DNA of 64,000 bases from Candidatus Babeliales bacterium. Lineage in GTDB: Bacteria > Babelota > Babeliae > Babelales > RVW-14. The notes beneath the pieces are model-generated. The model did not search any database. It had not been told where the DNA came from and saw only the letters and a list, made by a program, of their open reading frames with translations. Positions within the stretch are counted from its first letter, which is position 1. Every line of letters starts with the position of its first letter. The DNA is taken from assembly GCA_041652535.1 (NCBI GenBank), contig JBAZHB010000003.1, positions 573-64,572 of the forward strand. The letters run 5' to 3'. Below, piece by piece: positions 1 through 64,000 of this stretch. Made by a program: the position numbers and the translations under genes.

Positions 1-105
1 CTTATCAAGAGAGTTTTCCAGCACGACGCTTACATTAATGCCACGCTCTTTCGCTTTGTTGAACTTCTCTGTATCAACGTAGACACTATGCTTCTCGCGC
101 ACCAT
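1..105 (-). CDS. Partial CDS (first 35 codons; continues past window start), ribbon-helix-helix/antitoxin-like N-terminus
   Basis: ATG 103-105 overlaps upstream stop (TAATG). Translates MVREKHSVYVDTEKFNKAKERGINVSVVLENSLDK. RHH-like by recollection only. Confidence 0.35.
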   Translation of the reverse strand, partial: MVREKHSVYVDTEKFNKAKERGINVSVVLENSLDK

Positions 106-455
106 TATAAGCACCTCGCAAGAACAGGAATGGCTTCGAGTATATCATCGATGTCTTTCACTGTGACATACTTATAGTCAAGCGTTTCACTTGCAAATGT
201 CGTTTCGTCTTTCATAAAGACACATGACATAGGCTTCACCATTATAACGCCACGCGCCTCATGTCCATGTTCGCTTCGTTCTTTTAAATTTTTACGAAGG
301 CGAATCAATTCAGGAACCATACTTAATAGATGGTTGATTTCTTCTCTGGTGTAAATCTCACCACGTAGATGTTCTACCTGTGTGCTTCCGCACATACGAA
401 GAATAGAACGGCTCTCATCAACGAACATTACATCGTCGTTAATTAATCGAATCAT
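105..455 (-). CDS. Hypothetical protein (116 aa)
   Basis: ORF track. Start overlaps stop of the MCM-like gene by 4 nt. Confidence 0.55.
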   Translation of the reverse strand: MIRLINDDVMFVDESRSILRMCGSTQVEHLRGEIYTREEINHLLSMVPELIRLRKNLKERSEHGHEARGVIMVKPMSCVFMKDETTFASETLDYKYVTVKDIDDILEAIPVLARCL

Positions 456-1579
456 TTTGCCAACTCCACTTTGTTACCAACACGACTTATCATGTTGTAT
501 CTCTGCATGTCATTCAACACGCTGTTCATCTGCTCTGCGTTCCATCCGACCATCGTACACTCTGCTGCGAGCATCTGTGTGTTCGTCTTACCACCGAGTA
601 TGCGAATCATATTCTTCATAAGCCCAAGATCAACACCGAGGTTAATCTCCAATCTCCATTCCTTTTCAAGCGTGAGGAGTCCTTTCAATTCATCGTTGAT
701 AACGAGATCGATTTTCTTCTTCGCTCCAAACTTTGCAAGGTTGTATCCGAGAATCAACTGGTCGTAGAGTGCTGCCTCGAAACTGAATATTCCCATCTTC
801 TCATAGAGAGTGAGAACTTCATCAGGATAGTTCACGCGCTCGATTGTATTCAGACTTGCGATGAAACTTTTGTTCATGTTGTTGATCTTCAGCATTTCAG
901 TCGGGTCAGGTTGGATGTTCTTCGCATTGTGACGTGCTTGCATAATCATCTTGTTATCCTTCCTCGTCGGCATGAAAAGCATGTAACAGAACCTTCGTCC
1001 TAAACCGCTAGCCATATCAATCTTCGCTGGCTGAACTCCCGTCCAAAGTGTGACACTTGTATCGAACTCGTGCATACCACAAGCCAACCGTTTCACGACA
1101 TGACCACCATCAAGGATCGTCAGTAATTGAGAATCCATCTGGTTATTAGTCGTGGACTTCATCGCTTGGGTGATACCACTGAACTCATCGACAAGCATTA
1201 ATCCGTCCTTGTAAATTTCTGCTGCTCCTGGGATAGAGCGCTGTTCTCCAAATCCATCCTTTCCCAGAGTTCCGACCAGGCCTGCTTCAGTCATTGATTG
1301 TTCATATCCAACTTTCATACCAGCGTTATTAAAGATACCAACATCTTTGTCACCAGCCATGTTCGTCAGATAATACGACTTCATAAAACCTGCTGGACTC
1401 ACGAATAGAATCGGCAGCCGAGCGTTAAGAATTTTCTTACCCTCATAGTATATCCTTCTCTTGCGATTCATGATGTTGAAATTATGAACTGCGAAGGATA
1501 TAGTGTAGAACGGGGAATACTTCTCGTAGAGGTATGCCTTCCTGTCTTTGAGTTCTTCAAGCACCATATCATAAATCAT
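452..1579 (-). CDS. mcm: MCM-like AAA+ ATPase (mini-MCM, lacks N-terminal OB/Zn domain)
   Basis: 375 aa. P-loop LFVSPAGFMKS, SMTEAGLVG, Walker B LMLVDEF and SGLGRRF Arg-finger region occur in MCM order. Confidence 0.65.
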   Translation of the reverse strand: MIYDMVLEELKDRKAYLYEKYSPFYTISFAVHNFNIMNRKRRIYYEGKKILNARLPILFVSPAGFMKSYYLTNMAGDKDVGIFNNAGMKVGYEQSMTEAGLVGTLGKDGFGEQRSIPGAAEIYKDGLMLVDEFSGITQAMKSTTNNQMDSQLLTILDGGHVVKRLACGMHEFDTSVTLWTGVQPAKIDMASGLGRRFCYMLFMPTRKDNKMIMQARHNAKNIQPDPTEMLKINNMNKSFIASLNTIERVNYPDEVLTLYEKMGIFSFEAALYDQLILGYNLAKFGAKKKIDLVINDELKGLLTLEKEWRLEINLGVDLGLMKNMIRILGGKTNTQMLAAECTMVGWNAEQMNSVLNDMQRYNMISRVGNKVELAK

Positions 1580-1597
1580 TGTTCCATCTCCTTAAAA

Positions 1598-2224
1598 TTA
1601 AATTGTATTGAGCATGGTGAGAATTTTCTTGGCTTTAATCGCACCAATGCCTTTAGTCGTTGCAAGTTCCGTTGCTGAAACTTTCGCTATCTTTGTTAAA
1701 CATCCATGCTTCAGATGGAGTTCGTTATATTGTGGTATGGTGATTCCAAGATACCTGGCGATGAGTGCTTCGGGGTGCGCCTTTGTTGGCACATTCCTAT
1801 TACCTTCATCGACATTTTCCATGTAGCCAACCATTACATTGAGAGCGTTCTTCTCATCCTCAATCCACATAATTTCAAAGTCATAACGACATGCAATATC
1901 ATCAATACACGAGTAGATAATCTTCTCGTTAATGAACTTCTTGTATCGCCGCATGGTCTTAATATAGTCTGGCAGCGAGCCAGTAATCAAGAGCATGAGT
2001 TTCATGTCGTCGAATTGGGCCATACGATTAACCTGTGACCAGATGCGTTTGTCCATGATTGAACCATAGAGGTCGCCAATCTTTTTGCGTTCACAGAGAA
2101 CTTTTGTGCTTCGGTAGTCACCCTCTTTTAATGTTTCGAGGGCGAAGGTATCTTTGGGAAAAGTTTTTTGGAGATATTTTATAATTGTCTTTGGCTCACG
2201 AGTATCTACTGCGATGTCTGTCAC
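1598..2224 (-). CDS. ERCC4 (XPF/Hef/Mus81-type) nuclease with C-terminal HhH
   Basis: VDTRE ... GDYRSTKVLCERKKIGDL matches GDxnERKx3D. C-terminal TTKGIGAIKAKKIL is HhH-like. Confidence 0.7.
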   Translation of the reverse strand: MTDIAVDTREPKTIIKYLQKTFPKDTFALETLKEGDYRSTKVLCERKKIGDLYGSIMDKRIWSQVNRMAQFDDMKLMLLITGSLPDYIKTMRRYKKFINEKIIYSCIDDIACRYDFEIMWIEDEKNALNVMVGYMENVDEGNRNVPTKAHPEALIARYLGITIPQYNELHLKHGCLTKIAKVSATELATTKGIGAIKAKKILTMLNTI

Positions 2225-2472
2225 AGAAATTCTCCAATGAGTTCATCGACTTTGGACTTGATATATCCTTCGAGGACACCCTCTTTGTATGTTGCGAATG
2301 ATTCATCACTGATGATAAATCGCAGATACTTTGGAGCGTCTGGATCAGTCCATGCTTTCAGATAATATTTATATCCGATACCGATAACTCGTTTCTCTTG
2401 GAAGTCGAGATCAATTCCTCGCTCCTCTTTAACGCTTTTAATAAGCGTCCTCATATATTCACCGACTTTCAT
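2221..2472 (-). CDS. Hypothetical protein (83 aa; start moved to internal ATG)
   Basis: AGGAAGTGA Shine-Dalgarno lies before ATG 2472. ATGA overlap with the upstream mini-ORF. Confidence 0.5.
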   Translation of the reverse strand: MKVGEYMRTLIKSVKEERGIDLDFQEKRVIGIGYKYYLKAWTDPDAPKYLRFIISDESFATYKEGVLEGYIKSKVDELIGEFL

Positions 2473-2615
2473 TCTTTCACTTCCTTTACATAATATGAGT
2501 TCATCTCTCCACACATAGGACAGAGGTACGACACACACTTGCCTTCTTGTTTCTTCACGATGGAGCCACATTTAAGGCATTTGTATTTCTGTTTGCTTTT
2601 AGTTCCTTTTGCCAC
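2469..2615 (-). CDS. Zinc-ribbon mini-protein (48 aa, GTG start)
   Basis: Hand translation VAKGTKSKQKYKCLKCGS..CPMCGEMNSYYVKEVKE. GAGGTG lies 5 nt before GTG. Stop forms ATGA with the next gene. Confidence 0.35.
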   Translation of the reverse strand: MAKGTKSKQKYKCLKCGSIVKKQEGKCVSYLCPMCGEMNSYYVKEVKE

Positions 2616-2847
2616 AGAACACCTCGACAAAGTTCAAATAGAATCCATACGCCATCGTAGGAATAATAATGAACCATGAATAAAATTCAAGCATCTTCTC
2701 ACCGAGATCATTGATAGTAACAATGACTGCATCATAGCCACCGAAGTAAGCCATATACCATATGACAAACATTAGGGCTGCGAAAAGTGCTGTCGCTAAC
2801 AACGAATAAAGGCGTATCAAATACTTGACTTGCTTCCACGTTATCAT
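2599..2847 (-). CDS. Small membrane protein (82 aa, 2 TM)
   Basis: ORF track. Two long hydrophobic segments. Confidence 0.55.
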   Translation of the reverse strand: MITWKQVKYLIRLYSLLATALFAALMFVIWYMAYFGGYDAVIVTINDLGEKMLEFYSWFIIIPTMAYGFYLNFVEVFCGKRN

Positions 2848-3443
2848 TATATCTTACCCTTTCCTAGATAGTAATTACCATCTGCGAAGATGATAACATT
2901 GGCGAGAATGAGTTCTTCTACCAGACTGTATAAGAGATTGTCCAACTGTGCATGGACGTTTCCGTGTTCACTCGGAGAGTGACAGGGAAATAGATTCTTC
3001 GGATGGTTGTCTTTCTTATTGAGGTTTATGTGATGCACATGCTCGTCGCTCGATAACTTTCTACCGATGACTTCCTCAACAACTTTACGGTATGGACGCA
3101 TCGCACCAGTGGCAACGAAGTCATGTTCGTTATAAGGAACTGGATGTGTCAATCCTTTACGGAGTTTCTCCTTCATCTTCCTCACGGAAGTAGTCGTCCG
3201 TTTCATCTCTTTTGCTATCTCCTTATTCGGAAGGTGCATCAGAGATTTGAGCATACGGATATTCGCGTATGTCCAGAACTTTGTATTGGTTGCAATACGA
3301 CGACCATTCTTTTTCAGTTTGAGAAACTTCAATCTCGTTTCGACTGACTCCTCGCTGTGACCAACCCACTTCGACAACTCGTATGGATTCATATGAGCAT
3401 ACTGTTCTCGAAGAAAAGTATCTTGGGTTTCAGTCCACTTCAT
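2847..3443 (-). CDS. HNH endonuclease with N-terminal HTH-like domain
   Basis: HVHHINLNKKDNHPKNL...HGNVH is a His-Me finger pattern. Confidence 0.7.
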   Translation of the reverse strand: MKWTETQDTFLREQYAHMNPYELSKWVGHSEESVETRLKFLKLKKNGRRIATNTKFWTYANIRMLKSLMHLPNKEIAKEMKRTTTSVRKMKEKLRKGLTHPVPYNEHDFVATGAMRPYRKVVEEVIGRKLSSDEHVHHINLNKKDNHPKNLFPCHSPSEHGNVHAQLDNLLYSLVEELILANVIIFADGNYYLGKGKI

Positions 3444-3445
3444 TG

Positions 3446-3676
3446 TTACACCCGTAAGTTCAGCACGTCAAACATATATTCAACGGTGCGGATTTTATAA
3501 ACTTTGTAAAGATACTTCTGGAAATCCATCACAGAGAATTTAGTTGAGTCGTCGATTTTGAAGTCACGAATGAAATCATCGAGAACCTTCTGAACCTGGA
3601 AGGGAGTGAGGTCAGACATACTGACATCGACCATTCCGATAGTAAAGCCGCGCTTATCCTTCACTAGATATTTCAT
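3446..3676 (-). CDS. Hypothetical protein (76 aa)
   Basis: ORF track frame. First ATG is at 3676 (track start 3682 is TTG). Confidence 0.5.
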   Translation of the reverse strand: MKYLVKDKRGFTIGMVDVSMSDLTPFQVQKVLDDFIRDFKIDDSTKFSVMDFQKYLYKVYKIRTVEYMFDVLNLRV

Positions 3677-3905
3677 CCTCAACCACCACTGGTTTCAACG
3701 TATAGTCCATTGCCTCATACGTTACAATTCCATTGTGGAACTTGAACCATCCCTTGACGCTACCATCAATGAGGATGTATTCATAAATCACTCCATCAGC
3801 ACCATCGCGGCGCTTAAGGAGAACATGCTGTGCAACGAGAGCATTGATGTGTTTATTCTTAAACGCCTCGTATGCTCGCTGCCTCTGTTTCATTGGGTTA
3901 GCCAT
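3654..3905 (-). CDS. Hypothetical protein (83 aa)
   Basis: ORF track, in the operon. Confidence 0.5.
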   Translation of the reverse strand: MANPMKQRQRAYEAFKNKHINALVAQHVLLKRRDGADGVIYEYILIDGSVKGWFKFHNGIVTYEAMDYTLKPVVVEDEISSEG

Positions 3906-4110
3906 TGTTGTTCATCTCCTTCCTTATCTTTCTCGCTGTTTCATCGAGTGCTTTCATCAAGCAGTTGATAGAACAGTAGTCAGTTTCACGGAGATAACTT
4001 TTATTAACTCCGTTGCCAACACGCGCTTGTAGACCATCGACATAGATTGTTTTCTCTGTCGGATGTTCCATACCGCAAACATTACAGATTGCTCTTTGAA
4101 CTCTTACCAT
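3898..4110 (-). CDS. Cys-containing hypothetical protein (70 aa)
   Basis: Internal ATG 4110 is preceded by GGGAG. CNVCG ... CSINC motifs. Confidence 0.45.
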   Translation of the reverse strand: MVRVQRAICNVCGMEHPTEKTIYVDGLQARVGNGVNKSYLRETDYCSINCLMKALDETARKIRKEMNNNG

Positions 4111-4240
4111 GATATGATACTCCCTGAATGATACAACGCCTGGACTTCTGCTGCTGACATGAAGTGACCACATCGAACACAGGTCAGACCTTCAGGCGAC
4201 CACTTCATCAGATGGATTCCAATGAAGCATAAAAATTTTC

Positions 4241-6406
4241 CTATGAGCATTTGCTCGCGCCACAGTTTAGGCATACTTGGCAACCTTCTTGTAAAGCATA
4301 CTTGGGGTTGTCACAACACGCTTTCTTTGATTCTGGCAGGGTCTTATTAGATGCTGCTGGAATAAAAGTTGGAGGTGTGGTACAATTCAGTTCATTGATA
4401 CAATTCAAGCGATTGATCACGTTATTAATGCTCTTGCCAATTATATCTGAACAAGATTTTCCACCAGAGGTTTTACTGGTCATCGCTGTGTTACATTTCA
4501 CACGGCTGAACTGACGCACGTAGTTCTCTGCTGGTGTGCCGTAATCAAGACCTGTGCTGATTGAACGCCCAAGACCTGCCATACTCGCAGCGCATCCACC
4601 ATTACCAGCGCCTTCGACAAACACCTTTGTTGGTGCTTCACCATCATGACCGACGATAACATAGAATGAACCGCATCCAGAGCGCACCTTATAGATGTAT
4701 GCTGGAATGACAGCCTCATAGAACTCATCCTCAACCCAGTCGATAATACCATCACCATTAATGGGAGTGGTAATCATCTGCTGCTTTGGGGATTCCTGCT
4801 TCGTCAGACAAAGCACTTCAGTTTCTCTCGAACCCGAACGATAGATAGTCAGACCTTTACATCCAAGTTTCCATGCTTCGATGATGACGGCTTTGATGTC
4901 GTCCTTCGTTGCATTGGGTTTGAGATTGATGGTTTTGCTGACTGCATTATCGGTGTGCTTCTGGAAAGCGGCTTGCATCTTGACATGGGTTAATGGTGAG
5001 ATGTCGAGCGCACTCTTGAACAACGCCTTAAACTCTTTGCAGAGTCCGACTACATCCTGTATCGTTCCCTTCTCCATGACGTGTGCTATCACTTCATCGT
5101 GAAGCACCTGATCTTCCATCGTTGCATCCCACAGAGCCGCTTCAAACAGTGGGTTGATTATGATGTGTTCTCCGAGAGTATCCTTTCTCTTATACGCCCA
5201 TGAGAACACTGGCTCAATACCACTCGACACGTTGGCAAGGATGCTGATTGTTCCTGTCGGTGCAATAGTGGTCCTGGTTGCATTGCGGTATCCTTCCTTT
5301 GCATTGAGCGCTGGATAGAAGCCGCGAGAGATTGCAAGCACCATAGACTGTCTATCTGCAATCTGTGAGATGAAACCCATAACTGAATCTGCTATCTCAA
5401 TTGCTTCCTTTGAGTCGTATGGAATCCCCATCTTTATGAGCATGTCGTGGAATCCCATAACACCAAGACCAATCTTACGAGTGGCATTGGATGCTTCTTT
5501 GATTGCTTCCAGTGGATACTTATTAGCGGTTATGACATTATCCAAGAACACAACTGCATCACGAACCACTGGTTCAAGACGGTTGTAATCAATGATACCT
5601 GAAGCAGTCACGAAGTTTGAGAGATTGATACTTCCGAGGTTGCATGATTCATTCGGAAGAAGTGGCTGCTCACCACATGGATTAGTCGCAACCATATCTC
5701 CAAGTTGAGGAGTTGGGTTGAACTTATTAATTGTATCCTTAAAGAGAATACCTGGTTCTCCGTTATTATAGATACCATCGACGATAGCATTAAGGATGTC
5801 AGAGTTTTTATTTCCTAATCCTCGCTTGTCGAGATCAAGAATCTCATTCATGAATATGTCATCAACCATGACGGAGATGTTGAAATTCTTGATTGTTCCT
5901 TCGACTGTTTTACATTTAATGAAATTGAGAATCTCTGGATGAGTGTATTCAAGCACACCCATGTTTGCACCACGACGTTTGCCACCTTGCTTGATAGCAT
6001 CAGTCGCAGCATCGAACACTTGCATGAATGAAACTACACCAGACGCAACACCACTCGTAGATTTAACTACGCTTCCTGAAGGACGAAGTGCTGTGAATGA
6101 GAAGCCAGTTCCACCACCTGTCTTGTGGACAAGAGCAGCGTTCTTAACTGCTGTGAATATACTGTCGATGCTGTCATTCACTGGAAGGACGAAGCAAGCA
6201 GATAACTGCCCATTGTCTGTGCCAGCGTTCATCAGAGTTGGTGAGTTCGGTATGAAATCCTTGTTAATCATCAAATCATAGAACATCTTCTGTTCTTTAG
6301 CGTCTGTTGCGATTGCGTTCATAACTCGCTCCACGACATCCTTCCAAGAGGATTCGTTGCCAATGCAATACCGTTCCTTCAATAGTTTATCTTCAAACTC
6401 TCCCAT
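4241..6406 (-). CDS. nrdJ: Class II (adenosylcobalamin-dependent) ribonucleotide reductase
   Basis: 721 aa. NPCGEQPL active-site loop, TIAPTGTISI, GGCAASMAGLGR (TSCPD-like) and Cys-rich C-terminal tail. Confidence 0.9.
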   Translation of the reverse strand: MGEFEDKLLKERYCIGNESSWKDVVERVMNAIATDAKEQKMFYDLMINKDFIPNSPTLMNAGTDNGQLSACFVLPVNDSIDSIFTAVKNAALVHKTGGGTGFSFTALRPSGSVVKSTSGVASGVVSFMQVFDAATDAIKQGGKRRGANMGVLEYTHPEILNFIKCKTVEGTIKNFNISVMVDDIFMNEILDLDKRGLGNKNSDILNAIVDGIYNNGEPGILFKDTINKFNPTPQLGDMVATNPCGEQPLLPNESCNLGSINLSNFVTASGIIDYNRLEPVVRDAVVFLDNVITANKYPLEAIKEASNATRKIGLGVMGFHDMLIKMGIPYDSKEAIEIADSVMGFISQIADRQSMVLAISRGFYPALNAKEGYRNATRTTIAPTGTISILANVSSGIEPVFSWAYKRKDTLGEHIIINPLFEAALWDATMEDQVLHDEVIAHVMEKGTIQDVVGLCKEFKALFKSALDISPLTHVKMQAAFQKHTDNAVSKTINLKPNATKDDIKAVIIEAWKLGCKGLTIYRSGSRETEVLCLTKQESPKQQMITTPINGDGIIDWVEDEFYEAVIPAYIYKVRSGCGSFYVIVGHDGEAPTKVFVEGAGNGGCAASMAGLGRSISTGLDYGTPAENYVRQFSRVKCNTAMTSKTSGGKSCSDIIGKSINNVINRLNCINELNCTTPPTFIPAASNKTLPESKKACCDNPKYALQEGCQVCLNCGASKCS

Positions 6407-6507
6407 TAAAACAACTCCTCGAATAAATCTTTTTCTTCTTCTTCATTCTGTTCAATAACTTCCAAACCGAGGAAGTCATAGACGAACACAAATAATGCGT
6501 CGAACAT
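6406..6507 (-). CDS. Acidic mini-protein (33 aa)
   Basis: Hand translation MFDALFVFVYDFLGLEVIEQNEEEEKDLFEELF. TAATG coupling to the nrdJ start. Confidence 0.3.
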   Translation of the reverse strand: MFDALFVFVYDFLGLEVIEQNEEEEKDLFEELF

Positions 6508-6523
6508 ACTCCCTCTAAAAAAT

Positions 6524-6766
6524 TTAGAAGTCGATCCGACCTGACGATGGGAGTCCGAATGACACACTGTAATCAGTGTATTTGTTCATCCAGTTTACGA
6601 AGTGAGGAATGTTGTAAGGCTTCTTCATGGTGATACAATATGTCTTAAACTCTGACACGTATCCACGAATCTCACGGACGACTTCATTCTTCATATCGCT
6701 GCACCTGCATTGGAAGTAAACATCGCTGTCATACATTCCATCATTTACTTTCAGTTTTATCATCAT
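6524..6766 (-). CDS. Hypothetical protein (80 aa)
   Basis: ORF track. 4-nt overlap with the upstream gene. Confidence 0.5.
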   Translation of the reverse strand: MMIKLKVNDGMYDSDVYFQCRCSDMKNEVVREIRGYVSEFKTYCITMKKPYNIPHFVNWMNKYTDYSVSFGLPSSGRIDF

Positions 6767-7548
6767 AGTTCTACCTCTTTAATATCACAAAGACCACAGT
6801 ACGAATACATTACCATCGAGCATGACCGCGGCCAGATGTTCATATCGAGAGCATCTCGAAGTGCTGCAATCTGTCGGTCAATTGTTGTCATGCTTCTCTT
6901 TGGAATGTCGTAGACCTCTGCCTTCTGAAGCACAGGGTTGATAACGCTGCACGTTGTTGCTGGAAGCGTTGGGTTTACTTCATCCCAGAGTTTCTTATAA
7001 AGCGCTGACTGCAATTTAATCTCGGCTGGCTTTATCTTCGCTCCTGTTTTGTATTCGACAATATTTACAGACTCTCCATCCTCATTCATATCAACACGGT
7101 CAATGAAACCAGTGAGATACTGCGTCGGACTTTTGAGTTTCTTTTCAACGCACAGTGGTTTCCATAATGCGTGTCCGAGTTTGTTATAGCGCTCCCATTC
7201 GTAGTCAATAAACCAACGGGCATTTTCTTTTTCTGCCTCGGTGAATTGCTTTGGGATACATTCATGCCATGCGCCAGGTTGAAGCATGTCGTTATTGATA
7301 ACGAACTTCTCCGCAAACTCATGGAACCTTGTTCCCAACTCCATCGCTGGTGTCGGAGGACTTCGGATTTTCAGAATGTAACGCTTGTAAAACTGCATCG
7401 GACAAATCGAATAGGTTGCCAACTGCGATTTACTTATGTACCACGTCGCTGAAATGTTCTTCACTTCATCTGACTTCTTATCAGTGAAGGATTCCAGCGT
7501 CGGTGGCTTTGTAAGTTTCTTCTTGAAAGCCAAATTAATCATCCTCAA
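6763..7548 (-). CDS. Cas4/RecB-family PD-(D/E)XK nuclease with 4-Cys cluster
   Basis: CPMQFY, GFIDRVD, IVEYKTG and C-terminal CSMVMYSYCGLC. Confidence 0.7.
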   Translation of the reverse strand: MRMINLAFKKKLTKPPTLESFTDKKSDEVKNISATWYISKSQLATYSICPMQFYKRYILKIRSPPTPAMELGTRFHEFAEKFVINNDMLQPGAWHECIPKQFTEAEKENARWFIDYEWERYNKLGHALWKPLCVEKKLKSPTQYLTGFIDRVDMNEDGESVNIVEYKTGAKIKPAEIKLQSALYKKLWDEVNPTLPATTCSVINPVLQKAEVYDIPKRSMTTIDRQIAALRDALDMNIWPRSCSMVMYSYCGLCDIKEVEL

Positions 7549-8266
7549 TTCTCGGTGCTACGAGTAAGGTCATTGAGAGATACTCGTTTTCCATGCTTAT
7601 CTGACATGGGAAATTAGTACCGATAGAGATTTTGATTTTCTCTGCTTTTGTTTTCTTGATAATCTTCGCAATCTTCAGAAGATAATCAAAACTGAATCCA
7701 GACCGATGCTTCGACTTCTCTCCTTTCTCGACGCTTATCATGTCGAATTCACTTTTAGTTTTCTCACGCAATTCATTCAGGGAATACAGCGTGAACTTCT
7801 TGTTATCGTATTCCAAGAATACCTTAACTGGTAAGGTTCCCTCATCGGCTCCCATCTTCTCAATGGATTCAAGGAACTCGATGTAGTCAACAGCCTGTAC
7901 CTCGATGATTGCAGGATACTCCAATGGTGGTGGGTCTTTCTGCGCTCGAAGAACTGCTTCGACGAGTGACATTATATCCCGTTCAATCTTCCCGCCTTTG
8001 AAGTGGCAATGCTGTCCGAAGTCAATCGTTATGGTTTTGGTTTTCAAAGCATTGAGTGTGCTGTAAAATTTCTGCACATCTATCGCCATACGCAGAGTTT
8101 CAGGTGTTTCAACTTTAAACTCCGCAGCGATGAATCCGACGTTTGCTACATCGGAAGAATGGAATGAAAGTTTACCATTGCCGATAACGAGTAATCCCTC
8201 GTCTGCTTGCTCTTTCAATGCGAAGAAAAACTGAAGTAATTTCTCTCGCTCAAACTCAATCTTCAT
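7535..8266 (-). CDS. pcna: PCNA-type sliding clamp
   Basis: 243 aa. FSFDYLLKIAK and C-terminal LLVAPRIEDD match the archaeal/eukaryal PCNA C-terminus. Confidence 0.75.
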   Translation of the reverse strand: MKIEFEREKLLQFFFALKEQADEGLLVIGNGKLSFHSSDVANVGFIAAEFKVETPETLRMAIDVQKFYSTLNALKTKTITIDFGQHCHFKGGKIERDIMSLVEAVLRAQKDPPPLEYPAIIEVQAVDYIEFLESIEKMGADEGTLPVKVFLEYDNKKFTLYSLNELREKTKSEFDMISVEKGEKSKHRSGFSFDYLLKIAKIIKKTKAEKIKISIGTNFPCQISMENEYLSMTLLVAPRIEDD

Positions 8267-9035
8267 ACATGACCACTTCCATCAGTTCTTCCCTCGTGAT
8301 ATACTTGGCTGCTCCTGCATATACTTTGTTAGCATCATCCATTCGCTGCTCGTAGATATGAGGGAAACCCGAATAGACTTCGATGTATCCACATTCAACT
8401 TCGAGGGCTTCAGCCATAATCTTTTGTAACGCATGGAGTCCATTGTTATTCGACAGTGACGCATCGAGCATGTCATTGCTTCGGAAGTGAGCGTTCATCC
8501 TCAACTTTCCATCGAGGATTGAGAACTGTATATCCTGAAGGCAGGGGCAATGTTCCATGAATATGTCAGTCATTGGAACCCAAGTGTGCGCCATACATCG
8601 ACGAGTGATTGGTGATTCCTTAAGGTTCTCATAGATTTGTTTTATCTGATCGAATCCTTTGTTGTCACCATTACCGACTGTTGCGATGTCATCTTCCCAA
8701 TGATAGCCACCAAGTCCTTCTTCACCCGCGACTTTTACTTTCTTCGTCACAGGATAATCGAACAAACGGTTTGGGTATGTATAGGAGTGACCAGTATTCT
8801 CAACGGTGAGAAACTTATCACAGTATTCGATGATGGACTTGCTCTTGAATTTACTCAACGCATCGCAAGTCTTTGGTTCCATGAAGGGTTTATTAATGTG
8901 TACCACGAGTGGCTCGTATAGAGTCATGGCGTTGTTCCCATATTCGGTAGGAATCAATACACCATGAGTCTTAACCATTACGACGGCTTTAATCCATGCT
9001 TGTGCAATTGAATCTGCCGTCACCATATACGCCAT
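8256..9035 (-). CDS. Thymidylate-synthase (ThyA) superfamily enzyme; dTMP synthase versus pyrimidine hydroxymethylase unresolved
   Basis: ITRRCMAHTWVP, catalytic CPCLQDIQFSI, FRSNDM..SLSNNN, PHIYE. Confidence 0.7.
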   Translation of the reverse strand: MAYMVTADSIAQAWIKAVVMVKTHGVLIPTEYGNNAMTLYEPLVVHINKPFMEPKTCDALSKFKSKSIIEYCDKFLTVENTGHSYTYPNRLFDYPVTKKVKVAGEEGLGGYHWEDDIATVGNGDNKGFDQIKQIYENLKESPITRRCMAHTWVPMTDIFMEHCPCLQDIQFSILDGKLRMNAHFRSNDMLDASLSNNNGLHALQKIMAEALEVECGYIEVYSGFPHIYEQRMDDANKVYAGAAKYITREELMEVVMYED

Positions 9036-9044
9036 TGGGCCACC

Positions 9045-9338
9045 TCAATAATGAATCTCGACTGCGCCTACGCCCTGGTCTTTGATGTATTCGATGATGA
9101 GTTCCTTAACTTCACCGAAGGATTCCAACTGCTCTGGACAACTGACTCCCATGAATATATCATCTTTGATGAAGATGTCCACGAAGATTTTCATGAATGT
9201 GAATGTCTGCTCGGTTGGCTCACCGTAGTCAATCTCGATAATAAATTCATCATTCAGTTTCTCGATGACTACATCTTCTGGGTTCATGTAGACGTGCGTT
9301 ACTGTTTCTCCAATTTTGTTCTTTAAGTGTTCTGTCAT
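9045..9338 (-). CDS. Acidic hypothetical protein (97 aa)
   Basis: ORF track. Confidence 0.55.
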   Translation of the reverse strand: MTEHLKNKIGETVTHVYMNPEDVVIEKLNDEFIIEIDYGEPTEQTFTFMKIFVDIFIKDDIFMGVSCPEQLESFGEVKELIIEYIKDQGVGAVEIHY

Positions 9339-9340
9339 AA

Positions 9341-9709
9341 TTACTCTCCTTCATATGTAGATTTGAACTTTTCTGTAATCGATTTACAGTAGTCATAAAA
9401 TTCTTTCATCGTTCTATCAGATTTAGTTGAGTTACATTTACGACAGACAATCCAAATATTGTCATATCGTATTTCATCTTCGTTATCAATTCTATCCATC
9501 GATGGAGAATTGGAAGAATATCCAGTTCCCAATTCATGATTTAACTCGCAACCACATATAGAACAATGTGTCGATCCGACGAGTAAACCTTCTAAATAAG
9601 AAGTGGGAATTAAAGTTCTGATACCGCACGAAGCATGTTCTCTTAAGATAGCACCCGCCCTACATCTATCAGGGTTGTTTTTGCGCCAGGCTTTTATGTT
9701 ATCCTTCAT
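9341..9709 (-). CDS. HNH endonuclease (122 aa)
   Basis: CSICGC ... SMDRIDN ... NIWIVCRKCNSTK. Start moved to ATG 9709 (11-nt overlap with the ligase stop). Confidence 0.65.
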   Translation of the reverse strand: MKDNIKAWRKNNPDRCRAGAILREHASCGIRTLIPTSYLEGLLVGSTHCSICGCELNHELGTGYSSNSPSMDRIDNEDEIRYDNIWIVCRKCNSTKSDRTMKEFYDYCKSITEKFKSTYEGE

Positions 9710-10637
9710 CGTAAACACAATCTTTGGGTTGCTTATCTTCACGAATACGAATGAATCTAGGATGCCTAAACATTCCCGTTTCAAATCGTTCCATGTATTC
9801 AACTTCAATCACAATTTTAGGTGCGACTTTACGAAGGATGTGTCCAAGTTCTCCTTTGGTAGATGGATATGTTGAGAACTCTGGTTCTTTCATCACAGCA
9901 GCATGTAATAACGCTCTGGTAGCATCATCGAATCCACTTGTCGCACCAACAACTTTGACATTCCCTTTGGTGTCGTATTGACCCATAATAAGACTGCCAA
10001 ATAGATTCTCGAATTTACCCTCGCCTTTCATTAGACCTATCACAAAGCAGTCTGCGGTATCCTGCTTCTTAACCTTCAGCCAATCAGCACTCCGCTTACC
10101 ATCTTTGTAGATCGAGGACTTTTTCTTCAGGACAATGCCTTCACCACCAGCAGCGATAACAGTATCGAACAACTCATTGAATCGTTCTTTGTAGTTTTTC
10201 ACTTGCTGGATATTCTTGAATGAATTAACATCGAAGAATGTGTATAGCAATTCATCACGTTTGTAATGAGGATGACTTCGCATGTTCACATCATTGTATT
10301 CGAGGATGTCGAACACCATGAATTTAACATCGTAGTCCTTGCGCGTTTCCACGGCCAGGCCGGTGAGAAACTCCTCTTTACCATCTGACTTGCGGAAGAA
10401 TACTAACTCACCATCAAGGACAAACTTCCTGACATGAGTGAGTTTCAATTCATCAACGATGTCTGGATACTCCGAGGAGAGTTCATTCTTCCCACTTCGA
10501 GTCTGGAGTTCTACTCCATTCTCATCTCGCTTTGCGATGATACGAGTGCCGTCATGCTTGCGCTGTGCGATGAAACTGCCTTCATATTTTTTGAGATCAG
10601 TATCTTTGCACGACTTAAGCAGCATTGGCTCAATCAT
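9699..10637 (-). CDS. lig: ATP-dependent DNA ligase
   Basis: Motifs KHDGTR, FVLDGELV, VFDILEY, EGIVLKK, DWLKVKK. ATG 10637 follows GGAGAG. Confidence 0.85.
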   Translation of the reverse strand: MIEPMLLKSCKDTDLKKYEGSFIAQRKHDGTRIIAKRDENGVELQTRSGKNELSSEYPDIVDELKLTHVRKFVLDGELVFFRKSDGKEEFLTGLAVETRKDYDVKFMVFDILEYNDVNMRSHPHYKRDELLYTFFDVNSFKNIQQVKNYKERFNELFDTVIAAGGEGIVLKKKSSIYKDGKRSADWLKVKKQDTADCFVIGLMKGEGKFENLFGSLIMGQYDTKGNVKVVGATSGFDDATRALLHAAVMKEPEFSTYPSTKGELGHILRKVAPKIVIEVEYMERFETGMFRHPRFIRIREDKQPKDCVYDEG

Positions 10638-10881
10638 TCTTCTCTCCTGGCACAGTAATGTTACCAGTTTCACAAAACTCGACAAGCCAGTTTGTATAGA
10701 CTTGCGCTTTCTTAACATCTTCGATACCGTTCTTGAATCCCTCACGCATGACATACTTTACGATGTTGCCTTTGAGGAATCCCTTAAAGGCTTCAGGTGA
10801 AAGACTTGCTTGCATGAACCGAATTGGTTGTATCTTCTGAACCATATAATGATTCAGTTCTGCTACATTTTTCTCTACCAT
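10630..10881 (-). CDS. DUF3310-like phage protein
   Basis: GNIVKYVMREGFKNG..DVKKAQVY pattern, by recollection. Confidence 0.5.
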   Translation of the reverse strand: MVEKNVAELNHYMVQKIQPIRFMQASLSPEAFKGFLKGNIVKYVMREGFKNGIEDVKKAQVYTNWLVEFCETGNITVPGEKND

Positions 10882-11084
10882 GATGAACCTCTTGATTTCG
10901 GTTTCTGTTTGTATTTTGTTTCACCAGTTCTCTCGAAGTACGCTTTGTCCTCTGCCTTTTGGGATTGTCGCATACCTTTAAGAATTGGAGTGATGTCGTG
11001 ATGACAGAATTTACTGGCATCTTTATCCTGTATCTTCTGTCCTTTCACTCTTGTTCTACGGATTGTTCTGCTCATCTTCATCAT
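10875..11084 (-). CDS. Small basic protein (about 66-69 aa; start uncertain)
   Basis: In-frame ATGs at 11084, 11081 and 11075 overlap the polB stop. MSRTIRRTRVKGQK... Confidence 0.3.
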   Translation of the reverse strand: MMKMSRTIRRTRVKGQKIQDKDASKFCHHDITPILKGMRQSQKAEDKAYFERTGETKYKQKPKSRGSSW

Positions 11085-13323
11085 CTCTATCGTAAGTGTT
11101 GATGAACTGATCGAATGAAGTCTGACCAAGAATGACGCTGTTCCAATTAACACCGAGAGATTCAACCAGACTTCTCATCTTCTGCGTGACGGTTTTATCA
11201 CACATGATTGACCAGTCGATTGTGATGCGGTTGATAACATCCTCGTGCTTCGTATCATCCCTGAAACAAATCATCTTCACTGGTGCTTTACAGTAGAGCA
11301 GTTTAGGTTTATCACTCTGGTCGAAACGTATGCCGAGATATTGTTCACCAGCACGTCGCCCTTTTCCCCATGCAGTTTCTTTCTTGTCTGCCTTTACTGC
11401 TTTCGGGATTGCAACCTGATGAATGTCAATCTTTCCTGCCTGAACATCTTTAATTGCTTTGCTGACGAGAGCAACGGCTCCTTCAACATCGGCTCTGATG
11501 AGAACCATCTCAAAGAAATCTTCCATGAGTTTTTTAGTGAGAGGCGCAGTATCGGAACGATTGATTTCAATACCAGTGTAAGCGAGTTCGTCTTTGTCAT
11601 GTCCATCTTTCCATACGAGGTGACCAGCATACTTCTTCTTTGCTGCTTCTTCACTCCCGATTTTCTTTTTGAACATCACACGGTCATAGAGTTTCTCAAA
11701 CTTAATCGTCGGAGCAAACTCTGGTTTGACGTGATGCCGAACCGCCCACTGTTTCAGGTATTCATTGACGAGTCGTTGAATTTCAAGTCCTTCTGCCACC
11801 GTTTTAACTGTGCTAATGAAGGTTGAATCTGTGTCACCGTATTCGATGTGATACCCCAATCCGATAAGGTAGTTGCGTAACTCCTCGGCGATTTCTCGCC
11901 CAACTCTGGTAATTTGTTTAGCACCTTCAGGGTAATACAACCTGGCGTAGATACTTCCAAGATAACCATAAAAGGCGTTTGCCACGTATTTGAGTGACTG
12001 CTCACTAGTTTCAGTTGAATCATCTGCTTCTCCTGACATCCTCAATGCACGTAATTTCTCACGCTCGTTGAGGACGTATGTGATTGTCTTTGGAATCATC
12101 CCGTCAATGTCGGGTGAGATGTTGAACGCAAGAATGATTGAAGGATACAACGCTTTTAAGTCCAGACACGCCACCCATTGCTTCATGCCAGGCGTTGGCT
12201 GGTGAACGTATGCACCCTCGAATGTTTCGCGCTCTCTATCTTTCTTCACTGGTATGGGTTTGATTCCTTTGCGCATGAGTAGAGTTTCGACGAGGACAGT
12301 TCTCTTAATGATGTCGTCCATCTTTACGCCGATTAATTTACGGAGTGATTCGTGATACTTCCATAGTCCGAAGCGCGCATCGATTTTTTCCAGAGCGATA
12401 ATATCATTCTCTAGGTATTCGACGATGGCTTCCCATTTATCTGCGGCGATTAACTCACAGATATGCGCTCCTTGTTCTTCATACTTGAAGTCACAGAATG
12501 TCCTGGCGATATACTTCAAACCATACGACGGCTGCTGACCCATTGGCTTTGACCAATCTTTGAACAGCAGATACATATCAGCATGGCTTCGTCCAGGAAT
12601 CTCCCATTCATTTGGTGGCATCTTCCTCATACGAGAAATACCAGAGATGTCAGCGTGAACTAACTTCGCTCGGTTTCTTATATAGGGAAAATCAAAATCA
12701 TCGCTGCACCAACCAGTAACGATGTCTGGGTCAAGAGCGTGGATATATTCTGCAAAAGCCACCAATAACTCTCGCTCTGTTTTATAGTCTGTATGATGGT
12801 CATTGATTTTTCTCCCTGCTCCGAATGTGTATATGGTGCGTTCTTTAGTGAACGAATCACTCATGCCGATTGCGACGATAGGATACTCTTGATGTGCCTC
12901 GTCTATACCTTTCTCCGAAGGAATCGCAACTTCAATATCGAACATTACGATACGTGGCATTAAGAATGGAACCTCGATGGGTTTTAAGTTCTCATCGAAG
13001 CCATACGATATGCCTTTATCAATGACGAATTTGTAATCCAGCGATATATCGGACTCGAAAGTTTCAATCTTCTGACGCTTATACTGTGTGCGTTCAAGGC
13101 GTGATAACTTTACCGAGTCGAATGTAACCTTCGAGATAGGTTGTCCGTAGCAGTTCAAGAGGTCGCCTTGTGCGTCCTCAATGTAGTAATACGGCTTGTA
13201 AGTATTGACACCGAATCGTTTTACTTCTCCTGTGTCCACGTCGCGTCCAAAAATTAATACCATTGGAGGCTTGTTGGCTACCTCATGATAGGTGGAGGAT
13301 TCCCATACATAACGTGCCATCAT
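11056..13323 (-). CDS. polB: Family B DNA polymerase
   Basis: FDIEV, GWCSDDFDFPY, YLENDI, DLKALYPS, KYVANAFYGYLG, YGDTDS. Confidence 0.92.
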   Translation of the reverse strand: MMARYVWESSTYHEVANKPPMVLIFGRDVDTGEVKRFGVNTYKPYYYIEDAQGDLLNCYGQPISKVTFDSVKLSRLERTQYKRQKIETFESDISLDYKFVIDKGISYGFDENLKPIEVPFLMPRIVMFDIEVAIPSEKGIDEAHQEYPIVAIGMSDSFTKERTIYTFGAGRKINDHHTDYKTERELLVAFAEYIHALDPDIVTGWCSDDFDFPYIRNRAKLVHADISGISRMRKMPPNEWEIPGRSHADMYLLFKDWSKPMGQQPSYGLKYIARTFCDFKYEEQGAHICELIAADKWEAIVEYLENDIIALEKIDARFGLWKYHESLRKLIGVKMDDIIKRTVLVETLLMRKGIKPIPVKKDRERETFEGAYVHQPTPGMKQWVACLDLKALYPSIILAFNISPDIDGMIPKTITYVLNEREKLRALRMSGEADDSTETSEQSLKYVANAFYGYLGSIYARLYYPEGAKQITRVGREIAEELRNYLIGLGYHIEYGDTDSTFISTVKTVAEGLEIQRLVNEYLKQWAVRHHVKPEFAPTIKFEKLYDRVMFKKKIGSEEAAKKKYAGHLVWKDGHDKDELAYTGIEINRSDTAPLTKKLMEDFFEMVLIRADVEGAVALVSKAIKDVQAGKIDIHQVAIPKAVKADKKETAWGKGRRAGEQYLGIRFDQSDKPKLLYCKAPVKMICFRDDTKHEDVINRITIDWSIMCDKTVTQKMRSLVESLGVNWNSVILGQTSFDQFINTYDRDDEDEQNNP

Positions 13324-13721
13324 GTCCTCTTACAATAGAAGTCGAGAATGTGTTTAATCATCCTCGAACAATGTTTTTCAAGCATTTCATTTTGGACTTC
13401 GAGTTCGATGCTGTGTTTTATTGCTGCATCTCTATCTTCACGAAGTTCTTCCTTCTCTTTTATACACTTCTGAAGATCGGTAAGAACTTTGGTCATGTGG
13501 AATGATAGGTTATTATACTTCTCCTGAAGTGTGAGAACCTTACCAAGTATTTCACGACCAGAGATACGAACCAATGCTCCATTAAACTCCATGATGTAGT
13601 TTCCATCATCATCTTCAATAGAAGTGATACGACATGGGAACGAACAATCTAATCTCTGCCCAACCAGGACTAAATCGCCTATCCCATAATGATTCTGTTT
13701 CAGAATGTCGGTCGGAGCCAT
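13320..13721 (-). CDS. Hypothetical protein, N-terminal small beta-barrel-like plus coiled coil
   Basis: ORF track. 4-nt overlap with the polB start. Confidence 0.55.
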   Translation of the reverse strand: MAPTDILKQNHYGIGDLVLVGQRLDCSFPCRITSIEDDDGNYIMEFNGALVRISGREILGKVLTLQEKYNNLSFHMTKVLTDLQKCIKEKEELREDRDAAIKHSIELEVQNEMLEKHCSRMIKHILDFYCKRT

Positions 13722-14404
13722 AAAACTTTCACCATTTTCCTTTTTATCAGAGGGTATTCATTGAGTGCATCGAGAGTTTTACCAGTGTTATGCCTAAACA
13801 TTTTGGTAAATTCCTCTCTGATTCTCTCATCGCTCACAGTATTGAATAAATTCTCAACGTAAAGCGGATGATAGAGAATTGTTTCTGTGTCAGGTGCTAT
13901 TGTGAACCCAAGAGTGATGGAGAACCGAAGGATACGAAGCACCCTTAAGTAATCTTCAGCACAACGAGTTTCAACATCACCAACAGCACGAATAGTTCGA
14001 TTCTTTATGTCTGCCAGACCATTATAAGGGTCTACGAGCGACTGATCATAAGGATTCATGGCAATAGCATTGATTGTTAGATCACGCCTTGCCAAATCTT
14101 CCTCGATAGTGCCTACTTCAACGCTTTCAGGGTGTCGTCCATCTTTGTAGATGCCTTCTTTACGACAGAGAGTGTAGTCGATAGGAACTTTGTCAACGAT
14201 GGCTCTGATGGTAAAGAATTTAGGAGTTTCGACTTTGATGTCTGCTCCTTTTTCGAGGACAAAGGCTCGCATTTCCTCGTAAGAGGATGCTTCAACAGCA
14301 ATATCAACGTCACTGTGCTTTGAGATAGGTGTGCCGTGAACTCTGTTGATGAGCATATCTCGAACCATGCCACCGACGTAGTATTCGTTTACCATTTGAA
14401 CCAC
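13700..14404 (-). CDS. Truncated class II nucleotidyltransferase (CCA-adding/poly(A) polymerase family head-neck only)
   Basis: 234 aa. GGMVRDML, DVDIAV, RRDLTINA, EDYLRVLRILRF. Body and tail domains are absent. Confidence 0.75.
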   Translation of the reverse strand: MVQMVNEYYVGGMVRDMLINRVHGTPISKHSDVDIAVEASSYEEMRAFVLEKGADIKVETPKFFTIRAIVDKVPIDYTLCRKEGIYKDGRHPESVEVGTIEEDLARRDLTINAIAMNPYDQSLVDPYNGLADIKNRTIRAVGDVETRCAEDYLRVLRILRFSITLGFTIAPDTETILYHPLYVENLFNTVSDERIREEFTKMFRHNTGKTLDALNEYPLIKRKMVKVLWLRPTF

Positions 14405-15220
14405 CTAGATGTATTTCAGACCTGAACGCTTTTCAAGGAGATTGATAATGTCAACCCATGCTGGATTAACAACGACATCCTTCTCTGGATTGGGGAGTGG
14501 GCCGTCACGAGTCTTGATGAGAATGAAATTGTTTCCACCCTTACCATCCTTGCGGAGTTCTCCGACGTTATTCCACAGGAACTTGGTGTCCTTGTGCCAA
14601 ACGCCATCGCGCTCCTCGGTCTTTTCTCCTTTGTCGTTATAGATTGAAACGGTTTTGAATGTGAGGACAACGTGCCATGAACATGCTCGCAGCGTCGTAA
14701 GGAAATCTGCCCAACGTCTGTTACGCTTTGAGTATTCAGTCTGCATGAGGAAACCAGAGTTCGTGTATTTCAAGTCCTTCTGCTCATACAACCACTGTGT
14801 CAGCCATGTCCATACATCGGTAGCGCTGTCGATGACAATTGTTCCTTCCTCGCCTTCAGGAGTGTTGTGAATCTTCTCATCGAGGAGATTAATTGCACTC
14901 ATTACTGCTTCGAGGCTCTCACCGTAATCGATTTTCTCTTTGCTACCTTTGACCTTAATGAACTTAAGAACTTCGAGGATATGAATATCTTTCTGTTCAT
15001 CTTCGGGGAAGTTCTTTGCAATCATACGTGCGCTGTTCTCTGTGTCAATGAAGTAAATTGGTTTCTTGGCGGTACATGCGAGGTGAGTTTTACCCACACC
15101 AGCGTCAGCCATGACACCGAGTTTACATCCTGGCACACGAGATAATTCGTTGGAAGGAGTGAACAAATCTGCGAGAGATGTTCCCTTCTCAACTGCTTGT
15201 TTCTTTCCGAAAGCCGCCAT
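14405..15220 (-). CDS. RecA-superfamily P-loop ATPase (AAA_24/Sak4-like)
   Basis: GVMADAGVGKTHLA, FIDTE, IVIDSATD. Start set to ATG 15220 (TAATG coupling); track start 15235 is the alternative. Confidence 0.6.
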   Translation of the reverse strand: MAAFGKKQAVEKGTSLADLFTPSNELSRVPGCKLGVMADAGVGKTHLACTAKKPIYFIDTENSARMIAKNFPEDEQKDIHILEVLKFIKVKGSKEKIDYGESLEAVMSAINLLDEKIHNTPEGEEGTIVIDSATDVWTWLTQWLYEQKDLKYTNSGFLMQTEYSKRNRRWADFLTTLRACSWHVVLTFKTVSIYNDKGEKTEERDGVWHKDTKFLWNNVGELRKDGKGGNNFILIKTRDGPLPNPEKDVVVNPAWVDIINLLEKRSGLKYI

Positions 15221-15393
15221 TATAACACCATACATGCAAGGGCGATAGCGAGCATAATCAGGCCTGCAAATATCTCCGTTGCTTGTTTCTTTGTATCGTG
15301 TTCAAACGCGCCGACAATTACATTGGCGACACCGCTAAACACCCAGATGTAGAAGATTAACTGCAAAAATAAATTATAGTTTACAGTTATCAT
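15220..15393 (-). CDS. Small membrane protein (57 aa, 2 TM)
   Basis: Hand translation MITVNYNLFLQLIFYIWVFSGV...LIMLAIALACMVL. Confidence 0.4.
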   Translation of the reverse strand: MITVNYNLFLQLIFYIWVFSGVANVIVGAFEHDTKKQATEIFAGLIMLAIALACMVL

Positions 15394-15394
15394 T

Positions 15395-16396
15395 CTACGC
15401 CTCGACCATTTCTACATCATCGTCGAGGAAACTGTCTGATGTCGATTCAGGGTTGGTGAACATACCTACCCATGACGGGCTTGCATCCCACTCGCCCTTC
15501 GGCGTTCCCTGAACGAACAGGAGAATTGTTTCGGTTGTTGGTTCGGCGAGTTCTGTTGCTGCTGCAACGTCCTCGTTTCCTGCGAAACCAGTGACACCTT
15601 TCATATTGTCAGCGTCATATACTCCGAGTCTCCAGCCGCCGTTGGAACATTGCATCTTCGACTTAACGAAGGCGTTAGTGATACCAAACGTATAGGGCTT
15701 GAGTTCTCCCATCTCGTCGAGAGATACAGAGCGTGGATCTTCTGCTGCTACATCGTAGAGCATATCCCACATCTCGCCCTTTGCGAGTGTGCGGAGCGAT
15801 GAGATACCAGACTTGCCGACACGAATCATTCCGTTCGGTTTCTTCTTGCCGTATATCTGATACTCCCTGCCGAGTTGTGCGTCGTAGTCACCGACTACTT
15901 CGACAATCTCACTGTCAACGATGAAGTATCCCTGGCGTTCATTCGAGTGGCGCAGAGGTTTACCGAACCCGAAGTTGGTAATCTTTCCTGCCTTGTCGAT
16001 GAACTCACGGTTATCGATGATTGCGTAACCGATTGCACCAGTGTTGTCGTCAGTGACTTCCTTGATGTCGCCCTTCTCAATGAGTTTCTTAAGAAGTGCT
16101 TTGTTGGCTGGCAACTGTGCGTTCTCGGCGATGGGCTTGAACGTATCAAATATCCGTCCATTCCTGTCGCGCTTGCGTCCATATCCGACACATACACCAG
16201 TGAATTTCTCACCTGATGCTGCTGTCAGTTTCATCTTTACGAGGTGCTGTGTGATGACTGCGGTAATCTTATCGTCAGTGACATCTTCACCGTACTTCTC
16301 GCGTGTCTTTGCAACCCACTCTTTTACTTTTGCTTCGGCTGCTTTCTTCTCAACACCAGACCCAACGAGGTCTGCAACAAATTTCTTTATATCCAT
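15395..16396 (-). CDS. Putative ssDNA-binding protein (333 aa)
   Basis: Acidic C-terminal tail DSFLDDDVEMVEA. Position next to the recombinase-like ATPase. No motif recognised. Confidence 0.4.
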   Translation of the reverse strand: MDIKKFVADLVGSGVEKKAAEAKVKEWVAKTREKYGEDVTDDKITAVITQHLVKMKLTAASGEKFTGVCVGYGRKRDRNGRIFDTFKPIAENAQLPANKALLKKLIEKGDIKEVTDDNTGAIGYAIIDNREFIDKAGKITNFGFGKPLRHSNERQGYFIVDSEIVEVVGDYDAQLGREYQIYGKKKPNGMIRVGKSGISSLRTLAKGEMWDMLYDVAAEDPRSVSLDEMGELKPYTFGITNAFVKSKMQCSNGGWRLGVYDADNMKGVTGFAGNEDVAAATELAEPTTETILLFVQGTPKGEWDASPSWVGMFTNPESTSDSFLDDDVEMVEA

Positions 16397-16427
16397 AGTT
16401 AGTTCTCTCCTTAATCAATTGTTTTGT

Positions 16428-16682
16428 TCACGTTATCTTTACATCATCGAGTGCGTTATACTGTCGGAGTTGTGCATACCACTCCGCTTTTGCGTAATAG
16501 ATAGAATTTTCTATCTTGATTTTACACAACTTGCCTTTGTCTACGAACTTCTGGCAATAGTATCTTGCTTCTCGATTGGTCAAGACAAACTTCTTCGAGA
16601 TGAAGGCGGGATCGTATATGACGTGTAAATCCCATTCATTCTCTATCCAGTTTGCTATCATCCCCTCTCGCTCATTAATCAT
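16428..16682 (-). CDS. Hypothetical protein (84 aa)
   Basis: ORF track. Confidence 0.55.
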   Translation of the reverse strand: MINEREGMIANWIENEWDLHVIYDPAFISKKFVLTNREARYYCQKFVDKGKLCKIKIENSIYYAKAEWYAQLRQYNALDDVKIT

Positions 16683-16941
16683 AAATCCTCATATCCTCAT
16701 CGGAATGTCTTAACATTTTACCGTAGTTAAACAGAAATGCTTTAACATTATCAGGATTTTCTACGAGTGGTGTAAGGAATACAATGTGATAGGTTACAAA
16801 GTGTTCCCGACATGCAGCCTTGAAAGCCGCCCACTTGATCTCGAATGACTTCGGTGATATTACAAAGAAGTAAGCGTTTGTAACGTCAGTCAATACAATC
16901 TCACCATCGTAATTGTTCGATGTCAATACTACCAGCGACAT
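16675..16941 (-). CDS. Hypothetical protein (88 aa)
   Basis: ORF track. Confidence 0.55.
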   Translation of the reverse strand: MSLVVLTSNNYDGEIVLTDVTNAYFFVISPKSFEIKWAAFKAACREHFVTYHIVFLTPLVENPDNVKAFLFNYGKMLRHSDEDMRIYD

Positions 16942-17366
16942 AATTTATCACGCTCGCTACTGACTATCAAACAACACTTGCCATTTTCATCGACCAGTGT
17001 ATTCCAATTCGATTCAATGAGTTTCATGAAATACTGATACGAGAAAGCGCAACCCTTCTCTTTGGTTAACACGATATAGATAGGTCTTACTGGCGTATGT
17101 GGCTTGCGAGTAATGAGTATCTGTTCACGTATCAAATCCAAATAGTGTTCTGTCTTGGCGCGCCTAGCATTTCGCTTTTCGAGTTTGTCCTCGAAGAATT
17201 TGATTAAATCCAAGATGTTCAAAACACACTTCCTATATAAGATTGTTTTAAAAGTATTTAAATGCTCGTTTTCAGGCGTTATTTTGAACGCCATCACCAT
17301 ACATTTCTTCACAGTCACAGCAGTCTGCCATATCGAGTGGCCAAGGGCATGGTTCACCACGCTCAC
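16929..17366 (-). CDS. Hypothetical protein (start uncertain: GTG 17366 or ATG 17300)
   Basis: ORF track. Contains an internal TTTAAATA box at 17255-17262. Confidence 0.45.
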   Translation of the reverse strand: MSVVNHALGHSIWQTAVTVKKCMVMAFKITPENEHLNTFKTILYRKCVLNILDLIKFFEDKLEKRNARRAKTEHYLDLIREQILITRKPHTPVRPIYIVLTKEKGCAFSYQYFMKLIESNWNTLVDENGKCCLIVSSERDKLCRW

Positions 17367-17372
17367 ATGGGG

Positions 17373-17822
17373 TCATTCATTCACTACCATTGTGAAAGTT
17401 CCGATGAGAAGTTTCTTCACTTCATCATAGATACCAGGCGACGTAGACTCTCTGTTGCCAGCGATATTTACAATCTTGTAACTACCGATAGCGCATCGAA
17501 TCTGATACGCTGTACTTCCCGTCATATCCATGAGAGGTTTGTGATACTGCGCGCACTTACGCTTTGTCGCTATGAATCCTGGCGTATCACCCTTACCAAA
17601 CCAGAGAGTGATGTCAGAATTATAGACGTTAAGTGCTGTTCTCACTGGATACCCTGAACCTGAATCAATCAGTCCAAACTCACGGAGTGAACGGTCACGT
17701 CCATTCTCTGTGAGGTAGCCGCATGGTGCATACCCACCAGTTTCAAGACCACACTCCTTTGCAGCCTCTAGTCCAGCGCGGTCAACACCAGTTTGCCCAC
17801 CTGAAATAATTTTAATCATCAT
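17373..17822 (-). CDS. SLOG-fold YpsA / Mo-cofactor-carrier-like protein
   Basis: IISGGQTGVDRAGLEAAKECGL..GGYAPCG. ATGA overlap with the kinase stop. Confidence 0.6.
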   Translation of the reverse strand: MMIKIISGGQTGVDRAGLEAAKECGLETGGYAPCGYLTENGRDRSLREFGLIDSGSGYPVRTALNVYNSDITLWFGKGDTPGFIATKRKCAQYHKPLMDMTGSTAYQIRCAIGSYKIVNIAGNRESTSPGIYDEVKKLLIGTFTMVVNE

Positions 17823-18367
17823 GGTATCATCCCTGGAAGCATATAAGCATGGTTCCATTGAGGCGACACATAATAATAAATCTCATCGACAGAAGTATCA
17901 GAATGTATCGTCTTAAATTTAATACGATTTTCTTGAAGAACTTTGATGAGTGCCTCACCAATTTTATCCGATTCCGATTCAGTCTGGTTACGTCCAGCAG
18001 GATTATACTCCTTCGTCCTCGTGATATAGAGATTGATGTTGTCGAACTCATCCCACTTTTCTCTGACGAGATACTTGAAATTACGACTCTGCTTCTCCCC
18101 ATAATAGAGTGAGAGAATGAGAGGCGAGTCGGTAATGATATACTCGACTTTATCTTTCAGACGGAACTGTGCGTTGTATTGCTTTGCAAACACATACAGT
18201 TGGTCTGTCAGAATGTTCTGCGCTCCACGCCAAGTTACTCCTTTAGCATACTCGGCAACCAGTTCACAGTTAACGCCTTTGCGTTTGAGATATGTGAACA
18301 TCGCTGCTGCATGAGTGGACTTACCAGCACCAGGCGCTCCAACAAAGTTGATTACTTTCTGTTTCAT
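17819..18367 (-). CDS. P-loop nucleotide/polynucleotide kinase-like protein
   Basis: Walker A GAPGAGKST, EYAK, ITDSP. 182 aa. Confidence 0.6.
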   Translation of the reverse strand: MKQKVINFVGAPGAGKSTHAAAMFTYLKRKGVNCELVAEYAKGVTWRGAQNILTDQLYVFAKQYNAQFRLKDKVEYIITDSPLILSLYYGEKQSRNFKYLVREKWDEFDNINLYITRTKEYNPAGRNQTESESDKIGEALIKVLQENRIKFKTIHSDTSVDEIYYYVSPQWNHAYMLPGMIP

Positions 18368-18390
18368 TGCATCACCAAAATCAAAACTAC

Positions 18391-18411
18391 TGTTCCAGCA
18401 GCATGTTATTA
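18391..18411 (-). promoter_or_regulatory. TAATAA-N4-CTGCTGGAACA promoter/leader element
   Basis: On the minus strand reads TAATAACATGCTGCTGGAACA, 38 nt before the kinase ATG. Near-identical copy at 54227-54247. Confidence 0.4.
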
Positions 18412-18420
18412 GACCCTACC

Positions 18421-18433
18421 AGAAAAAATAATT
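18421..18433 (-). terminator. Oligo-T tract after the rtcB operon
   Basis: Minus strand reads ATTATTTTTTCT between the rtcB stop and the next promoter. Confidence 0.3.
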
Positions 18434-18475
18434 ATCGTTCTGCATAATTGTGCATGGCATATTGCCAATGCCTTA

Positions 18476-19651
18476 TTACGCTTTCAGATTATAGACAGGT
18501 TTCAGGTAGTAGAGAATCTTTGCTGTCGGTTCAATGGCTGCACTTATCATCTGATAGTCTTTGTAACAATCAGGACACTCATCGAGAGTGCTTGCATTAA
18601 CACTCGTTGAACAAATACCTTTCATGTCAGCAACATACTTATCGAGTGAGAGATTCTTCTTCGCCTGTGTTCTACTCATTACTCGACCAGCACCATGAGG
18701 CGCAGAGAAGTTCCATTCAGGATTACTCTTGCCCTCTGCTATGATAGTTCCATCACGCATGTTGAATGGTATAACCATCTTCTCTCCCTCGTAAGAACGG
18801 ATGGCTCCCTTACGGATAACCATATCATTCGGGTCAACGTAGTTGTGAATGGACTCAACAATCTCTGTGATGCTGCACGAAAGAGTATCAGAGATTACAT
18901 CAGCAATTAAACGACGGTTCGATGCTGCATACTGCTGTGCAAAGAACATATCGACGAAATATTCGTATGCTGCTTCTCCTTCGAGGTAGGCCAGGTCAGA
19001 CTTTCCTGCTTTCTTCTGGTGGTAGTTTGCAATCTTAAGTCCGAAGTTACGAGAGCCAGAGTGAACGACGAGCCATACTTTATTCTCCCTGTCAATATCA
19101 ACCTCAATGAAATGGTTTCCACCACCGAGTGTTCCCATTGCGTTAATCACTTGTGCTTCACTTGCTATTACTTTCTTACAGAGGTTAGTGAAGAACCCAT
19201 GTTCATAATAATCAACGGGAGTGTAGTCAGTTCCAAGCATGTCATTGTAATGTTTAGTGAAAGTGTTTAACTGTCGCTGTGCTTGGACGGTGATATATGA
19301 AGTGAGGAATGTTTTACCATTGTGAATGTTGAATCCAAGAGGAATATTTGAACGAATCTGCTCGTCAAGAATCTCAAAGGTAAAGTCTGCTTCATCGAAA
19401 TCCAAGTCGTATTTATATGCGTCCACACCACAGCCAATATCTACGCCGATGGTATTAGGACATACCTTTCCATTGCACTTCTCGGTGAATCCAATTACTG
19501 AACCCTTACCTTCGTGAGTATCGGGCATAATACGAACTGGATTCGTGAATGGAGGCGTGTTCAACATCGAAAGAGTTTGAGAGATAACGCCTTCCTCGAC
19601 GTTATCAATCATTATGAGTGCTTCCCCATACTTTCCTGTCAGTGGTATCAT
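18476..19651 (-). CDS. rtcB: RtcB RNA ligase (3'-phosphate/5'-OH)
   Basis: PDTHEGKG, GVDIGCG, GGGNHFIE, HSGSRNFG, HNY, APHGAGR. Confidence 0.9.
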   Translation of the reverse strand: MIPLTGKYGEALIMIDNVEEGVISQTLSMLNTPPFTNPVRIMPDTHEGKGSVIGFTEKCNGKVCPNTIGVDIGCGVDAYKYDLDFDEADFTFEILDEQIRSNIPLGFNIHNGKTFLTSYITVQAQRQLNTFTKHYNDMLGTDYTPVDYYEHGFFTNLCKKVIASEAQVINAMGTLGGGNHFIEVDIDRENKVWLVVHSGSRNFGLKIANYHQKKAGKSDLAYLEGEAAYEYFVDMFFAQQYAASNRRLIADVISDTLSCSITEIVESIHNYVDPNDMVIRKGAIRSYEGEKMVIPFNMRDGTIIAEGKSNPEWNFSAPHGAGRVMSRTQAKKNLSLDKYVADMKGICSTSVNASTLDECPDCYKDYQMISAAIEPTAKILYYLKPVYNLKA

Positions 19652-20562
19652 AATTGATCCCTCAATGCGATGGCAATTGCTTCAGCGAACCTCACTGGAA
19701 CAGCATTGCCTATCATCTTATAGACGTTATCAAGCGTCGTCGATTTGAACTTGAATGAATCACGGAACGTCTGAATCCTGGCGCACTCGTGAGTCGATAG
19801 ACGGAACGCTTTAGATGGGTTGTCAAATTCCCATACGTCAGTGTCAACTTTGTGCATCGGTGATGAGTCTGGATGCAATGGTGTCTGCCTTCCACTTGCC
19901 ATGATGGTAAACGATGGCTGATTCCATGTGCGTCTGCGATTACGCGCCATATAAATTGGTGAGTAACTTCCCTTCCATCGGAGAGGATCGTCAATGTTCA
20001 CTGGTAAATCTTTAAGCGCGTCTTTGAGAACGAATGAAACTGGAATGTTATGTGGGAATGAAAACAACTGTTTGTCTTTCATCCCGACGATGATTACTCG
20101 CTTGCGGTCCTGGGGTACGCCATAGTCTGCGGCGTTTAAGAGTTTGTATGCGACGGTATATCCAAGTTTCTCAAACTGGTTGATGATGTCATTGAACGCA
20201 TCACCGTGATGCTTTGAGAGAATCCCTGCGACATTTTCTGCGACAAAGAAGCGAGGAGATTTATCTTTGAGGACACGGATATACTGATTGAATAACTGTC
20301 CTCGTTCATCTTTGATACCACGCATCTCACCAGCAGTAGACCACGACTGACACGGCGGGCCACCAATGATACCATCACTGTCAGGTATCTCATACGATGG
20401 TATGTCTTGAATCTTCGCTGTATTTAAAACGCAGCGATGATTAAGTCCATAAGTAGTTGCAACGCTACTCTCGCAATCGTTAGCGAAAGAGATAAAAAAG
20501 CCAGCATTTTCAAACCCTGTATCCAGACCACCGCATCCTGAAAATAAGGATACTAATCTCAT
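19648..20562 (-). CDS. dcm: DNA (cytosine-5) methyltransferase
   Basis: LFSGCGGLDTGF, GGPPCQSWS, ENV, QDRKRVIIVG, GNAVP. Confidence 0.9.
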   Translation of the reverse strand: MRLVSLFSGCGGLDTGFENAGFFISFANDCESSVATTYGLNHRCVLNTAKIQDIPSYEIPDSDGIIGGPPCQSWSTAGEMRGIKDERGQLFNQYIRVLKDKSPRFFVAENVAGILSKHHGDAFNDIINQFEKLGYTVAYKLLNAADYGVPQDRKRVIIVGMKDKQLFSFPHNIPVSFVLKDALKDLPVNIDDPLRWKGSYSPIYMARNRRRTWNQPSFTIMASGRQTPLHPDSSPMHKVDTDVWEFDNPSKAFRLSTHECARIQTFRDSFKFKSTTLDNVYKMIGNAVPVRFAEAIAIALRDQL

Positions 20563-20966
20563 TTCTTCTTCCTCATATCAGGACGTTCTTTCCTCAACTT
20601 TGCTGGCGTTGGGTTGTATGGATGGAACGGATAGAGAGGACAGTTCTTACAGCCACAGTCACCAATTCCATCGACGTAGTACGCCATACATTCATAGCAT
20701 TTTGCCTCAATGGATTCACGCAGATTGAGATGCTCTCCCTGAATGAACGCAACGAATGAGGTCTTTCCTGCTGCCTTCGTTTCATCTTCCATGTTTGCAA
20801 GCGTAGGATAGTCTGGCTCATAGACGCGCTTTGCTGGCGCTTTAACTTCGACCTTCTTCTCTGTTTTCTTTGACGCTTCGACAATGGTTTGTTTCTTCAC
20901 TGGATTTGGTGCGTCCAAATCTTTTCTAGGAGTTTTCATCATCCTATCATTTTTCTTGACAAACAT
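20559..20966 (-). CDS. Basic N-terminus plus Cys-rich C-terminus protein (135 aa)
   Basis: CYECMAYYVDGIGDCGCKNCPLYPF. Confidence 0.55.
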   Translation of the reverse strand: MFVKKNDRMMKTPRKDLDAPNPVKKQTIVEASKKTEKKVEVKAPAKRVYEPDYPTLANMEDETKAAGKTSFVAFIQGEHLNLRESIEAKCYECMAYYVDGIGDCGCKNCPLYPFHPYNPTPAKLRKERPDMRKKK

Positions 20967-21415
20967 TATTCCACCTCGTACATTTTCCTTCCAAGTTGGT
21001 CAACAATACGTCTTACGATTCCACCAAGAGAACCATCGCTGAAATACCCGATATAGAATCTAGTTCTATCAGCGAAAATAATCTCATCAACACGATGGTA
21101 TCCTCTGTAAATCTCATTTAACTGATGAGGTTTCTTAAGGTTGTTCACGATGGTTTTCTGTTCACATCTAAAGCAAACCCAGTCCTTATAGACGAGGGCG
21201 TTCTTTAAATACTTCTCGAAGTGAATGAGATACATCTCACCACAGCAAGAACACTTGACATACACCCATGTTGCGTGTTCGATTTCATGAAGTTCTTTCT
21301 CGTTAATTTTATTCTGCGCGAGAATCTTCGCATGTTTCTTTTTGAAACACTCGTCTTTGAACCGCATGTAGTTATAGGTGCGCGTCGCTTTATCGACTGT
21401 TAATCCTTTGCTCAT
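20966..21415 (-). CDS. Zn-binding hypothetical protein (149 aa)
   Basis: CSCCGE ... CFRCEQK. Confidence 0.55.
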   Translation of the reverse strand: MSKGLTVDKATRTYNYMRFKDECFKKKHAKILAQNKINEKELHEIEHATWVYVKCSCCGEMYLIHFEKYLKNALVYKDWVCFRCEQKTIVNNLKKPHQLNEIYRGYHRVDEIIFADRTRFYIGYFSDGSLGGIVRRIVDQLGRKMYEVE

Positions 21416-21537
21416 TCTTCATCCTCTCCTGGGCATCTACCATAAGGTTCGAGGTGAACTTGGCAGACGCAATCTTTATATCGATGTTCGCAGTCCTTTT
21501 CTTGAAATCCACATTCAACGAGAAGTTCATCAGACAT
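21412..21537 (-). CDS. Cys-rich mini-protein (41 aa)
   Basis: MSDELLVECGFQEKDCEHRYKDCVCQVHLEPYGRCPGEDEE. ATGA coupling at its stop; its ATG lies 8 nt inside the end of the upstream gene. Confidence 0.35.
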   Translation of the reverse strand: MSDELLVECGFQEKDCEHRYKDCVCQVHLEPYGRCPGEDEE

Positions 21538-21907
21538 ACCTTCCCAACTCCGTCGTGTTACAAACTATTCCATCCCAATACTTTGGAAGATTCTTCGTCC
21601 ACATTGGATCGTCATCGACGTAGACATCTGCAAGCAACACCCGTAAATAGTTCGCCTTCATCATATATAAATACTTGGGTTCCGTTATACCAAGAGGATT
21701 CATTAAAAGAACCTTCGGTGTTACACCAAGTTCTTTCAGATGTGCAAGAGTTAATTCACGTCTTGTTTCAGGACGACCAGTGATAACATACTTGACCTTC
21801 ACTGGGTTGACGCATGGATTAAGGAACCTTCTTCCCGTCGGTTGATGAGTCCATGCTCCCCAAAGATTGAGGTCAACTGTTCCATCAATATCGTAAACTA
21901 TTCTCAT
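21530..21907 (-). CDS. Small HAD-superfamily phosphatase
   Basis: DIDGT, VITGR, DVYVDDD. Confidence 0.55.
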   Translation of the reverse strand: MRIVYDIDGTVDLNLWGAWTHQPTGRRFLNPCVNPVKVKYVITGRPETRRELTLAHLKELGVTPKVLLMNPLGITEPKYLYMMKANYLRVLLADVYVDDDPMWTKNLPKYWDGIVCNTTELGRYV

Positions 21908-22077
21908 TTAACATACCCCAATCTTTTTCTCTGTGCTTTCTTCTCTGATTCTGTGAGTGCTATCCCCGTTTGATAATGGTAATTGTTTCCATTAAACATC
22001 TGGAACCAACACTCCTCGGAGCAACACCCATCTTGGTGATGCTCCATCTCTTTACCACAGATAATGCAGTAAGGCAT
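21904..22077 (-). CDS. Zn-binding mini-protein (57 aa)
   Basis: MPYCIICGKEMEHHQDGCCSEECW... ATGA coupling. Confidence 0.4.
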   Translation of the reverse strand: MPYCIICGKEMEHHQDGCCSEECWFQMFNGNNYHYQTGIALTESEKKAQRKRLGYVK

Positions 22078-22235
22078 TATAATACCACAGTAAGGATAAA
22101 GAGAAACGCAATTGTCGTTACAAATATACCAGAGAAAAACCCTCGTGTGAAGGCTTTATTAACCTCTGGCTTTGGAACATACTCCACGCATGGAGATGAA
22201 CCTGCTTGTGCTGCTACGAAATCTTCGTCACTCAT
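22077..22235 (-). CDS. Tail-anchored membrane mini-protein (52 aa)
   Basis: MSDEDF...GFFSGIFVTTIAFLFILTVVL. TAATG coupling. Confidence 0.35.
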   Translation of the reverse strand: MSDEDFVAAQAGSSPCVEYVPKPEVNKAFTRGFFSGIFVTTIAFLFILTVVL

Positions 22236-22336
22236 ACTGGCATCAGTCCGAATAATATATTAATAATATATACGTGATACTTCACACCAACGCCTATGAA
22301 AAACATGAATACAATGAAGTAAACGATGTATCTCAT
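22232..22336 (-). CDS. Membrane mini-protein (34 aa)
   Basis: MRYIVYFIVFMFFIGVGV... ATGA coupling. Confidence 0.3.
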   Translation of the reverse strand: MRYIVYFIVFMFFIGVGVKYHVYIINILFGLMPV

Positions 22337-22352
22337 GGATATTTCTGTCGCA

Positions 22353-22514
22353 TCATACTCCATAAATCTTGTCCTGGCAGGTCTGACAGTATCCCGCTAT
22401 TCTAAATTCACGTCGGCTCAATTCATCTCTGAATGAATTAACATCGACGAACTGTTCACAACGAGGGCATTTGCCTTCTCGTCTTAACTCAAACTTTCTT
22501 GCTAGACTCACCAT
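22353..22514 (-). CDS. Zinc-ribbon protein (53 aa)
   Basis: Internal ATG 22514 follows GGAGA. CPRCEQ ... CQTCQD. Confidence 0.45.
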   Translation of the reverse strand: MVSLARKFELRREGKCPRCEQFVDVNSFRDELSRREFRIAGYCQTCQDKIYGV

Positions 22515-22743
22515 CGAAGTATCTCCATGACCATCCGACAAGTTTACCAAGTCCGAAGAATCTCTGTCGTCCATCTGGAACTTTACCATAGCATGTATGC
22601 ACTACGTCACGATGATACATATTGAACACGACGATAGGTGGCTGTTCAAGAATGTCCTCACCAAAATTAGTGACACACATCACGTCGAAGTATTCTCCAC
22701 ATTGAGAACACTTATAACGAAGGCAGATATTAACTTCTCTCAT
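22489..22743 (-). CDS. Zn-binding hypothetical protein (84 aa)
   Basis: CSQCGEYF ... motif. ORF track. Confidence 0.5.
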   Translation of the reverse strand: MREVNICLRYKCSQCGEYFDVMCVTNFGEDILEQPPIVVFNMYHRDVVHTCYGKVPDGRQRFFGLGKLVGWSWRYFDGESSKKV

Positions 22744-23076
22744 TCACTCACCTTTGAGATTACGAAGTAGTTCCTTCGGTTTCATTCCGAGGTCGAGTTG
22801 TTCTGAACGAGGACAGTGATTGCATATGCTATCCTTAATAAACTCGTCACACATAGGGATGAGGTCACACTTCTTTACTACTGCGCTTACCCATTGACAG
22901 AGAACTACTTCTCCGTCGCAGGTTCCATTACATTTTGAACACATGATTTCACTTCTTTGCTCTTGGGCATCGTTCCTTCGTACAATACTCCGTCCGTTTG
23001 GAGTGGTGACAAAATGCACCACCTCGGACGATACCAATAACTTTGCATTTGGAAGAAAATTCATTCCATTCGTCAT
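22744..23076 (-). CDS. Cys-rich hypothetical protein (110 aa)
   Basis: ORF track. Multiple Cys pairs. Confidence 0.5.
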   Translation of the reverse strand: MTNGMNFLPNAKLLVSSEVVHFVTTPNGRSIVRRNDAQEQRSEIMCSKCNGTCDGEVVLCQWVSAVVKKCDLIPMCDEFIKDSICNHCPRSEQLDLGMKPKELLRNLKGE

Positions 23077-23228
23077 CAGTCATCATCTCTTTTCACCTTC
23101 ATCAAAATCTTCTGTCTTGCAACGATGCGCTTTAACACATCTTGTTTCTGTTCTATTGTCGCTTCATCGAGAAACAATTTGGTTTGCTCTGCGACGAGTG
23201 CTTCAAGTTCTTTGTCATGAATTGTCAT
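23076..23228 (-). CDS. Helical mini-protein (50 aa)
   Basis: MTIHDKELEALVAEQTKLFLDEATIEQKQDVLKRIVARQKILMKVKRDDD. Stop overlaps the next ATG. Confidence 0.35.
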   Translation of the reverse strand: MTIHDKELEALVAEQTKLFLDEATIEQKQDVLKRIVARQKILMKVKRDDD

Positions 23229-23508
23229 ACTTATCATCTTCGATTAACTTCTTAAGAAAATCGCCATGACATCTCTTGGGCTTGCACCAACAACCTAGAC
23301 GCTTCGCCGTGAATAACTCGGAGATGTCGAGATGCCCGTCCTTTAACATACGCATGATATAAAGAGCGTAAGCATCGCAGACTGCATCTCGTTCAGATTC
23401 ATTGTGCATGAAAAAAGGATTACCCCAAGAGGTAGTCCTGTCAATTTTTACATCGCCAGGTTGACCCCATCGAGGAGAGCAACTGCGAATGTTTACGACT
23501 TCAACCAT
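23215..23508 (-). CDS. DUF4326-like protein
   Basis: SWGNPF ... LGCWCKPKRCHGDFL. Confidence 0.55.
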   Translation of the reverse strand: MVEVVNIRSCSPRWGQPGDVKIDRTTSWGNPFFMHNESERDAVCDAYALYIMRMLKDGHLDISELFTAKRLGCWCKPKRCHGDFLKKLIEDDKYDNS

Positions 23509-23652
23509 TTATTCTTCCTCTAACTCCTCAATCTGTGAGAGTAGTTCTTCAACATCAACCACTTGTCGATACTGACAATCCTCTGGTCTAGCATCGAATG
23601 AATTGTTTCCAATCCATATACGTAAGGCGTTGGTCATGTCGTGTGCGCTCAT
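23509..23652 (-). CDS. Acidic mini-protein (47 aa)
   Basis: MSAHDMTNALRIWIGNNSF...EELEEE. ATGA overlap with the RNA ligase stop. Confidence 0.35.
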   Translation of the reverse strand: MSAHDMTNALRIWIGNNSFDARPEDCQYRQVVDVEELLSQIEELEEE

Positions 23653-24926
23653 GATTCTTCTTCCATATCCGACGAGCCTTCGAGTTTAATGTTGTCCTCT
23701 AGCACGTCGAACTCATAGGACTTATACTTCCATGCTTGCCACTGGTTGCAATCATTACGAATAACGACACCCTCTTTGATGTGGTGACCATCGAGAGTTG
23801 AACATCCGTTTGCATTTCCTTTACAGATTTCAACAAGTCTGTCGATGTCTCCACTAAACTCAAATGATTCGAGAATGGGAACTACATTTACACCAATCTG
23901 GTTACAACGAGTTACCATTTCTTCGGTGGTATAATCAACTTCATTACCATCCTCACCAGTGATAGACATACGATAGACATAGACTTCGTGCTGTCCTTCT
24001 TGACAACCATAGGTGAAGTTCATGTCCTTCCCGTAGCGTTTCGTCAGTTCTTTATCCTGAATCTTCTCTGTCTTACCACTCGGCATGATGAGAGAACTTC
24101 CGAGAGTGTAACCGACGATTTCATAGTAGACAGTTTCGCCTGGTTTGAGTTTACCGTCGAAGTATTTGTCATGCAGTTCTTTACGGAAGCCTTCTTTCTC
24201 CTGATAGAAACCAGTGTGTCGCTCCCAATCCTTTATTACGGTGTTGCGAGTGCCGCATACATACTTCCATGTGATTGTAGGCTTGATGAGTGTTCGTTTG
24301 CAGCAACGGTTTATTAAGGCTCCCCACCAAGTTTGCTGCGACATTAGTGCATGTGCTGAACGCTGTGATGTTCCATGAAGTTTCTCGGTTATCACAAGGT
24401 TCATGCCCTTCTCAATGTCGTCGAGTTTGTAGAGGATACGCTCTGTGTCGTGGTGCTTACGGAAGAATAAGAACTTCTCCTTCTGTGTTTCTGGTGCTGG
24501 ATTCGTGCCAGTGTATGCGTTACGTTTAACGACGTACTTCTCACAGAACGGATGCCCATGAAATGTGTTTAGTTCTTCTCCTTCGTTGAGGTCGTCGATA
24601 TTACCAGCATATTCAAGCGTCTTTAACGCTGTGAAGAAACCATTCGACTTCTGACCTCGGAGTTTCTGAACGCGCACCTTACCATTCTCGGCAAAGATAC
24701 CACCTGATTTTGTTCCATCTTCTGCAACCTTACGAACCAAGTCGTTGTATTGCAGATACTCTGGAAGCAGTCGTCCATCGGCAGGGAAGTAAAGTCCTAA
24801 CTGTCCTTCTCTTGTATCCTTACCGACGACAACTTCTTGTCCGAACACATCACCGACGACAAGATTGTCGGCTTTGGGTATAGGACGAAGGTTTTTAATC
24901 CTCGTCACATAAGCAAAGTAAGTCAT
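23649..24926 (-). CDS. ATP-dependent RNA ligase, DRB0094/Rnl5-like
   Basis: N-terminal OB-like IKNLRPIPKADNL. Motif I EKLHGTS, IV EGVVIR, V WKYKS. Confidence 0.65.
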   Translation of the reverse strand: MTYFAYVTRIKNLRPIPKADNLVVGDVFGQEVVVGKDTREGQLGLYFPADGRLLPEYLQYNDLVRKVAEDGTKSGGIFAENGKVRVQKLRGQKSNGFFTALKTLEYAGNIDDLNEGEELNTFHGHPFCEKYVVKRNAYTGTNPAPETQKEKFLFFRKHHDTERILYKLDDIEKGMNLVITEKLHGTSQRSAHALMSQQTWWGALINRCCKRTLIKPTITWKYVCGTRNTVIKDWERHTGFYQEKEGFRKELHDKYFDGKLKPGETVYYEIVGYTLGSSLIMPSGKTEKIQDKELTKRYGKDMNFTYGCQEGQHEVYVYRMSITGEDGNEVDYTTEEMVTRCNQIGVNVVPILESFEFSGDIDRLVEICKGNANGCSTLDGHHIKEGVVIRNDCNQWQAWKYKSYEFDVLEDNIKLEGSSDMEEES

Positions 24927-24928
24927 AA

Positions 24929-25177
24929 TTACAGGCGGTGAAGTTGCTTCTTGTTCTTCTTGCTTGCGTCAGCAAAGAATATCTGCTTTGCTATCTGACG
25001 TATAGCGACTGCACCACAATGCTCGGAGTGAGTCAGTTCATCAATCATGTCAGATGCTTTACTATCCGTAATGTTAAACGGACATGATGAACATGGGTGT
25101 TCACAGTTCCAGGTGGCGGCCAGGCCTGTAATCATCTTGTTGAATTTCTTCTGGTTTAACTTCAGTTTTGCAGTCAT
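24929..25177 (-). CDS. Cys-containing hypothetical protein (82 aa)
   Basis: ORF track. Confidence 0.5.
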   Translation of the reverse strand: MTAKLKLNQKKFNKMITGLAATWNCEHPCSSCPFNITDSKASDMIDELTHSEHCGAVAIRQIAKQIFFADASKKNKKQLHRL

Positions 25178-25467
25178 GTATTATCTCCCCTTTCATTTAC
25201 CTTTATAACGTGCGATGCCCAATCATTGTAAGCATCGACGAACTCACATGCCATACGATACTCATAACCATTCTCGACGAGAGCATTTTTAATGTCCTCA
25301 CTACTAACACCGAACTGGTTTATGAGATTGTCCATGAGGTAATAGAAACTAAACCTCACACATTTGAGTGTTTCTTTTTTGTCCTCGTTGCGCTCACTGT
25401 CAATCAAGTCTTTCATCTCGACGACAGATACAACACCGAAGGCAACACTCTCATTGATTTTCTTCAT
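25174..25467 (-). CDS. Hypothetical protein (97 aa)
   Basis: ORF track. Confidence 0.5.
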   Translation of the reverse strand: MKKINESVAFGVVSVVEMKDLIDSERNEDKKETLKCVRFSFYYLMDNLINQFGVSSEDIKNALVENGYEYRMACEFVDAYNDWASHVIKVNERGDNT

Positions 25468-25634
25468 AGTAATCTTCCAGTGTTTAACATCTTAAGACTA
25501 ACGATTGACATCTCCCATTGCGCCATCGTTATATTCGTATCTCGAATCAACCCATAATGAGGCGGGTCGTTGAGAGTGATGTGAAGCAGACGATAACTCT
25601 CCATGAAATCATCCCTCACATGAGCAACTCTCAT
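25464..25634 (-). CDS. Mini-protein (56 aa)
   Basis: Hand translation MRVAHVRDDFMESYRLLHITLND... ATGA coupling at both ends. Confidence 0.35.
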   Translation of the reverse strand: MRVAHVRDDFMESYRLLHITLNDPPHYGLIRDTNITMAQWEMSIVSLKMLNTGRLL

Positions 25635-25876
25635 TCCTTAACACCAACGACTTTCATCTTAAGATACGTGACGGTATCATTAACGTCGTTGACATGATGC
25701 GTTGCTTTGTTTCCAAGCCGAACCTCACGCTGATAAACATCGTCTATCATATCCGATAGTTCCTGCTTGTTATCCTTGAAAGTCTCAAGATTTTTCGCTA
25801 CATCATCCTCGACAGTGACATCATAAACTTCCTCTGTCACACTCTGCCGAGCAAGCATAATCGTAACTCGTTTCAT
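25631..25876 (-). CDS. Hypothetical protein (81 aa)
   Basis: ORF track. Confidence 0.5.
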   Translation of the reverse strand: MKRVTIMLARQSVTEEVYDVTVEDDVAKNLETFKDNKQELSDMIDDVYQREVRLGNKATHHVNDVNDTVTYLKMKVVGVKE

Positions 25877-26031
25877 ATTCGCTTCTCCCTATCTCCTCGA
25901 TTCAATGCTGCGGGTCTACCACAGAAACGACATGAGAGAACTTCATCTTCGTCCTCACCATCTTCAACAAACTTCAATCCTTTGGGGTCGAACACCATGC
26001 CACAATACGGACAGCGTAAGTATTCAACCAC
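25873..26031 (-). CDS. Zinc-ribbon mini-protein (52 aa, GTG start)
   Basis: VVEYLRCPYCGMVF...SCRFCGRPAAL. ATGA coupling downstream. Confidence 0.35.
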   Translation of the reverse strand: MVEYLRCPYCGMVFDPKGLKFVEDGEDEDEVLSCRFCGRPAALNRGDREKRI

Positions 26032-26389
26032 TGTAAACCATGCCTTCATTACTTTCCTCTGTCGTAATGTTGTTCGCTTTCACGAAACACTTCAATGCTT
26101 CGAGAGATATAAAGGCATGAGAGTAGTAATACACCGAATCAATCGTCATATCTTTGACGCTTGGGTCGTCTAAATCAATGTCATATTTAGACTTGATTAC
26201 CTCTTTAAACTTTTCCTCGTCGAAATATTTCTTCGAGTAATAAGCAAATTCAGATTGCAGTTCAGAGTTGAAAGCAGACACATCATAAGTCTGCATCCTC
26301 TCGGTGATATTGTTATACTCATCGATAAATTTATCACGAATTTTATCGAGGTGTTCATTGAAAAGTTTTATGTCCTTCGTGCTACTCAT
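26024..26389 (-). CDS. Hypothetical protein (121 aa)
   Basis: ORF track. Confidence 0.5.
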   Translation of the reverse strand: MSSTKDIKLFNEHLDKIRDKFIDEYNNITERMQTYDVSAFNSELQSEFAYYSKKYFDEEKFKEVIKSKYDIDLDDPSVKDMTIDSVYYYSHAFISLEALKCFVKANNITTEESNEGMVYSG

Positions 26390-26913
26390 AGAAGTTTCAC
26401 CTTCTCGATGTAATACTTCTGACTTCCCTTATCAACCACTCGACACCCACCTATTTCAACTGCATTACCCTCGGTAAGATTATACACACCGAAGTATTGT
26501 TCAGTTAAACCTGGCGTATTAACCTCGAAGATACCATAACCAATGTGGGTGACAGTAATATTCGGAGCCAATAGTGGTGAACCTTGAAGGAAGTCCAGAA
26601 GTATCAACCTTTTTTCTTCTGTGTTCTGAACGAATCTCATGAATCGTTTATTGCGAGTGATGATTGCATCGACTGACTTCTTACGTTTATCGAAGTATTC
26701 TTTCATCACTTCAACACCAGCATCAGAGATACGCATGTTAGATGGCACATTCTGAATCGCTCTGTCTGTTTCGATGTAGCCAGTTTTATAGAATGACTTC
26801 ATCGTCGAAGAAGATATGCCTTTCGTTGCTACGAATGTATCTCTCCTTCCAGTTTCAACATAACGTCGATAGAGTGAAACAAGAATCGCCCTTTGTTTAG
26901 GTGTAAGATTCAT
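26386..26913 (-). CDS. Putative winged-helix DNA-binding protein (175 aa); first gene of an operon
   Basis: N-terminal LTPKQRAILVSLYRRYVETG. TATA box upstream. Confidence 0.45.
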   Translation of the reverse strand: MNLTPKQRAILVSLYRRYVETGRRDTFVATKGISSSTMKSFYKTGYIETDRAIQNVPSNMRISDAGVEVMKEYFDKRKKSVDAIITRNKRFMRFVQNTEEKRLILLDFLQGSPLLAPNITVTHIGYGIFEVNTPGLTEQYFGVYNLTEGNAVEIGGCRVVDKGSQKYYIEKVKLL

Positions 26914-26951
26914 TAATTTCGCTTCTCCTCTTATTATTATGTTCGCAAAAC

Positions 26952-26959
26952 TATTTAAA
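26952..26959 (-). promoter_or_regulatory. TTTAAATA box (archaeal TATA-like)
   Basis: Lies 38 nt upstream of ATG 26913, in an intergenic gap. Confidence 0.45.
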
Positions 26960-27026
26960 TGTTTGTATCAGTCTGCATCACCGAGGAAATCATCGACGGT
27001 ATCATCAGTATAAGGTGATGGTGGCA

Positions 27027-27929
27027 TCATAAACTTATCTCTTGTTCGAGGGCGAGTTTCAACTGATAGATGGCTGTCGTGCAGTCAACATATGTTCGCT
27101 TCGTGGCAACCTTTGTCTGCACACCCTTTGCTAGTGAATAGATTTTATTAACTGCGTTGAGGGTAGCAGTTGCAGATTGTAGAGGTTTCTGCTGAATCTT
27201 TCCAAGTTCGAGGGCGAACCATTTGGTGATAGCGTCCGATGCTTCCTTCTCTGCTTGCTTACATGCGGCGAGTGTTCCCCGCAGCATCTTATTATATATC
27301 GGCAACACATACGAATTGTGATTGATATATACTGATGATGAACTACTGCCTATATAGTTGGTTACTTCGAGAGATGGGTTCTCTGCTTTCAGACGGTTAA
27401 CCATATCGCTCATCATCTGCTGACGCATGAATGTGCATGTATCGGTGAGCAGGTCAGAGGTTTTCCAATCTGGTATGATGTATTTACTGTTATTCTTTGG
27501 CAGAGTGACTACCTCGAACTTAAGATACTCACCGTATTGAACGATAGGTTTATCAATGCGAGTGAACTTGTTAGTCAGACGATAGAATTCCTTCTCTGCG
27601 TTCTTATCTTTCCAGATACAGACGTTCATCTTATATCCATCGTCGTCGAACTTCTCATCAATCTTCTCTTTGTATGTAGATTGAAGTTCGGCAAGCCTGG
27701 TGTCGTAGTCCTTCGCCTTCATGTGTTCATCGCCATAGATATATAACGATGGAACATTTGTCCTCGTGGCCAGACGCATTGAACTTATCTGTGTCGAAGC
27801 AATATACTTCGATGATGTTGGGTTCTCAATCAATGCGCCGTTAATTTCAATGAACGCACCATATCCGATGATGTTCGTCGGTACATAATACGTCTTTCCG
27901 TCTTTGTAAATAATGATTTTGTCCGTCAT
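27027..27929 (-). CDS. Hypothetical protein (300 aa)
   Basis: Start moved to MTDKIIIY (ATG 27929), just after the upstream mini-ORF stop. Confidence 0.55.
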   Translation of the reverse strand: MTDKIIIYKDGKTYYVPTNIIGYGAFIEINGALIENPTSSKYIASTQISSMRLATRTNVPSLYIYGDEHMKAKDYDTRLAELQSTYKEKIDEKFDDDGYKMNVCIWKDKNAEKEFYRLTNKFTRIDKPIVQYGEYLKFEVVTLPKNNSKYIIPDWKTSDLLTDTCTFMRQQMMSDMVNRLKAENPSLEVTNYIGSSSSSVYINHNSYVLPIYNKMLRGTLAACKQAEKEASDAITKWFALELGKIQQKPLQSATATLNAVNKIYSLAKGVQTKVATKRTYVDCTTAIYQLKLALEQEISL

Positions 27930-27930
27930 A

Positions 27931-28080
27931 TTAACCACTAAATTCTCCGTCCTCTGGTTCTTGAAAGTTGTGCTTCTCTGCACAAGCGATGCAATAAATC
28001 TTTCCGTTCTTGTGAAAAAATACAGACGTAAAATCTATGTCCATAAGTTCTTCACACTCGTCACACATTGTCATTGACAT
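27931..28080 (-). CDS. Zinc-ribbon mini-protein (49 aa)
   Basis: MSMTMCDECEELMD...KIYCIACAEKHNF. Confidence 0.4.
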   Translation of the reverse strand: MSMTMCDECEELMDIDFTSVFFHKNGKIYCIACAEKHNFQEPEDGEFSG

Positions 28081-28085
28081 ATGAA

Positions 28086-28448
28086 TCAACAACAGCAGAT
28101 ACTCCGAGGTCTACGGCAGATACGACAGACGTTTCCTGTCTTTAAATCTTCCTCGACTTGCTTTACTCTATCCTCGATACATGCGACGCACAGAAGTTCA
28201 GCGAACTGTCCGAATTTAAACTCGGACTTCGCGCCTTCCCATCCACACTTTGAACAACGTGCCACGCCCTTCATTACTTTATGGTGCATGAACTTAAGCG
28301 CACGTTCAGGGTCGAAGCGATACATATCTTTCTCGGTGGGTTTAATATACCATGCCGATGAACCTTTGTCTATCCATGCCGATACATCTTTCTTATCATC
28401 GCTGACGTGGATGATACATACTCCGTCTGATGTTTTGTATTCTGTCAT
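28086..28448 (-). CDS. Zn-binding hypothetical protein (120 aa)
   Basis: CSKCGW ... CVAC ... CRICRRPRSICCC. Confidence 0.5.
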   Translation of the reverse strand: MTEYKTSDGVCIIHVSDDKKDVSAWIDKGSSAWYIKPTEKDMYRFDPERALKFMHHKVMKGVARCSKCGWEGAKSEFKFGQFAELLCVACIEDRVKQVEEDLKTGNVCRICRRPRSICCC

Positions 28449-28452
28449 GATT

Positions 28453-28725
28453 TCACTCCAAGCAATTGCCTTTGTTCATAAACTGTTTGTAGTTGTAACC
28501 GTTGAAATATACATCGGCTACCGATGACGCATCGAGATTCGCAGCCATGTTAGCCACGATGGTTTTGATAAACTTCTTCTGCGTTACCACTTTCTCACTC
28601 GTCATAATATCCTGGCGAGGATACAACCGATACTCTCGGATAAAGCATCGTCCATTCTCGACGGTGAGTTTCATCTGTCTGTCCACGAAATAATTCCGAA
28701 CCGTCATAATAAAGAGTTTACTCAT
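28453..28725 (-). CDS. Hypothetical protein (90 aa)
   Basis: ORF track. Confidence 0.5.
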   Translation of the reverse strand: MSKLFIMTVRNYFVDRQMKLTVENGRCFIREYRLYPRQDIMTSEKVVTQKKFIKTIVANMAANLDASSVADVYFNGYNYKQFMNKGNCLE

Positions 28726-29339
28726 TTCAGCATCTCCACAATGAACTTCGTTGTGTTCCTCTTACTGTAACACAGACGGCATGAATCACATGCCATCTTG
28801 CATGTCGCCTTATACTCTGGATGAATCTCCAGATATTCAGGAGTGACCACGTTGAAAACCATATCGGCTACTGATGAACGTGGGAACTCAATCACGGCGT
28901 TGATTAACGGATTGCTCTCGATAATCTTAAGGTTGTCGGGCTTAAGATGAATCATATCTTCGAGCATATCACAGCGCTTCGAGTAGATTACATGCTGTGT
29001 CTGCGGGTTATTATAGCAGATGTTGAAGATATTTACGACGTGAGTGTGGTTGATAATCTCACCGAAGGAATGAAACCTCATGAGATAGTCGCCATACTTC
29101 GGCAGTTCTTCGAGAGCGAGGACGCGCTCACTTAAGATGCGTCCATTTTCCTCGACGTGATTCCTCAATGACTGACGGAATCCAACGAGGGCAGTCGCAT
29201 AACATTTCGTGCAGATAATTCTGTCGTTGTTGCAGTTGTGCATCGCCTGACAGAACTCATTGCTCAACGGATTGGTAGAGATGGAACGAATACCTTCCAT
29301 CTTTCCCTCGTGTTTCGTTATCCAAACTTGGGATTTCAT
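28722..29339 (-). CDS. Cys-rich hypothetical protein (205 aa); first gene of an operon
   Basis: ORF track. GAGG lies 4 nt before the ATG. TATA box upstream. Confidence 0.55.
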   Translation of the reverse strand: MKSQVWITKHEGKMEGIRSISTNPLSNEFCQAMHNCNNDRIICTKCYATALVGFRQSLRNHVEENGRILSERVLALEELPKYGDYLMRFHSFGEIINHTHVVNIFNICYNNPQTQHVIYSKRCDMLEDMIHLKPDNLKIIESNPLINAVIEFPRSSVADMVFNVVTPEYLEIHPEYKATCKMACDSCRLCYSKRNTTKFIVEMLK

Positions 29340-29367
29340 GGTGCCTCAAATTGTTTTGCTTTGAAAG

Positions 29368-29375
29368 TATTTAAA
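29368..29375 (-). promoter_or_regulatory. TTTAAATA box
   Basis: Lies 28 nt upstream of ATG 29339. Confidence 0.45.
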
Positions 29376-29451
29376 TGTTTTCTTCTCGCCTAACACCAGG
29401 GCTAGGCTGACCTCGTATGTCGGATTGAACCGCACGTCTGATAACGCACAC

Positions 29452-29456
29452 AAAAA
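29452..29456 (-). terminator. T5 run directly after an operon-final stop codon
   Basis: Minus strand reads CAATTTTTGTG just 3' of the stop at 29461. Confidence 0.3.
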
Positions 29457-29460
29457 TTGA

Positions 29461-29688
29461 TTAGTCTTTCCGCACACGCTCATAGGCATATGCGTTGAAA
29501 TACATGATGCAAGTTACTGAATTATCAACGAGATGATGCCTCATACCATCGAGTGCTGCCTTCGTTACAATTCTACCTCGCTTGTCATTGTCCATAGACA
29601 TGCGCACTCTCTTATCTTTTGTCAATGTCCACTTCATGAATCCATTTGAGTGCGTCCACCTGAACGACATAATAATTTTTTCTGTCAT
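29461..29688 (-). CDS. Hypothetical protein (75 aa); paralogue of the next gene
   Basis: MTEKIIMSFRWTHSNGFMKWTL versus MTDKLVMKFKSTNKYGGEMTWF. Confidence 0.5.
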   Translation of the reverse strand: MTEKIIMSFRWTHSNGFMKWTLTKDKRVRMSMDNDKRGRIVTKAALDGMRHHLVDNSVTCIMYFNAYAYERVRKD

Positions 29689-29906
29689 TATTTCACCAAC
29701 GCAAAGTTCTGCGGATAGAAGTGAAGTTCCCACTTGTCGGCGTTCGGTTTATACAACTCGAACATATCGAGAATCTGTTCCCTCGTGCGAGTGTCATGTT
29801 TTGTCCACTCACCACGATATGCGATACCTTTTTTGTCGACGAACCAAGTCATTTCTCCACCGTATTTATTCGTCGATTTAAATTTCATTACGAGTTTGTC
29901 TGTCAT
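29688..29906 (-). CDS. Hypothetical protein (72 aa); paralogue of the previous gene
   Basis: ORF track. Confidence 0.5.
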   Translation of the reverse strand: MTDKLVMKFKSTNKYGGEMTWFVDKKGIAYRGEWTKHDTRTREQILDMFELYKPNADKWELHFYPQNFALVK

Positions 29907-30085
29907 TCAATAATCACCACTGAATTTACATCTGGTTTAGAGATACTTACAATCGTATCCATGTTCTGCCACTTTGCAACGTCAGACATTGATAATGGTT
30001 TCTTACTGACGTATAAATATTTACCACCACTCTTATGTGTAGCGATAAAACACCATCCATTATGAGGGATGCAAGTTTCCGTCAT
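29903..30085 (-). CDS. Hypothetical protein (60 aa)
   Basis: Internal ATG 30085 forms ATGA with the upstream stop. Confidence 0.45.
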   Translation of the reverse strand: MTETCIPHNGWCFIATHKSGGKYLYVSKKPLSMSDVAKWQNMDTIVSISKPDVNSVVIIE

Positions 30086-30324
30086 GGTTCCACCTGTTGC
30101 ATTACCCTTAACTCCGATTGAACATACGCCCATTCATTACAGCGCGCATATTCAACATCTTCCTCGGTAGTATAGAGGTTGAATACCTCACCATCGTTGA
30201 GGATAAAGGTGACACAAGTGCCATCACTACCGAGATACATATCCTTCAAACCATGTTCGAGGATACGCGCTCTCAACTTGTCGAATGATACCAAGTCAGT
30301 TTCTCCCATGTTAATCAACCTCAT
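30082..30324 (-). CDS. Hypothetical protein (80 aa)
   Basis: ORF track. Confidence 0.5.
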   Translation of the reverse strand: MRLINMGETDLVSFDKLRARILEHGLKDMYLGSDGTCVTFILNDGEVFNLYTTEEDVEYARCNEWAYVQSELRVMQQVEP

Positions 30325-30544
30325 ATTCTACGGAGTAATAACACCCATCAATCATGGCACTCGCACCACACGACGAGTATGTGCATACCCTCGTAAAGAA
30401 TGATGGTATAGATTCATCGGGGAATGTAAGTAGATTATCGACGAGATAATGCAAGTCGAAACTACTGAAAGGAACTCTCTCCGTATCTTGTCTGATATGG
30501 TCGAGAGTAACTCCGTCCTTCTTAAGATAGTAATATACTGTCAT
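30311..30544 (-). CDS. Hypothetical protein (77 aa)
   Basis: ORF track. Confidence 0.5.
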   Translation of the reverse strand: MTVYYYLKKDGVTLDHIRQDTERVPFSSFDLHYLVDNLLTFPDESIPSFFTRVCTYSSCGASAMIDGCYYSVEYEVD

Positions 30545-30762
30545 TAGTCCACCGTGATGTCGATTGCTTCGACGTGCATTGTTGTTCGCTTAATCGGCAT
30601 TGCGTCGAGCGCTTCATACGTAAGTTTCTTCTTCGAGAAGAACCATATGAGTTTCCATGCGTCAGTCGTAACCCATACATTTGCCGCCGTTAAGAATTTA
30701 CGGGTGCATTTACCAAGAAAATAGTGGTTGTCCACTATCATCCACATCGTTAGTTTAGTCAT
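30544..30762 (-). CDS. Hypothetical protein (72 aa)
   Basis: ORF track. Confidence 0.5.
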   Translation of the reverse strand: MTKLTMWMIVDNHYFLGKCTRKFLTAANVWVTTDAWKLIWFFSKKKLTYEALDAMPIKRTTMHVEAIDITVD

Positions 30763-31363
30763 GCCAGCCTCTTATTACAGCCTCGTAGACGTGCTTCGTC
30801 AGTTCTTCGGGTATTACTGAACGTGACACGCTACCATGCGTGAGTTGGAACGAGCGATGTCCATTCCTCGCGTGATTGCATCGACGAAACTCAATCGGAA
30901 TGTTCGTCCATAAATCAGTCGGCTTCATCGACGTGCATCCATACATACAGTAGTCCACTCTCATTGGTGGTGTGAGTTTACCTAGGATGAATGGTTCAGG
31001 GAAGTAATACCTCGCACCTCGAACCCATGAGGGATTCTCGATGAGAAAGAACTTCGGCTTTACTGTATTGATTACAGAGATTGCCTTACCAAACCATGCC
31101 CTCGATAACTCCATCTGTTCAGGAGTGGTTGCCTTTGGTGTATTGTTAAACACTTGACGAGCAACACTGAAGTATGTGCATGGCGGTGACGCCAGGACCA
31201 CGTCGTAATGTCGCTTCGGCTCAAAGTCCAAAGCATCCATTGTAAAGGTGCATTTAAACTTCGGTACAATATCGAGAGTTTCCACATCGTGACCACCCTC
31301 GATGAAAGGACGTTCCCACGACTGCTTCCCCGAATATAGTCCTAAAACTTTTAGTCGTTTCAT
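30755..31363 (-). CDS. Compact C5-cytosine-methyltransferase-like protein (202 aa)
   Basis: VLGLYSG, ASPPCTYFS (PC motif), FLIENP. Start moved to ATG 31363 because a TATA box lies inside the longer track ORF. Confidence 0.55.
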   Translation of the reverse strand: MKRLKVLGLYSGKQSWERPFIEGGHDVETLDIVPKFKCTFTMDALDFEPKRHYDVVLASPPCTYFSVARQVFNNTPKATTPEQMELSRAWFGKAISVINTVKPKFFLIENPSWVRGARYYFPEPFILGKLTPPMRVDYCMYGCTSMKPTDLWTNIPIEFRRCNHARNGHRSFQLTHGSVSRSVIPEELTKHVYEAVIRGWHD

Positions 31364-31395
31364 GTCAGTCACCAATATAACTTTGTTCGCAATAC

Positions 31396-31403
31396 TATTT
31401 AAA
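31396..31403 (-). promoter_or_regulatory. TTTAAATA box
   Basis: Lies 32 nt upstream of ATG 31363. Confidence 0.4.
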
Positions 31404-31450
31404 TCTGCTGCCCATATCGGGCTACACTTCGACAACGGTTTGACCCGCCG

Positions 31451-31455
31451 AAAAA
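31451..31455 (-). terminator. T5 run after an operon-final stop
   Basis: Minus strand reads TTACTTTTTCGG 3' of the stop at 31460. Confidence 0.3.
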
Positions 31456-31459
31456 GTAA

Positions 31460-31738
31460 TTAAAGTTTCTCCGCAATATGACGTGCCAAATATTTTATAG
31501 CGATGATAGCGCATTGAGTTTCTCCCGTCGTTGGAACATTCTTGATTGCCTTTTTTATAGGGAGATACATCTTACATTTCGTACAGTCAGAACCTTTGAC
31601 GTAATTTGAGCAGCAATATAACACGCCGCCATCAAATTCATCGGCGAGAGTTTTGAATATACGCGCTGCAAATTCTTTGTCGTTCTCTTTCTCCTCAACA
31701 ATAACGGTTTTCTTCGTAATAATTCTTTCAAACTTCAT
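31460..31738 (-). CDS. Hypothetical Cys-containing protein (92 aa); paralogue of 35542-35844
   Basis: ENDKEFAARI ... DCTKCKMY versus ENDEEYLARL ... DCFHCKLY. Confidence 0.5.
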   Translation of the reverse strand: MKFERIITKKTVIVEEKENDKEFAARIFKTLADEFDGGVLYCCSNYVKGSDCTKCKMYLPIKKAIKNVPTTGETQCAIIAIKYLARHIAEKL

Positions 31739-31953
31739 GATTTCACTCCTTCAAGTCTGCGCTTTTCGAGGTAAACTTCCCGTAGCACTTCACGGTTTTT
31801 CTTCAACTCAACGAGGGCTTTATCGATGGTAACTTTAACTTCATCCATCGACATATCCAAGTCACGGATACAATGAAGCCAATTCTCTGCGATACACGTC
31901 GGCATGATTGCGTCGTGCCACCATAAGTCCGACTGCTTATCATCGTGAGGCAT
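31735..31953 (-). CDS. Hypothetical protein (72 aa)
   Basis: ORF track. Confidence 0.5.
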   Translation of the reverse strand: MPHDDKQSDLWWHDAIMPTCIAENWLHCIRDLDMSMDEVKVTIDKALVELKKNREVLREVYLEKRRLEGVKS

Positions 31954-31954
31954 A

Positions 31955-32116
31955 TTACTTTAACACCACTGTTCCGTTAAGTCTTTCTGCTAAACCTTTG
32001 GCGCAATGAGGGAGCATAAAGGCGTATGCTTCCTCTTTGTTATCGGTGAGAACACCATGAGATTTGTAGTATTGCTTACCGACTTTCACGAGATAGAAAC
32101 CGTCAAGCGTAGCCAT
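31955..32116 (-). CDS. Mini-protein (53 aa)
   Basis: MATLDGFYLVKVGKQYYKSHGVLTDNKEEAYAFMLPHCAKGLAERLNGTVVLK. Confidence 0.4.
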   Translation of the reverse strand: MATLDGFYLVKVGKQYYKSHGVLTDNKEEAYAFMLPHCAKGLAERLNGTVVLK

Positions 32117-32231
32117 CGACTGCACCCTCGTTCATTACCATCTGTCCATTCTCGATACTGTCAGGGAAATAACCGTATTCATAGTTATCTCCCATTGGTT
32201 CATCGTCATTGACGTAAGGCATCTCAATCAT
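32103..32231 (-). CDS. Acidic mini-protein (42 aa)
   Basis: MIEMPYVNDDEPMGDNYEYGYFPDSIENGQMVMNEGAVDGYA. Confidence 0.35.
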   Translation of the reverse strand: MIEMPYVNDDEPMGDNYEYGYFPDSIENGQMVMNEGAVDGYA

Positions 32232-32232
32232 A

Positions 32233-32529
32233 TTACCAGTCCTCGAATGAAACTTCGAGATAATCCTCGATGTATTTCATGTTGTTCTTCTCGCAGAACT
32301 CTTTGATTATAGAGGTTTCGGAAGGATACTTCACGATAACTCCCGTAACGTGTCGCCTCGCTTCTTCTTCCGCTTCACGCGCCTCATGATGCAGACGTGT
32401 GTATTCTGTGTGCGCCTCGGTGATTACGTCCTGGACTCTGGCCTTATCCTTCTTATTCACGAGGACAATTCCTTTAATGCCGTAGTCAGAATAGCAACCG
32501 CCATTATTTACGAGGACGATTTCCTTCAT
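32233..32529 (-). CDS. Hypothetical protein (98 aa)
   Basis: ORF track. Confidence 0.5.
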   Translation of the reverse strand: MKEIVLVNNGGCYSDYGIKGIVLVNKKDKARVQDVITEAHTEYTRLHHEAREAEEEARRHVTGVIVKYPSETSIIKEFCEKNNMKYIEDYLEVSFEDW

Positions 32530-32708
32530 AAGCGCACCTCTAATGTCCTCATGTGTTCCAATGCGCGCTTCATGAGTGTCGCGTATTCGTGAAGATACTT
32601 CAGACGGTTCCCCAATTCTGTCGCGCTCATCTCGTTGTTACGATACTTCACCGATATACTCTCGGCGAGATGCAATTCTGTCTTGTCAATGTCTGCGTCT
32701 GTAATCAT
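32526..32708 (-). CDS. Hypothetical protein (60 aa)
   Basis: ORF track. Confidence 0.45.
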   Translation of the reverse strand: MITDADIDKTELHLAESISVKYRNNEMSATELGNRLKYLHEYATLMKRALEHMRTLEVRL

Positions 32709-32905
32709 GCTTTCACCTTTGTTACGATGTAGTTCTCATACTCTACTTCGGCATACCACCGATGATAATCGGCGGGTGCTTCAACACATGCGCGCCCTGA
32801 TGATGCGAGGGGAAACATAGTATTAAATACCTCGACCTTTACGCCCTGGGCTACGGCCTCTTTGAAGGCTTTCTTCGTCTTAAAATCAGGATGAATGTGA
32901 ACCAT
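32705..32905 (-). CDS. Hypothetical protein (66 aa)
   Basis: ORF track. Confidence 0.5.
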   Translation of the reverse strand: MVHIHPDFKTKKAFKEAVAQGVKVEVFNTMFPLASSGRACVEAPADYHRWYAEVEYENYIVTKVKA

Positions 32906-33078
32906 TACTCCTCACCACCAACCATAAACCATCCGATGTCGTTACCGTTTAAGTCACGAACATCGCCGTCTTGTTCTCCTGCTACGATACGATTTCTGAT
33001 GTTAAGGAGTATCTCTCCTATATCATCACGGTTCTGGAAGGCAGAACCACCACCGTTAAGGCATATGTCGCAATACAT
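32905..33078 (-). CDS. 57-aa protein ending in GGEE (candidate ligatable tag)
   Basis: Hand translation MYCDICLNGGGSAFQNRDDIGEILLNIRNRIVAGEQDGDVRDLNGNDIGWFMVGGEE. ATG lies 1 nt after the stop of the upstream gene. Confidence 0.45.
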   Translation of the reverse strand: MYCDICLNGGGSAFQNRDDIGEILLNIRNRIVAGEQDGDVRDLNGNDIGWFMVGGEE

Positions 33079-33079
33079 C

Positions 33080-33805
33080 TTAACACATCTCGTTAATTGC
33101 GTCGTCCATATCTCTGTCGTCGTCCTTAAAGGCTTTGTCGCCCTTAAGGAACTCGATTTCAGAGGCGTTCAACTTCTCATACTCGTCGAGGAACGGGCAT
33201 CCCTCGCATGTCTGCGACGTACATTCGTTGCACATCTTAAGCATGTCGTCCTCTAAACTGTCGGGGATATACTTATGAACCTCTTTGTAGTCGTCGTTGG
33301 AATAGAAGATACCCTCGTTGTAGAGGAACTCACCGATGATATACGCTTGCTTCTCCGTGAACACACAGAATTTTCCGTCGTCTTTGAGGAGTTGGTGTTC
33401 GATTTTCTTCGACTTGTCCATCGTCTTAATGAACATCATCGTATCGGAGATATACTTCGAGGCTTTCATGCCGTGAATAATCCCATTGTGAGCGACGGCA
33501 ACCTTACAATGCGCCCTCGTATTCTGCATCTCGTGAACGTCGTCAGTGATAGGGAACGGGTGGCAGTTACCTCGATTGACTGCGCCGTGTGTCGCCCATC
33601 GGAAGTGTATGCACACGTCTGCTTCCTTCACGGCTTGAAGGGATTTCCAGAGAGCATCCACGTCGAAGAATCCTTTGACGATATGAATCGTCTTACCTCG
33701 GCGATACATATATCCAGCGCCGTCTGGATTGTTCTCGAAGCAATTCTGGATGATGGTTTTCGACGGAAGGTTTGATTCTTTCGGCTTGACCACGATGATA
33801 CACAT
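33080..33805 (-). CDS. Class-II glutamine-amidotransferase-like Ntn hydrolase/thiol peptidase
   Basis: Start MCIIVV (Cys2 nucleophile), NPDGAG, HFRWATHG, NCHPF, HNG. C-terminal CNEC..CEGC. Confidence 0.7.
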   Translation of the reverse strand: MCIIVVKPKESNLPSKTIIQNCFENNPDGAGYMYRRGKTIHIVKGFFDVDALWKSLQAVKEADVCIHFRWATHGAVNRGNCHPFPITDDVHEMQNTRAHCKVAVAHNGIIHGMKASKYISDTMMFIKTMDKSKKIEHQLLKDDGKFCVFTEKQAYIIGEFLYNEGIFYSNDDYKEVHKYIPDSLEDDMLKMCNECTSQTCEGCPFLDEYEKLNASEIEFLKGDKAFKDDDRDMDDAINEMC

Positions 33806-33999
33806 TACTTGTTCCCCCATATTTTAACGGTGATAAATGCTATCGTGATGATGATAAGTCCGAAGCCTTCTTGGATTATCCATCCCATTAACATCCCCGC
33901 TACGAAGATGTTATAAGGGTACACGAGAAACGCTGCGATGGTGAGAACGCCCTTAAGAACGACGTTCATTGCGATTTGCTGTTTGGTAATTTTCTCCAT
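33805..33999 (-). CDS. Small membrane protein (64 aa)
   Basis: Hydrophobic throughout. 1-nt overlaps with both neighbours. Confidence 0.5.
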   Translation of the reverse strand: MEKITKQQIAMNVVLKGVLTIAAFLVYPYNIFVAGMLMGWIIQEGFGLIIITIAFITVKIWGNK

Positions 34000-35438
34000 T
34001 ACAATCCCCTCTCTGCGAGGTATTTCAGAAGTTCAGGGTAATCCTGAACGGCGTATTCCTTAATCTGCGCCCATGTCATATGCTCGATGGTATCCACGTC
34101 GAACACAGAGAGGCTGTGAAATAGACGGATTAACTGTATCGAGGCGATGATAGTGTTCACGTTTAACGTGCCTTTGAAGATACGAACCTCGATAGTTTCG
34201 GAGTTGGTGAGGTTTACGCATGTGTATCTGTCGTAGCGCTTCTCTGACTTTGCCTCATCTACAACCTTATGAGTTATCGGCGTGGCTTCGGATACCTCAC
34301 ACATGCGCTTGGCGTATGCGTCGATTTCGTTCAAGACCTCGTCGTAGATGGTGAAGTCATGCTTCCGTCGTGAGAACTTGACGATTTCAGTCCAGAACTT
34401 CTCGAAGAAGTAGATGAACGAGGTTATACGTTCCTCGGTTTTGCTGTCGTAGCAATCGCCGAAGGCTCGCCTGGACATATGAACGTGTAAACCACACGTC
34501 TTTGTTTCGTGTGAACGGTATCCCGCCGCCTTTGCGAGTTCGCAGACGTGTTCGTATGGACGGTGTTCCATTATCCACTCATACGTCATTGGGTGAGAGA
34601 TAATCTCGAAGCCCTTCCATCCGAGTGAACCATCGTGGCAGCAGTAGAAATTGTCGGAGAGTTTCGACATATCGAATCGTGAAACGTCGCCCTCGTCGAT
34701 TTCCATCTCTGTTCCGAAGTAAAGCAATCCGTCGCCTTTGAAGTCGAGTTCAGGGCGGTAGCCGTATTTATGAATACCGTTCTCGTCTGGCCTACCATCG
34801 CGTCCACTTGTTTCCCAACACGACTGACAGTAGCAACCGTCGTTGTCGTCATTGTCGTCGCAGCACATATCGTCGCTGTGAACGAAGTTGCCACAGTCAT
34901 TGCACCTCGTCCAATTATGGTTGTAACAACGGGTGCAGAGGGAACTATCGTTCTCGTCGTGATACATCTCGCGGTTGTTGAAATACTCACCGCAGTCGAT
35001 ACAGACTGAATAGTTATCCTCGTAGCAACCATCGCATACGCATCCATCCTCGACGGAGTGCGCGTCGTCCATGTGGATAATTCTGTCGCACATATAACAC
35101 GAGGTATAGTCGTCGTCAAAACACTTCTGACAGATGGCTGTTCCCTCGTATATGTGGCGCTCACCGTCAATGTCGTCGGTCATGAAGTCGCCACAGTCGT
35201 TGCACATCCAGAACTCGAAGATACTCCCGTCGAATATTTCCTCATACTCGAACCATGCGAGCAGTCTGGCGATGTCCTCGTCGTAGAATACGCGAGCGTT
35301 CAATTCGCAGTCCTCACTATCGTCACGTAGATAGTGTCTGACGAAATCGCAGTCGAGCGTTCCGTCTGCTTTCCTCGTCCAGACGAGTTCATGGGTGTAT
35401 CTGCGCCCACTCTCGTCGATGTAAACCATGTCTGTCAT
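33999..35438 (-). CDS. Amidoligase_2-family carboxylate-amine ligase fused to an N-terminal multi-zinc-ribbon array
   Basis: YFGTEMEI, GFEIISHP, CGLHVHMS, IEVRIFKGTL. At least 8 CxxC pairs in the first ~230 aa. ATG 35438 (track start 35444 is TTG). Confidence 0.7.
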   Translation of the reverse strand: MTDMVYIDESGRRYTHELVWTRKADGTLDCDFVRHYLRDDSEDCELNARVFYDEDIARLLAWFEYEEIFDGSIFEFWMCNDCGDFMTDDIDGERHIYEGTAICQKCFDDDYTSCYMCDRIIHMDDAHSVEDGCVCDGCYEDNYSVCIDCGEYFNNREMYHDENDSSLCTRCYNHNWTRCNDCGNFVHSDDMCCDDNDDNDGCYCQSCWETSGRDGRPDENGIHKYGYRPELDFKGDGLLYFGTEMEIDEGDVSRFDMSKLSDNFYCCHDGSLGWKGFEIISHPMTYEWIMEHRPYEHVCELAKAAGYRSHETKTCGLHVHMSRRAFGDCYDSKTEERITSFIYFFEKFWTEIVKFSRRKHDFTIYDEVLNEIDAYAKRMCEVSEATPITHKVVDEAKSEKRYDRYTCVNLTNSETIEVRIFKGTLNVNTIIASIQLIRLFHSLSVFDVDTIEHMTWAQIKEYAVQDYPELLKYLAERGL

Positions 35439-35460
35439 GCTCAATCATACTCCTTCAAAG

Positions 35461-35468
35461 TATTTAAA
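35461..35468 (-). promoter_or_regulatory. TTTAAATA box
   Basis: Lies 22 nt upstream of ATG 35438. Confidence 0.5.
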
Positions 35469-35524
35469 CCTTATGCCCAGGCGTTCCATCGTCGGGCTAT
35501 GCGCTTCCTCGGTAATGAGCCGAT

Positions 35525-35529
35525 AAAAA
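35525..35529 (-). terminator. T5 run after an operon-final stop
   Basis: Minus strand reads CGCTTTTTATCGG 3' of the stop at 35542. Confidence 0.3.
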
Positions 35530-35541
35530 GCGTGGGATAGG

Positions 35542-35844
35542 TTACGGTTTCCCCGTAACGATGAGATTTCTGATGCTGTTCAGTTGGTTTATCGCCAGCC
35601 GCACTTCACACTTTTCAGGGTATTTCTTGCCGAGATTGGTGAAGTCCTCGACGTTCTGCGCTGCGTAGAGTTTACAGTGGAAACAGTCGTGAAATTCTTT
35701 GTTCGTCTTGAAACTCTCACATGAAACGTCGGAGAAAGCCTTCTCTAACGCCATTGCGCTCTCATTGGCTAACCGAGCGAGGTATTCTTCGTCGTTCTCT
35801 TGTCGTGACTGCACGACTTTTATCGTCTGTCTTTCGTAGTTCAT
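35542..35844 (-). CDS. Hypothetical protein (100 aa); paralogue of 31460-31738
   Basis: ORF track. Shared ENDxE[FY]xAR and DCxxCK[ML]Y motifs. Confidence 0.5.
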   Translation of the reverse strand: MNYERQTIKVVQSRQENDEEYLARLANESAMALEKAFSDVSCESFKTNKEFHDCFHCKLYAAQNVEDFTNLGKKYPEKCEVRLAINQLNSIRNLIVTGKP

Positions 35845-35933
35845 GGTAACACCATAATTATACCGAGTAGTCCGAACGCGATACTGATTGTCGAGATTGA
35901 CACAATTGCATTGAACGTGGTTTGATACTTCAT
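35841..35933 (-). CDS. Membrane mini-protein (30 aa)
   Basis: MKYQTTFNAIVSISTISIAFGLLGIIMVLP. ATGA coupling. Confidence 0.3.
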   Translation of the reverse strand: MKYQTTFNAIVSISTISIAFGLLGIIMVLP

Positions 35934-35958
35934 GTTTTAACCTTCCAGCAACCCTTTA

Positions 35959-36120
35959 TTACGCTCTGCGAGAAATGGTCGGCAGTATTCTGCATGGATA
36001 CGCTATGGCAAAGAATGAACGTATGAGCATCTGCGACGCGCATACGAAGATGGTCGATAGTGCCACAGAGATTAAAACGACGTAGCCGATACAGGCCACG
36101 ACGAGAATCACGTCTATCAT
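35959..36120 (-). CDS. Membrane mini-protein (53 aa)
   Basis: MIDVILVVACIGYVVLISVALSTIFVCASQ... ATGA overlap with the upstream stop. Confidence 0.35.
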   Translation of the reverse strand: MIDVILVVACIGYVVLISVALSTIFVCASQMLIRSFFAIAYPCRILPTISRRA

Positions 36121-36266
36121 GGGATTTCCTTCACGCTTATCGTCAGTTGAATGTGCTTACCCTCGTGACGTGCGATGAGTTCACCGAAAGAAAGAGAACC
36201 CGCGTCGTAGACTAACGACGGCAGTTCTCCGTATTTCTCGACTTTCCCACGTATGCTGACGGGCAT
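36117..36266 (-). CDS. Hypothetical protein (49 aa)
   Basis: Internal ATG 36266 lies 1 nt after the upstream stop. Confidence 0.4.
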   Translation of the reverse strand: MPVSIRGKVEKYGELPSLVYDAGSLSFGELIARHEGKHIQLTISVKEIP

Positions 36267-36267
36267 G

Positions 36268-36630
36268 TTAATGCTCCGACGGGAGGATGATAATGCCGCC
36301 CTCAACCCATACCGAGAACTCGCCTTCAGGGAAGTCCGTCATTGAATACGACTGTTTGTAGAGGAGATTGTCGTTGCCATCCTCGATGTATGACGTTGCT
36401 TTCCCGCCTTTGACGACGAGTTTCCAGACCTGAAAGTTGTGTGCGCGCACCTTCGGCTTCATGCGAGCGACGACGCTCATATCCGAAATCCACCAATGAC
36501 ACGAGGCTATCTCGATAAGGTCGGCAACTCCGTCTGTATGTGGCAGACAGAATCCGTTGCGGTGATACTGCGTCGTTCCGATGTGTCCTCGAAGCGCCGC
36601 CTTAAGTTCGTCAGTATTTTTGAATTGCAT
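36268..36630 (-). CDS. DUF6876-like protein (plasmid/phage leading-region family)
   Basis: GTTQYHRNGF..HTDGVADLIEIASCHWWISD pattern, by recollection. Confidence 0.5.
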   Translation of the reverse strand: MQFKNTDELKAALRGHIGTTQYHRNGFCLPHTDGVADLIEIASCHWWISDMSVVARMKPKVRAHNFQVWKLVVKGGKATSYIEDGNDNLLYKQSYSMTDFPEGEFSVWVEGGIIILPSEH

Positions 36631-36651
36631 AATACTACTTCTCCTTATTAG

Positions 36652-36659
36652 TATTTAAA
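36652..36659 (-). promoter_or_regulatory. TTTAAATA box
   Basis: Lies 21 nt upstream of ATG 36630. Confidence 0.5.
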
Positions 36660-36668
36660 GCCATCGGC

Positions 36669-36971
36669 TTAATACAGTCCACCCTCGGTGGCTCCCATGA
36701 ATCCGCACGTCGGGCATACGAACTCTCCGTCGCCTTTGCGCGCTACGTCCTCGTCAGTTTCCGTCTTACAGTTCGGGCATATGAGGAAAAGTTTCCCCGT
36801 TAATACACCTGGGTTCGGTGTTCCTGCTGTCGCTATGCCGTCACCGACCTTTAGAACGCTACCGCACGATGTGCATGTAGTGGTGTCGTCGGTGCTATCG
36901 TATTCCCCGTCTATTTCCTCGCCGCAGTTAGGGCAGTAATAGCGGAATACATCGGTAAAAGTTTTCTTCAT
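36669..36971 (-). CDS. Triple zinc-ribbon protein (100 aa)
   Basis: CPNCGE..CTSCGS, CPNCKT..CPTCGF. Start moved to MKKTF (ATG 36971). Confidence 0.5.
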   Translation of the reverse strand: MKKTFTDVFRYYCPNCGEEIDGEYDSTDDTTTCTSCGSVLKVGDGIATAGTPNPGVLTGKLFLICPNCKTETDEDVARKGDGEFVCPTCGFMGATEGGLY

Positions 36972-37047
36972 AAAATCCTTCTGCACTCGATGGTGCGACA
37001 CGTCGTAGAGGCATTGAACCTCTAAAAATAGGGAGCAATCTCCGACG

Positions 37048-37353
37048 TTACTCGTGGCGCTTGAACGTGAAGTTGTTCGCCTCAAGTTCCTTCTTGATAC
37101 GTCTGGCCTCGTCGATGAGCGTGTTGAACGAACAATGTCCGTCGTAGATGCAGTTGTCGCAACGAACGCCAGCGCATACACAGCCCGACGATATTACTTC
37201 GAGTGCGGCGTAGAATTTGTTGTCCTCGATACGCTTGAGGATAATCTCTGCGTCGGTGATAGCGACTGTGTTATCCCGTATTTCTGCTCGCAATACATCG
37301 TTCTTCGCCTTTCTCTCGGCGACAAACGCAGTTAACTCTTTGACTCTCGACAT
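37048..37353 (-). CDS. Hypothetical protein (101 aa)
   Basis: ORF track. Confidence 0.5.
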   Translation of the reverse strand: MSRVKELTAFVAERKAKNDVLRAEIRDNTVAITDAEIILKRIEDNKFYAALEVISSGCVCAGVRCDNCIYDGHCSFNTLIDEARRIKKELEANNFTFKRHE

Positions 37354-37361
37354 GATTCACC

Positions 37362-37622
37362 TTAACAAGTGGTTTCGCTCTGGACGAGTACAGACGTTGA
37401 CTCACCCGCGTCCATTGGGAAGCCGAGTTCTTTTGGCACGTCGTCGTACATCTCAACACCCATCTCGGTGGAGATACGGCAGATGAGAGCAATACGCTTG
37501 CCATGCGCGTCTACTGCCTCGACGGCAACGGAGTTCTTATAGGTCGATGCCTCAACGAGCCGAAGGAAGAATGGTAACTGCTGCTTCGGCGTTGCTTTAG
37601 TGAATATTCCTTTGAGTTTCAT
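37362..37622 (-). CDS. Hypothetical protein (86 aa); first gene of the leftward arm
   Basis: Internal ATG 37622 follows GAGGA. Confidence 0.45.
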   Translation of the reverse strand: MKLKGIFTKATPKQQLPFFLRLVEASTYKNSVAVEAVDAHGKRIALICRISTEMGVEMYDDVPKELGFPMDAGESTSVLVQSETTC

Positions 37623-37704
37623 GATATTACCTGTCCTCGGTGATACGAGGTAGACGAACGTGTGGATATGAACCACTTAAGACGAATACGCTATACGCGT
37701 TCGT

Positions 37705-37736
37705 TTAATATATAATATATATTACGCGCGTTCTGA
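37705..37736. repeat. Left copy of an imperfect inverted repeat (AT-rich box + CGCGCG + TTCTG)
   Basis: TTAATATATAATATATATTACGCGCGTTCTGA. Partner lies at 40739-40773. Confidence 0.6.
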
Positions 37737-37752
37737 CAACGAGGTGAAATTT

Positions 37753-37950
37753 ATGGTATGGTTTGAGGGTTGGTTGATTTTGATGCTGCTTTTTTACGTC
37801 GAACATCGACTGACACCCACCAAAATCCCAAACCTACGCATATGCAAACCCATGTGGCATAAATTGGAACGTGCAGAAGGCTTAATTTGTCGAAAGAAAC
37901 CGTTAAAAACCTTTGAATACCACCATTTCCTGTGCAAATATGCCGATTAA
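37753..37950 (+). CDS. Possible small membrane protein (65 aa)
   Basis: GAGGTGA lies 5 nt before ATG 37753. N-terminal WFEGWLILMLLFYV. It is an isolated plus-strand ORF in the control region. Confidence 0.25.
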   Translation: MVWFEGWLILMLLFYVEHRLTPTKIPNLRICKPMWHKLERAEGLICRKKPLKTFEYHHFLCKYAD

Positions 37951-38133
37951 TCTGCGTTTATTTCGCAAATCTAACCGTTTTTCACGCTTTAAATTTTTAA
38001 GCGGGTAACGTGCGTTTAATGCTCAAAATCGCGTTTATAACGGTAGAGATTTCTACACGTCGATGCAACGCCCTTTGAGTAATGCCACTCCGAGGAACGA
38101 ACCTCGTAGAATTGACGCTTCAAAAGTGGTAGT

Positions 38134-38146
38134 TTTCCAGTGGAAA
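38134..38146. promoter_or_regulatory. ORB-like dyad TTTCCAGTGGAAA (candidate Orc1/Cdc6 origin recognition box)
   Basis: Matches the TCCAGTGGAAA core of archaeal ORB elements as I recall them. The dyad loop is too short for a hairpin. Confidence 0.4.
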
Positions 38147-38149
38147 TGC

Positions 38150-38461
38150 TTAAATCTCAATCACGTCTGGTAGCCTCGAAGAAATCGTGGACTTTTTTGT
38201 TAATGCTTTTTGATTAACTACGGTTGCTTTGCACTTCTCTGCGCCTTTTAAGCGACTGACGTGATGCGCGCATACACGCTTCGGCTTTACTACGTCGATT
38301 GTGACGTTCTCATAGGCGACAGTTTCGTCTTTTAACGTGATGCTCACGACGTTTCCGAGGTTAATCGCCCTCGAATTGAAGTAAACACGACTGTTTTTCA
38401 GACGATACGCATGACACTTGTATGTATCAAAGAGGGTTTTAATGACGATATACTGCGCCAT
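38150..38461 (-). CDS. Hypothetical protein (103 aa)
   Basis: ORF track. Coupled to two upstream mini-ORFs. Confidence 0.5.
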   Translation of the reverse strand: MAQYIVIKTLFDTYKCHAYRLKNSRVYFNSRAINLGNVVSITLKDETVAYENVTIDVVKPKRVCAHHVSRLKGAEKCKATVVNQKALTKKSTISSRLPDVIEI

Positions 38462-38592
38462 TAAAGCATCCCCGTTAATACGTCGAACTTTTTCACGCTC
38501 ATGTGCGCTATCGCGCTTTTTATGCGAGCCGCTACGCTATACGCCTGGGCCTGCGTTCGTACATCGTCTTTAAGAACGTCGAAGCGCTTCAT
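38461..38592 (-). CDS. Mini-protein (43 aa)
   Basis: MKRFDVLKDDVRTQAQAYSVAARIKSAIAHMSVKKFDVLTGML. TAATG and ATGA coupling. Confidence 0.35.
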   Translation of the reverse strand: MKRFDVLKDDVRTQAQAYSVAARIKSAIAHMSVKKFDVLTGML

Positions 38593-38765
38593 ATGTGAAC
38601 CATCCAGCCACCGAAGGCATTTGTGTCGAGCATCTCGTATGGCACGAGGATTTTGTTGGCGAGTCTGACGTATTTAACGTCGTTCAGTTCGACGATTTCC
38701 ATGACGATACTGCGCTCGTGAATGTTTAACTTCACAACGTCGTATTTCTGTGGTGTGTATTCCAT
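38589..38765 (-). CDS. Mini-protein (58 aa)
   Basis: MEYTPQKYDVVKLNIHERSIVMEIVELNDVKYVRLANKILVPYEMLDTNAFGGWMVHI. GAGGT lies 7 nt before the ATG. Confidence 0.45.
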   Translation of the reverse strand: MEYTPQKYDVVKLNIHERSIVMEIVELNDVKYVRLANKILVPYEMLDTNAFGGWMVHI

Positions 38766-38782
38766 GTTCTTACCTCTGCTAC

Positions 38783-38797
38783 GCCCTTATTAAGGGC
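38783..38797 (-). promoter_or_regulatory. Palindrome GCCCTTATTAAGGGC containing a TTAATAAG box
   Basis: The AT core lies about 20 nt upstream of ATG 38765. Confidence 0.3.
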
Positions 38798-39611
38798 TAC
38801 GAGAACACGACGTTTGACCGTCGCTGTTCCCCATAGTTGCTACGGAACGCTGCGCCCTTATAACACAATGCGCTCACACGCCGTAGATAAGTGAAAGAGA
38901 TTCATCCGTCGTTGGTTACGTCGCAGTCGAGATTGGGCAACGTCGTAACCGCTGACGGCAATTTGTTTCACGTCGTTCTGTCGGCGTTGCACCCACACTA
39001 CGATGTAATGTCCAGATGTCAAGGGCGATTTCAGACGTGTTCTCCGACGACATTCACGACGGTTCATACGAGGGAACGCATCTGGCACTCTCCTCATCTT
39101 CGTCGTTGCAGTCGTCAGCACATCGTTGTCGCCGATTGAGCCGACGGTTTACAGACGAGAGCGACGAAGCCACTGAAGGCTCACGAGATACAACGAAAGG
39201 TGTCTACGTCGAAACTCTGACGGCTCACTCCGCGCTGCTATCCGTTCTCACGGTAGACGGTGTTGGGTAGTTTACCCCGTCAGTTACCTCGACGCATTTG
39301 ATGCACCGCCTTTGTTCCCGTTGATTAACGCCTTAACCCCCCTGATTGACGATACAATCGCGGCATAGATTGTGTGCCGACTGTATCCCGAAGGCTTCGA
39401 CGTTGCTCACGAGGGTGTCCGAAGATAACAAGGATGCCACCCGACGAGAACTCCGACGGCTTTCACGACGCATCTCTCGTCGCTGTCGTCTGTTCCACCG
39501 ATTGCTTCGTCATACGAGAACCTCGGATTTGGGATTCATCTCGTATCCATCGCCGTTTTAACGGCAAACCCTTCGACGGTGGTGAACCGTCTTATCCGTC
39601 GTCGGAAAGGG

Positions 39612-39767
39612 TTATGCGAGGATAAGTGCTTCCTCGGTGCAGTAGTGCAGATTCATGCTGTCGTCGGCTATTACGACGAGGGTTGGTATGCGAGGGCTGT
39701 AACCTATGACGGTAGCCATCTCGGTAGCCATGTAGATTACCCTCTGTCCTGCGACGTATGGTTCCAT
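39612..39767 (-). CDS. Mini-protein (51 aa)
   Basis: MEPYVAGQRVIYMATEMATVIGYSPRIPTLVVIADDSMNLHYCTEEALILA. AGGGTG lies before the ATG. Confidence 0.4.
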   Translation of the reverse strand: MEPYVAGQRVIYMATEMATVIGYSPRIPTLVVIADDSMNLHYCTEEALILA

Positions 39768-39770
39768 TGC

Positions 39771-39968
39771 TTACACCCTCTGTGCCATTGTGCAGCGAAC
39801 ATCTACCTTCTGTCCACGCTCATACTGCCTTACTGCGGCAGTCGTCATTAGGTTGCTCATACACTGTGCGCGTTCTGTTATCGACGTGCAGAGAACTACA
39901 CTCCGAGGGAGAACGACGTATTTGCTCTCGTTGCTGTTCGTTTTTGGGCTTGCTTCGATTTTTTGCAT
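39771..39968 (-). CDS. Hypothetical protein (65 aa)
   Basis: ORF track. A TTTAAATA box lies exactly 21 nt upstream of its ATG. Confidence 0.45.
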   Translation of the reverse strand: MQKIEASPKTNSNESKYVVLPRSVVLCTSITERAQCMSNLMTTAAVRQYERGQKVDVRCTMAQRV

Positions 39969-39989
39969 GATGGAACATCGACTCCCAAG

Positions 39990-39997
39990 TATTTAAA
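39990..39997 (-). promoter_or_regulatory. TTTAAATA box
   Basis: Lies 21 nt upstream of ATG 39968, the same spacing as at 36652 and 35461. Confidence 0.5.
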
Positions 39998-39999
39998 CC

Positions 40000-40380
40000 T
40001 TTCGCTCTGACGAGAAACACGTCGGTGACGTCTGACCTCACGAGAGAGCCATCGACCTGCCCATCGTCCTTCTTCTCCCCGAACATCGACGTGACCTCCG
40101 AGGTGTTCAGGCGTGGAGTGCCTTGCCCTCCCACGTCGTACCAGACGAGCCACACGTCAGTAGCCACCTCGACCCATCGACGTGAGCGCACCACCCCGCC
40201 CGCACCGTCGAAGAATCGAACGCGAAGGCACACGTCAGTGTCACCCCGAAGCCAACGTCAGTGTCCGAGGTGCGTCCTCTACGCGCACATCTACGCTATG
40301 CCTATGCGCATACGTCACATCTATGTGCCTACGAGTGTGTTATTACGTGCTACGAGCATACGTGTGTGTTACTTATGGGT
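40000..40380. repeat. ORF-free block of degenerate direct repeats
   Basis: GACGT(CT)GACCTC(A)CGAG at 40027 and 40088. (CAC)ACGTCAGTG at 40151, 40229 and 40254. CACATCTAyG..TGCCTAyG at 40286 and 40316. CTACGAG at 40329 and 40350. Confidence 0.55.
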
Positions 40381-40430
40381 GTTACTACCAACTATGGCGT
40401 ATGGCTTTCTCTTATTAGTAAGGTCCTGGA

Positions 40431-40467
40431 GATAAGTATATATAGTATAAGTATTAGTATATCAATC
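40431..40467. other. AT-rich AGTATA-repeat tract (candidate DNA-unwinding element)
   Basis: GATAAGTATATATAGTATAAGTATTAGTATATCAATC. Confidence 0.35.
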
Positions 40468-40480
40468 TTTCTATCCTTCT

Positions 40481-40518
40481 ATCAGACGAGAACATAGACG
40501 AACATCAGACGAGAACAT
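40481..40518. repeat. Tandem 15-nt iteron ATCAGACGAGAACAT x2 (23-bp period)
   Basis: Exact copies at 40481-40495 and 40504-40518. Confidence 0.6.
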
Positions 40519-40738
40519 CGACGTTACTTTCCTCTTGCTTATCTACCTTTGGGCATAAGTATTTATACCAGGACTTACTTACTTATGTGTATATAAGGCT
40601 TACGGCGAAAAATCAGGCCTGATAGGCGGCTTACATATAAAAGCAGCCACTTACGCAAAATTTTTCAGAAATTTCAACTCTCGTCCTCGTAGACCTATCG
40701 CATTTTAGTGATACCTTTATATACCTATCAGTGATAAT

Positions 40739-40773
40739 CAGAACGCACACGCGCGAATATATTATATATTATT
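40739..40773. repeat. Right copy of the imperfect inverted repeat
   Basis: CAGAACGCACACGCGCGAATATATTATATATTATT. Its reverse complement aligns to 37705-37736. Confidence 0.6.
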
Positions 40774-40880
40774 CAGTGTTTCCTCGATCCAATTACTAAA
40801 ATGCCTCAATTTAGTTCTCATTAGTAGTCCTTCGGACAAATTTCATGTACGGACTTTCTATCATAGTATTAACCAATCTC

Positions 40881-40888
40881 TATAAATG
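40881..40888 (+). promoter_or_regulatory. TATAAATG box upstream of the structural arm
   Basis: Lies 32 nt before ATG 40921. AAGGAA SD lies in between. Confidence 0.3.
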
Positions 40889-40920
40889 CAGAGAAAAACC
40901 TTACATATTAAGGAATTACT

Positions 40921-41292
40921 ATGACCGAATTCACATGCAAAGCCTGTATCCACGCCGGAGAACCGCACACTTTTGGCGACTCCGAAGTTGTAGAGTGCAG
41001 ATGCGCAGCAGTTACCATCAGCGGATTTCCTATCGTCAGAGCCGACTCATGGTGTACGCCGGGCAAACACGACTCGGTTGCGAACAATGGCGCTTCTGGT
41101 GAGGAAATGGTTGATGAGGGCGAAGAATCAATGCACCCTGGCGACTACATAACCATGAACAATGGCGATGGTTCCTCAACTGTGCTACACGTTCCGACGA
41201 CAATCATGAATCTGCACAGCAAAGTTAAGACGCTCGAACACGAAGTCGAACATTTAAGGAGCCGATCCCTGTGGCATCTAATAAAGCGCTGA
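40921..41292 (+). CDS. Hypothetical protein (123 aa); first gene of the rightward arm
   Basis: ORF track. Confidence 0.55.
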   Translation: MTEFTCKACIHAGEPHTFGDSEVVECRCAAVTISGFPIVRADSWCTPGKHDSVANNGASGEEMVDEGEESMHPGDYITMNNGDGSSTVLHVPTTIMNLHSKVKTLEHEVEHLRSRSLWHLIKR

Positions 41293-41822
41293 TAGAACCA
41301 AAGAAGCCGTGTATGATGTGTGCCAAGAAAACACTTGGTAAGAAATGGACACAGGCTGTCATCACAGGCGAGAAAACATCAGTAGATGCAGCAGCCGCGT
41401 TCAAATGTTCCATCGATGAAGTAGAGGAACACGTCTACAAACACGCCAAAGACACGACTGAAGTGGTCGCCGTCACAATCGTGCGCGACAAAGAATACTT
41501 CCTCACACAACTCGACGACATCAACGTCAAACTTCAAGAAGCCCTCGAAATTGTAGCCGAGGACATGGAACTTGACACGCGCAAACTCACGAGCGTCACC
41601 AAAGAGATTCGTGAAACACTCAAACTCCTCGCTGAAGTATCAGGAGTCATCGGTGCTGACAACAGCGCTGCAATGGCGCAGCAACTCACAGAGATGCAGC
41701 AGAAGTATCTGACCCTCACTGGACTTATCCTCGAAGAATGTTGTCCGGTCTGTCAGAAGAAAATCGTAGACCGACTCAAAGGTGAACAGAATGTCCAGCC
41801 GAAAGAAATTACTTCAGCATGA
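41271..41822 (+). CDS. Putative small terminase subunit
   Basis: GTG start 9 nt after AAGGAG. HTH-like N-terminus plus coiled coil. Lies immediately upstream of terL. Confidence 0.4.
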   Translation: MASNKALIEPKKPCMMCAKKTLGKKWTQAVITGEKTSVDAAAAFKCSIDEVEEHVYKHAKDTTEVVAVTIVRDKEYFLTQLDDINVKLQEALEIVAEDMELDTRKLTSVTKEIRETLKLLAEVSGVIGADNSAAMAQQLTEMQQKYLTLTGLILEECCPVCQKKIVDRLKGEQNVQPKEITSA

Positions 41823-41887
41823 AGGGCATCTGTTTGAGTCTGAAATGACAAAAGAACAAACCATCACAGAGATTAACAATATGGAGA

Positions 41888-43378
41888 ATGAAGATGGCAG
41901 TAAAAACAAAAGTAGACCGAAGCGAGTATTTTTCTAAAGACGGCTATGAATACGCCTCTGTAATTCTCCGTATGCGCCAGGACCCAATCTGGTTTCTGCG
42001 AGAACACTGTGGCGTGGAGCCGTTTCCAGCACAGGAAGAAATGATTCGTGAGTTCTATCGAGCCAAATACAACCCAACTCTCCCGCCTTACCGTCATCTT
42101 GTCCTTGCACTTGGTATGCGGTCAGGTAAAACGGCGATGAGTGGGATGTTTGGAGCCATCGAACTCATGGACATATGCACTATTTCCAACCCATCGAAGC
42201 ATTATAAACTGCTGAAAGGACAGGGCATTGCGCTTCTTGCGTTAGCCACTTCACTTGACCAGGCCCTCGAAGGAGTGTTCGGCAACACAGTGAATCTCCT
42301 TGAAGGCTCCGAATTTGTGCAGACGTGGATGGATTTCAAATTTAAATCGGACACAATCGAATGTCCAGACAAGAATGTGTTCTTCAAGGCTCTCGGGTCT
42401 TGGGCAAGCACAGCAGTTGGACGTTCAGCAAAGGCGGTTTTCTTTGACGAACTTGATAACTTTGAAGATACAACATCTAAACGAGGTGCAACCGAGGTTT
42501 ACTCGCGTGTTATTAAAGCCACCGATACGCTCGGTGCCGATGGACATACCTTCGCTCTGTCCTCACTCAAATCTCCAAACGGAATAATGATGAACCTCTG
42601 TAAAGATGCAGAGGATCAGAAGCGTCGTCTTGGAAATGCTTGCAACACCCTTGCATACATCCGACCAACGTGGGAAGTGAATCCTTTCTTCAATAAAGAA
42701 ACGCTGATGAAGGAGCATGAGAACAATCTGGCAGCATTTTGGAGAGATTTCGGATGTCAGCCGTCAATCTGGAACGCACTAGCGTTTCCAAATGGTGTTG
42801 TCCTCTCGAAGATGGACAATGTGCTTCTTGCACCGCCAGCAAGTGTCATCAACCAACCCTACCGTGTAATGGCAATCGATCCTGCCGTAAAGAAAGATGC
42901 CTTCGGTATCGCTTGTGGCTATCGTCATCGTTCAGGGAAGATAATTGTTGATGGTGTGCATCGTTTCCAGAAGAAAGAGGGTAACATCATGATTATGCCG
43001 TCAGAAATTAAGGCATATCTCAATCGTGTGCTGCCAACTCTTAACGTCAAAGTGTTCCTCCATGATACTTGGATGTATTCTGACATCATAGAGGAGATAA
43101 TCCACAAAGGAATAAAGACCGAGCAGCATATAGTCAACTACGATGATTACTCTACATGGCTCGATCTTGAATCCAGTGGAAAAGTGACCGTTGTTTATGA
43201 TGATGTCCTTCGTTTAGAATGTGACAAACTCATCGTGACACCAGGACAGAAGCCAAAGATAGACCACCCATCGGCTGGTTCTAAAGATATGGCTGATTCT
43301 GTCGCAAATTGTATGAGATATATTAATGAAAACAAATTGAATACGCTCCCGAAAATGACGGGATATATGGGGTTTTAA
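41888..43378 (+). CDS. terL: Terminase large subunit
   Basis: Walker A GMRSGKT, Walker B FFDELD, C-terminal nuclease-like AIDPA. Followed by the portal gene. Confidence 0.85.
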   Translation: MKMAVKTKVDRSEYFSKDGYEYASVILRMRQDPIWFLREHCGVEPFPAQEEMIREFYRAKYNPTLPPYRHLVLALGMRSGKTAMSGMFGAIELMDICTISNPSKHYKLLKGQGIALLALATSLDQALEGVFGNTVNLLEGSEFVQTWMDFKFKSDTIECPDKNVFFKALGSWASTAVGRSAKAVFFDELDNFEDTTSKRGATEVYSRVIKATDTLGADGHTFALSSLKSPNGIMMNLCKDAEDQKRRLGNACNTLAYIRPTWEVNPFFNKETLMKEHENNLAAFWRDFGCQPSIWNALAFPNGVVLSKMDNVLLAPPASVINQPYRVMAIDPAVKKDAFGIACGYRHRSGKIIVDGVHRFQKKEGNIMIMPSEIKAYLNRVLPTLNVKVFLHDTWMYSDIIEEIIHKGIKTEQHIVNYDDYSTWLDLESSGKVTVVYDDVLRLECDKLIVTPGQKPKIDHPSAGSKDMADSVANCMRYINENKLNTLPKMTGYMGF

Positions 43379-43380
43379 AA

Positions 43381-43536
43381 ATGAAATTGGACTATGGTAA
43401 GATTACTGATGAAATAATCGCCGAGTTTCCTGACCTCAAAAGACAGGAAGCGGTAGTGTTTGAAGTTGTGAAAAAAGTATCTCTCGCATATGGATGTGCA
43501 TTAAATGACTGCTTCAAAGAAAAAGACGACAACTAA
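43381..43536 (+). CDS. Possible mini-protein (51 aa) overlapping the annotated portal start
   Basis: MKLDYGKITDEIIAEFPDLKRQEAVVFEVVKK... Confidence 0.3.
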   Translation: MKLDYGKITDEIIAEFPDLKRQEAVVFEVVKKVSLAYGCALNDCFKEKDDN

Positions 43537-45079
43537 ATCGACTGCGCTGACAACCACAGAGAAGCATGAGTTCATGAATTCAGATGTCAATTCTTTTACT
43601 CTGCCAAACTCTAATAAGATCATCGCAGGACAAATGATTACAGGAAACCTAACAGCATACATCATGGGAATGTCTAACTTCGACGCTCTCACTGACTGTC
43701 AGGTTTTCGAGCAGATGTATAAGCATGAGGCTGACATCGGCTCTGGTATAGACCGAGTATCTACCCTCGTATCAGAGGCGTTCAAAGGAATTGTTCCAAA
43801 GGACATCGGAACTAAACTCGAAAAGAAAGAGGAGCGCTGCCTGAAGGATGCAAAGAAAATCTATGAGGCAATGCGCATTGATAATCTCGCTGAAGCATAC
43901 ACCGAAATTATAATGACACAGGGAAATCTATTTATCGACTACCGAAACAAACTCGCTCCGTCGATTCTTCCCAACAATCTTGTTACATTCATTCCTGATA
44001 TGCAGTATCGTAACAATGCGGCTATCGTTCTATTCACAGACCCGAAGTATCTTGTCGTCAATGAGCAGTTGAAACCACAGTCGCCAAGTTACGTCATCGA
44101 GCGCGAGAACTATATTCATATCAAGTATAAAGATTCACCCGTTATGGCGATGGACAATCTCTCCAGGACCACATTCGGCATCTACTCAATCTCTCCTCTA
44201 CATCGCTGTATTATTCCCGTCTGGTGGAAACGTCAGATCACAATGATTGATATTCTGCTTCGTGCAAAGATGATACCTAGAGAACACCACCAGATCAACG
44301 CTGAAATCTTCAGTCTGGAAGGTTATCAGGGTACTCCTGACCAGCAACGCGCTGCACAGGCCGCAGATGTTCAATTGTTTATCTCGAACTACATCAACAC
44401 CATCAAGAATCAGGCAGTTGATCAGGGATACATCACACTTGACACAGTGGACATCAAATCCGTCGGTGGAGATAGTAAGTATCTTCAGAGCAACGATCTC
44501 CTGAAACAACTTCAGGGCGACATCTACACTGGACTGAACGTTCCTGCATCAATCGTCAATGGTAAAGATGCTGGTTCCTATGCTAGCGAACTAGTAGTAT
44601 CCAATTACGTGTCAGCAAAGGTAATACAGATAGCCAAGAAGATTAAGTTCGTGCTTCTCAACATGATTCGTGACAGACTCTTATTAATAGATCCCACGTA
44701 TCCAATAGAGATTGTAGACATCAAACTCGAACTGATCCTCTCAATGAACCGTCTTGAATCCTTCCGTCAGTTATCCCTCATGGTTGCTGCTGGTGTCTTT
44801 ACACAGGACGAGATTCGTGCTATCGTGGCATACGACGCGCTGACTGATGAACAGAAGAAGAACATTGTTTCGACGGGTAAACTTGTCATTGGTGATCCAG
44901 GTGAGGAGCCAGAGGAACCAGAGTTTCCAAAGGCGCCTGGTGAAAAGATAGGTGTAACCGCCAACAATGTCGCTGCTAATGCAGCAAGAGGTGGCAACGG
45001 AGAAGATGCTGCCTATCCTGATACCGACGAAAGTGCTGGTTCTCATACCAGAGATGCGTCGCAAAACATTTTGAGATAG
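43505..45079 (+). CDS. Portal protein (start may be ATG 43574)
   Basis: 524 aa, directly after terL. Call rests on size and position only. Confidence 0.6.
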   Translation: MTASKKKTTTKSTALTTTEKHEFMNSDVNSFTLPNSNKIIAGQMITGNLTAYIMGMSNFDALTDCQVFEQMYKHEADIGSGIDRVSTLVSEAFKGIVPKDIGTKLEKKEERCLKDAKKIYEAMRIDNLAEAYTEIIMTQGNLFIDYRNKLAPSILPNNLVTFIPDMQYRNNAAIVLFTDPKYLVVNEQLKPQSPSYVIERENYIHIKYKDSPVMAMDNLSRTTFGIYSISPLHRCIIPVWWKRQITMIDILLRAKMIPREHHQINAEIFSLEGYQGTPDQQRAAQAADVQLFISNYINTIKNQAVDQGYITLDTVDIKSVGGDSKYLQSNDLLKQLQGDIYTGLNVPASIVNGKDAGSYASELVVSNYVSAKVIQIAKKIKFVLLNMIRDRLLLIDPTYPIEIVDIKLELILSMNRLESFRQLSLMVAAGVFTQDEIRAIVAYDALTDEQKKNIVSTGKLVIGDPGEEPEEPEFPKAPGEKIGVTANNVAANAARGGNGEDAAYPDTDESAGSHTRDASQNILR

Positions 45080-45112
45080 ACTTATACAACCTATCTCTAT
45101 TTAACGAAAGAA

Positions 45113-45122
45113 AAATATATAC
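45113..45122 (+). promoter_or_regulatory. AAATATATAC box
   Basis: Lies 24 nt upstream of ATG 45147. Confidence 0.3.
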
Positions 45123-45146
45123 ATAGGAATAGTGTTTGGTGATATT

Positions 45147-46505
45147 ATGTTTAACTTTGGGGATGTAGTATGGATTGACTCTACGAATCTCAAAGTCCAA
45201 GGCGCAGCCATCACTAAAGGAATCTGTCGTTCAGCAGAAGGTAAGGAATTTGACTTTACTAACGAACTGATGACAAAAATCCTTTCGCATTTTGATAGTG
45301 CCGTACCAATTAAGATTGGGCATGGCGACACACCAGAAGTAGGACGTGCTTTCAAGATGGGATATGACTCAACTTCAAAGAGTCTACCATTTGTAGGACA
45401 CATCTACGGCGATGATAAACGTGATGAAATTGAATCTCATGGAAAGAACAAGATCAGTCCAGAGATCGACTTCACTTTTGACGCAACTGGTTTACCTATT
45501 GATGGTGTCATAACTGCTCTTGCCCTCGTTCCAATACCAGCAATGGAAGGAACACAGGTAAGTTGTATGCCTATGACATTTAGCGCTCCCTCTCATCCTT
45601 GGGATTACGGTAAGGACGCAACTGGTTCTTGGGATAAGCCAAGCCTCGGCGACTTTACTAGTAAGAACTGGGGAGAGTTGGATGAGAAAGAGAAGTCAAA
45701 TATTGCAGGCCACTTTGCTTATTCTGCCGAACTACCTGCGACATCTTTCGGTGATTTCAAGTTCCCACATCACAACCCCAAATCACACGCGGTTGTATGG
45801 GCGGCTGTTGCTAACGCAATGGCTCGATTGAAACAGTCATCGCTTGATTCGTCTGATAGAAAGACAGTATATAATCATTTAGTTAAACACTACAAAGAGT
45901 TTGACAAACCTGTTCCTGCGATGTTTGAGAGTGACCATATGAAACAAGAAGGAATCATGGTATTCTACCCGAAGGGAACAGAAGTAGTCGAACCGATTAC
46001 TCCTCCCGTCGTGGAACCAACTGGCTCTGCAAACTTTGAAGCAGAGATCAGTAAATATAAAGAGATGAGCGCTCGCTTCGAGGCTGAAGCAGTAGCAGCA
46101 AAGGCTGAAGTTGCATCCGCACACGCTGATGTAGCAGGTCTTAAGGCTGTTGCCGATGCTAAAACCGCAGAGAACGCAACTCTTGCTGCACAGATAAATG
46201 ACTACAAGAGCAAGGTTGACGCACTCACGGCAGAGAACTCTGGTTTCATTCAAGAGAAAACAGATGTTGTCGTAGCGGAACTCAAAACGCTCGGATTCAA
46301 AGCGCCTGAAACTATCGCCGCAGATTTACCAGCGAAGCAGCGCATTGAAGTACTGAAGCAGATGAAAAGCAACTTTGTTGTAAATGCTCCAGGTGAAACT
46401 CCCACGACTCCAGTAGTCGTTCCTCCCGCGAAGAAAACGGGTAAGGCCGCTGTGATCGAGAGCATGCCCGAAGAATTAAGAAAATATATTAAATCAGGTG
46501 AATAA
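45147..46505 (+). CDS. Scaffolding protein, possibly with an N-terminal protease-like domain
   Basis: Long Ala/Glu/Lys coiled coil EAEISKYKEMSARFEAEAVAAKAEV... Lies between portal and capsid. GTG 45132 is the alternative start. Confidence 0.5.
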   Translation: MFNFGDVVWIDSTNLKVQGAAITKGICRSAEGKEFDFTNELMTKILSHFDSAVPIKIGHGDTPEVGRAFKMGYDSTSKSLPFVGHIYGDDKRDEIESHGKNKISPEIDFTFDATGLPIDGVITALALVPIPAMEGTQVSCMPMTFSAPSHPWDYGKDATGSWDKPSLGDFTSKNWGELDEKEKSNIAGHFAYSAELPATSFGDFKFPHHNPKSHAVVWAAVANAMARLKQSSLDSSDRKTVYNHLVKHYKEFDKPVPAMFESDHMKQEGIMVFYPKGTEVVEPITPPVVEPTGSANFEAEISKYKEMSARFEAEAVAAKAEVASAHADVAGLKAVADAKTAENATLAAQINDYKSKVDALTAENSGFIQEKTDVVVAELKTLGFKAPETIAADLPAKQRIEVLKQMKSNFVVNAPGETPTTPVVVPPAKKTGKAAVIESMPEELRKYIKSGE

Positions 46506-46507
46506 AC

Positions 46508-46954
46508 ATGTCAGGTGGATTTGTTAATGGTATCGAATATCCCGGCCGCAGGTTTACTGCTCATCAGGCAATAACCTATGCTGGATCGCTCGTGAAGTTT
46601 GTTGCAGGTGTAGCAGACGAAGTTGACCTCGCAGTTGAAGGCGATATGCCCATTGGTTACGTCCATATGGGTTCTCTGTCGCTCGCTACTGGCGCAGTTG
46701 CATACGCGGCTGACGCATCCGTCGCAGTTAAAGGACTCGTTCCCGGAACTGTTGTTGAGATGCCCGTCGTAGCAGGTAACATTGAGATCACCATTGGTGC
46801 AGAAGTCGAAACCGCCGCAGGTGGCTGTGTCGATGGTTCTGACGCTGGTGCAGGATCAATGGTTGTCGGTAAGGCACTTGAACTTGTTGCCGCAGGACAG
46901 GCAGCAGGAACGTTTGTGAAAGTGTGGGTAGCACCGAGGTTCGTCCTCTCGTAG
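46508..46954 (+). CDS. Putative head decoration protein (Gly/Ala/Val-rich, DUF2190-like)
   Basis: Call rests on position between scaffold and capsid genes and on composition. Confidence 0.4.
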   Translation: MSGGFVNGIEYPGRRFTAHQAITYAGSLVKFVAGVADEVDLAVEGDMPIGYVHMGSLSLATGAVAYAADASVAVKGLVPGTVVEMPVVAGNIEITIGAEVETAAGGCVDGSDAGAGSMVVGKALELVAAGQAAGTFVKVWVAPRFVLS

Positions 46955-46962
46955 ATTAATTA

Positions 46963-47850
46963 ATGGAGATGAATAACATGACAAAATACAATTTTTCAAG
47001 CGGTTACAACACCTCTGATGCAGACGCAATGCGCGCGATGCTGACTACCGAGATCGTCTACAACCTTGCAGACACTCTGTATGTTGGTGGACTGCTCATG
47101 CCAACCAGCACGACCCCTAACCTTCTGTACAAACTTGCAACCCCGACGACCAACACATTCGAGATGCAGGAAATTGTAGAAGGCGGTAAGGCTGATCTGT
47201 CTGACTTCCAGTGGTACGGACAGTACATCGAACTGAAAAAGAACCAGGTTCGCTACATCATTGACGATGAAGTCAAGGCAGTCGAGCAGGGTGCAGAGCA
47301 GGAAACTCTCAACGCACAGTATTCCGCACAGGCCCTCGCATACAAGAAAGACCGTCAGATTTTCACCGCAGCCCTCGCTGGTGCAGGTGACACGGTTGCC
47401 GCCGGTGGATTCTGGGATGCAGCCGCAAGCCAGCCCCAGGACGACATCCTGAAAGCAATCGCCAAGATCGTCAACAACACGACCATTACCGACAGCGATC
47501 TTAAGAACATGGTTCTTCTGTATCCCGCAAAGGTATTCGGTCAGTTGTCCAAGCCGATTCAGATCGGTGAGATCCAGCAATCAGTTGAGGAATTTATCGG
47601 CAAGAAAGGCCTGAAGATCGCGTTCACTCGCGCACTCACGACCTCCGCAATTGTCGGTATCAACACTCCCCGTATGGGCCGCCACATGGTTCACGATGGA
47701 TCAAAGATCCCCGGTGCCGAAACCTGGCGTGAAGTCGGTGTTGGTCAGGGATTCCTCGTCACCCAGTACTTCAACACGGCAATCATACCGTATGCGTCTG
47801 GGCAGTCAACCTCCAAGTATCTCTGTACCATCACAGGCGTATCAGCATAA
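46963..47850 (+). CDS. Major capsid protein (HK97-fold by position); start may be ATG 46978
   Basis: About 290 aa after scaffold and decoration genes. GC-rich codon usage. Followed by an oligo-T run. Confidence 0.6.
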   Translation: MEMNNMTKYNFSSGYNTSDADAMRAMLTTEIVYNLADTLYVGGLLMPTSTTPNLLYKLATPTTNTFEMQEIVEGGKADLSDFQWYGQYIELKKNQVRYIIDDEVKAVEQGAEQETLNAQYSAQALAYKKDRQIFTAALAGAGDTVAAGGFWDAAASQPQDDILKAIAKIVNNTTITDSDLKNMVLLYPAKVFGQLSKPIQIGEIQQSVEEFIGKKGLKIAFTRALTTSAIVGINTPRMGRHMVHDGSKIPGAETWREVGVGQGFLVTQYFNTAIIPYASGQSTSKYLCTITGVSA

Positions 47851-47866
47851 TCCTGATACAAATTTA

Positions 47867-47871
47867 TTTTT
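47867..47871 (+). terminator. T5 run after the capsid gene
   Basis: AAATTTATTTTTGAGG. Confidence 0.3.
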
Positions 47872-47883
47872 GAGGCGTTAATT

Positions 47884-48303
47884 ATGGCAATCGATCTAGC
47901 AAGACTTATCCTCGATGTTCAGGTTAGTTTGTCTGATATTCCCGACAACTACGCCACTGATGAACAATTATATGACAGCCTCAAAATGGCACAAGGTTAT
48001 ATCGACACACTCATTGATGATAGTGTCACAGAGGATTTAGAGGCTAAAGCAATTAGAGCGCTTGCCACGTATTTTGCGTATGTCAATTATACAAGTTTAG
48101 TTGAACGCACTCGCGGCGAAGTATCACAAGCATCCTCTATTAAACTCGCTGCACTTCAACGCATAGCAGTTTCTTTTCTACGACGTATAACGACTCTCGC
48201 AATAAACGATGATACAACGGTTGACCAGTCGGCAGGAGCAAAGAAATTATGGGCAGCAGTAGGCATGTCCGTTTCAACTCTTGATTCCAACATCTCAACC
48301 TAA
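47884..48303 (+). CDS. Head-tail connector/adaptor (gp6-like)
   Basis: LILDVQVSLSDIPDNYATDEQLYDSLKMAQGYIDTLI pattern, plus position. Confidence 0.45.
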   Translation: MAIDLARLILDVQVSLSDIPDNYATDEQLYDSLKMAQGYIDTLIDDSVTEDLEAKAIRALATYFAYVNYTSLVERTRGEVSQASSIKLAALQRIAVSFLRRITTLAINDDTTVDQSAGAKKLWAAVGMSVSTLDSNIST

Positions 48304-48340
48304 CTCTTTTGTATCATATGAGAACGTGGCTTCTCTTGCT

Positions 48341-48358
48341 CTAGCAGCATCTAATAAG
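48341..48358 (+). promoter_or_regulatory. CTAGCAGCATCTAATAAG element
   Basis: 17 of 18 nt identical to 54216-54233. Its TAATAA core (48352-48357) lies 38 nt before GTG 48396. Confidence 0.35.
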
Positions 48359-48395
48359 AGTCTAGTAGAAATAATAATATGCTTGATGGACAAGT

Positions 48396-49028
48396 GTGGG
48401 TGTTACTGTGATTCGATTGAAGTGGAAGCCTAATAAGTCTGTATCAAGACAGTTCAATAAAATTTTCAAAGGTAATCAACCAGCAATCAACGAAGTCATG
48501 GAGAAGGCAGAAGCACAAATTCAAGAGTATTGGAAGGATAACGTCTATTCATACTTCGATGCTCGCGCAAAAGCAGGACTTCCAAACACAGGTCAATTAG
48601 GCAGGTCTTTAAGAATAAAAGTTTCAGGAACTAAATTACAGTTCTTCATGGTTCCCATGCACAATGACAGGACGAAGAAAGTTGAGTTTGATTTTCGTAT
48701 CCCAATGTTCTCTGGTAAGATGTCTTTTAAAGCATTTGTCATGCCAAGCATGGGAGTAGGTCGTATAAAAGATTACGACTATGGTGAACTATTAAGAAAT
48801 GGTTTCAGCGCATCTAATAGTGGTGCATACAGTTACGAAAAGGACTGTAAGGTTGGCGTTTATACAGGCGGCTACCATCCTGGTTATGATGCCAAGACCC
48901 GTTGGGTTCCTTGGTATGAGGACTTCTCTGGTGAAGCAAGACAAATCCTTGCCGATTTAATGATAGAAAAACTTAAAGCGGCAGGAGCAACTATTAAAGG
49001 ACAGTGGAGAGTTGATATTGTAATATGA
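48396..49028 (+). CDS. Head-tail joining/neck protein (hypothetical, 210 aa, GTG start)
   Basis: ORF track. Call rests on position. Confidence 0.4.
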   Translation: MGVTVIRLKWKPNKSVSRQFNKIFKGNQPAINEVMEKAEAQIQEYWKDNVYSYFDARAKAGLPNTGQLGRSLRIKVSGTKLQFFMVPMHNDRTKKVEFDFRIPMFSGKMSFKAFVMPSMGVGRIKDYDYGELLRNGFSASNSGAYSYEKDCKVGVYTGGYHPGYDAKTRWVPWYEDFSGEARQILADLMIEKLKAAGATIKGQWRVDIVI

Positions 49029-49378
49029 TTATCGCTGACATCGCAAAGGCACTCCAATCACACAAATACAAAGTAGATACGATGCTGATGAATAAAGAGG
49101 CGACGAATCATGTTTCTGTCGTTCTCGCTGGCTTTGACCCAATGCTCGAAACTGGTTCAACGTATCTTCCTGAAGTAGAGGTGCATATAATATTTTATAT
49201 GACTGATGGAGATCTCGCAATCGCACAGATAAAAGACATTATTGAGATCATACACGAAGATGTTGTTCTCACGAACTATCATCATTTCAGATTTGATTCA
49301 GTAAATATAAATGCTACCAACAACGATCTTGAAATCAAAATGGTAATTAAATACAGGGATGTGATTAATCTTGGTTAA
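49025..49378 (+). CDS. Tail completion-like protein (hypothetical, 117 aa)
   Basis: ORF track. Call rests on position. Confidence 0.4.
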   Translation: MIIADIAKALQSHKYKVDTMLMNKEATNHVSVVLAGFDPMLETGSTYLPEVEVHIIFYMTDGDLAIAQIKDIIEIIHEDVVLTNYHHFRFDSVNINATNNDLEIKMVIKYRDVINLG

Positions 49379-50258
49379 CTATGTTAAAGTCGGTAATGAA
49401 TCCAATTTTGGAACACATGTTGCTACGACAGGTATCAATGTGTCTGATGTAAGTGTCGATGTTGATCGTTCACTTCTTATTGAGGAGAATATTGATAACT
49501 TCATCGCTGCAACTGCATACGGTGGCCCACTTAAAATCAGTGGTTCTATTGAGGGAACGCTTCGTCCGAAGCAACTCGAACTTATGCTGAAAGCATTTAT
49601 GGGTGATGCAACTGGCCCATATACATTCAGTGTTCCAACGTCGATGTCAATAGACATTGGTGAGGAACTGATGAACCAGGAAATGCAATGTGTTGGTTGT
49701 GGTATCTCGAAACTCTCACTGACATTCGCGGCAAAAGAGTTTGCAACATTCACGGCTGACTTCTTCGCAAAGAACTACTCACTCGTTGCTTTCTCCGAAC
49801 CAACTATCACCGCCGAAGATCCAGCAGTATTCTACAATGCGAGTCTTACAATAGGAGGCACTCCATCAACCGAGATTAAAGAAATCACAGTTGACCTCGA
49901 TAGAAAACTCGATGATGATAACTTCGTCCTTAACGACTTCACTCTCCATCGTCTTGCACGAACTGGTGTGACTAGCGTTACTGGTTCAATTACATTCGCT
50001 GAAACTGCGTTTGATGAGTATAGACGCGCACTCACTGGAACAACTTCTGGTACTGCCGTAGATGCTAATAACACCGTGGGAAGTGCAGCACTCATTATTA
50101 TCTGTACTAACATGGCAGGAACCGAATCATTCAGACTATCCATGCCTGTATCCGTATATGGAAAGGGTGGCAAGAAAATCTCAAAGGTTTCAGAAATTGA
50201 AAAGATTGTAGACTTCACCGCAACAGGTAGTGGAGTTACATTCACGGTGGCGGCTTAA
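49371..50258 (+). CDS. Major tail (tube) protein, TTG start
   Basis: 295 aa immediately upstream of the chaperone pair and tape measure gene. Confidence 0.5.
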   Translation: MVNYVKVGNESNFGTHVATTGINVSDVSVDVDRSLLIEENIDNFIAATAYGGPLKISGSIEGTLRPKQLELMLKAFMGDATGPYTFSVPTSMSIDIGEELMNQEMQCVGCGISKLSLTFAAKEFATFTADFFAKNYSLVAFSEPTITAEDPAVFYNASLTIGGTPSTEIKEITVDLDRKLDDDNFVLNDFTLHRLARTGVTSVTGSITFAETAFDEYRRALTGTTSGTAVDANNTVGSAALIIICTNMAGTESFRLSMPVSVYGKGGKKISKVSEIEKIVDFTATGSGVTFTVAA

Positions 50259-50260
50259 GT

Positions 50261-50608
50261 ATGATATTCATTAATGTCGAAGTGAAAAGTGGAGTGTATA
50301 AAATCCGCAAGCCAATGGGCAGGATGGGCGCACTCCACTTTGGTATTATCACAAAATACATGCCAGCAAATAAGAAGGCAGAAGGCGACCCAATGTCGCC
50401 AATGGAACAGGAACGTATCGGCGAAGGATTTGAACAGTGGGCGCAGAAAGTCCTGCCAAATCTCCTCATTTCTTTTACTCCCAAAGATTCAGCAGCACCG
50501 AAGGATTCAATAACAATCGACGATGTAAGTGGTGAAGATCAATACTCGTTATTCCTTGCTGTGTGTTCGACGATGGAAACGTCGGAAACATTCTTTCGGA
50601 TTGTTTAA
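50261..50608 (+). CDS. Tail assembly chaperone (G-like)
   Basis: 115 aa between the tube and tape measure genes. Confidence 0.5.
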   Translation: MIFINVEVKSGVYKIRKPMGRMGALHFGIITKYMPANKKAEGDPMSPMEQERIGEGFEQWAQKVLPNLLISFTPKDSAAPKDSITIDDVSGEDQYSLFLAVCSTMETSETFFRIV

Positions 50609-50789
50609 AAAGGAAATGAAAGTTGCCCTCGGTATAGTAGCAATTGACACTGGTCAACGTCCATCAACTCTTTTAACTTGGACTGAAGAAGAAGATTGGA
50701 TGGCTCGTTTACTTTTTGATTTTGATGTAATAAATACATATCATACCGAAGAAAACAAAGAGCAAAAGAAAGCGATGAAAAGGAGGTGA
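50529..50789 (+). CDS. Tail chaperone frameshift extension (T-like), +1 frame relative to 50261-50608
   Basis: Open frame overlaps the G stop and ends 3 nt before the tape measure ATG. Candidate shift site TTC TTT CGG at 50591-50599. Confidence 0.4.
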   Translation: MVKINTRYSLLCVRRWKRRKHSFGLFKKEMKVALGIVAIDTGQRPSTLLTWTEEEDWMARLLFDFDVINTYHTEENKEQKKAMKRR

Positions 50790-50792
50790 ACT

Positions 50793-52067
50793 ATGGCAGA
50801 CCCAATCGGAACTCTTACAGTGGTCGTCGATGCAAGTGCATTGGATAAAGTGACGAAGAAATATCAAGGACAAGGTCTTGATGTTACTCAACGTATGGGT
50901 GGTGTTGCTGGTAAACCTGGGCAAGCAGCGCTGCAAATAAGTGGTGCGGCTAGTAAAATTGCAGCAGCAACAGCCGCGTTGCCAGGTGGCACTCGATATG
51001 GTGCTAGAGTTCAGACGGCAGGTGCTGGTGTCACGCCTGGTATAACAGGATTTGCTAATCGTCTTAAAAATACATTCACGATGAAGAACGCTAAAGATAT
51101 GAATAAGTCATTGTTCATGCTTCAGATGTCATCGTTGGGTGTTGCATTTTCATTCATGTCTATCATCGGACAGATGTTAGGATTGTTCTCTGGTCTACAA
51201 GATTTAGGAACAATGATTTCAACTGGTGCAATAGGAACAGCATTTGCTGGTATTGCAACAGGTGGTGAAGGTACAAACATCGCGGCATCAATGGGTGTAA
51301 CAACTGAAATGCAGACGGCTGCATGGGCAGGATTTACAGCAATAGTCAATCAGTTCAAAGCCGTGTTCGATGCACTTGCAGTTAAAGTATTATCACCCGA
51401 AATGGTGGCAGCAATCCTCGCTGTCATAGATGCAATAGCAATTACTCTCGCCGATCCAGCAGTCGTGAAAGCATTACAGGAAATTATTAAGGCAGTCCTC
51501 GAAATTGTGTTGGCTTTCTTACCACTGATTCCAGTTATTGCCAACGTAGTTAATTGGCTCGGAGATACAGGGTTACTGAAATTCTTACTACTCATAATCG
51601 TCGCAGCAGAAATATTACTCCCGACACTCGCATATCTTCAGTTTGCATTTACTGGAATAATGACGATAGTAACATTCTTACAGGCGGCAGCAGCATTGCT
51701 ACTTATACCGATGAGTACATTGATTATTATTATCGGTGTAATAATTATAGTAGTTGATTTCCTGATTCACTTCTTCGAGAATCTTGCTATGGGTATGGAT
51801 GTCGCAAGCGCATTTACAAATGCTCTCGGTCAGACCCTCGCTGATTTCGTCAATGTAATAATTGGTATCTATAATACAATCGCTTCGATCATACCTGGAT
51901 TACCAAAGGCCCAACAGTGGTCAACCAGTACAGGAAGCGAAAATCCAGCGACGACAAAAGCAACAACAATCGTCAACAACATTAACTTCAATAAGAATGT
52001 TGGTGTTGGTGATGGTAAGACGGCAGCAAAAATAGCAAATGATGCGGCGAACGCATCGATGGGGTGA
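50793..52067 (+). CDS. Tape measure protein
   Basis: 424 aa. Gly/Ala-rich with several hydrophobic helices. Canonical position. Confidence 0.7.
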   Translation: MADPIGTLTVVVDASALDKVTKKYQGQGLDVTQRMGGVAGKPGQAALQISGAASKIAAATAALPGGTRYGARVQTAGAGVTPGITGFANRLKNTFTMKNAKDMNKSLFMLQMSSLGVAFSFMSIIGQMLGLFSGLQDLGTMISTGAIGTAFAGIATGGEGTNIAASMGVTTEMQTAAWAGFTAIVNQFKAVFDALAVKVLSPEMVAAILAVIDAIAITLADPAVVKALQEIIKAVLEIVLAFLPLIPVIANVVNWLGDTGLLKFLLLIIVAAEILLPTLAYLQFAFTGIMTIVTFLQAAAALLLIPMSTLIIIIGVIIIVVDFLIHFFENLAMGMDVASAFTNALGQTLADFVNVIIGIYNTIASIIPGLPKAQQWSTSTGSENPATTKATTIVNNINFNKNVGVGDGKTAAKIANDAANASMG

Positions 52068-52071
52068 TTGA

Positions 52072-52443
52072 ATGTCAGTCGTATTAACTGATTACACAAC
52101 GCCCTTTACTACAATAACTTTTTATTCTAATGGTATCACTCTCACAAAAAAGAGTAATAACAAAATCACGCCAGTTAAAGGTTCCAATCCTGTTATCGTA
52201 AGACTAGGACGAACTACCCAAGTCCAGATGACTGGTCGTGTATATTCAGCAGCAGACTTCAATATCCTCAATGCTTGGGGTGGAGAAACTGTTGTCGTCG
52301 TATCTAGTTCTTCATACCTTCAATTACCAAATGCGTCGAAGTGGCTTATTAAGAATCTTGAAATCAAAGAAGCCAAAGGAAACCTCGGTTACTACGATGT
52401 TAAGTTCGATCTTGAATACTACTTCGCTGGTGCGGTGATATAA
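52072..52443 (+). CDS. Distal tail protein-like (hypothetical, 123 aa)
   Basis: Call rests on position after the tape measure gene. Confidence 0.35.
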   Translation: MSVVLTDYTTPFTTITFYSNGITLTKKSNNKITPVKGSNPVIVRLGRTTQVQMTGRVYSAADFNILNAWGGETVVVVSSSSYLQLPNASKWLIKNLEIKEAKGNLGYYDVKFDLEYYFAGAVI

Positions 52444-54161
52444 TGGCAGCATATACAGTCACAGTCAGTTCTGTTGATTATCCTCTTGCTGAATTTGAAG
52501 CAAGTTACACAGGTACAGAACTTGATAAATGTGAATTTGTATCGGCTGCATCATTCGCATTAAACGCAGCAATCACGATTGACGCAGATGGTTCTCCTCA
52601 ATTCATCGGATACATCAAGGAGAAAGAAGAAATAGAACAGGGAGCATTGTATAAATATACTGCATACGAGGAAGCAGTCACATTAAAAACAATGCCCTAT
52701 TTAAGTAGCAGCGCTGATGTATTTATCAAATCATCAATCTCTGTATTCAATCTCGCAACAGATATAGTAACCAGCACACCAGCATCGGGTTGGACTATTG
52801 ATGGAACAATGTCCGATGCGACTGTTGTTACCATGAATTTCTACATGGTTAACCGTCTACAAGCACTTAATAAGGTGCTGCGAGAGATGAGAGGTTACTA
52901 TGTCATATTCAACTCCTTAACAAAAACAATTAAGTGGTTGAACGCAACTGGTATCAACGTAAACAGAGTCAGTGAAGGTAACATCGTTTATCAGAGTAAA
53001 ACAATTCTATCATCGTCAATGCTACGTGGTATAACCCAAGTAGTTGTGATAGGAAAGGATTCAACGATACGAGGAGAGGCTGGCTCCAGCACATCATCAA
53101 GAGTTTACTATCAGATTGACGACATAGATACCAACGCACAAGCAGCATCAATCGCTGCGCAGATACTTGCAGACGTCGGTGTTTCATATACAAAATACAA
53201 AGTAACAGTTGACCCGTCACAAACTCAATTCGACGTTCGAGATAAAGTTTTGGTTGACGGTGTTCAGTATTGGGTTCAATCACTCATTCAAGGAATGGAC
53301 GGTATTGAACTTATTATTGATGACGGACGCACTTCAGTAGTCGATTCATTCGGCTCACGTATCCATCTCATCGAGGGCGATTTCCCATCTGGTTCTGACC
53401 AACAGTGGAGCAACGCCTCACAGAATGTTTCAGGAACACAGAGCATCGTCACCAAATTCATATTCAACTGCAAGGACGCTTCCATTCTCACAGCCTTCAA
53501 TCTCAAAATAAACATCGGTAAATGGAAAGCGGGAGTAACAGATTCAACTCTTTATCTCTCTGAAGTTGATACAGTTTCATCATCAGCAGAAGATTCTAGT
53601 GAATATTCTGATGCAACTACCCACACCTTTCCCGTCACTTTAACAGCAATGACCAATGGATGGCAGCATGGGATGTATGCTTTTGAATTCTGGCCTATAA
53701 GATCATCTGCTGGCTATGTATATGTTTACATAGAATTGGCTAACAACCCATCATTCAGTGGTGCAACTACATTACGAGGAATATCATATTATATGACAGG
53801 TGATGATGGTCGTCATTTTGTCAGTGGTTTATTCTCTGGTTCGACTTCATCAGCAACATGGTATTGTCGTGCAAGAGTTTATTCATCAGCAGTTCATCGT
53901 ATATTGGGTTACAGTTTCATCGTTGATAGAAACACACGACACAAACACACACTGACCCGTGAAACATCGGAACCCGAAGTAGCACCTGCATCAGTTGAAT
54001 ACAGTTGGAATGGTGGCGCCTGGACTGAAGTTGCCAGTGATGCAGTTCTTACACCGACTGTTATAACTGGTGACAACACACTCGAAGTTCGTACTCATAC
54101 AGATAATGTTCGGAGTTCAGTAATTCCAACCGCGAACTATCAAACCTTTGGCAAGTCCTAA
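52443..54161 (+). CDS. Tail hub/tip protein (hypothetical, 572 aa)
   Basis: Call rests on position and size. Confidence 0.4.
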   Translation: MAAYTVTVSSVDYPLAEFEASYTGTELDKCEFVSAASFALNAAITIDADGSPQFIGYIKEKEEIEQGALYKYTAYEEAVTLKTMPYLSSSADVFIKSSISVFNLATDIVTSTPASGWTIDGTMSDATVVTMNFYMVNRLQALNKVLREMRGYYVIFNSLTKTIKWLNATGINVNRVSEGNIVYQSKTILSSSMLRGITQVVVIGKDSTIRGEAGSSTSSRVYYQIDDIDTNAQAASIAAQILADVGVSYTKYKVTVDPSQTQFDVRDKVLVDGVQYWVQSLIQGMDGIELIIDDGRTSVVDSFGSRIHLIEGDFPSGSDQQWSNASQNVSGTQSIVTKFIFNCKDASILTAFNLKINIGKWKAGVTDSTLYLSEVDTVSSSAEDSSEYSDATTHTFPVTLTAMTNGWQHGMYAFEFWPIRSSAGYVYVYIELANNPSFSGATTLRGISYYMTGDDGRHFVSGLFSGSTSSATWYCRARVYSSAVHRILGYSFIVDRNTRHKHTLTRETSEPEVAPASVEYSWNGGAWTEVASDAVLTPTVITGDNTLEVRTHTDNVRSSVIPTANYQTFGKS

Positions 54162-54215
54162 TAAGCCACTTGCATAGTTGCTATGAACAATTATGCAGAA
54201 ACATAATTACTTTTT

Positions 54216-54247
54216 CTAGCAGCATGTAATAAGCATCTGCTGGAACA
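54216..54247 (+). promoter_or_regulatory. CTAGCAGCATGTAATAAG + CTGCTGGAACA composite promoter/leader element
   Basis: Shares its 5' half with 48341-48358 and its 3' half with 18391-18411 (minus strand). Confidence 0.4.
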
Positions 54248-54272
54248 TACAAATTGAAGTTTGGTGATCAAG

Positions 54273-54434
54273 TTGGCAGCAATAACTCAACCAGCAAAAG
54301 TTGAAGTCACTTGTGATATTTATCACTATCGCAACGGTGTACTACTGGAGCATGTTAGACCATACTCCGAGGCATCGCTATTTGACAAAGTCCTTTTCCA
54401 TGTTGGACTGAAAAACTTAACACGGAGCGCATAA
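54273..54434 (+). CDS. Mini-protein (53 aa, TTG start)
   Basis: GGTGAT + 4 nt + TTG mirrors the kinase leader. AAITQPAKVEVTCDIYHYRNGVLLEHVRPYSEASLFDKVLFHVGLKNLTRSA. Confidence 0.35.
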   Translation: MAAITQPAKVEVTCDIYHYRNGVLLEHVRPYSEASLFDKVLFHVGLKNLTRSA

Positions 54435-54435
54435 T

Positions 54436-54789
54436 ATGTTATTGTTAAAAGGTATTCAGAATAGTGCGATTGCACTCGGAGCGACATACCTCGGAGTTGC
54501 GATTGGTACAGATGATACCGCCGAGAACATTAACCAGAACGCGCTGATAGCAGAGGCGCAACGTGTTGCTTCCACAAATACTATCGGCACGACAACTGTG
54601 GCAAATGATACCTCGGAGCATGAAGGTGATTTCACCATTTCAGCAGTATCTCTTGCAGTCAAAGAAGCAGGAGTTTGCACTACCGCAGATGTCGGTGGAG
54701 ATTTCTGTGCAAGACAGATATTTGCTGTAATGAACTTTGTACAGAACGATAACGTCATTATTGTGTTTAAGTTTAAGACGAGTGGATAA
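54436..54789 (+). CDS. Hypothetical virion protein (117 aa)
   Basis: ORF track. Confidence 0.5.
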   Translation: MLLLKGIQNSAIALGATYLGVAIGTDDTAENINQNALIAEAQRVASTNTIGTTTVANDTSEHEGDFTISAVSLAVKEAGVCTTADVGGDFCARQIFAVMNFVQNDNVIIVFKFKTSG

Positions 54790-54791
54790 AC

Positions 54792-55097
54792 ATGGCAGAA
54801 CTTGGTGATGCCGTAGTCATCGTACCGACTTCAGTGAACGCTGCTGCAAGCCTCACCGTAAGACCGGCGAGTGGTGATGAATGGATCATTCATAATATAT
54901 TCTCCGAAGATGGATACCCCATTGAGGTGTATATTACGGATGGCACAAACACCATCAAGATAGATGCCAACGCATCTGGTGGTCTTTTAGGTTATGCTTT
55001 CCACTTAACTTACGCAGTATATATGACGATTAAGAATACTGATGCGAGCGCCCGTTATATATCATACAACGGAATCGTTTCCAAGGTCACAGCATAA
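54792..55097 (+). CDS. Hypothetical virion protein (101 aa)
   Basis: ORF track. Confidence 0.5.
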   Translation: MAELGDAVVIVPTSVNAAASLTVRPASGDEWIIHNIFSEDGYPIEVYITDGTNTIKIDANASGGLLGYAFHLTYAVYMTIKNTDASARYISYNGIVSKVTA

Positions 55098-55116
55098 TTT
55101 TTCAGGAGATATTGAC

Positions 55117-55716
55117 ATGTCTTTAGATCACATTTTAAGAGCATTAAAACTTGACAGTGGCGCGACTATCACGAAGATCGACGCAACTGGAACCCTCGCA
55201 GCGAACTCGGACTCGAATCTGGCTACACAGAAGGCAGTCAAGACTTACGTGGATGCACATGCAACTGCGGGTGTTGATACCGATGGTACTCTGGCGGCTG
55301 ACAGTGATGTACTCGTTCCGTCGCAGAAAGCAGTAAACACATTTGTCGAAACATCTGTGGCTGCCGCTACTGGTGCGAAAGGAGTAATTGCATTCCCTCT
55401 GTCGTTTGAAACCAACGAGCAGATGCAGACGCTTATCTACTTCCCGATGAAAGTTACTGTCAACAAGATTCGTTCAACTGTGACGAAGGCTCTTGCAGGA
55501 ACCAGCAATGGTACGATTACTTGTGGTAACGTCGGTGGAGCATCTGCAAACGGTGTAGTTACTGTTGCCCTTTCTGCGGCACTTGAAGATGACGACACGG
55601 CATCACCCACGACCAACAATGTGGTCCTGGCTGACGGCTATTACTACCTGACAACCGCAAAGGCTGACGCAGGTGGTAAGGTTCTCGTTACTCTCGAATA
55701 TACAGTAACAGCATAA
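55117..55716 (+). CDS. Tail fibre protein with fibre-repeat motifs
   Basis: AGGAG SD before ATG 55117. LATQKAVKTYVD and VPSQKAVNTFVE repeats. Confidence 0.55.
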   Translation: MSLDHILRALKLDSGATITKIDATGTLAANSDSNLATQKAVKTYVDAHATAGVDTDGTLAADSDVLVPSQKAVNTFVETSVAAATGAKGVIAFPLSFETNEQMQTLIYFPMKVTVNKIRSTVTKALAGTSNGTITCGNVGGASANGVVTVALSAALEDDDTASPTTNNVVLADGYYYLTTAKADAGGKVLVTLEYTVTA

Positions 55717-55730
55717 GACTAATTCATTTA

Positions 55731-55736
55731 TTTTTT
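55731..55736 (+). terminator. T6 run
   Basis: CATTTATTTTTTGAGGTG after the stop at 55716. Confidence 0.3.
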
Positions 55737-55747
55737 GAGGTGAAAAC

Positions 55748-56830
55748 ATGCCAGCAAAAATCGAAGGAAGAAGTACAAAGGATATTGGGATAGACTGTAT
55801 CGGCAGGCCCACTTACGATAATCTAGATAAATTTCTAGATGCTACCAATAGTGCTGGTTTCTTCGAGGGTGGCACTATTACTGATTCAGGTAGTGGGCAA
55901 ATTGATATTGCTTCGGCGAAAGGTGTAATAAGGACAACCAACTCTGGTGTCGGTAATTTAGTCGCATTTGATATAGATGCTACTACAAATGTTTCACTCA
56001 CTGATAACTCAATGAATTATATCTATGTTGATTACAACAGTGGCTCACCAATTTGGGCAGTAACAACAACTTATACAGATATTAACTTACAATCTAAAAT
56101 TATAGTTGGTAGGGTTTATCGTCTTGGAAATGTTTTATTCATTGGTAACTTTGGACAAGACATTCAAGATTCTGTATTGAGGGATCTTTATAGACTTCAA
56201 ACATTAAGACGACTTGAATGGGCTAGTGGAGCAATGCTCTCATTCACAACAGCAACTCGTCAACCAACTGTTACCGAGGGAATGTTCTTTGCTAACTATG
56301 AAAAGATTATAACAGCAGCCTTTAATGCAAGTGGCGCTGATAGATTCGTTGCTTGGTATAGAAATGGTTCTGGTGGATGGTTATATGTTACCGCACTCCA
56401 AGATATAGATAATACTTATTGGGATGATGGAACTGGAACTCTCAATGATTTAACTACTGGTGATTACGGGGTTCATTGGTTCTTTATTTTATCAGATGGT
56501 TCTATTCATTCTGTATATGGACAAGCCAACTATGGAACTCTCGCAAACGCAAGAGCAGCAACATTCCCGACTACAATACCTCCTGCACTTCAAGGACTTG
56601 GTATCTTTATCGGAAGAATAATTATAAAGAAATCAGCAACAGTATGCACAGAAGCATCGTCTGCATTTGATTACACATTTTCTGGAACTACTACTGTAAA
56701 CCACAATGAACTTGGTGGACTTCAGGGTGGAACCGTTGCTGAATATTATCATGCAACTTCAGCACAGCAAGCATGGCTCGCTATTGAAGCAGCAAAGAAC
56801 AGACAAGTATTAATATATCTGGGGTTATAA
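55748..56830 (+). CDS. Tail fibre/receptor-binding-like protein (360 aa)
   Basis: ORF track. GAGGTGA SD. Lies in the fibre cluster. Confidence 0.5.
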   Translation: MPAKIEGRSTKDIGIDCIGRPTYDNLDKFLDATNSAGFFEGGTITDSGSGQIDIASAKGVIRTTNSGVGNLVAFDIDATTNVSLTDNSMNYIYVDYNSGSPIWAVTTTYTDINLQSKIIVGRVYRLGNVLFIGNFGQDIQDSVLRDLYRLQTLRRLEWASGAMLSFTTATRQPTVTEGMFFANYEKIITAAFNASGADRFVAWYRNGSGGWLYVTALQDIDNTYWDDGTGTLNDLTTGDYGVHWFFILSDGSIHSVYGQANYGTLANARAATFPTTIPPALQGLGIFIGRIIIKKSATVCTEASSAFDYTFSGTTTVNHNELGGLQGGTVAEYYHATSAQQAWLAIEAAKNRQVLIYLGL

Positions 56831-56832
56831 TC

Positions 56833-57159
56833 ATGACAGCAATCACAGTTAAAAATCTTGCTAATGGGCAACTCGCTGGTTCCATTGGAGATTTATATAC
56901 AGCGCCAGCAGTAACCACGACGATTATTAAATCAATCACTCTGGTTAATACTCACTCGGCAGAACTCGGTGTGAATCTCTATGTTCTCAAAGCAGGTGGA
57001 ACTGCGAGGAAGATTATTCCAAGTAACATGACATTAGGTATTGGATACCTTTTAGTCTATGACGATGTATTGACGCTCGGTGCGGGAGATAAAATTCAAG
57101 GTGACGCAGGAACAGCCGCAAAAGTGGACTACGTTATTTCAGGTGTTGAGGAAGCATGA
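56833..57159 (+). CDS. Hypothetical tail-associated protein (108 aa)
   Basis: ORF track. Confidence 0.5.
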   Translation: MTAITVKNLANGQLAGSIGDLYTAPAVTTTIIKSITLVNTHSAELGVNLYVLKAGGTARKIIPSNMTLGIGYLLVYDDVLTLGAGDKIQGDAGTAAKVDYVISGVEEA

Positions 57160-58043
57160 GAGTATATGATGCAAGCGGGAAACTTCTGCAAATCAATGTT
57201 CCCAACAAACTTGCAGAATATACCGTCATTACTTATCTTGGTACGACTGATAGTACCATCTCTACATCCAAAGCAGTTAAGGATGTTACTGACACTCTTG
57301 CTACTAAAGCCGAGATCACTGACCTGGCCCCACTCGCTGACCCAACATTTACGGGAGTACCAGCAGCACCAACGGCTGCACCTGGAACAAACACGACACA
57401 GATTGCCACGACTGCACACGTCAAAGCAGCAGATGATTTAAAAGCAAATCTCGCTTCTCCTGCATTAACAGGAACACCAACTGCTCCGACAGCAGCACCG
57501 GGTACAAATACAACGCAGATTGCGACAACTGCACATGTTAAAGCAGCAAATGATTTAAAGGCTAATCTTGCCTCGCCTGGTTTAACTGGCGTTCCAACTG
57601 CTCCGACTGCGGCTGTGGGAACTAACACCACACAACTTGCGACGACAGCATTTGTTAAAGCAGAGATAGCAGCAGGTTCAGCAGTTCCGTCGGGTCTTAT
57701 TGCGATGTGGTATTCAAGTATCGCATCGATTCCATCTGGATGGGTTCTTTGTAATGGTTCGAGTTCCACTCCTGATCTTCGTGATAAGTTCGTTGTTGGT
57801 GCTGGTTCAACATACGCCGTCGCCGATGAAGGTGGAGAAGCCACACATACATTGACCACAGCAGAAATGCCAGCGCATACTCATGGTGTTCCAAACGTCT
57901 TTGGTACTGGTACAGCGTTTGGTATTTTAGTTGGTGGAAGTCATATCGACCAGACACCAATAACTTCAGGTAGTGCTGGTTCAGGAAGCGCACATGAGAA
58001 CCGACCACCATATTATGCAATCGTATTTATGATGAAAACATAG
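57156..58043 (+). CDS. Tail fibre with tandem fibre repeats and C-terminal tail-collar domain
   Basis: WVLCNGSSSTPDLRDKFVVGAG...GGEATHTLTTAEMPAHTHG...NRPPYY is a tail-collar pattern. Confidence 0.7.
   Translation: MRVYDASGKLLQINVPNKLAEYTVITYLGTTDSTISTSKAVKDVTDTLATKAEITDLAPLADPTFTGVPAAPTAAPGTNTTQIATTAHVKAADDLKANLASPALTGTPTAPTAAPGTNTTQIATTAHVKAANDLKANLASPGLTGVPTAPTAAVGTNTTQLATTAFVKAEIAAGSAVPSGLIAMWYSSIASIPSGWVLCNGSSSTPDLRDKFVVGAGSTYAVADEGGEATHTLTTAEMPAHTHGVPNVFGTGTAFGILVGGSHIDQTPITSGSAGSGSAHENRPPYYAIVFMMKT
57342..57671 (+). repeat. 117-bp (39-aa) tandem repeat, about 2.8 copies
   Basis: P[TAG][FL]TG[VT]P[AT]APTAAPGTNTTQIATTAHVKAA[DN]DLKANLAS repeated. Copies differ mostly at synonymous positions. 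Confidence 0.8.
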
Positions 58044-58050
58044 GTGACTT

Positions 58051-58257
58051 ATGCAAGCGAAGATTCAATCGGCAGCCAAACCTTTCACATTCACTTGTGC
58101 TAGGTGTGGCAAGCCCTTATTAAACCCTGTGGAAGAAACAAGTGTGTATGTCTTTGAAGTAGAAGATGTGCATGAGATTGACCCGAAGTTAATATGTGTA
58201 GATTGCGTAAGACCAACAGACCGTTATATATGGGGAACTAAAGAGGTGCTAGCATGA
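58051..58257 (+). CDS. Zinc-ribbon protein (68 aa) between fibre genes
   Basis: CARCGK ... CVDCVRP. Confidence 0.5.
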   Translation: MQAKIQSAAKPFTFTCARCGKPLLNPVEETSVYVFEVEDVHEIDPKLICVDCVRPTDRYIWGTKEVLA

Positions 58258-60164
58258 AAGTTTACAACGCAAGTGGTGTCCTATTAACGAGTGATCCTGA
58301 TGCAGCACCACTCGATAGTCCAGACTTCACTGGTATTCCAACGGCAGATACAGCAGCAGATGGAACGGATACCTGTCAACTCGCAACGACTGAATTTGTC
58401 CAGAACGCATTAGTGGATACGGCCTTAACTGGGAATCCAACTGCGCCCACTCCTGCTGATAATGACAATGACACATCAATTGCTACGTCAGCATTTGTTC
58501 AGGGTTCAAAGAATCTTCCTCACCCGACTTTAATACCATTAACAGTTGCATCTAAAGGTGGAATATACAACGGTGATTTTGAAACTGCACCGCCATTTAC
58601 CGCCGCGCAAACTTCAAACGGTTATATTGTTGGTACTGCCGCCGGAAGTGCAACAGATGATAGATATGGATGGTATGCCTATGCACCATCAGCAGCAATT
58701 TCAGTTCAGTTTGATACAGGTGTCACACACAATGGTCTTGTTTCATTGAAAGTATCTATGACAAATACAACTGGTCGTTGTGTAGTAGATCAGCCATATC
58801 AACGTCATTGGATGAAACTACAACCTTCCACTAAATATCGTTTATCAGTATGGGTAAAAACAAATAATGTTGCTACCGATGCAATTTATTGTACTTTATT
58901 ACAATATACATCTACATTTGGTGCAATAGGTTTTATTTACACACCAAAACTTTCTGGTACAAATGATTGGACATTATTATCTGTCGAGTTTACTTCTGAC
59001 GCAACAGCATATTGCGGTCGTGTTCAGATGTATAACTACGTTGCTGGTAATGTAAGTGACGCATGGTTTGATGATTTAATTATCGAAGAAGTAGTTGAGG
59101 ATACTGGTTACACAGGAACTTCACCAACACCATTACTAACGACAATCACTGGAAAATCAGATTACGTCGATATATATGATAATTATAAATTGGGTGGAGA
59201 TACAGATGCTACTTACTCCACTACTTATTGGCGTTCACAGCAATTCATACCGATACGACCAAAGATGGCGACTGCATCAGTGGTTTTGAAGAAAGTGGGT
59301 TCACCAACTGGTAACTTAACTTTTACAGTCGAAATCGATAATGGTTCAAATCTTCCAAATGGTGTTCCGATTGCTGCTACGACCCTGGATGTTTCGACAT
59401 TAACAACTTCATACCTCGAATATACAATAAATCTTCCATGTAATTTGACTGTTGGTGCGAAATATTTTGTTACATTTAAAAGACCATCAGCAGATGGTGT
59501 AACAAACTATGTCGTTATAAGATATAAAACTACTGGTGCGCCATTCACTGATTATACAGCAAACGGTGCTGGTTCGTGGGTTGCAAATAATGGTATTCAA
59601 TATGATTTGAAAACCAATTTTGTAAAGCATACTGAAAACCCAACAATCATTTGTAATGGAGAGAAACTTTCTTTACAATCATCAGAGGAAGGAGTATTCA
59701 ATAATGCAGTAATTGATCTCGATAAAGGAAAATATCTTTGGCAAAATGTTCCAACAACTGGTATTCCTCTTGAAGCAATCAATGTGTATGAAGCAAGTCA
59801 AGGAGGTCGTACAGATTCAGTATTGGCTGTAAATGGTTGGTATATGACCATGCTTGCCAGTGATACAAATGAATATCTAGCAACTAACGATGCAGTAATA
59901 AGATACTTAACTTTCAAAGTAGATACTTTACTGCCTATAAAACATTTGAAATTTAAATTTTTATTGTATTCAAATAGTGCTTCGGCAGAAAAACTAATAC
60001 AAATATCAACTGATAACACCACTTGGACAACGATGAAAACTCTTGTTGGCGTTGGTCTTGGACGAACATTTTTTACTTGTGAGTCAGATGTAGCAAATGG
60101 TTATAGTGTTTTCTTCATCCGTTTCTATAAGCAGCAGTCGCCGATTATCTTGCTGGTGGTATAA
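58254..60164 (+). CDS. Large tail fibre/receptor-binding protein
   Basis: N-terminus MKVYNASGVLL plus fibre repeats are paralogous to 57156. 636 aa. Confidence 0.6.
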   Translation: MKVYNASGVLLTSDPDAAPLDSPDFTGIPTADTAADGTDTCQLATTEFVQNALVDTALTGNPTAPTPADNDNDTSIATSAFVQGSKNLPHPTLIPLTVASKGGIYNGDFETAPPFTAAQTSNGYIVGTAAGSATDDRYGWYAYAPSAAISVQFDTGVTHNGLVSLKVSMTNTTGRCVVDQPYQRHWMKLQPSTKYRLSVWVKTNNVATDAIYCTLLQYTSTFGAIGFIYTPKLSGTNDWTLLSVEFTSDATAYCGRVQMYNYVAGNVSDAWFDDLIIEEVVEDTGYTGTSPTPLLTTITGKSDYVDIYDNYKLGGDTDATYSTTYWRSQQFIPIRPKMATASVVLKKVGSPTGNLTFTVEIDNGSNLPNGVPIAATTLDVSTLTTSYLEYTINLPCNLTVGAKYFVTFKRPSADGVTNYVVIRYKTTGAPFTDYTANGAGSWVANNGIQYDLKTNFVKHTENPTIICNGEKLSLQSSEEGVFNNAVIDLDKGKYLWQNVPTTGIPLEAINVYEASQGGRTDSVLAVNGWYMTMLASDTNEYLATNDAVIRYLTFKVDTLLPIKHLKFKFLLYSNSASAEKLIQISTDNTTWTTMKTLVGVGLGRTFFTCESDVANGYSVFFIRFYKQQSPIILLVV

Positions 60165-61117
60165 ATACAATTGAAGCAGATTTAGATATTTCATCTGTTC
60201 CAATACCATTAGTTTATCCTCTTGGGATTAACCAGTTCACAGAAGAAATAAATACTCAAAATGCAGTTACTCGTATTTATTATAGAAAAAATAAATTCTG
60301 TAATAAAAATGAAATTGTAGTTCCTCATTTGGAATTTACAAATTCAACGGGAGTCTTTATTAAATCTCTCGCAATACCAATTGATAATTCTTACGAGGCT
60401 GATCCATCAATTAATATTATTATTGCTGAAACTACAAATGGACAACAGGTGGGAACTGGTAGTGCGGATTCAACAACTGGATATATCCTAAATGATGGAG
60501 AGTATATGACACTCTCATCTGCTGTTTCACAATTGAAAATAACATATCGTGTTGGTACTGGAACAACTTCATTTGGTAACATCACTAAAAATTTAATTTT
60601 GTTATCGAATAACAGTCATAAATTGTCAGCAACCAAAGATGGTTCATCTCTTTGTACTTATAATTTCTGGTATAAAGTTCAATCACTTATACGAACCATC
60701 ACTGATTTAACCCAGAAAGTAAATTATTTATCAACTAAATGCAAAGAAGGAGTATGGCAACCATGGTATCCAACTGTGGCTTGGCAGACAGCAACACCAA
60801 CTATTACTTCAGAAAGTTATCGTTGGACTAAAATAGGCAACACAGTGTTTGTCAATATAGGAGTTGTTTGTTCTGACGGTAACGGTTGTACTGGTGTAAT
60901 AATACCATTACCAGTAAATGTTAGTGGTTCTTTGACATCTTCTTACTTTGCAGAAGTAGTCGGTAGGCAACGTGTTGACGCAACACAGAACGTAACATAC
61001 CCATACATCGGTGTTAATGTATCATATATCAGATGTTACCCAACAGAAGGATTTGCTGTGATGACCGATACGAAAACCAGTTTATTGATTTTCCAAATGT
61101 TCTATGAGGTGGACTAA
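60131..61117 (+). CDS. Open frame continuing the fibre gene in the -1 frame (no ATG/GTG; first TTG at 60329)
   Basis: Frame opens at 60131, 34 nt before the upstream stop. No SD. Confidence 0.4.
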   Translation, partial: AAVADYLAGGINTIEADLDISSVPIPLVYPLGINQFTEEINTQNAVTRIYYRKNKFCNKNEIVVPHLEFTNSTGVFIKSLAIPIDNSYEADPSINIIIAETTNGQQVGTGSADSTTGYILNDGEYMTLSSAVSQLKITYRVGTGTTSFGNITKNLILLSNNSHKLSATKDGSSLCTYNFWYKVQSLIRTITDLTQKVNYLSTKCKEGVWQPWYPTVAWQTATPTITSESYRWTKIGNTVFVNIGVVCSDGNGCTGVIIPLPVNVSGSLTSSYFAEVVGRQRVDATQNVTYPYIGVNVSYIRCYPTEGFAVMTDTKTSLLIFQMFYEVD

Positions 61118-61438
61118 ATGCCTGAAACCATTGAAGTTGGCGACCTTGCCAAACCGATTGCAGTCAGCGCGCTCACGAAAGATGAGTTTATCGCTATGAC
61201 TGAAGCCGACAAGATTAAAGTTCTCGTCGCAGAAAAGGAAGAAGTCCTCGCAAAACAAGATGAGCAGAAAATGAAATCTGCTTTTTATATAGCGCGAGAT
61301 GTTGAACTCAAAGCCTTTGATGAACAAGCAAAGATTCGTCTTGGAGATTTCCAAACTCAACTCTCCAATGAACGCACCATCATAGAAAAGAAATGGATGG
61401 ATGCTGAAGCACTTGGCACATTCGTTATTCCACAGTAG
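61118..61438 (+). CDS. Hypothetical protein (106 aa)
   Basis: ORF track. Confidence 0.5.
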   Translation: MPETIEVGDLAKPIAVSALTKDEFIAMTEADKIKVLVAEKEEVLAKQDEQKMKSAFYIARDVELKAFDEQAKIRLGDFQTQLSNERTIIEKKWMDAEALGTFVIPQ

Positions 61439-61484
61439 GGTGTAATAACACTCTGCTAGAACATTACTTTTGAGGATTGAAACT

Positions 61485-61841
61485 ATGTCAAACCCAGTTT
61501 GTAGTATGTATTCAGAAGGTGCAACCGAGATTCTCACATCCGTTGCATCTCCAGGAACCGCAACAAGTATTGATACTCGCGGATTCCGAACAGGTATGAT
61601 CGCCATTAGAAACTATGGTGGCGAGGATATGCACACGCTTCAGTACGTCATTAAAAGTTACGCTAACTATGCTGGTGCGACTGCGGGTGCAGAGGAAGTA
61701 TCAATCGCAGACATCGCTCCTAATGCAACTGTCACATTCGTATGGACAGAGAAAGCACGAGCGCGCTTTGAAGTGACCATCACTCCGAAGGTTGTCGGCG
61801 ATCAGAGTCAGTATAAGATTGAACACTGTCTTGCTCTTTAA
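61485..61841 (+). CDS. Hypothetical protein (118 aa)
   Basis: GAGGA SD before ATG 61485. Confidence 0.5.
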   Translation: MSNPVCSMYSEGATEILTSVASPGTATSIDTRGFRTGMIAIRNYGGEDMHTLQYVIKSYANYAGATAGAEEVSIADIAPNATVTFVWTEKARARFEVTITPKVVGDQSQYKIEHCLAL

Positions 61842-61852
61842 GGAGAACCTTT

Positions 61853-62278
61853 ATGGAAGTTAAATGTCTTGGTATGTATTTTAATGAAACGTCCATCGAC
61901 GAAGATGAAGAACCAAGCATAGACCTGACGATTAAGAAATATGATCTTGATCGCTCGTCTGGGTTTATCATTGGTCGTTTCAAATTTGATATTGAGAGTC
62001 GCTCGAAACTTGTTTTCAGCGTTACCCTCGATGGTAAGAAAGTAGATGACTATGGAACTAACCTTCCTTACTTCGAGAAGTCTGGCATCTACGACACAAC
62101 TCTGTTCCACTATCCTAATAGCGCGAGAGCCAACAAACCAGGTATCCACAGAGTCCACGTTGAATGTGGTCTGATTGATAAGATTGTTGAGTCTAGCGAC
62201 AGGATGAAATGGTATCCAGCAAAGGCAAAGAGCGTCGCTGATTTCGTAATCAGACTTCTTCCTAACGAAACTGAATGA
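61853..62278 (+). CDS. Hypothetical protein (141 aa)
   Basis: ORF track. Confidence 0.5.
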   Translation: MEVKCLGMYFNETSIDEDEEPSIDLTIKKYDLDRSSGFIIGRFKFDIESRSKLVFSVTLDGKKVDDYGTNLPYFEKSGIYDTTLFHYPNSARANKPGIHRVHVECGLIDKIVESSDRMKWYPAKAKSVADFVIRLLPNETE

Positions 62279-62288
62279 GGTGAACCAC

Positions 62289-62423
62289 ATGGTTCAATTT
62301 TTAATCGAAGAAAAGTTTGCAGAGAAACTCCTCGAATATCTAGCGAGCAAACCATACAGCGAAGTGGTTGAACTCGTCGAAGGTATGCGACTGCTCCGCA
62401 AATTTGAGGCTGATAAGAAATGA
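62289..62423 (+). CDS. Mini-protein (44 aa)
   Basis: GAGGTGA SD. MVQFLIEEKFAEKLLEYLASKPYSEVVELVEGMRLLRKFEADKK. ATGA coupling. Confidence 0.4.
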   Translation: MVQFLIEEKFAEKLLEYLASKPYSEVVELVEGMRLLRKFEADKK

Positions 62424-62902
62424 AAGTCGGTGATTTAGTCGAGGATGAATCACTGTATGAGGAACCAGTAGCCATCCCGAAAACAAATGTGATGGTAATA
62501 AATCCCGACGATCCATACGACACGCCCGATGAACGCGCAGAATGTAACGACTTCATCTTCCAGAAATTTTTCTGTTGGTCTGGTGTTGATGGAACATTCT
62601 CAACCTGGCGCGAGCGTCATGTATTCCTTCGTGGATTCCGTAATGGATTTGGAACCACGTTATTCTCGAAGTTTGAATGTACCCCTGCAATGTGGAACGA
62701 CGAGGCTCAATACTATGAGGCTGGTCAAGAGATGGGATACGTTATAAAGATTGGCTTCCAGATAAGCGCTGTATTCATCGCAACTCAACTCGGTGTCCTC
62801 ACGGCACTAACGGGTGGAGTTGATGTGACCACCGCAGTCGAACCGAGTAAAGAACTTGTTTCAAAAATCGTAGATGCAATACTCACTCGCATTGGTCTTT
62901 GA
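62420..62902 (+). CDS. Hypothetical protein with C-terminal TM segment (160 aa)
   Basis: ORF track. Confidence 0.5.
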   Translation: MKVGDLVEDESLYEEPVAIPKTNVMVINPDDPYDTPDERAECNDFIFQKFFCWSGVDGTFSTWRERHVFLRGFRNGFGTTLFSKFECTPAMWNDEAQYYEAGQEMGYVIKIGFQISAVFIATQLGVLTALTGGVDVTTAVEPSKELVSKIVDAILTRIGL

Positions 62903-62911
62903 GGTGTTACC

Positions 62912-63769
62912 GTGGCTGTCGATGGTAAAGGTAGAGTTATCATTGGAAGTAAGATCGACGAATTCGGTCTTATGATTTTTCAAGGTAACTTCAATGAGTT
63001 CGGTAACTTTGCCAAAGCGCAGAGATTGTTCCATGTTATATTGACAGAGATATTGACAATAACGCATGTGAAGCATACAACCTTCAAACGATACGTCGAT
63101 GAGCCAATACAGATTACAGTTTCCAGTGTGCGAGCGCTTTATAAGAGCCTTACAGAAACACTTACAATCACCACATCCAAATCACTACAAGTCACCCGCA
63201 CTATTGCTACCAGCATCTTATTAAGCATTGCTAGACACACAGAATTGAATCGTACGTACCAACAGATTGTGCATATCACTCCAAACTATTACAAGCGATT
63301 CTACATAGTAATGTCATTAGAGATACTGCATCTCACTCAAACTGTTTCACCAATAAAGGCGATCATCACACGACAGGTTCCTGTTATTATTTCTACGGTT
63401 AGAACTCTGTCCTTCAAACGCAATATATCTGAACCAGTAACAATATCAATATCGAGATATGTCAAGCGTCACTTCGATACAACGATACATATAATAGACG
63501 CTAAACGCCATACAACTGTTCGCCGTATAATGAATACTACCGTAACAATAACTGCCATTTACGAAGCAGCAATACCATACATCATGAGATACTTCTCGAC
63601 TAAAGTTCGAGAGGTTGACAAGGCTGTAAATATATATCAGAATATCAAATCATCCTTCGTCAATCGAATAAGACAATCAGAAGTCCGACGTGTGAAAACA
63701 CAGTCGCAGATTTATCCAGTTCATAAAAATTCCAACGTCGCGTTGGATGATGGTCGTGATGTGAAATGA
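62912..63769 (+). CDS. Basic protein built of ~18-aa beta-type repeats (285 aa, GTG start)
   Basis: GAGGTG SD. Recurring [KR]Rx[IV]xEP[IV]xI[ST][IV]S-like units. Confidence 0.5.
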   Translation: MAVDGKGRVIIGSKIDEFGLMIFQGNFNEFGNFAKAQRLFHVILTEILTITHVKHTTFKRYVDEPIQITVSSVRALYKSLTETLTITTSKSLQVTRTIATSILLSIARHTELNRTYQQIVHITPNYYKRFYIVMSLEILHLTQTVSPIKAIITRQVPVIISTVRTLSFKRNISEPVTISISRYVKRHFDTTIHIIDAKRHTTVRRIMNTTVTITAIYEAAIPYIMRYFSTKVREVDKAVNIYQNIKSSFVNRIRQSEVRRVKTQSQIYPVHKNSNVALDDGRDVK

Positions 63770-64000
63770 GAATGAAACAAGGAAATCTTTTTCCGTTTGA
63801 GTATATTCTTCAGTACGATGATGGTACTCCAATAGATTTATCTGGTGCAACTGTCACCATTACAATGACATTGGATGGAGCATCATCTCCTACCGTCGAT
63901 GCTGAAACGTGTGGTATCGTTGACGCTACTGCTGGTAAAATTAAATACACCTGGCAGAGTGGTGAAACTAATGATGTCGGAATGTATATCATAGAATTCT
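63766..64000 (+). CDS. Partial CDS, BppU_N-like baseplate/fibre protein N-terminus
   Basis: ATGA overlap. MRMKQGNLFPFEYILQYDDGTPIDLSGATVTITM... Confidence 0.45.
   Translation, partial: MRMKQGNLFPFEYILQYDDGTPIDLSGATVTITMTLDGASSPTVDAETCGIVDATAGKIKYTWQSGETNDVGMYIIEF

Follow-up and report, generated by a model that had tools for sequence, protein, structure and literature searches.

The interval 37623-40920 of a 64,000-nt stretch of DNA (the window) is the conserved, largely noncoding center of a tailed-virus family, and its largest gap, 38766-39611, is the gene of a new structured RNA of ~0.75 to 0.85 kb on the minus strand. The interval as a whole is composite. The explanation that we favor, and consider probable, is that this minus-strand RNA gene belongs to a unit headed by promoter D and acts in trans, among signals that work at the level of DNA.

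A conserved noncoding region in a family of tailed viruses

The window encodes TerL, portal, PolB, RNR, ligase, RtcB, and an ERCC4 nuclease, and comes from a family of uncultivated tailed viruses of anoxic habitats. Among isolates, the best full-length matches of PolB are in haloarchaeal tailed viruses, the TerL of the relatives matches PF27249 (MJ0330_N), and TTTAAATA boxes recur before gene starts at archaeal spacing. These sequences make an archaeal host very probable. A scan of genome contigs found no provirus.

The interval is real and low coding, and lies between two gene blocks at a strand switch. The initial annotation had described three gaps in it and proposed looking in homologues for codon-periodic substitution across them. 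This comparison bore out the low coding content and found no periodicity in any gap: substitutions between the window and its relatives were level across codon positions in all three (chi-square p = 0.19-0.99), indels were mostly not multiples of 3 (e.g., 4 of 19, 0 of 12, and 1 of 32 were in threes), and conserved blocks gave roughly the same tblastx scores in all six frames. TerL, used as a coding contrast, showed strong codon periodicity (p = 1e-16 to 1e-44). Although ORFs of 80 to 137 aa can be drawn in the gaps on both strands, these results argue against missed protein-coding genes, and the single candidate small ORF is broken by stops in 3 of 10 relatives. An assembly artefact, which had also been raised as a concern, is opposed by synteny. 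The layout is repeated in at least 11 relatives assembled independently (JGI, ENA, Logan, IMG/VR), with the block order A-G-B-C-D-E-F constant, and the gene callers of the relatives leave matching gaps of 1 to 2.4 kb; because of this recurrence the interval is not an artefact. Missed genes or a faulty assembly are therefore extremely unlikely explanations.

Two earlier statements need qualification. That almost every gene elsewhere overlaps its neighbor was somewhat overstated, since a crude ORF tiling shows a few other gaps of 160 to 450 nt in the window. The label of control region fits insofar as this is a conserved noncoding region at the strand switch, but the largest gap is an RNA gene. 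The inverted repeat, ORB-like dyad, iterons, AT-rich tract, and both TATA boxes listed in the initial annotation were all found in the interval.

The largest gap encodes a structured RNA

The RNA gene and the main parts of its fold are as follows.

38780-39570, minus strand: structured noncoding RNA gene, identified by covariation, a hold-out test, and transcript contigs, with neither an Rfam match nor a coding signal
39526-39523 with 39501-39498, minus strand: covarying pseudoknot
39493-39478 with 39166-39151, minus strand: long-range helix
39476-39469 with 39192-39185, minus strand: long-range helix
39145-39141 with 38984-38980, minus strand: long-range helix
38831-38801 and 38797-38783, minus strand: conserved 3' hairpins

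The 5' end lies near 39564-39570 and the 3' end between ~38825 and ~38780. In a MAFFT alignment of 11 distinct sequences, which is not structure-aware, the RNAalifold consensus has 107 pairs, compensatory double changes occur in 42 of these, and 95.3% of the cells are paired; none of 500 shuffles reached the observed values. All five covariation measures exceeded those of 500 of 500 shuffles and of every slid control. The consensus was drawn from the alignment on which it was tested, which is mitigated by the slid controls, with only 3 to 13 covarying pairs, and by the hold-out test, in which the structure learned on one subgroup was 76-81% canonical in the other, compared with 31-45% when slid. 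Invariant G-U pairs are present, and the alignment shows GNRA and GAAA loops. Each strand is more stably folded than shuffled sequence (z = -4.95, the value for the RNA gene, and -4.62), and the minus sense is favored by its ribosum alifold energy (-291.7 versus -250.4 for plus), by its G-U cells (247 versus 128), and by a mirrored structure that is worse by 24 kcal/mol. An Rfam search with the window and six relatives found no family matching the RNA, and the codon-periodicity test found no coding signal in 38780-39570.

The RNA builds up as a separate species, and in metatranscriptomes its depth exceeds that of the late mRNAs. The copy of the relative L001 was recovered in three metatranscriptomes as a discrete contig of 810 to 841 nt (L001 positions 6013-6853; 6035-6844; 6099-6463 with 6618-6839). 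These are assembler contigs of L001, rather than of the window, and carry no strand information. Their depths were 10.3, 7.2, and ~5.5, compared with 3 to 6 for late genes and 0 for replication genes, contig depth being a poor measure of expression, and the RNA contig was the deepest viral transcript within 20 kb. The L001 contig ends correspond to 39564 and 38825 of the window; those on the 3' side differ by 86 nt, so that the 3' end is not sharp. The initial annotation had added, as a hedge, that the region may also specify noncoding RNAs, and with covariation and transcripts for 38766-39611 this became the main finding.

The RNA lies in a unit headed by an archaeal-type promoter

Upstream and downstream of the RNA, the leftward unit contains the following features.

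39969-40005, minus strand: promoter D, CGAAAGG-TTTAAATA, invariant in 12 relatives
39771-39968, minus strand: ORF1, first gene of the leftward unit, kept in 12 relatives
39612-39767, minus strand: ORF2, conserved protein of 51 to 58 aa (51 aa here), aligned from 9 relatives
38150-38765, minus strand: coupled small-ORF triplet (38150-38461, 38461-38592, 38589-38765)

Promoter D is an archaeal-type BRE/TATA promoter heading the unit that holds the RNA. Its TATA box (39997-39990) precedes the ATG at 39968 by 29 nt, the distance from TTTAAATA to the first ATG is 29 to 30 nt in every relative, and ORF1 is probably leaderless. The box TTTAAATA(C/G)T also occurs 24 to 46 nt upstream of the minus-strand gene starts 26959, 35468, and 36659 in our own tiling, and just 5' of the ATGs at 29375 and 31403 in the printed sequence. 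The order on the minus strand is ORF1, ORF2, RNA, and variable small ORFs, and the two tiny conserved proteins always precede the RNA, with ORF2 just upstream of it. ORF1 encodes 47 to 68 aa across relatives (65 aa here; pattern MQK...R.Y..G...). The single-sequence AF2 model of ORF2 (pLDDT 89.5) predicts a small SH3/Tudor-like beta-barrel, for which Foldseek matches were generic (TM ~0.8, E ≥ 0.036).

Of the five short minus-strand ORFs of the initial annotation, the pair is kept in 12 and 9 relatives and the first ORF of the triplet is conserved as protein. Its N-terminal part (in 38150-38461) has 58-60% aa identity in distant relatives, with one dominant frame (tblastx, 38297-38470), and the triplet as a whole has some codon periodicity (p = 0.008 versus L016). 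According to a coverage map the slot is variable, and beyond the closest relatives only this first ORF is conserved.

No TATA box precedes the 5' end of the RNA, which is therefore probably cut out of the promoter-D transcript. The fold could instead be a giant structured spacer acting in cis within a polycistronic early mRNA, as a stabilizer, processing site, or translation gate. It does lie between ORFs of the same strand without a TATA box of its own, and in nearly every relative the 3' hairpins, which are the most conserved, end 15 to 30 nt before a Shine-Dalgarno-like AGAGGT and the next ATG, a placement that holds even though the next ORF differs among relatives. However, it is the RNA that is conserved and not the downstream ORFs, a 0.8-kb fold that includes a pseudoknot and long-range helices far exceeds the needs of known leaders, and the L001 contigs cover the folded region only, at 2 to 5 times the depth of anything nearby, leaving the ORFs upstream and downstream uncovered. 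We consider such a spacer unlikely and prefer an RNA that acts in trans.

Paired elements and mini-ORB-like dyads

Four further elements lie outside the RNA unit.

37650-37750, minus strand: element A, left arm of an inverted pair, with a core invariant in 9 relatives
40738-40775, plus strand: element A', right arm, TCAGAACGCACACGCGCG then AATATATTATATATTA, toward the rightward operon
37852-37940, no strand assigned: element G, motifs GGCATAnATTGGAACGTGCAGAGGCaTGGAATTGTCGA ... ACCACCRTTTCCACTGGAAA, present in 10 relatives
38135-38146, no strand assigned: ORB-b, perfect mini-ORB-like dyad TTCCAGTGGAAA, with 5 matches found versus 0.42 expected

Read on the minus strand, element A runs from GTCAGAACGCGCG through ~20 nt of pure A/T (37704-37724) to ACGAACGCG, and it lies ~80 nt ahead of 37623, the ATG with which the long leftward operon opens. 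The A' consensus, CAGAACGCRCAC..GCGCG plus an AT-rich tract, is found in 10 of 12 relatives. Together A and A' form an outward-facing inverted pair of CAGAACGCGCG and an AT-rich tract, conserved across the family, and would head both large divergent operons; within it, the inverted repeat I8 (37706-37720 versus 40757-40771) matches at 15 of 15 positions, with 5 matches found versus 0.25 expected.

The inverted pair brackets a 3-kb block, which could be a mobile or invertible cassette, and the fold has a size and complexity within the range of self-splicing introns or other mobile RNAs (group I or II, retroelement). In the source run, a 3,019-nt unitig (37715-40733) with breaks at or near the arms had a depth of 20.1, versus 6.8 and 9.7 for its flanks, but co-occurring strains sharing the block would explain this step equally well, and the DNA contigs contained no reported joints. 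The block has the same position and orientation in all relatives and is without reverse transcriptase, homing endonuclease, transposase, or invertase. An intron would also have no exons to splice, as each flanking ORF is a complete gene of its own and the downstream one lacks conservation; searches of the window and six relatives gave no match to a group I, group II, or other ribozyme family, even at E ≤ 1-5. We consider an intron, mobile RNA, or cassette highly improbable.

The second motif of element G is a mini-ORB-like dyad, ORB-a, which has decayed to TTTCCTGTGCAAA in the window. A second dyad lies 185 to 210 nt from ORB-a in L010, L001, L006, and L015, and L017 has its sole dyad at the ORB-b position; the two dyads are conserved across the family. 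Element G showed no conserved RNA fold. As a small ORF it was rejected, with in-frame stops in 3 of 10 relatives and no conserved start.

A repeat-rich spacer and probable rightward promoters

To the right of promoter D we distinguish four features.

40010-40600, plus strand: spacer between divergent promoters, a G+C-rich, strand-biased direct-repeat array
40604-40687, plus strand: element E, GGCGAAAA, ~20 variable nt, then TATATA(T/A)AAGCAGCCACTTACGCAAAATTTTTCAGAAATTTCAACTCTCGTCC
40693-40738, plus strand: element of ~45 nt containing TTTATATA (40716-40723), conserved only in L016
40866-40920, plus strand: promoter and leader F, TTAACCAAT..CTATAAATGCAGAGAAAAA, conserved in 17 to 20 loci

Spacer repeat families include CGACGTGA, ACGTCAGTG, and CCTCGGAG, along with alternating purine-pyrimidine tracts (40303-40315 and 40356-40369), the AT-rich GGAGATAAGTATATATAG (40428-40447, in a tract that reaches 40470), and tandem ATCAGACGAGAACAT (40481-40523, a TRF array). 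The bias between strands is strong for some words (e.g., CTCGGAG, 19 versus 2). Direct 7-mer repeats are enriched in 40010-40630 (z = 15.9) and in all 12 (z = 7 to 31), compared with ~0 for three coding controls and 2.3 for the remaining one, and their spacing peaks at 10 to 12 and 20 to 23 nt. The spacer cannot be aligned from relative to relative. Iteron arrays and parC-type centromeres occur in plasmids and phages, and the spacer resembles them in its many short direct repeats of one orientation, at helical-turn spacing between divergent promoters. Unlike those arrays, it consists of short, degenerate repeats from several families, which turn over too fast for alignment and have no identified Rep- or ParR-like gene as a neighbor.

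Element E is the most conserved noncoding block, with a 55-nt stretch, TATA box included, that is 91-95% identical in distant relatives. It was found at 20 of the 21 loci and probably serves as a rightward promoter together with a leader or operator; neither strand showed a conserved RNA fold. In both the source metagenome and a landfill metagenome, the ~45-nt element is joined to other flanks (short unitigs of depth 42 to 56 with alternative continuations). TATAAATA lies on the minus strand at 40560-40567, and the TATA box of promoter F (40882-40888) is 33 nt before the ATG at 40921.

A possible origin and switch

An origin or early/late switch role of the interval is plausible from the sequence, the switch being read from promoter consensus and gene orientation. 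Archaeal chromosomal origins have ORB and mini-ORB repeats around an AT-rich unwinding element and are bound by Orc1/Cdc6; the oligonucleotides for Pyrococcus ORB and mini-ORB sites carry TTTCCACTGGA(A/G), their core motifs being TTCC and GAA, and single mini-ORBs are reported to bind weakly (PMC1904270). The dyad TTCCAGTGGAAA / TTTCCACTGGAAA fits the TTCC...GAA core and is close to these oligonucleotides, the paired copies of the four relatives recall such origins, and a conserved ~20-nt pure A/T tract with GC clamps lies 0.2 to 0.6 kb from the dyads. In contrast to archaeal origins, there are just two short dyads, one of them decayed in the window, and no adjacent orc1/cdc6; the surroundings of the region yielded no initiator, Orc1/Cdc6, or Rep gene. 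The cumulative GC skew has its minimum at ~40 to 42 kb, inseparable from the change of gene orientation there. The dyads beside A would be the best candidate for an origin dependent on host Orc1/Cdc6.

The RNA might itself serve replication, as a preprimer or R-loop transcript like ColE1 RNA II near the origin or as a fold in origin ssDNA. It lies ~0.6 kb from the ORB-like dyads and at most ~1.5 kb from the skew minimum, iteron-like repeats flank the region, and both strands beat shuffles, as noted above. Yet the GNRA loops and invariant G-U pairs indicate RNA rather than DNA, the RNA reaches high levels with late genes on and replication genes silent, and there is no sign of an RNA-DNA hybrid or primer terminus. 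We regard a replication role as improbable. The phi29 pRNA (174 nt) and ColE1 RNA II (~550 nt) have mechanical or priming roles; the window RNA is like them a virus- or plasmid-encoded structured RNA near a genome control region, but differs in having no Rfam family match and no link to packaging or priming.

The remaining noncoding DNA probably works as DNA. In the 0.5- to 1-kb spacer between D and E, direct repeats one helical turn apart may form a platform for a DNA-binding protein, and their spacing suggests that binding there could set the early/late switch and/or replication.

A candidate ornate RNA of a probable archaeal virus

The closest known RNAs are GOLLD and ROOL, large "ornate" RNAs of bacteriophages and prophages that form Rfam families and have been seen by cryo-EM; ROOL can reach the level of 16S rRNA, and the amount of GOLLD increases as lysis proceeds (PMC12286853). 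The RNA described here is likewise virus encoded, within ~0.6 to 0.85 kb, and without an obvious protein-coding role, with an elaborate multihelix fold, pseudoknots, and a well-conserved 3' part. Its abundance is also comparable in kind, as the deepest viral transcript of L001 while late genes are on. Unlike GOLLD and ROOL, it matches neither their covariance models nor any other Rfam family, its probable host is an archaeon and not a bacterium, two tiny conserved ORFs always lie upstream, and it is not beside tRNA genes, none of which were found in the window. From synteny and abundance, the role we would guess at first is that of an ornate RNA or RNP acting in trans. Excised from the promoter-D transcript, the RNA would act in trans as a stable ornate RNA, and in the course of infection it may work with ORF1 and/or ORF2 in an RNP, in broad analogy to the GOLLD and ROOL RNAs of phages.

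Conservation and coding status of the strand-switch region

The window is a tailed dsDNA virus recovered from a groundwater metagenome, whose source run (X1) contains 98% of the window's words; it makes up the greater part of a 65,257-nt contig. Its genes are arranged in two sets on either side of the strand-switch region at 37623-40920, as follows.

From 37623, leftward (-): family-B DNA polymerase (PolB), ribonucleotide reductase (RNR), ATP-dependent ligase, thymidylate synthase, RtcB
Further leftward genes (-): RNA ligase, CCA-adding/poly(A)-polymerase family enzyme, ERCC4 and PD-(D/E)XK nucleases, two C5 methylases
From 40921, rightward (+): TerL 41888-43378, portal 43505-45079, tail genes

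We searched for relatives with TerL patterns and with exact look-ups for proteins homologous to the 123-aa product of the gene at 40921. IMG/VR, JGI, ENA and Logan assemblies from digesters, a landfill, wetlands and similar sites yielded 23 loci, about 11 of them distinct across the region. A phage-database DNA search with the region gave no match, and IMG/VR scans with RNA-motif and B-block patterns returned the same three contigs only. All relatives share one order of conserved blocks: A, G, a variable slot for small ORFs, B, C, two small ORFs, D, an unalignable spacer, E, F and the 123-aa gene. Gene callers left holes of 1-2.4 kb at the same place in these genomes. This shared arrangement disposes of an assembly artefact, which the initial annotation had named as a way in which its reading could fail. 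The blocks have the following positions in the window.

37650-37750: block A
~37852-37940: block G
38135-38146: ORB-b, perfect mini-ORB-like dyad TTCCAGTGGAAA
38750-38860: block B
39440-39620: block C
39930-40020: block D
40604-40687: block E
40866-40920 (+): block F, with a conserved TATA box 33 nt ahead of the ATG at 40921

The initial annotation had described three gaps in this region as non-coding and the five short minus-strand ORFs between them as real, and both statements held. Substitutions were evenly spread over the three codon phases in 37624-38149, 38770-39570 and 39969-40920, with close as well as distant relatives (p = 0.19-0.99); the same test gave p = 1e-16 to 1e-44 for the control gene TerL. 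Indels between relatives and the window in the gaps were mostly not multiples of three, and the conserved blocks had similar tblastx scores across the six frames. The phase test and tblastx thus reject the hypothesis that the gaps are coding. The first ORF of the triplet on the A side is conserved as a protein, and of the pair near block D, ORF1 (39771-39968, minus strand) is kept in 12 relatives and ORF2 (39612-39767, minus strand) in 9, with codon-sized indels. The neighbouring small proteins gave no informative family match. The region is conserved, composite and, apart from these small ORFs, non-coding.

A large structured RNA in the largest gap

Blocks B and C are the opposite ends of a single folded unit, a predicted minus-strand RNA gene at ~38780-39570 that fills the largest gap. 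We aligned 11 sequences of this large RNA on the minus strand. RNAalifold predicted 107 pairs, 42 of which stay paired through changes on both sides, compared with 19.5 +/- 2.6 in shuffled alignments. Standard pairs made up 95.3% of the cells in a pair-count test, and all five measures exceeded those of all 500 shuffles. When the 3' partners were shifted by 1-3 columns, pairing fell to 28-47% and 3-13 covarying pairs were left. As a guard against circularity, a structure learned from one subgroup alone was tested on the other, where canonical pairing was 76-81% versus 31-45% after sliding; the held-out set contained 43-65 compensatory pairs. The fold includes long-range helices, one of them of 16-17 bp (39493-39478 with 39166-39151) and also found by a repeat finder as I7, a covarying H-type pseudoknot (CCGA/UCGG, CCGU/ACGG, CCUC/GAGG) and numerous GNRA/GAAA-capped hairpins. 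The window's sequence on its own folded 5 SD better than its shuffles. The minus sense is favoured as the reading direction: the alignment energy was -291.7 compared with -250.4 for the plus sense, G-U cells were twice as frequent, mirroring the structure cost 24 kcal/mol, and several G-U pairs were invariant in all 11 sequences.

A copy of the large RNA from a relative, L001, was found in three metatranscriptomes labelled activated sludge; the transcript contigs are strandless and carry the sequence of L001, not that of the window. Two of the metatranscriptomes each contained one discrete contig, covering L001 6013-6853 (841 nt, depth 10.3) and 6035-6844 (810 nt, depth 7.2), and the third contained two pieces (6099-6463 and 6618-6839, depth 5-6), all depths being the assembler's estimates. 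Within 20 kb of the L001 genome, the late capsid block came next in coverage (depth 3-6); contig depth was zero or near zero for the replication genes and for the ORFs on either side of the RNA. The 5'-side contig ends agree within 14 nt and correspond to window 39564-39550; the 3'-side ends are ragged and lie at or past window 38825. We left out 2025 wastewater libraries marked 'RNA?' as expression evidence because their coverage takes in both the RNA and the structural genes, and DNA may be present in them. The contigs from L001 show that the structured RNA, which the fold assigns to the minus strand, accumulates as a discrete and abundant species. The initial annotation had allowed that the region may also specify non-coding RNAs, and the covariation and the L001 transcripts now place such an RNA in its largest gap.

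The large RNA matched no family in Rfam 15. There was no match at the gathering score in the 64-kb window and none at E <= 1 in six relatives, and a search of 37500-41000 at E <= 5 returned only mir-598, a noise match with 20.9 bits where the gathering score is 69. GOLLD, ROOL, OLE, HEARO, group I and II introns, pRNA, RNase P and ribozymes are all among the families without a match. The RNA does have the general characteristics of a structured non-coding RNA: covariation beyond the controls, a discrete transcript in relative L001 and no coding signal.

A proposed transcription unit with two small proteins

ORF1, ORF2 and the RNA follow each other in an order that never varies among the relatives, while the ORFs beyond the RNA do vary. 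Ahead of ORF1 lies promoter D (39969-40005, minus strand), which consists of CGAAAGG-TTTAAATA, 21-22 nt and then ATGCAAAA, and is invariant in 12 relatives. In these 12 the motif is located 29-30 nt ahead of the ATG. With its TTTAWATA box, a purine-rich BRE before it and a distance of ~30 nt to a leaderless start codon, promoter D agrees with an archaeal BRE/TATA promoter; this layout is the classical geometry of a leaderless archaeal mRNA. Since there is no TATA box ahead of the large RNA's 5' end, processing of the promoter-D transcript is its probable source. We propose that promoter D would drive ORF1, ORF2, the RNA and the small ORFs, and that the RNA would be cut out of this transcript to act in trans, possibly together with ORF1 and ORF2. 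Rival explanations hold that the RNA acts in cis as a giant spacer, or that it is a replication primer.

ORF1 and ORF2 encode 47-68 and 51-58 aa, respectively, among the relatives. The best single-sequence model of ORF2 (pLDDT 89.5) predicts a five-stranded SH3/Tudor-like barrel, a fold that often binds nucleic acids. A fold search with ORF2 returned generic SH3/Tudor barrels only, and the homologue search for its structure alignment returned only the query itself. The single-sequence model of ORF1 was unusable (pLDDT 48.5), and a profile-versus-PDB search with both proteins found nothing significant. ORF1 and ORF2 might form an RNP with the RNA, which we put forward as a hypothesis because the match of the ORF2 barrel is generic.

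Candidate origin and promoter elements in the flanking gaps

In the gap on the left (37624-38149), element A has an invariant sequence in the relatives, GTCAGAACGCGCG followed by a pure A/T tract of ~20 nt and ACGAACGCG, and is located ~80 nt upstream of the head gene of the leftward operon, whichever gene that is. Element G comprises two conserved motifs, the second of which, ACCACCRTTTCCACTGGAAA, is a mini-ORB-like dyad. Oligonucleotides with the ORB and mini-ORB of Pyrococcus carry TTTCCACTGGA(A/G), in which the TTCC and GAA cores are essential (PMC1904270). A second dyad lies 185-210 nt farther on in L010, L001, L006 and L015; its counterpart in the window is the perfect ORB-b. An archaeal oriC-type origin would have several copies of the ORB or mini-ORB core (a TTCC-N3-GGAA dyad); the window has one perfect and one decayed dyad, and most other relatives have a single one. 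The ORBs of such an origin would flank an AT-rich unwinding element; the A/T tract of element A is beside the two dyads and not between them. In total, the ORB-like 12-mer had 5 matches versus 0.42 expected, a count that includes copies within genes; one-mismatch copies are located at 5507-5518, 35672-35683 and 43171-43182, inside RNR, a 100-aa ORF and TerL. A Pfam scan of 40 window proteins detected no Orc1/Cdc6 domain, so the adjacent initiator gene (orc1/cdc6) of an archaeal oriC-type origin was not found, and gave a weak MCM P-loop match at 452-1579. Judged at the level of motifs, the dyads next to element A are the best candidate for an Orc1/Cdc6-type origin. Element G had no conserved RNA fold. 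A small plus-strand ORF across it (37852-37950) was discarded, as it contains stops in 3 of 10 relatives and has no third-position excess. In one metatranscriptome a 158-nt contig of low depth (2.7) covers L001 5194-5351, over the element G and ORB-a (mini-ORB-like dyad) region, and there may be a short transcript at this site.

The gap on the right (39969-40920) contains the D-E spacer, which is G+C-rich (0.49-0.62) in all 12 relatives and crowded with short repeats on the same strand. Direct 7-mer pairs were in excess in 12 of 12 relatives (z = 7-31); of four coding controls, three gave z ~0 and one gave 2.3. The motifs have a strong strand bias, and repeat distances peak at 10-12 and at 20-23 nt, the lengths of one and two turns of the helix. 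From this phasing the repeats look like an array that binds protein along a single face of the DNA. The same-strand excess and the helical phasing are those of an iteron- or centromere-type array, although no cognate Rep or ParR-like binding protein was found nearby. The spacer ends with alternating purine-pyrimidine tracts and the AT-rich GGAGATAAGTATATATAG.

Among the non-coding blocks, element E is conserved best (91-95% over 55 nt). It has a TATA box followed by ~40 invariant nt and no conserved RNA fold, and we read it as a putative rightward promoter with a leader or operator. Element A' (40738-40775), with the consensus CAGAACGCRCAC..GCGCG and an AT tract, mirrors A and is present in 10 of 12 relatives. 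The inverted repeat seen in the initial annotation is therefore a pair, A/A', that occurs across the family, faces outward and encloses the entire control region. The core of A/A' (ACAGAACGCGCAC) has a third copy at 39877-39866 on the minus strand, inside ORF1, where it encodes TERAQ; this copy occurs in the closest relatives only. In our proposal, A/A' and E/F would head the two large operons, and the ORB-like dyads, the phased repeats or both would mark the origin and the regulatory switch.

Probable sharing of the control block between strains

A unitig of source run X1 spanning 37715-40733 (3,019 nt) had a depth of 20.1, with 6.8 and 9.7 in its flanks. The depth rose to 42-56 at a TATA-containing element of ~45 nt at the right edge of this unitig (40693-40738), with alternative continuations in X1 and in a landfill run. 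One continuation resembles relatives L016 and L004, both of which have a ~75-nt extra stretch there. The depth pattern suggests that the block is either common to several strains or swapped between them as a cassette. A further rival explanation is an intron or mobile cassette. We found no recombinase or transposase gene in the block, its orientation is the same in all relatives, and no cassette joints were seen in DNA contigs; these results do not support a cassette that inverts or moves. Most simply, strains that occur together would share the control block and recombine at its edges.

Likely host and other features of the genome

The host is probably archaeal. Among isolates, the best full-length PolB matches were in haloarchaeal tailed viruses (22-25% identity, E down to 5e-45), PF27249 (MJ0330_N) was found in TerL of relatives, and start codons on the minus strand repeatedly have a TTTAAATA(C/G)T box 24-46 nt ahead of them, a Shine-Dalgarno-like sequence lying between box and codon; the mini-ORB-like dyads point the same way. 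TerL patterns and the RNA motif found no provirus or host in a set of one genome per species, hence there is no direct host assignment.

A tRNA/tmRNA scan of the window found none. The genome encodes an RNA-repair and maturation set at 13700-14404, 18476-19651 and 23649-24926 (a CCA-adding/poly(A) polymerase family enzyme, RtcB and an Rnl-type RNA ligase), which could conceivably serve the large RNA by healing its ends or adding a tail. Sequence 33000-40500 forms a compositional domain that takes in coding genes and the non-coding region alike: CGACG/CGTCG is ~five-fold enriched (10-20 per kb versus 0-5 elsewhere), CpG observed/expected is ~1.4-1.5, and G+C is 0.46-0.52 versus 0.43 in the genome. 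Two C5-cytosine methylase genes (19648-20562 and 30755-31435) lie outside this domain. A 481-aa protein (33999-35444) has a C-terminal amidoligase domain (PF12224) and an N-terminal half rich in repeated Cys-x2-Cys and Asp-rich motifs. In the tail-gene region, plus-strand ORF 57156-58043 contains a 117-nt tandem repeat (57378-57663; 2.4 copies, 77% matches). L001 has an extra ORF missing from the window, at 9568-10011 between the 187-aa gene and TerL; its Cys-rich 147-aa product is, judged by eye, possibly an HNH-type endonuclease.

Significance

Beyond the ribosome, RNase P and introns, very few large non-coding RNAs with an intricate fold are known. Each of them has opened new biology, and OLE, GOLLD and ROOL were recently shown to form RNA-only cages. 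The large RNA resembles GOLLD and ROOL in kind, as they are large, ornate, virus-encoded and abundant RNAs whose function is not known (PMC12286853), but it is a member of neither Rfam family. In our literature search, neither such an RNA in archaeal viruses nor the large RNA itself had been described, and for these reasons we class it as new among the large ornate RNAs. With more doubt than confidence, we propose that it represents an undescribed class, the first in archaeal viruses, which together with ORF1 and the SH3-like ORF2 would work during infection as an RNP or as an assembly of RNA alone, acting as a catalyst, cage or decoy. The covariation, the pseudoknot, the transcripts and the fixed pair of mini-proteins make the RNA ready for in-vitro transcription, probing and cryo-EM.

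The virus family is common in digesters, landfills, wetlands and groundwater, and its hosts are likely archaea of methane-cycling communities. For this family, comparison of the relatives over the region gives a compact map of candidate control DNA in an archaeal virus, with ORB-like dyads, phased repeats and paired promoter/operator elements. If our proposal is true, archaeal viruses would possess an RNA comparable in rank to GOLLD, ROOL and OLE, and evolutionarily independent of them.

What the first reader, a model, noticed from the sequence alone, without database searches (positions are those of the whole stretch)
37801..40522. Several iteron families confined to the control region
Seen in sequence:
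- GAACATCGAC occurs four times in the same orientation (37801, 39973, 40081, 40513). For comparison, a given 10-mer is expected about 0.003 times in 3 kb.
- ATCAGACGAGAACAT occurs twice in tandem with a 23-bp period (40481, 40504).
- (CAC)ACGTCAGTG occurs three times (40151, 40229, 40254).
- GACGT(CT)GACCTC(A)CGAG occurs twice (40027, 40088).
- CACATCTAyG..TGCCTAyG occurs twice (40286, 40316).
- GCGTTTAww..C.CAAAATC occurs twice, plus a half copy (37945, 38013, 38032).

These repeats flank an AGTATA-rich AT tract (40431-40467).

Inference: repeated binding sites next to an unwinding element are classic origin architecture. The binding protein is unknown.
Basis: seen in the sequence. Interest (0 to 1): 0.65.

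Follow-up and report, generated by a model that had tools for sequence, protein, structure and literature searches.

The report
Phage control module with hidden RNA
The repeated words are real, but they sit in a composite 3-kb module of an uncultured phage: a possible replication origin or packaging site in a repeat-rich spacer, next to a previously undescribed, abundantly expressed ~730-840-nt structured RNA.

Summary
Most are confined to the interval: GAACATCGAC occurs 4/4 times in 64 kb. The interval is not one control region. It is a 3.0-kb module between two divergent promoters of an uncultured PolB phage.

1. The repeats concentrate in a ~600-700-nt non-coding spacer (40,000-40,700). In eight lineages the layout is conserved: a one-strand array of short ACGT/CpG-rich words, an alternating purine-pyrimidine tract, a near-invariant AT island, a pyrimidine tract and a short tandem pair. 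The words themselves differ by lineage, are not phased, and the 10-mer is not conserved in position. No DnaA/IHF sites or initiator gene were found. An origin is the best single reading (~0.4). A packaging or terminal-repeat site is the main rival (~0.25).

2. 38,825-39,553 (minus strand) encodes a large structured RNA. 57 of 181 pairs covary, and no shuffle or slid control matches this. In two metatranscriptomes it is the only sizeable RNA contig from a relative. It has no Rfam match.

3. In the source run, 37,715-40,733 has 2.3x the depth of the rest. That could mean a 3-kb terminal repeat, but a relative's runs show no such step.

The parts
37706..37739 (-). Leftward promoter-like site (TTGTCA-16 nt-TATTAT, with CAGAACGCGCG). 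It overlaps the TA tract 37706-37724 and is the left arm of the inverted repeat that brackets the module.
   Evidence: Consensus scan gives 10/12 matches. Inverted repeat I8. Conserved in L001, L013 and L014. The same CAGAACG..TAWTAT class occurs at 40739(+), 39877(-) and in the 100-nt element at 18370-18480 / 54160-54270.
37715..40733 (.). 3,019-nt segment with about 2.3x k-mer depth in the source run. Possibly a collapsed direct terminal repeat; unresolved.
   Evidence: One X1 contig covers exactly this range at depth 20.1. The rest of the window is at 5.6-12.9, median about 8.7. The left end is a dead end with no branch. Contigs of another phage end at the homologous TA-tract position. Against: flat depth in X16/X17 for the L001 relative.
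37801..37810 (+). Outlying GAACATCGAC copy, not conserved in relatives.
   Evidence: L013 has CTACTCATTT, L014 GTCTAACGTC and L022 GTACAACGCC at this position.
38003..38146 (.). Conserved non-coding block 3' of ORF103. It contains the adjacent GCGTTTA pair (38012, 38031), a hairpin with a compensatory change (CCGAGG..CCTCG versus TCGACG..CGTCG) and the palindrome TTTCCAGTGGAAA (38134-38146).
   Evidence: Alignment A6. 88-90% identity to L013 without codon periodicity. Palindrome located.
38150..38765 (-). Three small genes: ORF103 (38150-38461), ORF43 (38461-38592) and ORF58 (38589-38765).
   Evidence: Third-position substitution bias against L013: [6,6,21] and [18,6,8]. ORF103 has 13 homologues with invariant C16, H17, H66, H67 and C77, and a conserved C-terminal tail with consensus SLPDVIEI. 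It has a confident N-terminal beta domain with only weak Sm/Hfq-like matches, E=0.84.
38825..39553 (-). Large structured non-coding RNA, about 730 nt here and 810-841 nt in L001. The ends are accurate to about +/-30 nt.
   Evidence: 83-93% identity to L013 with no codon periodicity. 181 predicted pairs, 57 with compensatory changes. 89.8% of cells paired against 29-47% with slid partners, and 0/500 shuffles reach the observed values. Core helices are kept in 8 lineages. 104 G.U cells against 23 A.C cells fixes the strand. It is the only sizeable RNA contig in metatranscriptomes X18 and X19, at L001:6013-6853, mapped to the window. No Rfam match.
39612..39968 (-). Two small, fast-evolving ORFs (51 and 65 aa) at the start of the leftward operon.
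   Evidence: ORF list. Syntenic ORFs are called in L014. Only 46-59% nucleotide identity to L013.
39973..40001 (-). Leader and promoter word of the leftward operon. AAGGTTTAAATACTT lies on the minus strand at 39987-40001. The GAACATCGAC copy at 39973 lies in the variable leader.
   Evidence: The same word lies 24-36 nt upstream of the starts of the minus-strand genes at 35444, 36630 and 29339. The block is 87% conserved, but the 10-mer is not.
40002..40282 (+). One-strand array of short CpG/ACGT-rich words: GAACATCGAC 40081, CATCGACG 40084 and 40175, ACGTCAGT 40154/40232/40255, GACGT..GACCTC 40027/40088. It includes the conserved block GAATCGAACGCGAAGGC at 40213-40229.
   Evidence: Direct-repeat enrichment with 0/300 shuffles in five lineages tested. 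Strand bias, for example ACGAG 7:0. No phasing. ACGT is 3-7x denser than elsewhere in the lineages with usable background. The words differ between lineages.
40283..40372 (.). Alternating purine-pyrimidine tract.
   Evidence: R/Y alternation is 0.80. None of 1,421 window tiles reaches it; their maximum is 0.76. It is the top tract of the whole locus in 7 of 8 lineages.
40394..40480 (.). Conserved ATGGCGT (40394-40400), the near-invariant GTCCTGGAGATAAGTATATATAG (40423-40445), the AT island (40431-40467) and the pyrimidine tract TTTCTATCCTTCT (40468-40480).
   Evidence: Alignment A2. Also seen in L001 and L014. AT fraction about 0.8 in most lineages.
40481..40523 (+). Short tandem repeat: 12-13-nt unit, 3.4-3.6 copies, containing the 15-mer pair and a GAACATCGAC copy. 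A repeat pair is conserved at this position in relatives, with different sequence.
   Evidence: TRF. Relatives: L014 GAGCATCAGACGTGAGCATCGACG, L013 AACGTCGAAGCAACGTCGAAG, L007 ACGTCGAAGCCACGTCG, L001 CCAACGTCGAA twice.
40554..40686 (.). Conserved non-coding blocks: CATAAGTATTTATACC (reads as a TATAAATAC -10-like box on the minus strand), GGCGAAAAATCAGGCC, and the 51-nt block 40636-40686 holding the 26-mer AAAATTTTTCAGAAATTTCAACTCTC. That 26-mer is identical in the window, L001/L003 and L002, with 1-3 substitutions in L013, L007, L009 and L014.
   Evidence: 91-94% identity in blastn. Alignment A2. The exact 26-mer scan returns only L001/L003/L002 contigs. Coordinates.
40696..40772 (+). Operator-like palindromes (TATC-N10-GATA at 40696-40713, TATCAGTGATA at 40726-40736) and the rightward promoter (CAGAACGC..TATTAT, 40739-40772).
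   Evidence: The roughly 35-nt piece 40704-40738 recurs in many other contexts in four runs, with summed depth about 200 in X1. Inverted repeat with 37706-37739.
40869..41292 (+). Invariant TATAAATG box and leader, then the first rightward gene (123 aa). It is followed by a 183-aa ORF and terL (41888-43378).
   Evidence: Alignment A2. PHROG terminase hits for the 41888 ORF.

Best explanation
Shown:
- The interval is a composite 3.0-kb module between two divergent promoters of one class.
- Its left two-thirds is a leftward operon: a TTTAAATAC-type promoter at about 39,990, two small ORFs, an approximately 730-nt structured RNA, three small ORFs, and a conserved 3' block.

Inferred:
- The spacer is a DNA-level cis-acting site where the duplex is opened, most likely the phage's replication origin.
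- It would be of the kind that sits in the spacer between divergent early and late modules, as in Lactococcus Ceduovirus phages. There the origin is non-coding, lies in that same position, and falls into types with no sequence similarity to each other (PMC7150918).
- Proposed mechanism: a phage protein, not identified, loads cooperatively on the loosely defined, same-strand ACGT/CpG-rich words and on the tandem pair. Torsional stress is taken up by the alternating purine-pyrimidine tract. The invariant AT island melts. Forks then move outward, co-directionally with transcription of both arms.
- The words evolve quickly because only their density and orientation are constrained, or because they co-evolve with their binding protein.
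For: - Position: the spacer lies at the strand switch and at the cumulative GC-skew minimum. It sits between divergent transcription units in all eight lineages.
- Conserved architecture despite sequence turnover:
  - Same-strand direct repeats are enriched in the five lineages tested, 0/300 shuffles.
  - ACGT is 3-7x denser than elsewhere.
  - The R/Y tract is the most extreme of the locus in 7 of 8 lineages.
  - The AT island core GGAGATAAGTATATATAG is invariant among the window, L013, L007 and L014, and GGAGATAAGTATATATA is kept in L001.
  - A tandem pair follows the AT island at the same position in every lineage examined.
- The spacer is non-coding. Substitutions against L013 show no codon periodicity, and there are large indels.
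- It is absent from the metatranscriptome contigs that do hold the neighbouring RNA.
- Precedent for such origins: PMC7150918.
Against: - No initiator, primase or helicase was recognised in the window.
- There are no DnaA or IHF consensus sites.
- The words are short, present in few copies and irregularly spaced, with no helical phasing (best p=0.10 in 8 lineages). This is unlike classical iterons.
- The named 10-mer is not conserved in position.
- GC skew is confounded with gene orientation.
- The depth profile of the source run shows no gradient toward the spacer, only a step.
- The site is about 1.2-1.9 kb upstream of terL (ORF start 41888), where packaging sites also lie.
- No functional data exist.
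Confidence: 0.4

Rival explanations
1. Packaging or terminal-repeat site. The 3.0-kb module (37,715 to about 40,735) is a long direct terminal repeat that collapsed in assembly. The spacer's word array, AT island and conserved 51-nt block near its right edge would be terminase (TerS) recognition and processing signals just upstream of terS/terL.
For: - In the source run one contig covers exactly 37715-40733 at depth 20.1, against a window-wide 5.6-12.9. A two-fold depth between termini is the DTR signature (PMC5557969).
- The left edge is a dead end with no alternative branch.
- Contigs of a 79%-identical phage, from two different assemblers, end at the homologous TA-tract position. Another starts just beside the right-hand promoter.
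- In X37, 6 of 7 fragments of the L013 phage lie inside the segment.
- The location is about 1.2 kb upstream of terL.
- From my own knowledge: arrays of short same-strand repeats occur at packaging sites and concatemer junctions, for example P1 pac hexamers, lambda cosB and T7 SRL/SRR.
Against: - In the DNA runs of the L001 relative, depth is flat (10.1-10.3 and 12.6) and single contigs cross both edges. Intracellular concatemers would also give a flat profile, so this is not decisive.
- The right edge coincides with a 35-nt element shared with many other genomes, and that alone breaks the assembly graph.
- Only contigs were available, not reads, so read-start pile-ups could not be examined.
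- The X37 result is not significant (p about 0.15 by fragment count).
- No physical ends fall inside the spacer itself.
Confidence: 0.25
2. Purely transcriptional control spacer. The words, palindromes and AT island would be promoters, operators and an insulator between the divergent early and late units, with no role in replication or packaging.
For: - The spacer is bounded by a promoter word shared with other minus-strand genes.
- It is also bounded by operator-like palindromes plus a promoter.
- A TATAAATAC -10-like box on the minus strand at 40554-40569 is conserved in L013 and L014, and reads TATAAT in L007.
- The first rightward gene has a weak repressor-like PHROG hit, E=0.007.
Against: - Operators are normally palindromic and few. 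Here inverted repeats are not enriched in the array.
- 400 nt of degenerate one-strand words, an extreme R/Y tract and an invariant AT island are not needed for promoter control.
- No RNA from the spacer appears in the metatranscriptome contigs.
Confidence: 0.2
3. Neutral cryptic simplicity. The words would be products of replication slippage or unequal recombination in an unconstrained spacer. Only the few invariant blocks would be functional.
For: - Turnover is high and there are large indels between close relatives. Two overlapping 150-nt tiles (40125-40349) contain 117 gap columns against L013.
- The words are lineage-specific.
- There is no phasing.
Against: - The same biased properties recur independently across lineages: same strand, ACGT-rich, same order relative to the R/Y tract and the AT island.
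- The spacer is kept at 460-970 nt in all of them.
- A repeat pair is retained at one fixed position.
Confidence: 0.1

Closest known systems
Origins of Lactococcus Ceduovirus (c2-type) phages
   Same: A non-coding region of a few hundred nt between the divergently oriented early and late gene modules. It is flanked by promoters. Its position is conserved, while its sequence falls into types with no similarity to each other (PMC7150918).
   Different: In c2 a non-coding transcript from PE1 is implicated in initiation, and the ori supports plasmid replication without phage proteins. Here no spacer transcript was seen and no function has been tested. This spacer also has a one-strand ACGT-rich word array and an extreme R/Y tract, which are not described for c2.
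Iteron origins (lambda ori, theta plasmids such as pSC101, R6K and P1 oriR)
   Same: Direct repeats in one orientation lie next to an AT-rich unwinding element.
   Different: Classical iterons are 17-22 bp long, present in 3-7 or more near-identical copies, regularly spaced, and linked to a cognate initiator gene (own knowledge). Here the words are 8-15 nt long, present in 2-4 copies and unphased. No initiator was recognised.
Packaging sites and concatemer junctions with short repeats (P1 pac hexamers with methylatable sites, lambda cosB, T7 SRL/SRR beside the terminal repeat)
   Same: Clusters of short, degenerate, same-strand words lie near terS/terL. A methylatable tetramer (ACGT) is clustered, and the phage encodes a C5-cytosine methyltransferase. 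There is a possible two-fold-depth terminal repeat.
   Different: No ends could be mapped. The relative L001 shows no depth step. The target of the methyltransferase is unknown. The comparison details come from my own knowledge and were not tested here.
Large ornate bacterial and phage RNAs (GOLLD, ROOL, OLE)
   Same: For the RNA at 38,825-39,553: several hundred nt, multi-domain with long-range helices, phage-encoded, abundant in environmental transcriptomes, function unknown (PMC12286853).
   Different: There is no match to the Rfam models of GOLLD, ROOL or any other family, even at E<=5. It is embedded in an operon of small ORFs rather than lying near tRNAs. Its oligomeric state is unknown.

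Membership tests
Iteron-type replication origin | Three or more near-identical direct repeats of about 17-22 bp with regular (helically phased) spacing | tested here: not met
   The longest family is a 15-mer present twice, and the 10-mer copies lie 2172, 108 and 432 nt apart. No significant periodicity was found in eight lineages.
Iteron-type replication origin | Adjacent AT-rich unwinding element | tested here: met
   AT island at 40431-40467. Its core GGAGATAAGTATATATAG is invariant among the window, L013, L007 and L014, and GGAGATAAGTATATATA is kept in L001.
Iteron-type replication origin | Cognate initiator gene, usually in cis | tested here: inconclusive
   No Pfam or PHROG initiator, primase or helicase hit among the proteins scanned. 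Many ORFs have no annotation.
Iteron-type replication origin | Repeats conserved in position among relatives, or co-varying with the initiator | tested here: not met
   The GAACATCGAC copies are replaced by unrelated words in L013 and L007. Only the tandem pair right of the AT island is conserved in position.
Iteron-type replication origin | Supports autonomous or phage-dependent replication | not testable with these tools
   Needs a host and a cloning assay.
Transcription-primed origin in an early/late divergent spacer (c2, T4 oriF/G, T7 type) | Non-coding spacer between divergent early and late modules | tested here: met
   precedent in PMC7150918.
Transcription-primed origin in an early/late divergent spacer (c2, T4 oriF/G, T7 type) | Promoter reading into the AT-rich element and producing a non-coding transcript | tested here: inconclusive
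   A -10-like TATAAATAC box on the minus strand at 40554-40569 lies about 100 nt from the AT island. It is conserved in L013, L014 and L007 but not in L001, L002 or L009. No spacer RNA contig appears in X18/X19; absence of a contig does not prove absence of RNA.
Direct terminal repeat (DTR) of a linear phage genome | Two-fold read depth between two sharp borders | tested here: inconclusive
   2.3x in the source run X1. Weak trend in X37. Flat in X16/X17 for the L001 relative.
Direct terminal repeat (DTR) of a linear phage genome | Read-start and read-end pile-ups at the borders | not testable with these tools
   All runs were available only as contigs.
pac/cos packaging site | Lies next to the terminase genes | tested here: met
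   terL is at 41888-43378 (PHROG hits). The spacer ends about 1.2 kb upstream of it.
pac/cos packaging site | Physical DNA ends at the site | tested here: not met
   The X1 contig runs unbroken through the spacer at full depth. The only candidate ends are at the module's edges.
GOLLD / ROOL / other Rfam RNA families (for the RNA at 38825-39553) | Match to the family covariance model | tested here: not met
   No hit at gathering thresholds over the window. At E<=5 over 37500-41000 the only hit is a spurious miRNA match.
Structured non-coding RNA (generic) | Covarying base pairs, no coding signal, and presence as RNA | tested here: met

The most novel reading that the evidence does not exclude
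The 3-kb module is a long terminal repeat whose cargo is a new class of large ornate RNA. This RNA would act together with the adjacent ACGT-rich spacer as a structural co-factor or primer for initiating replication or packaging, functionally analogous to phi29 pRNA or ColE1 RNA II. Cytosine methylation of the clustered ACGT sites would act as the switch.
Probability: 0.1. Interest if true: 0.85.

Novelty: new variant of a known kind. Interest (0 to 1): 0.6.

Why it matters
This phage clade occurs in groundwater, landfill, wetland and sludge metagenomes, and it has no cultured relative. The closest terL match in the phage collection is only 28% identical.

The spacer is a concrete, bounded candidate for the clade's origin or packaging signal. 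It also shows how such sites can keep their architecture while the words turn over. Searches based on conserved iteron sequences would therefore miss them.

The more consequential result is the RNA. It is 730-840 nt long, strongly covarying and abundantly expressed, and it matches no Rfam family. That adds a phage-borne member to the very small set of large structured RNAs of unknown function (GOLLD, ROOL, OLE). It comes with eight sequence lineages, a defined strand and approximate ends, so structure and function studies could start directly.

Tried and rejected
- **Close phage relatives:** megablast of the region against INPHARED found nothing. terL matches cultured phages at <=28% identity only.
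- **tRNAs and Rfam:** nothing found.
- **Coding potential of the conserved 38.8-39.6 kb block and of the spacer:** rejected, because substitutions show no codon periodicity and indels are not multiples of three.
- **Invertible segment flanked by the inverted repeat:** rejected. Inversion would not raise depth. The arms are only 15 nt perfect. The same motif is a promoter class found elsewhere in the window.
- **Helical phasing of the words:** not found.
- **One shared word family across lineages (for example CGA[CG]GTGA):** present 9 times in L001, 2 times in the window, and none on that strand in L009 and L002.
- **DnaA and IHF boxes:** none.
- **Host clue from the genome collection:** the single hit, in a Devosia MAG, is a chance match.
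- **Wider distribution of the RNA or the 26-mer in IMG/VR:** only the same three contigs.
- **Thermodynamic z-score to choose the RNA strand:** uninformative, -2.1 against -5.0. G.U counts settled the strand instead.
- **Fold of ORF103:** no significant structural neighbour.
- **Depth step in other phages:** flat for L001 and underpowered for L013.
- **Archaeal BRE/TATA reading of CGAAAGGTTTAAATAC:** considered, then dropped. Genes carry GAGG-type ribosome-binding sites, and sigma-70-like promoters are present.

Full report
**Context**

The window is almost the whole of a 65,257-nt metagenomic contig of an uncultured tailed phage.
- Genes on the minus strand run from about 38.8 kb down to 0.1 kb. 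They include family-B DNA polymerase, ribonucleotide reductase, ATP-dependent DNA ligase, RtcB, RNA ligase, a CCA-adding-type nucleotidyltransferase, a C5-cytosine methyltransferase, a PD-(D/E)XK nuclease, an amidoligase and a thymidylate-synthase-like protein.
- Genes on the plus strand start at 40,921. They include the large terminase at 41,888-43,378 and portal- and tail-sized ORFs.
- GC and AT skew switch at 40-41 kb.
- There is no close relative in the phage collection. terL is at most 28% identical to any deposited phage.
- Eight related lineages were recovered from viral, metagenome and assembly collections: L001/L003/L008, L002, L007, L009/L010, L013, L014-L018, L019-L021 and L022.
- They are syntenic across the interval.

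**The observation**

All word families are at the stated coordinates.
- GAACATCGAC occurs four times in 64 kb, always on the + strand and always inside the interval. With one mismatch allowed, 7 of 17 copies are inside (p=7e-6).
- The 15-mer pair is unique to the interval. It is part of a 12-13-nt tandem array of 3.4-3.6 copies.
- The ACGTCAGT and GCGTTTAWW families are enriched.
- CACATCTAYG is not enriched (p=0.09).
- Taken as a whole, the spacer 40,000-40,603 is strongly enriched in same-strand direct repeats at k=7-10. None of 300 dinucleotide shuffles reaches the observed values, and inverted repeats are not enriched.

**What the interval contains**

It is not a uniform control region.

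*(a) Bracketing promoters*
- Two divergent promoter-like sites bracket it, at 37,706-37,739 (minus strand) and 40,739-40,772 (plus strand). They form the inverted repeat seen.
- They share a CAGAACG...TAWTAT pattern. This pattern recurs at 39,877 and in a 100-nt element present once on each arm. So the inverted repeat is two promoters of one class, not a recombination site.

*(b) Leftward operon*
- From a promoter word AAGGTTTAAATACTT (39,987-40,001, minus strand) a leftward operon runs through ORF65, ORF51, a roughly 730-nt non-coding stretch, ORF58, ORF43 and ORF103. The same word precedes three other minus-strand genes.
- The ORFs show third-position substitution bias against the closest relative, L013.
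- The stretches 38,775-39,230 and 39,450-39,600 are more conserved than the ORFs (83-93% identity) and show no codon periodicity.

*(c) Spacer*
- The remaining 600-700 nt (40,000-40,700) is a non-coding spacer.

**The structured RNA**

- An alignment of five lineages in minus-strand sense gives a consensus fold of 181 pairs. 57 of them carry compensatory double changes.
- The control count gives 89.8% of cells paired, against 29-47% when partners are slid by 1-3 columns. It gives 57 double-change pairs against 8-18. None of 500 shuffles reaches any observed measure.
- The fold includes long-range helices. One example is a 27-pair helix joining columns 242-272 to 705-751 of the nine-sequence alignment. 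It survives in all eight lineages, including the distant L019/L021.
- G.U cells outnumber A.C cells 104 to 23, so the RNA is read from the window's minus strand. Folding energies alone could not decide the strand.
- In two independent activated-sludge metatranscriptomes, the only sizeable contig from the L001 relative is an 810-nt or 841-nt piece covering L001:6035-6844 and 6013-6853, at depth 7-10. The neighbouring ORFs and the spacer are absent or at trace level.
- Mapped through the alignment, this corresponds to window positions about 39,553 to 38,825.
- No Rfam family matches, even at E<=5. Degenerate-pattern scans find the RNA only in this clade.
- It is therefore a discrete, abundant, conserved structured RNA of a class not yet described. 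Its nearest analogues in kind are GOLLD and ROOL (PMC12286853).
- ORF103, downstream in the same operon, is the best-conserved protein of the module. It has an invariant C-H...H-H...C pattern and a conserved C-terminal tail with consensus SLPDVIEI. Its N-terminal beta domain has only non-significant Sm/Hfq-like neighbours. This is a lead, not a finding.

**The spacer**

- At 39,973 the relatives read GAACATGGGC and TAGTCATCGGC.
- At 40,513 they read CAACGTCGAAG and CCACGTCGTAT.
- At 37,801 they carry unrelated words.

What is conserved is an architecture.
1. An array of short words, all on the same strand, around a loose C-N-N-C-G-R-N-G theme. Examples are CATCGACG, CCTCGGAGC, CCGAAGCC, CAGACGAG and ACGTCGAAG. 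The dominant word differs by lineage.
2. ACGT is clustered at 9-22 per kb, against 2-6 per kb elsewhere in each locus with usable background.
3. An alternating purine-pyrimidine tract is the most extreme of the whole locus in 7 of 8 lineages. In the window it is 0.80 alternating at 40,283-40,372, and none of 1,421 tiles reaches that.
4. Conserved blocks: CGAGTGTGTTATTACGTGCT.CGAGC, ATGGCGT and GTCC.GGAGATAAGTATATATAG, the last being the core of the AT island.
5. A pyrimidine tract follows, and then a short tandem pair at the same position in every lineage examined.
6. A highly conserved block lies at 40,636-40,686 (91-94% identity). Its 26-mer is identical in the window, L001/L003 and L002 and differs by 1-3 bases in the other lineages.
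7. Operator-like palindromes come last, before the rightward promoter.

Other properties:
- The words show no long-range phasing.
- There are no DnaA or IHF consensus sites.
- No initiator gene was recognised.

**The depth step**

- In the source run X1, the assembly graph yields one 3,019-nt contig covering exactly 37,715-40,733 at k-mer depth 20.1.
- Every other contig of the window lies between 5.6 and 12.9, with a median of about 8.7.
- The right edge coincides with a roughly 35-nt operator/promoter piece that recurs in many other genomes in four runs, with summed depth about 200. That alone explains the break there.
- The left edge is a dead end with no alternative branch, inside the TA tract.
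- Contigs of the 79%-identical L014 phage, made by two different assemblers, end at the homologous position.
- Two-fold depth between sharp borders is the signature of a direct terminal repeat collapsed by assembly (PMC5557969).
- Against this, the DNA runs of the L001 relative show flat depth, and single contigs cross both edges. That could reflect intracellular concatemers, or it could mean there is no repeat.
- A third phage, L013 in X37, gives only a weak trend.
- With contigs only, the question stays open.

**Interpretation**

I commit to the spacer being a DNA-level cis site at which the duplex is opened, most likely the origin (about 0.4).
- It lies where the two arms and the skew diverge.
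- It keeps a melting-prone core, the R/Y tract plus the AT island, flanked by one-strand word arrays.
- It matches the documented case of Ceduovirus origins: non-coding, located between divergent early and late modules, and diverse in sequence (PMC7150918).

Which steps are shown and which are inferred:
- Shown: the repeat statistics, the conservation pattern and the absence of coding signal.
- Inferred: protein binding to the words, melting at the AT island, and bidirectional forks.

Rivals:
- The main rival (about 0.25) is a packaging or terminal-repeat function. It is supported by the depth step and by proximity to the terminase genes.
- A purely transcriptional role is given about 0.2.
- Neutral slippage is given about 0.1.

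The broader idea, repeats next to an unwinding element in a control spacer, is partly supported.

**Verdict**

Novelty: a new variant of known kinds (an origin-like spacer, and a large ornate RNA). Interest: 0.6.

Noticed in passing
window 38825-39553 (minus strand); L001:6013-6853: Large structured RNA of about 730-840 nt. It shows strong covariation and is the only sizeable RNA contig from a relative in two metatranscriptomes. It has no Rfam match.
   Followed up: yes
window 37715-40733: One contig of the source run covers exactly this range at 2.3x the depth of the rest of the window. Contigs of another phage end at the homologous left edge. It may be a collapsed 3-kb terminal repeat, but a relative's runs show flat depth.
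   Followed up: partly
window 40704-40738: A roughly 35-nt piece (GTGATACCTTTATATACCTATCAGTGATAAT, with the tetO-like palindrome TATCAGTGATA) occurs in many other sequence contexts in four metagenome runs, at about 20x the phage's own depth. In some contexts it is directly followed by CTTTAAATAC..TATTAACC. It looks like an operator/promoter cassette shared by a wider, more abundant phage group.
   Followed up: partly
window 35455-35469, 36651-36659, 29367-29375, 39987-40001 (minus strand); variant at 40554-40569: The recurrent word (G)GTTTAAATACTT lies 24-36 nt upstream of the starts of minus-strand genes. It is probably a -10-type promoter class of the early arm.
   Followed up: partly
window 40869-40923: An invariant TATAAATG box, similar to the T4 late-promoter consensus TATAAATA, plus a fully conserved leader in front of the first rightward gene. 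L013 lacks the roughly 190 nt between the conserved 51-nt block and this box.
   Followed up: no
window 18370-18480 and 54160-54270: A roughly 100-nt intergenic element, 86% identical, is present once on each arm in the same orientation relative to local transcription. It contains CAGAACG followed by an AT-rich box and is probably a further promoter or regulatory cassette.
   Followed up: partly
window 38783-38797; also L001 about 4630-4650 and 5010-5035: The hairpin GCCCTTATTAAGGGC lies immediately upstream of the ribosome-binding site of ORF58. Similar hairpins precede other early genes in relatives.
   Followed up: no
window 38003-38146: Conserved non-coding block 3' of ORF103, with a covarying hairpin and the palindrome TTTCCAGTGGAAA. 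The palindrome is present once or twice in every relative. Low-depth RNA fragments map near the equivalent region in L001 (5194-5351).
   Followed up: partly
window 13700-14404, 18476-19651, 23649-24926 (minus strand): An RNA-repair suite: a CCA-adding-type nucleotidyltransferase, RtcB and an RNA ligase. It suggests defence against host tRNA-cleaving systems.
   Followed up: no
window 19648-20562, 8256-9035, 33999-35444 (minus strand): A C5-cytosine DNA methyltransferase, a thymidylate-synthase-like protein and an amidoligase. These may indicate DNA modification. The methyltransferase may relate to the ACGT clustering in the spacer.
   Followed up: no
window 57333-57663: A 117-nt tandem repeat (2.4 copies, 77% identical) inside a plus-strand ORF in the tail region (57156-58043).
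   Followed up: no
window 38150-38461 (minus strand): ORF103 family (13 homologues) has invariant C16, H17, H66, H67 and C77, and a conserved C-terminal tail (consensus SLPDVIEI; LPDVIEI in the window). The model shows a small beta domain with only weak Sm/Hfq-like similarity (E=0.84).
   Followed up: partly
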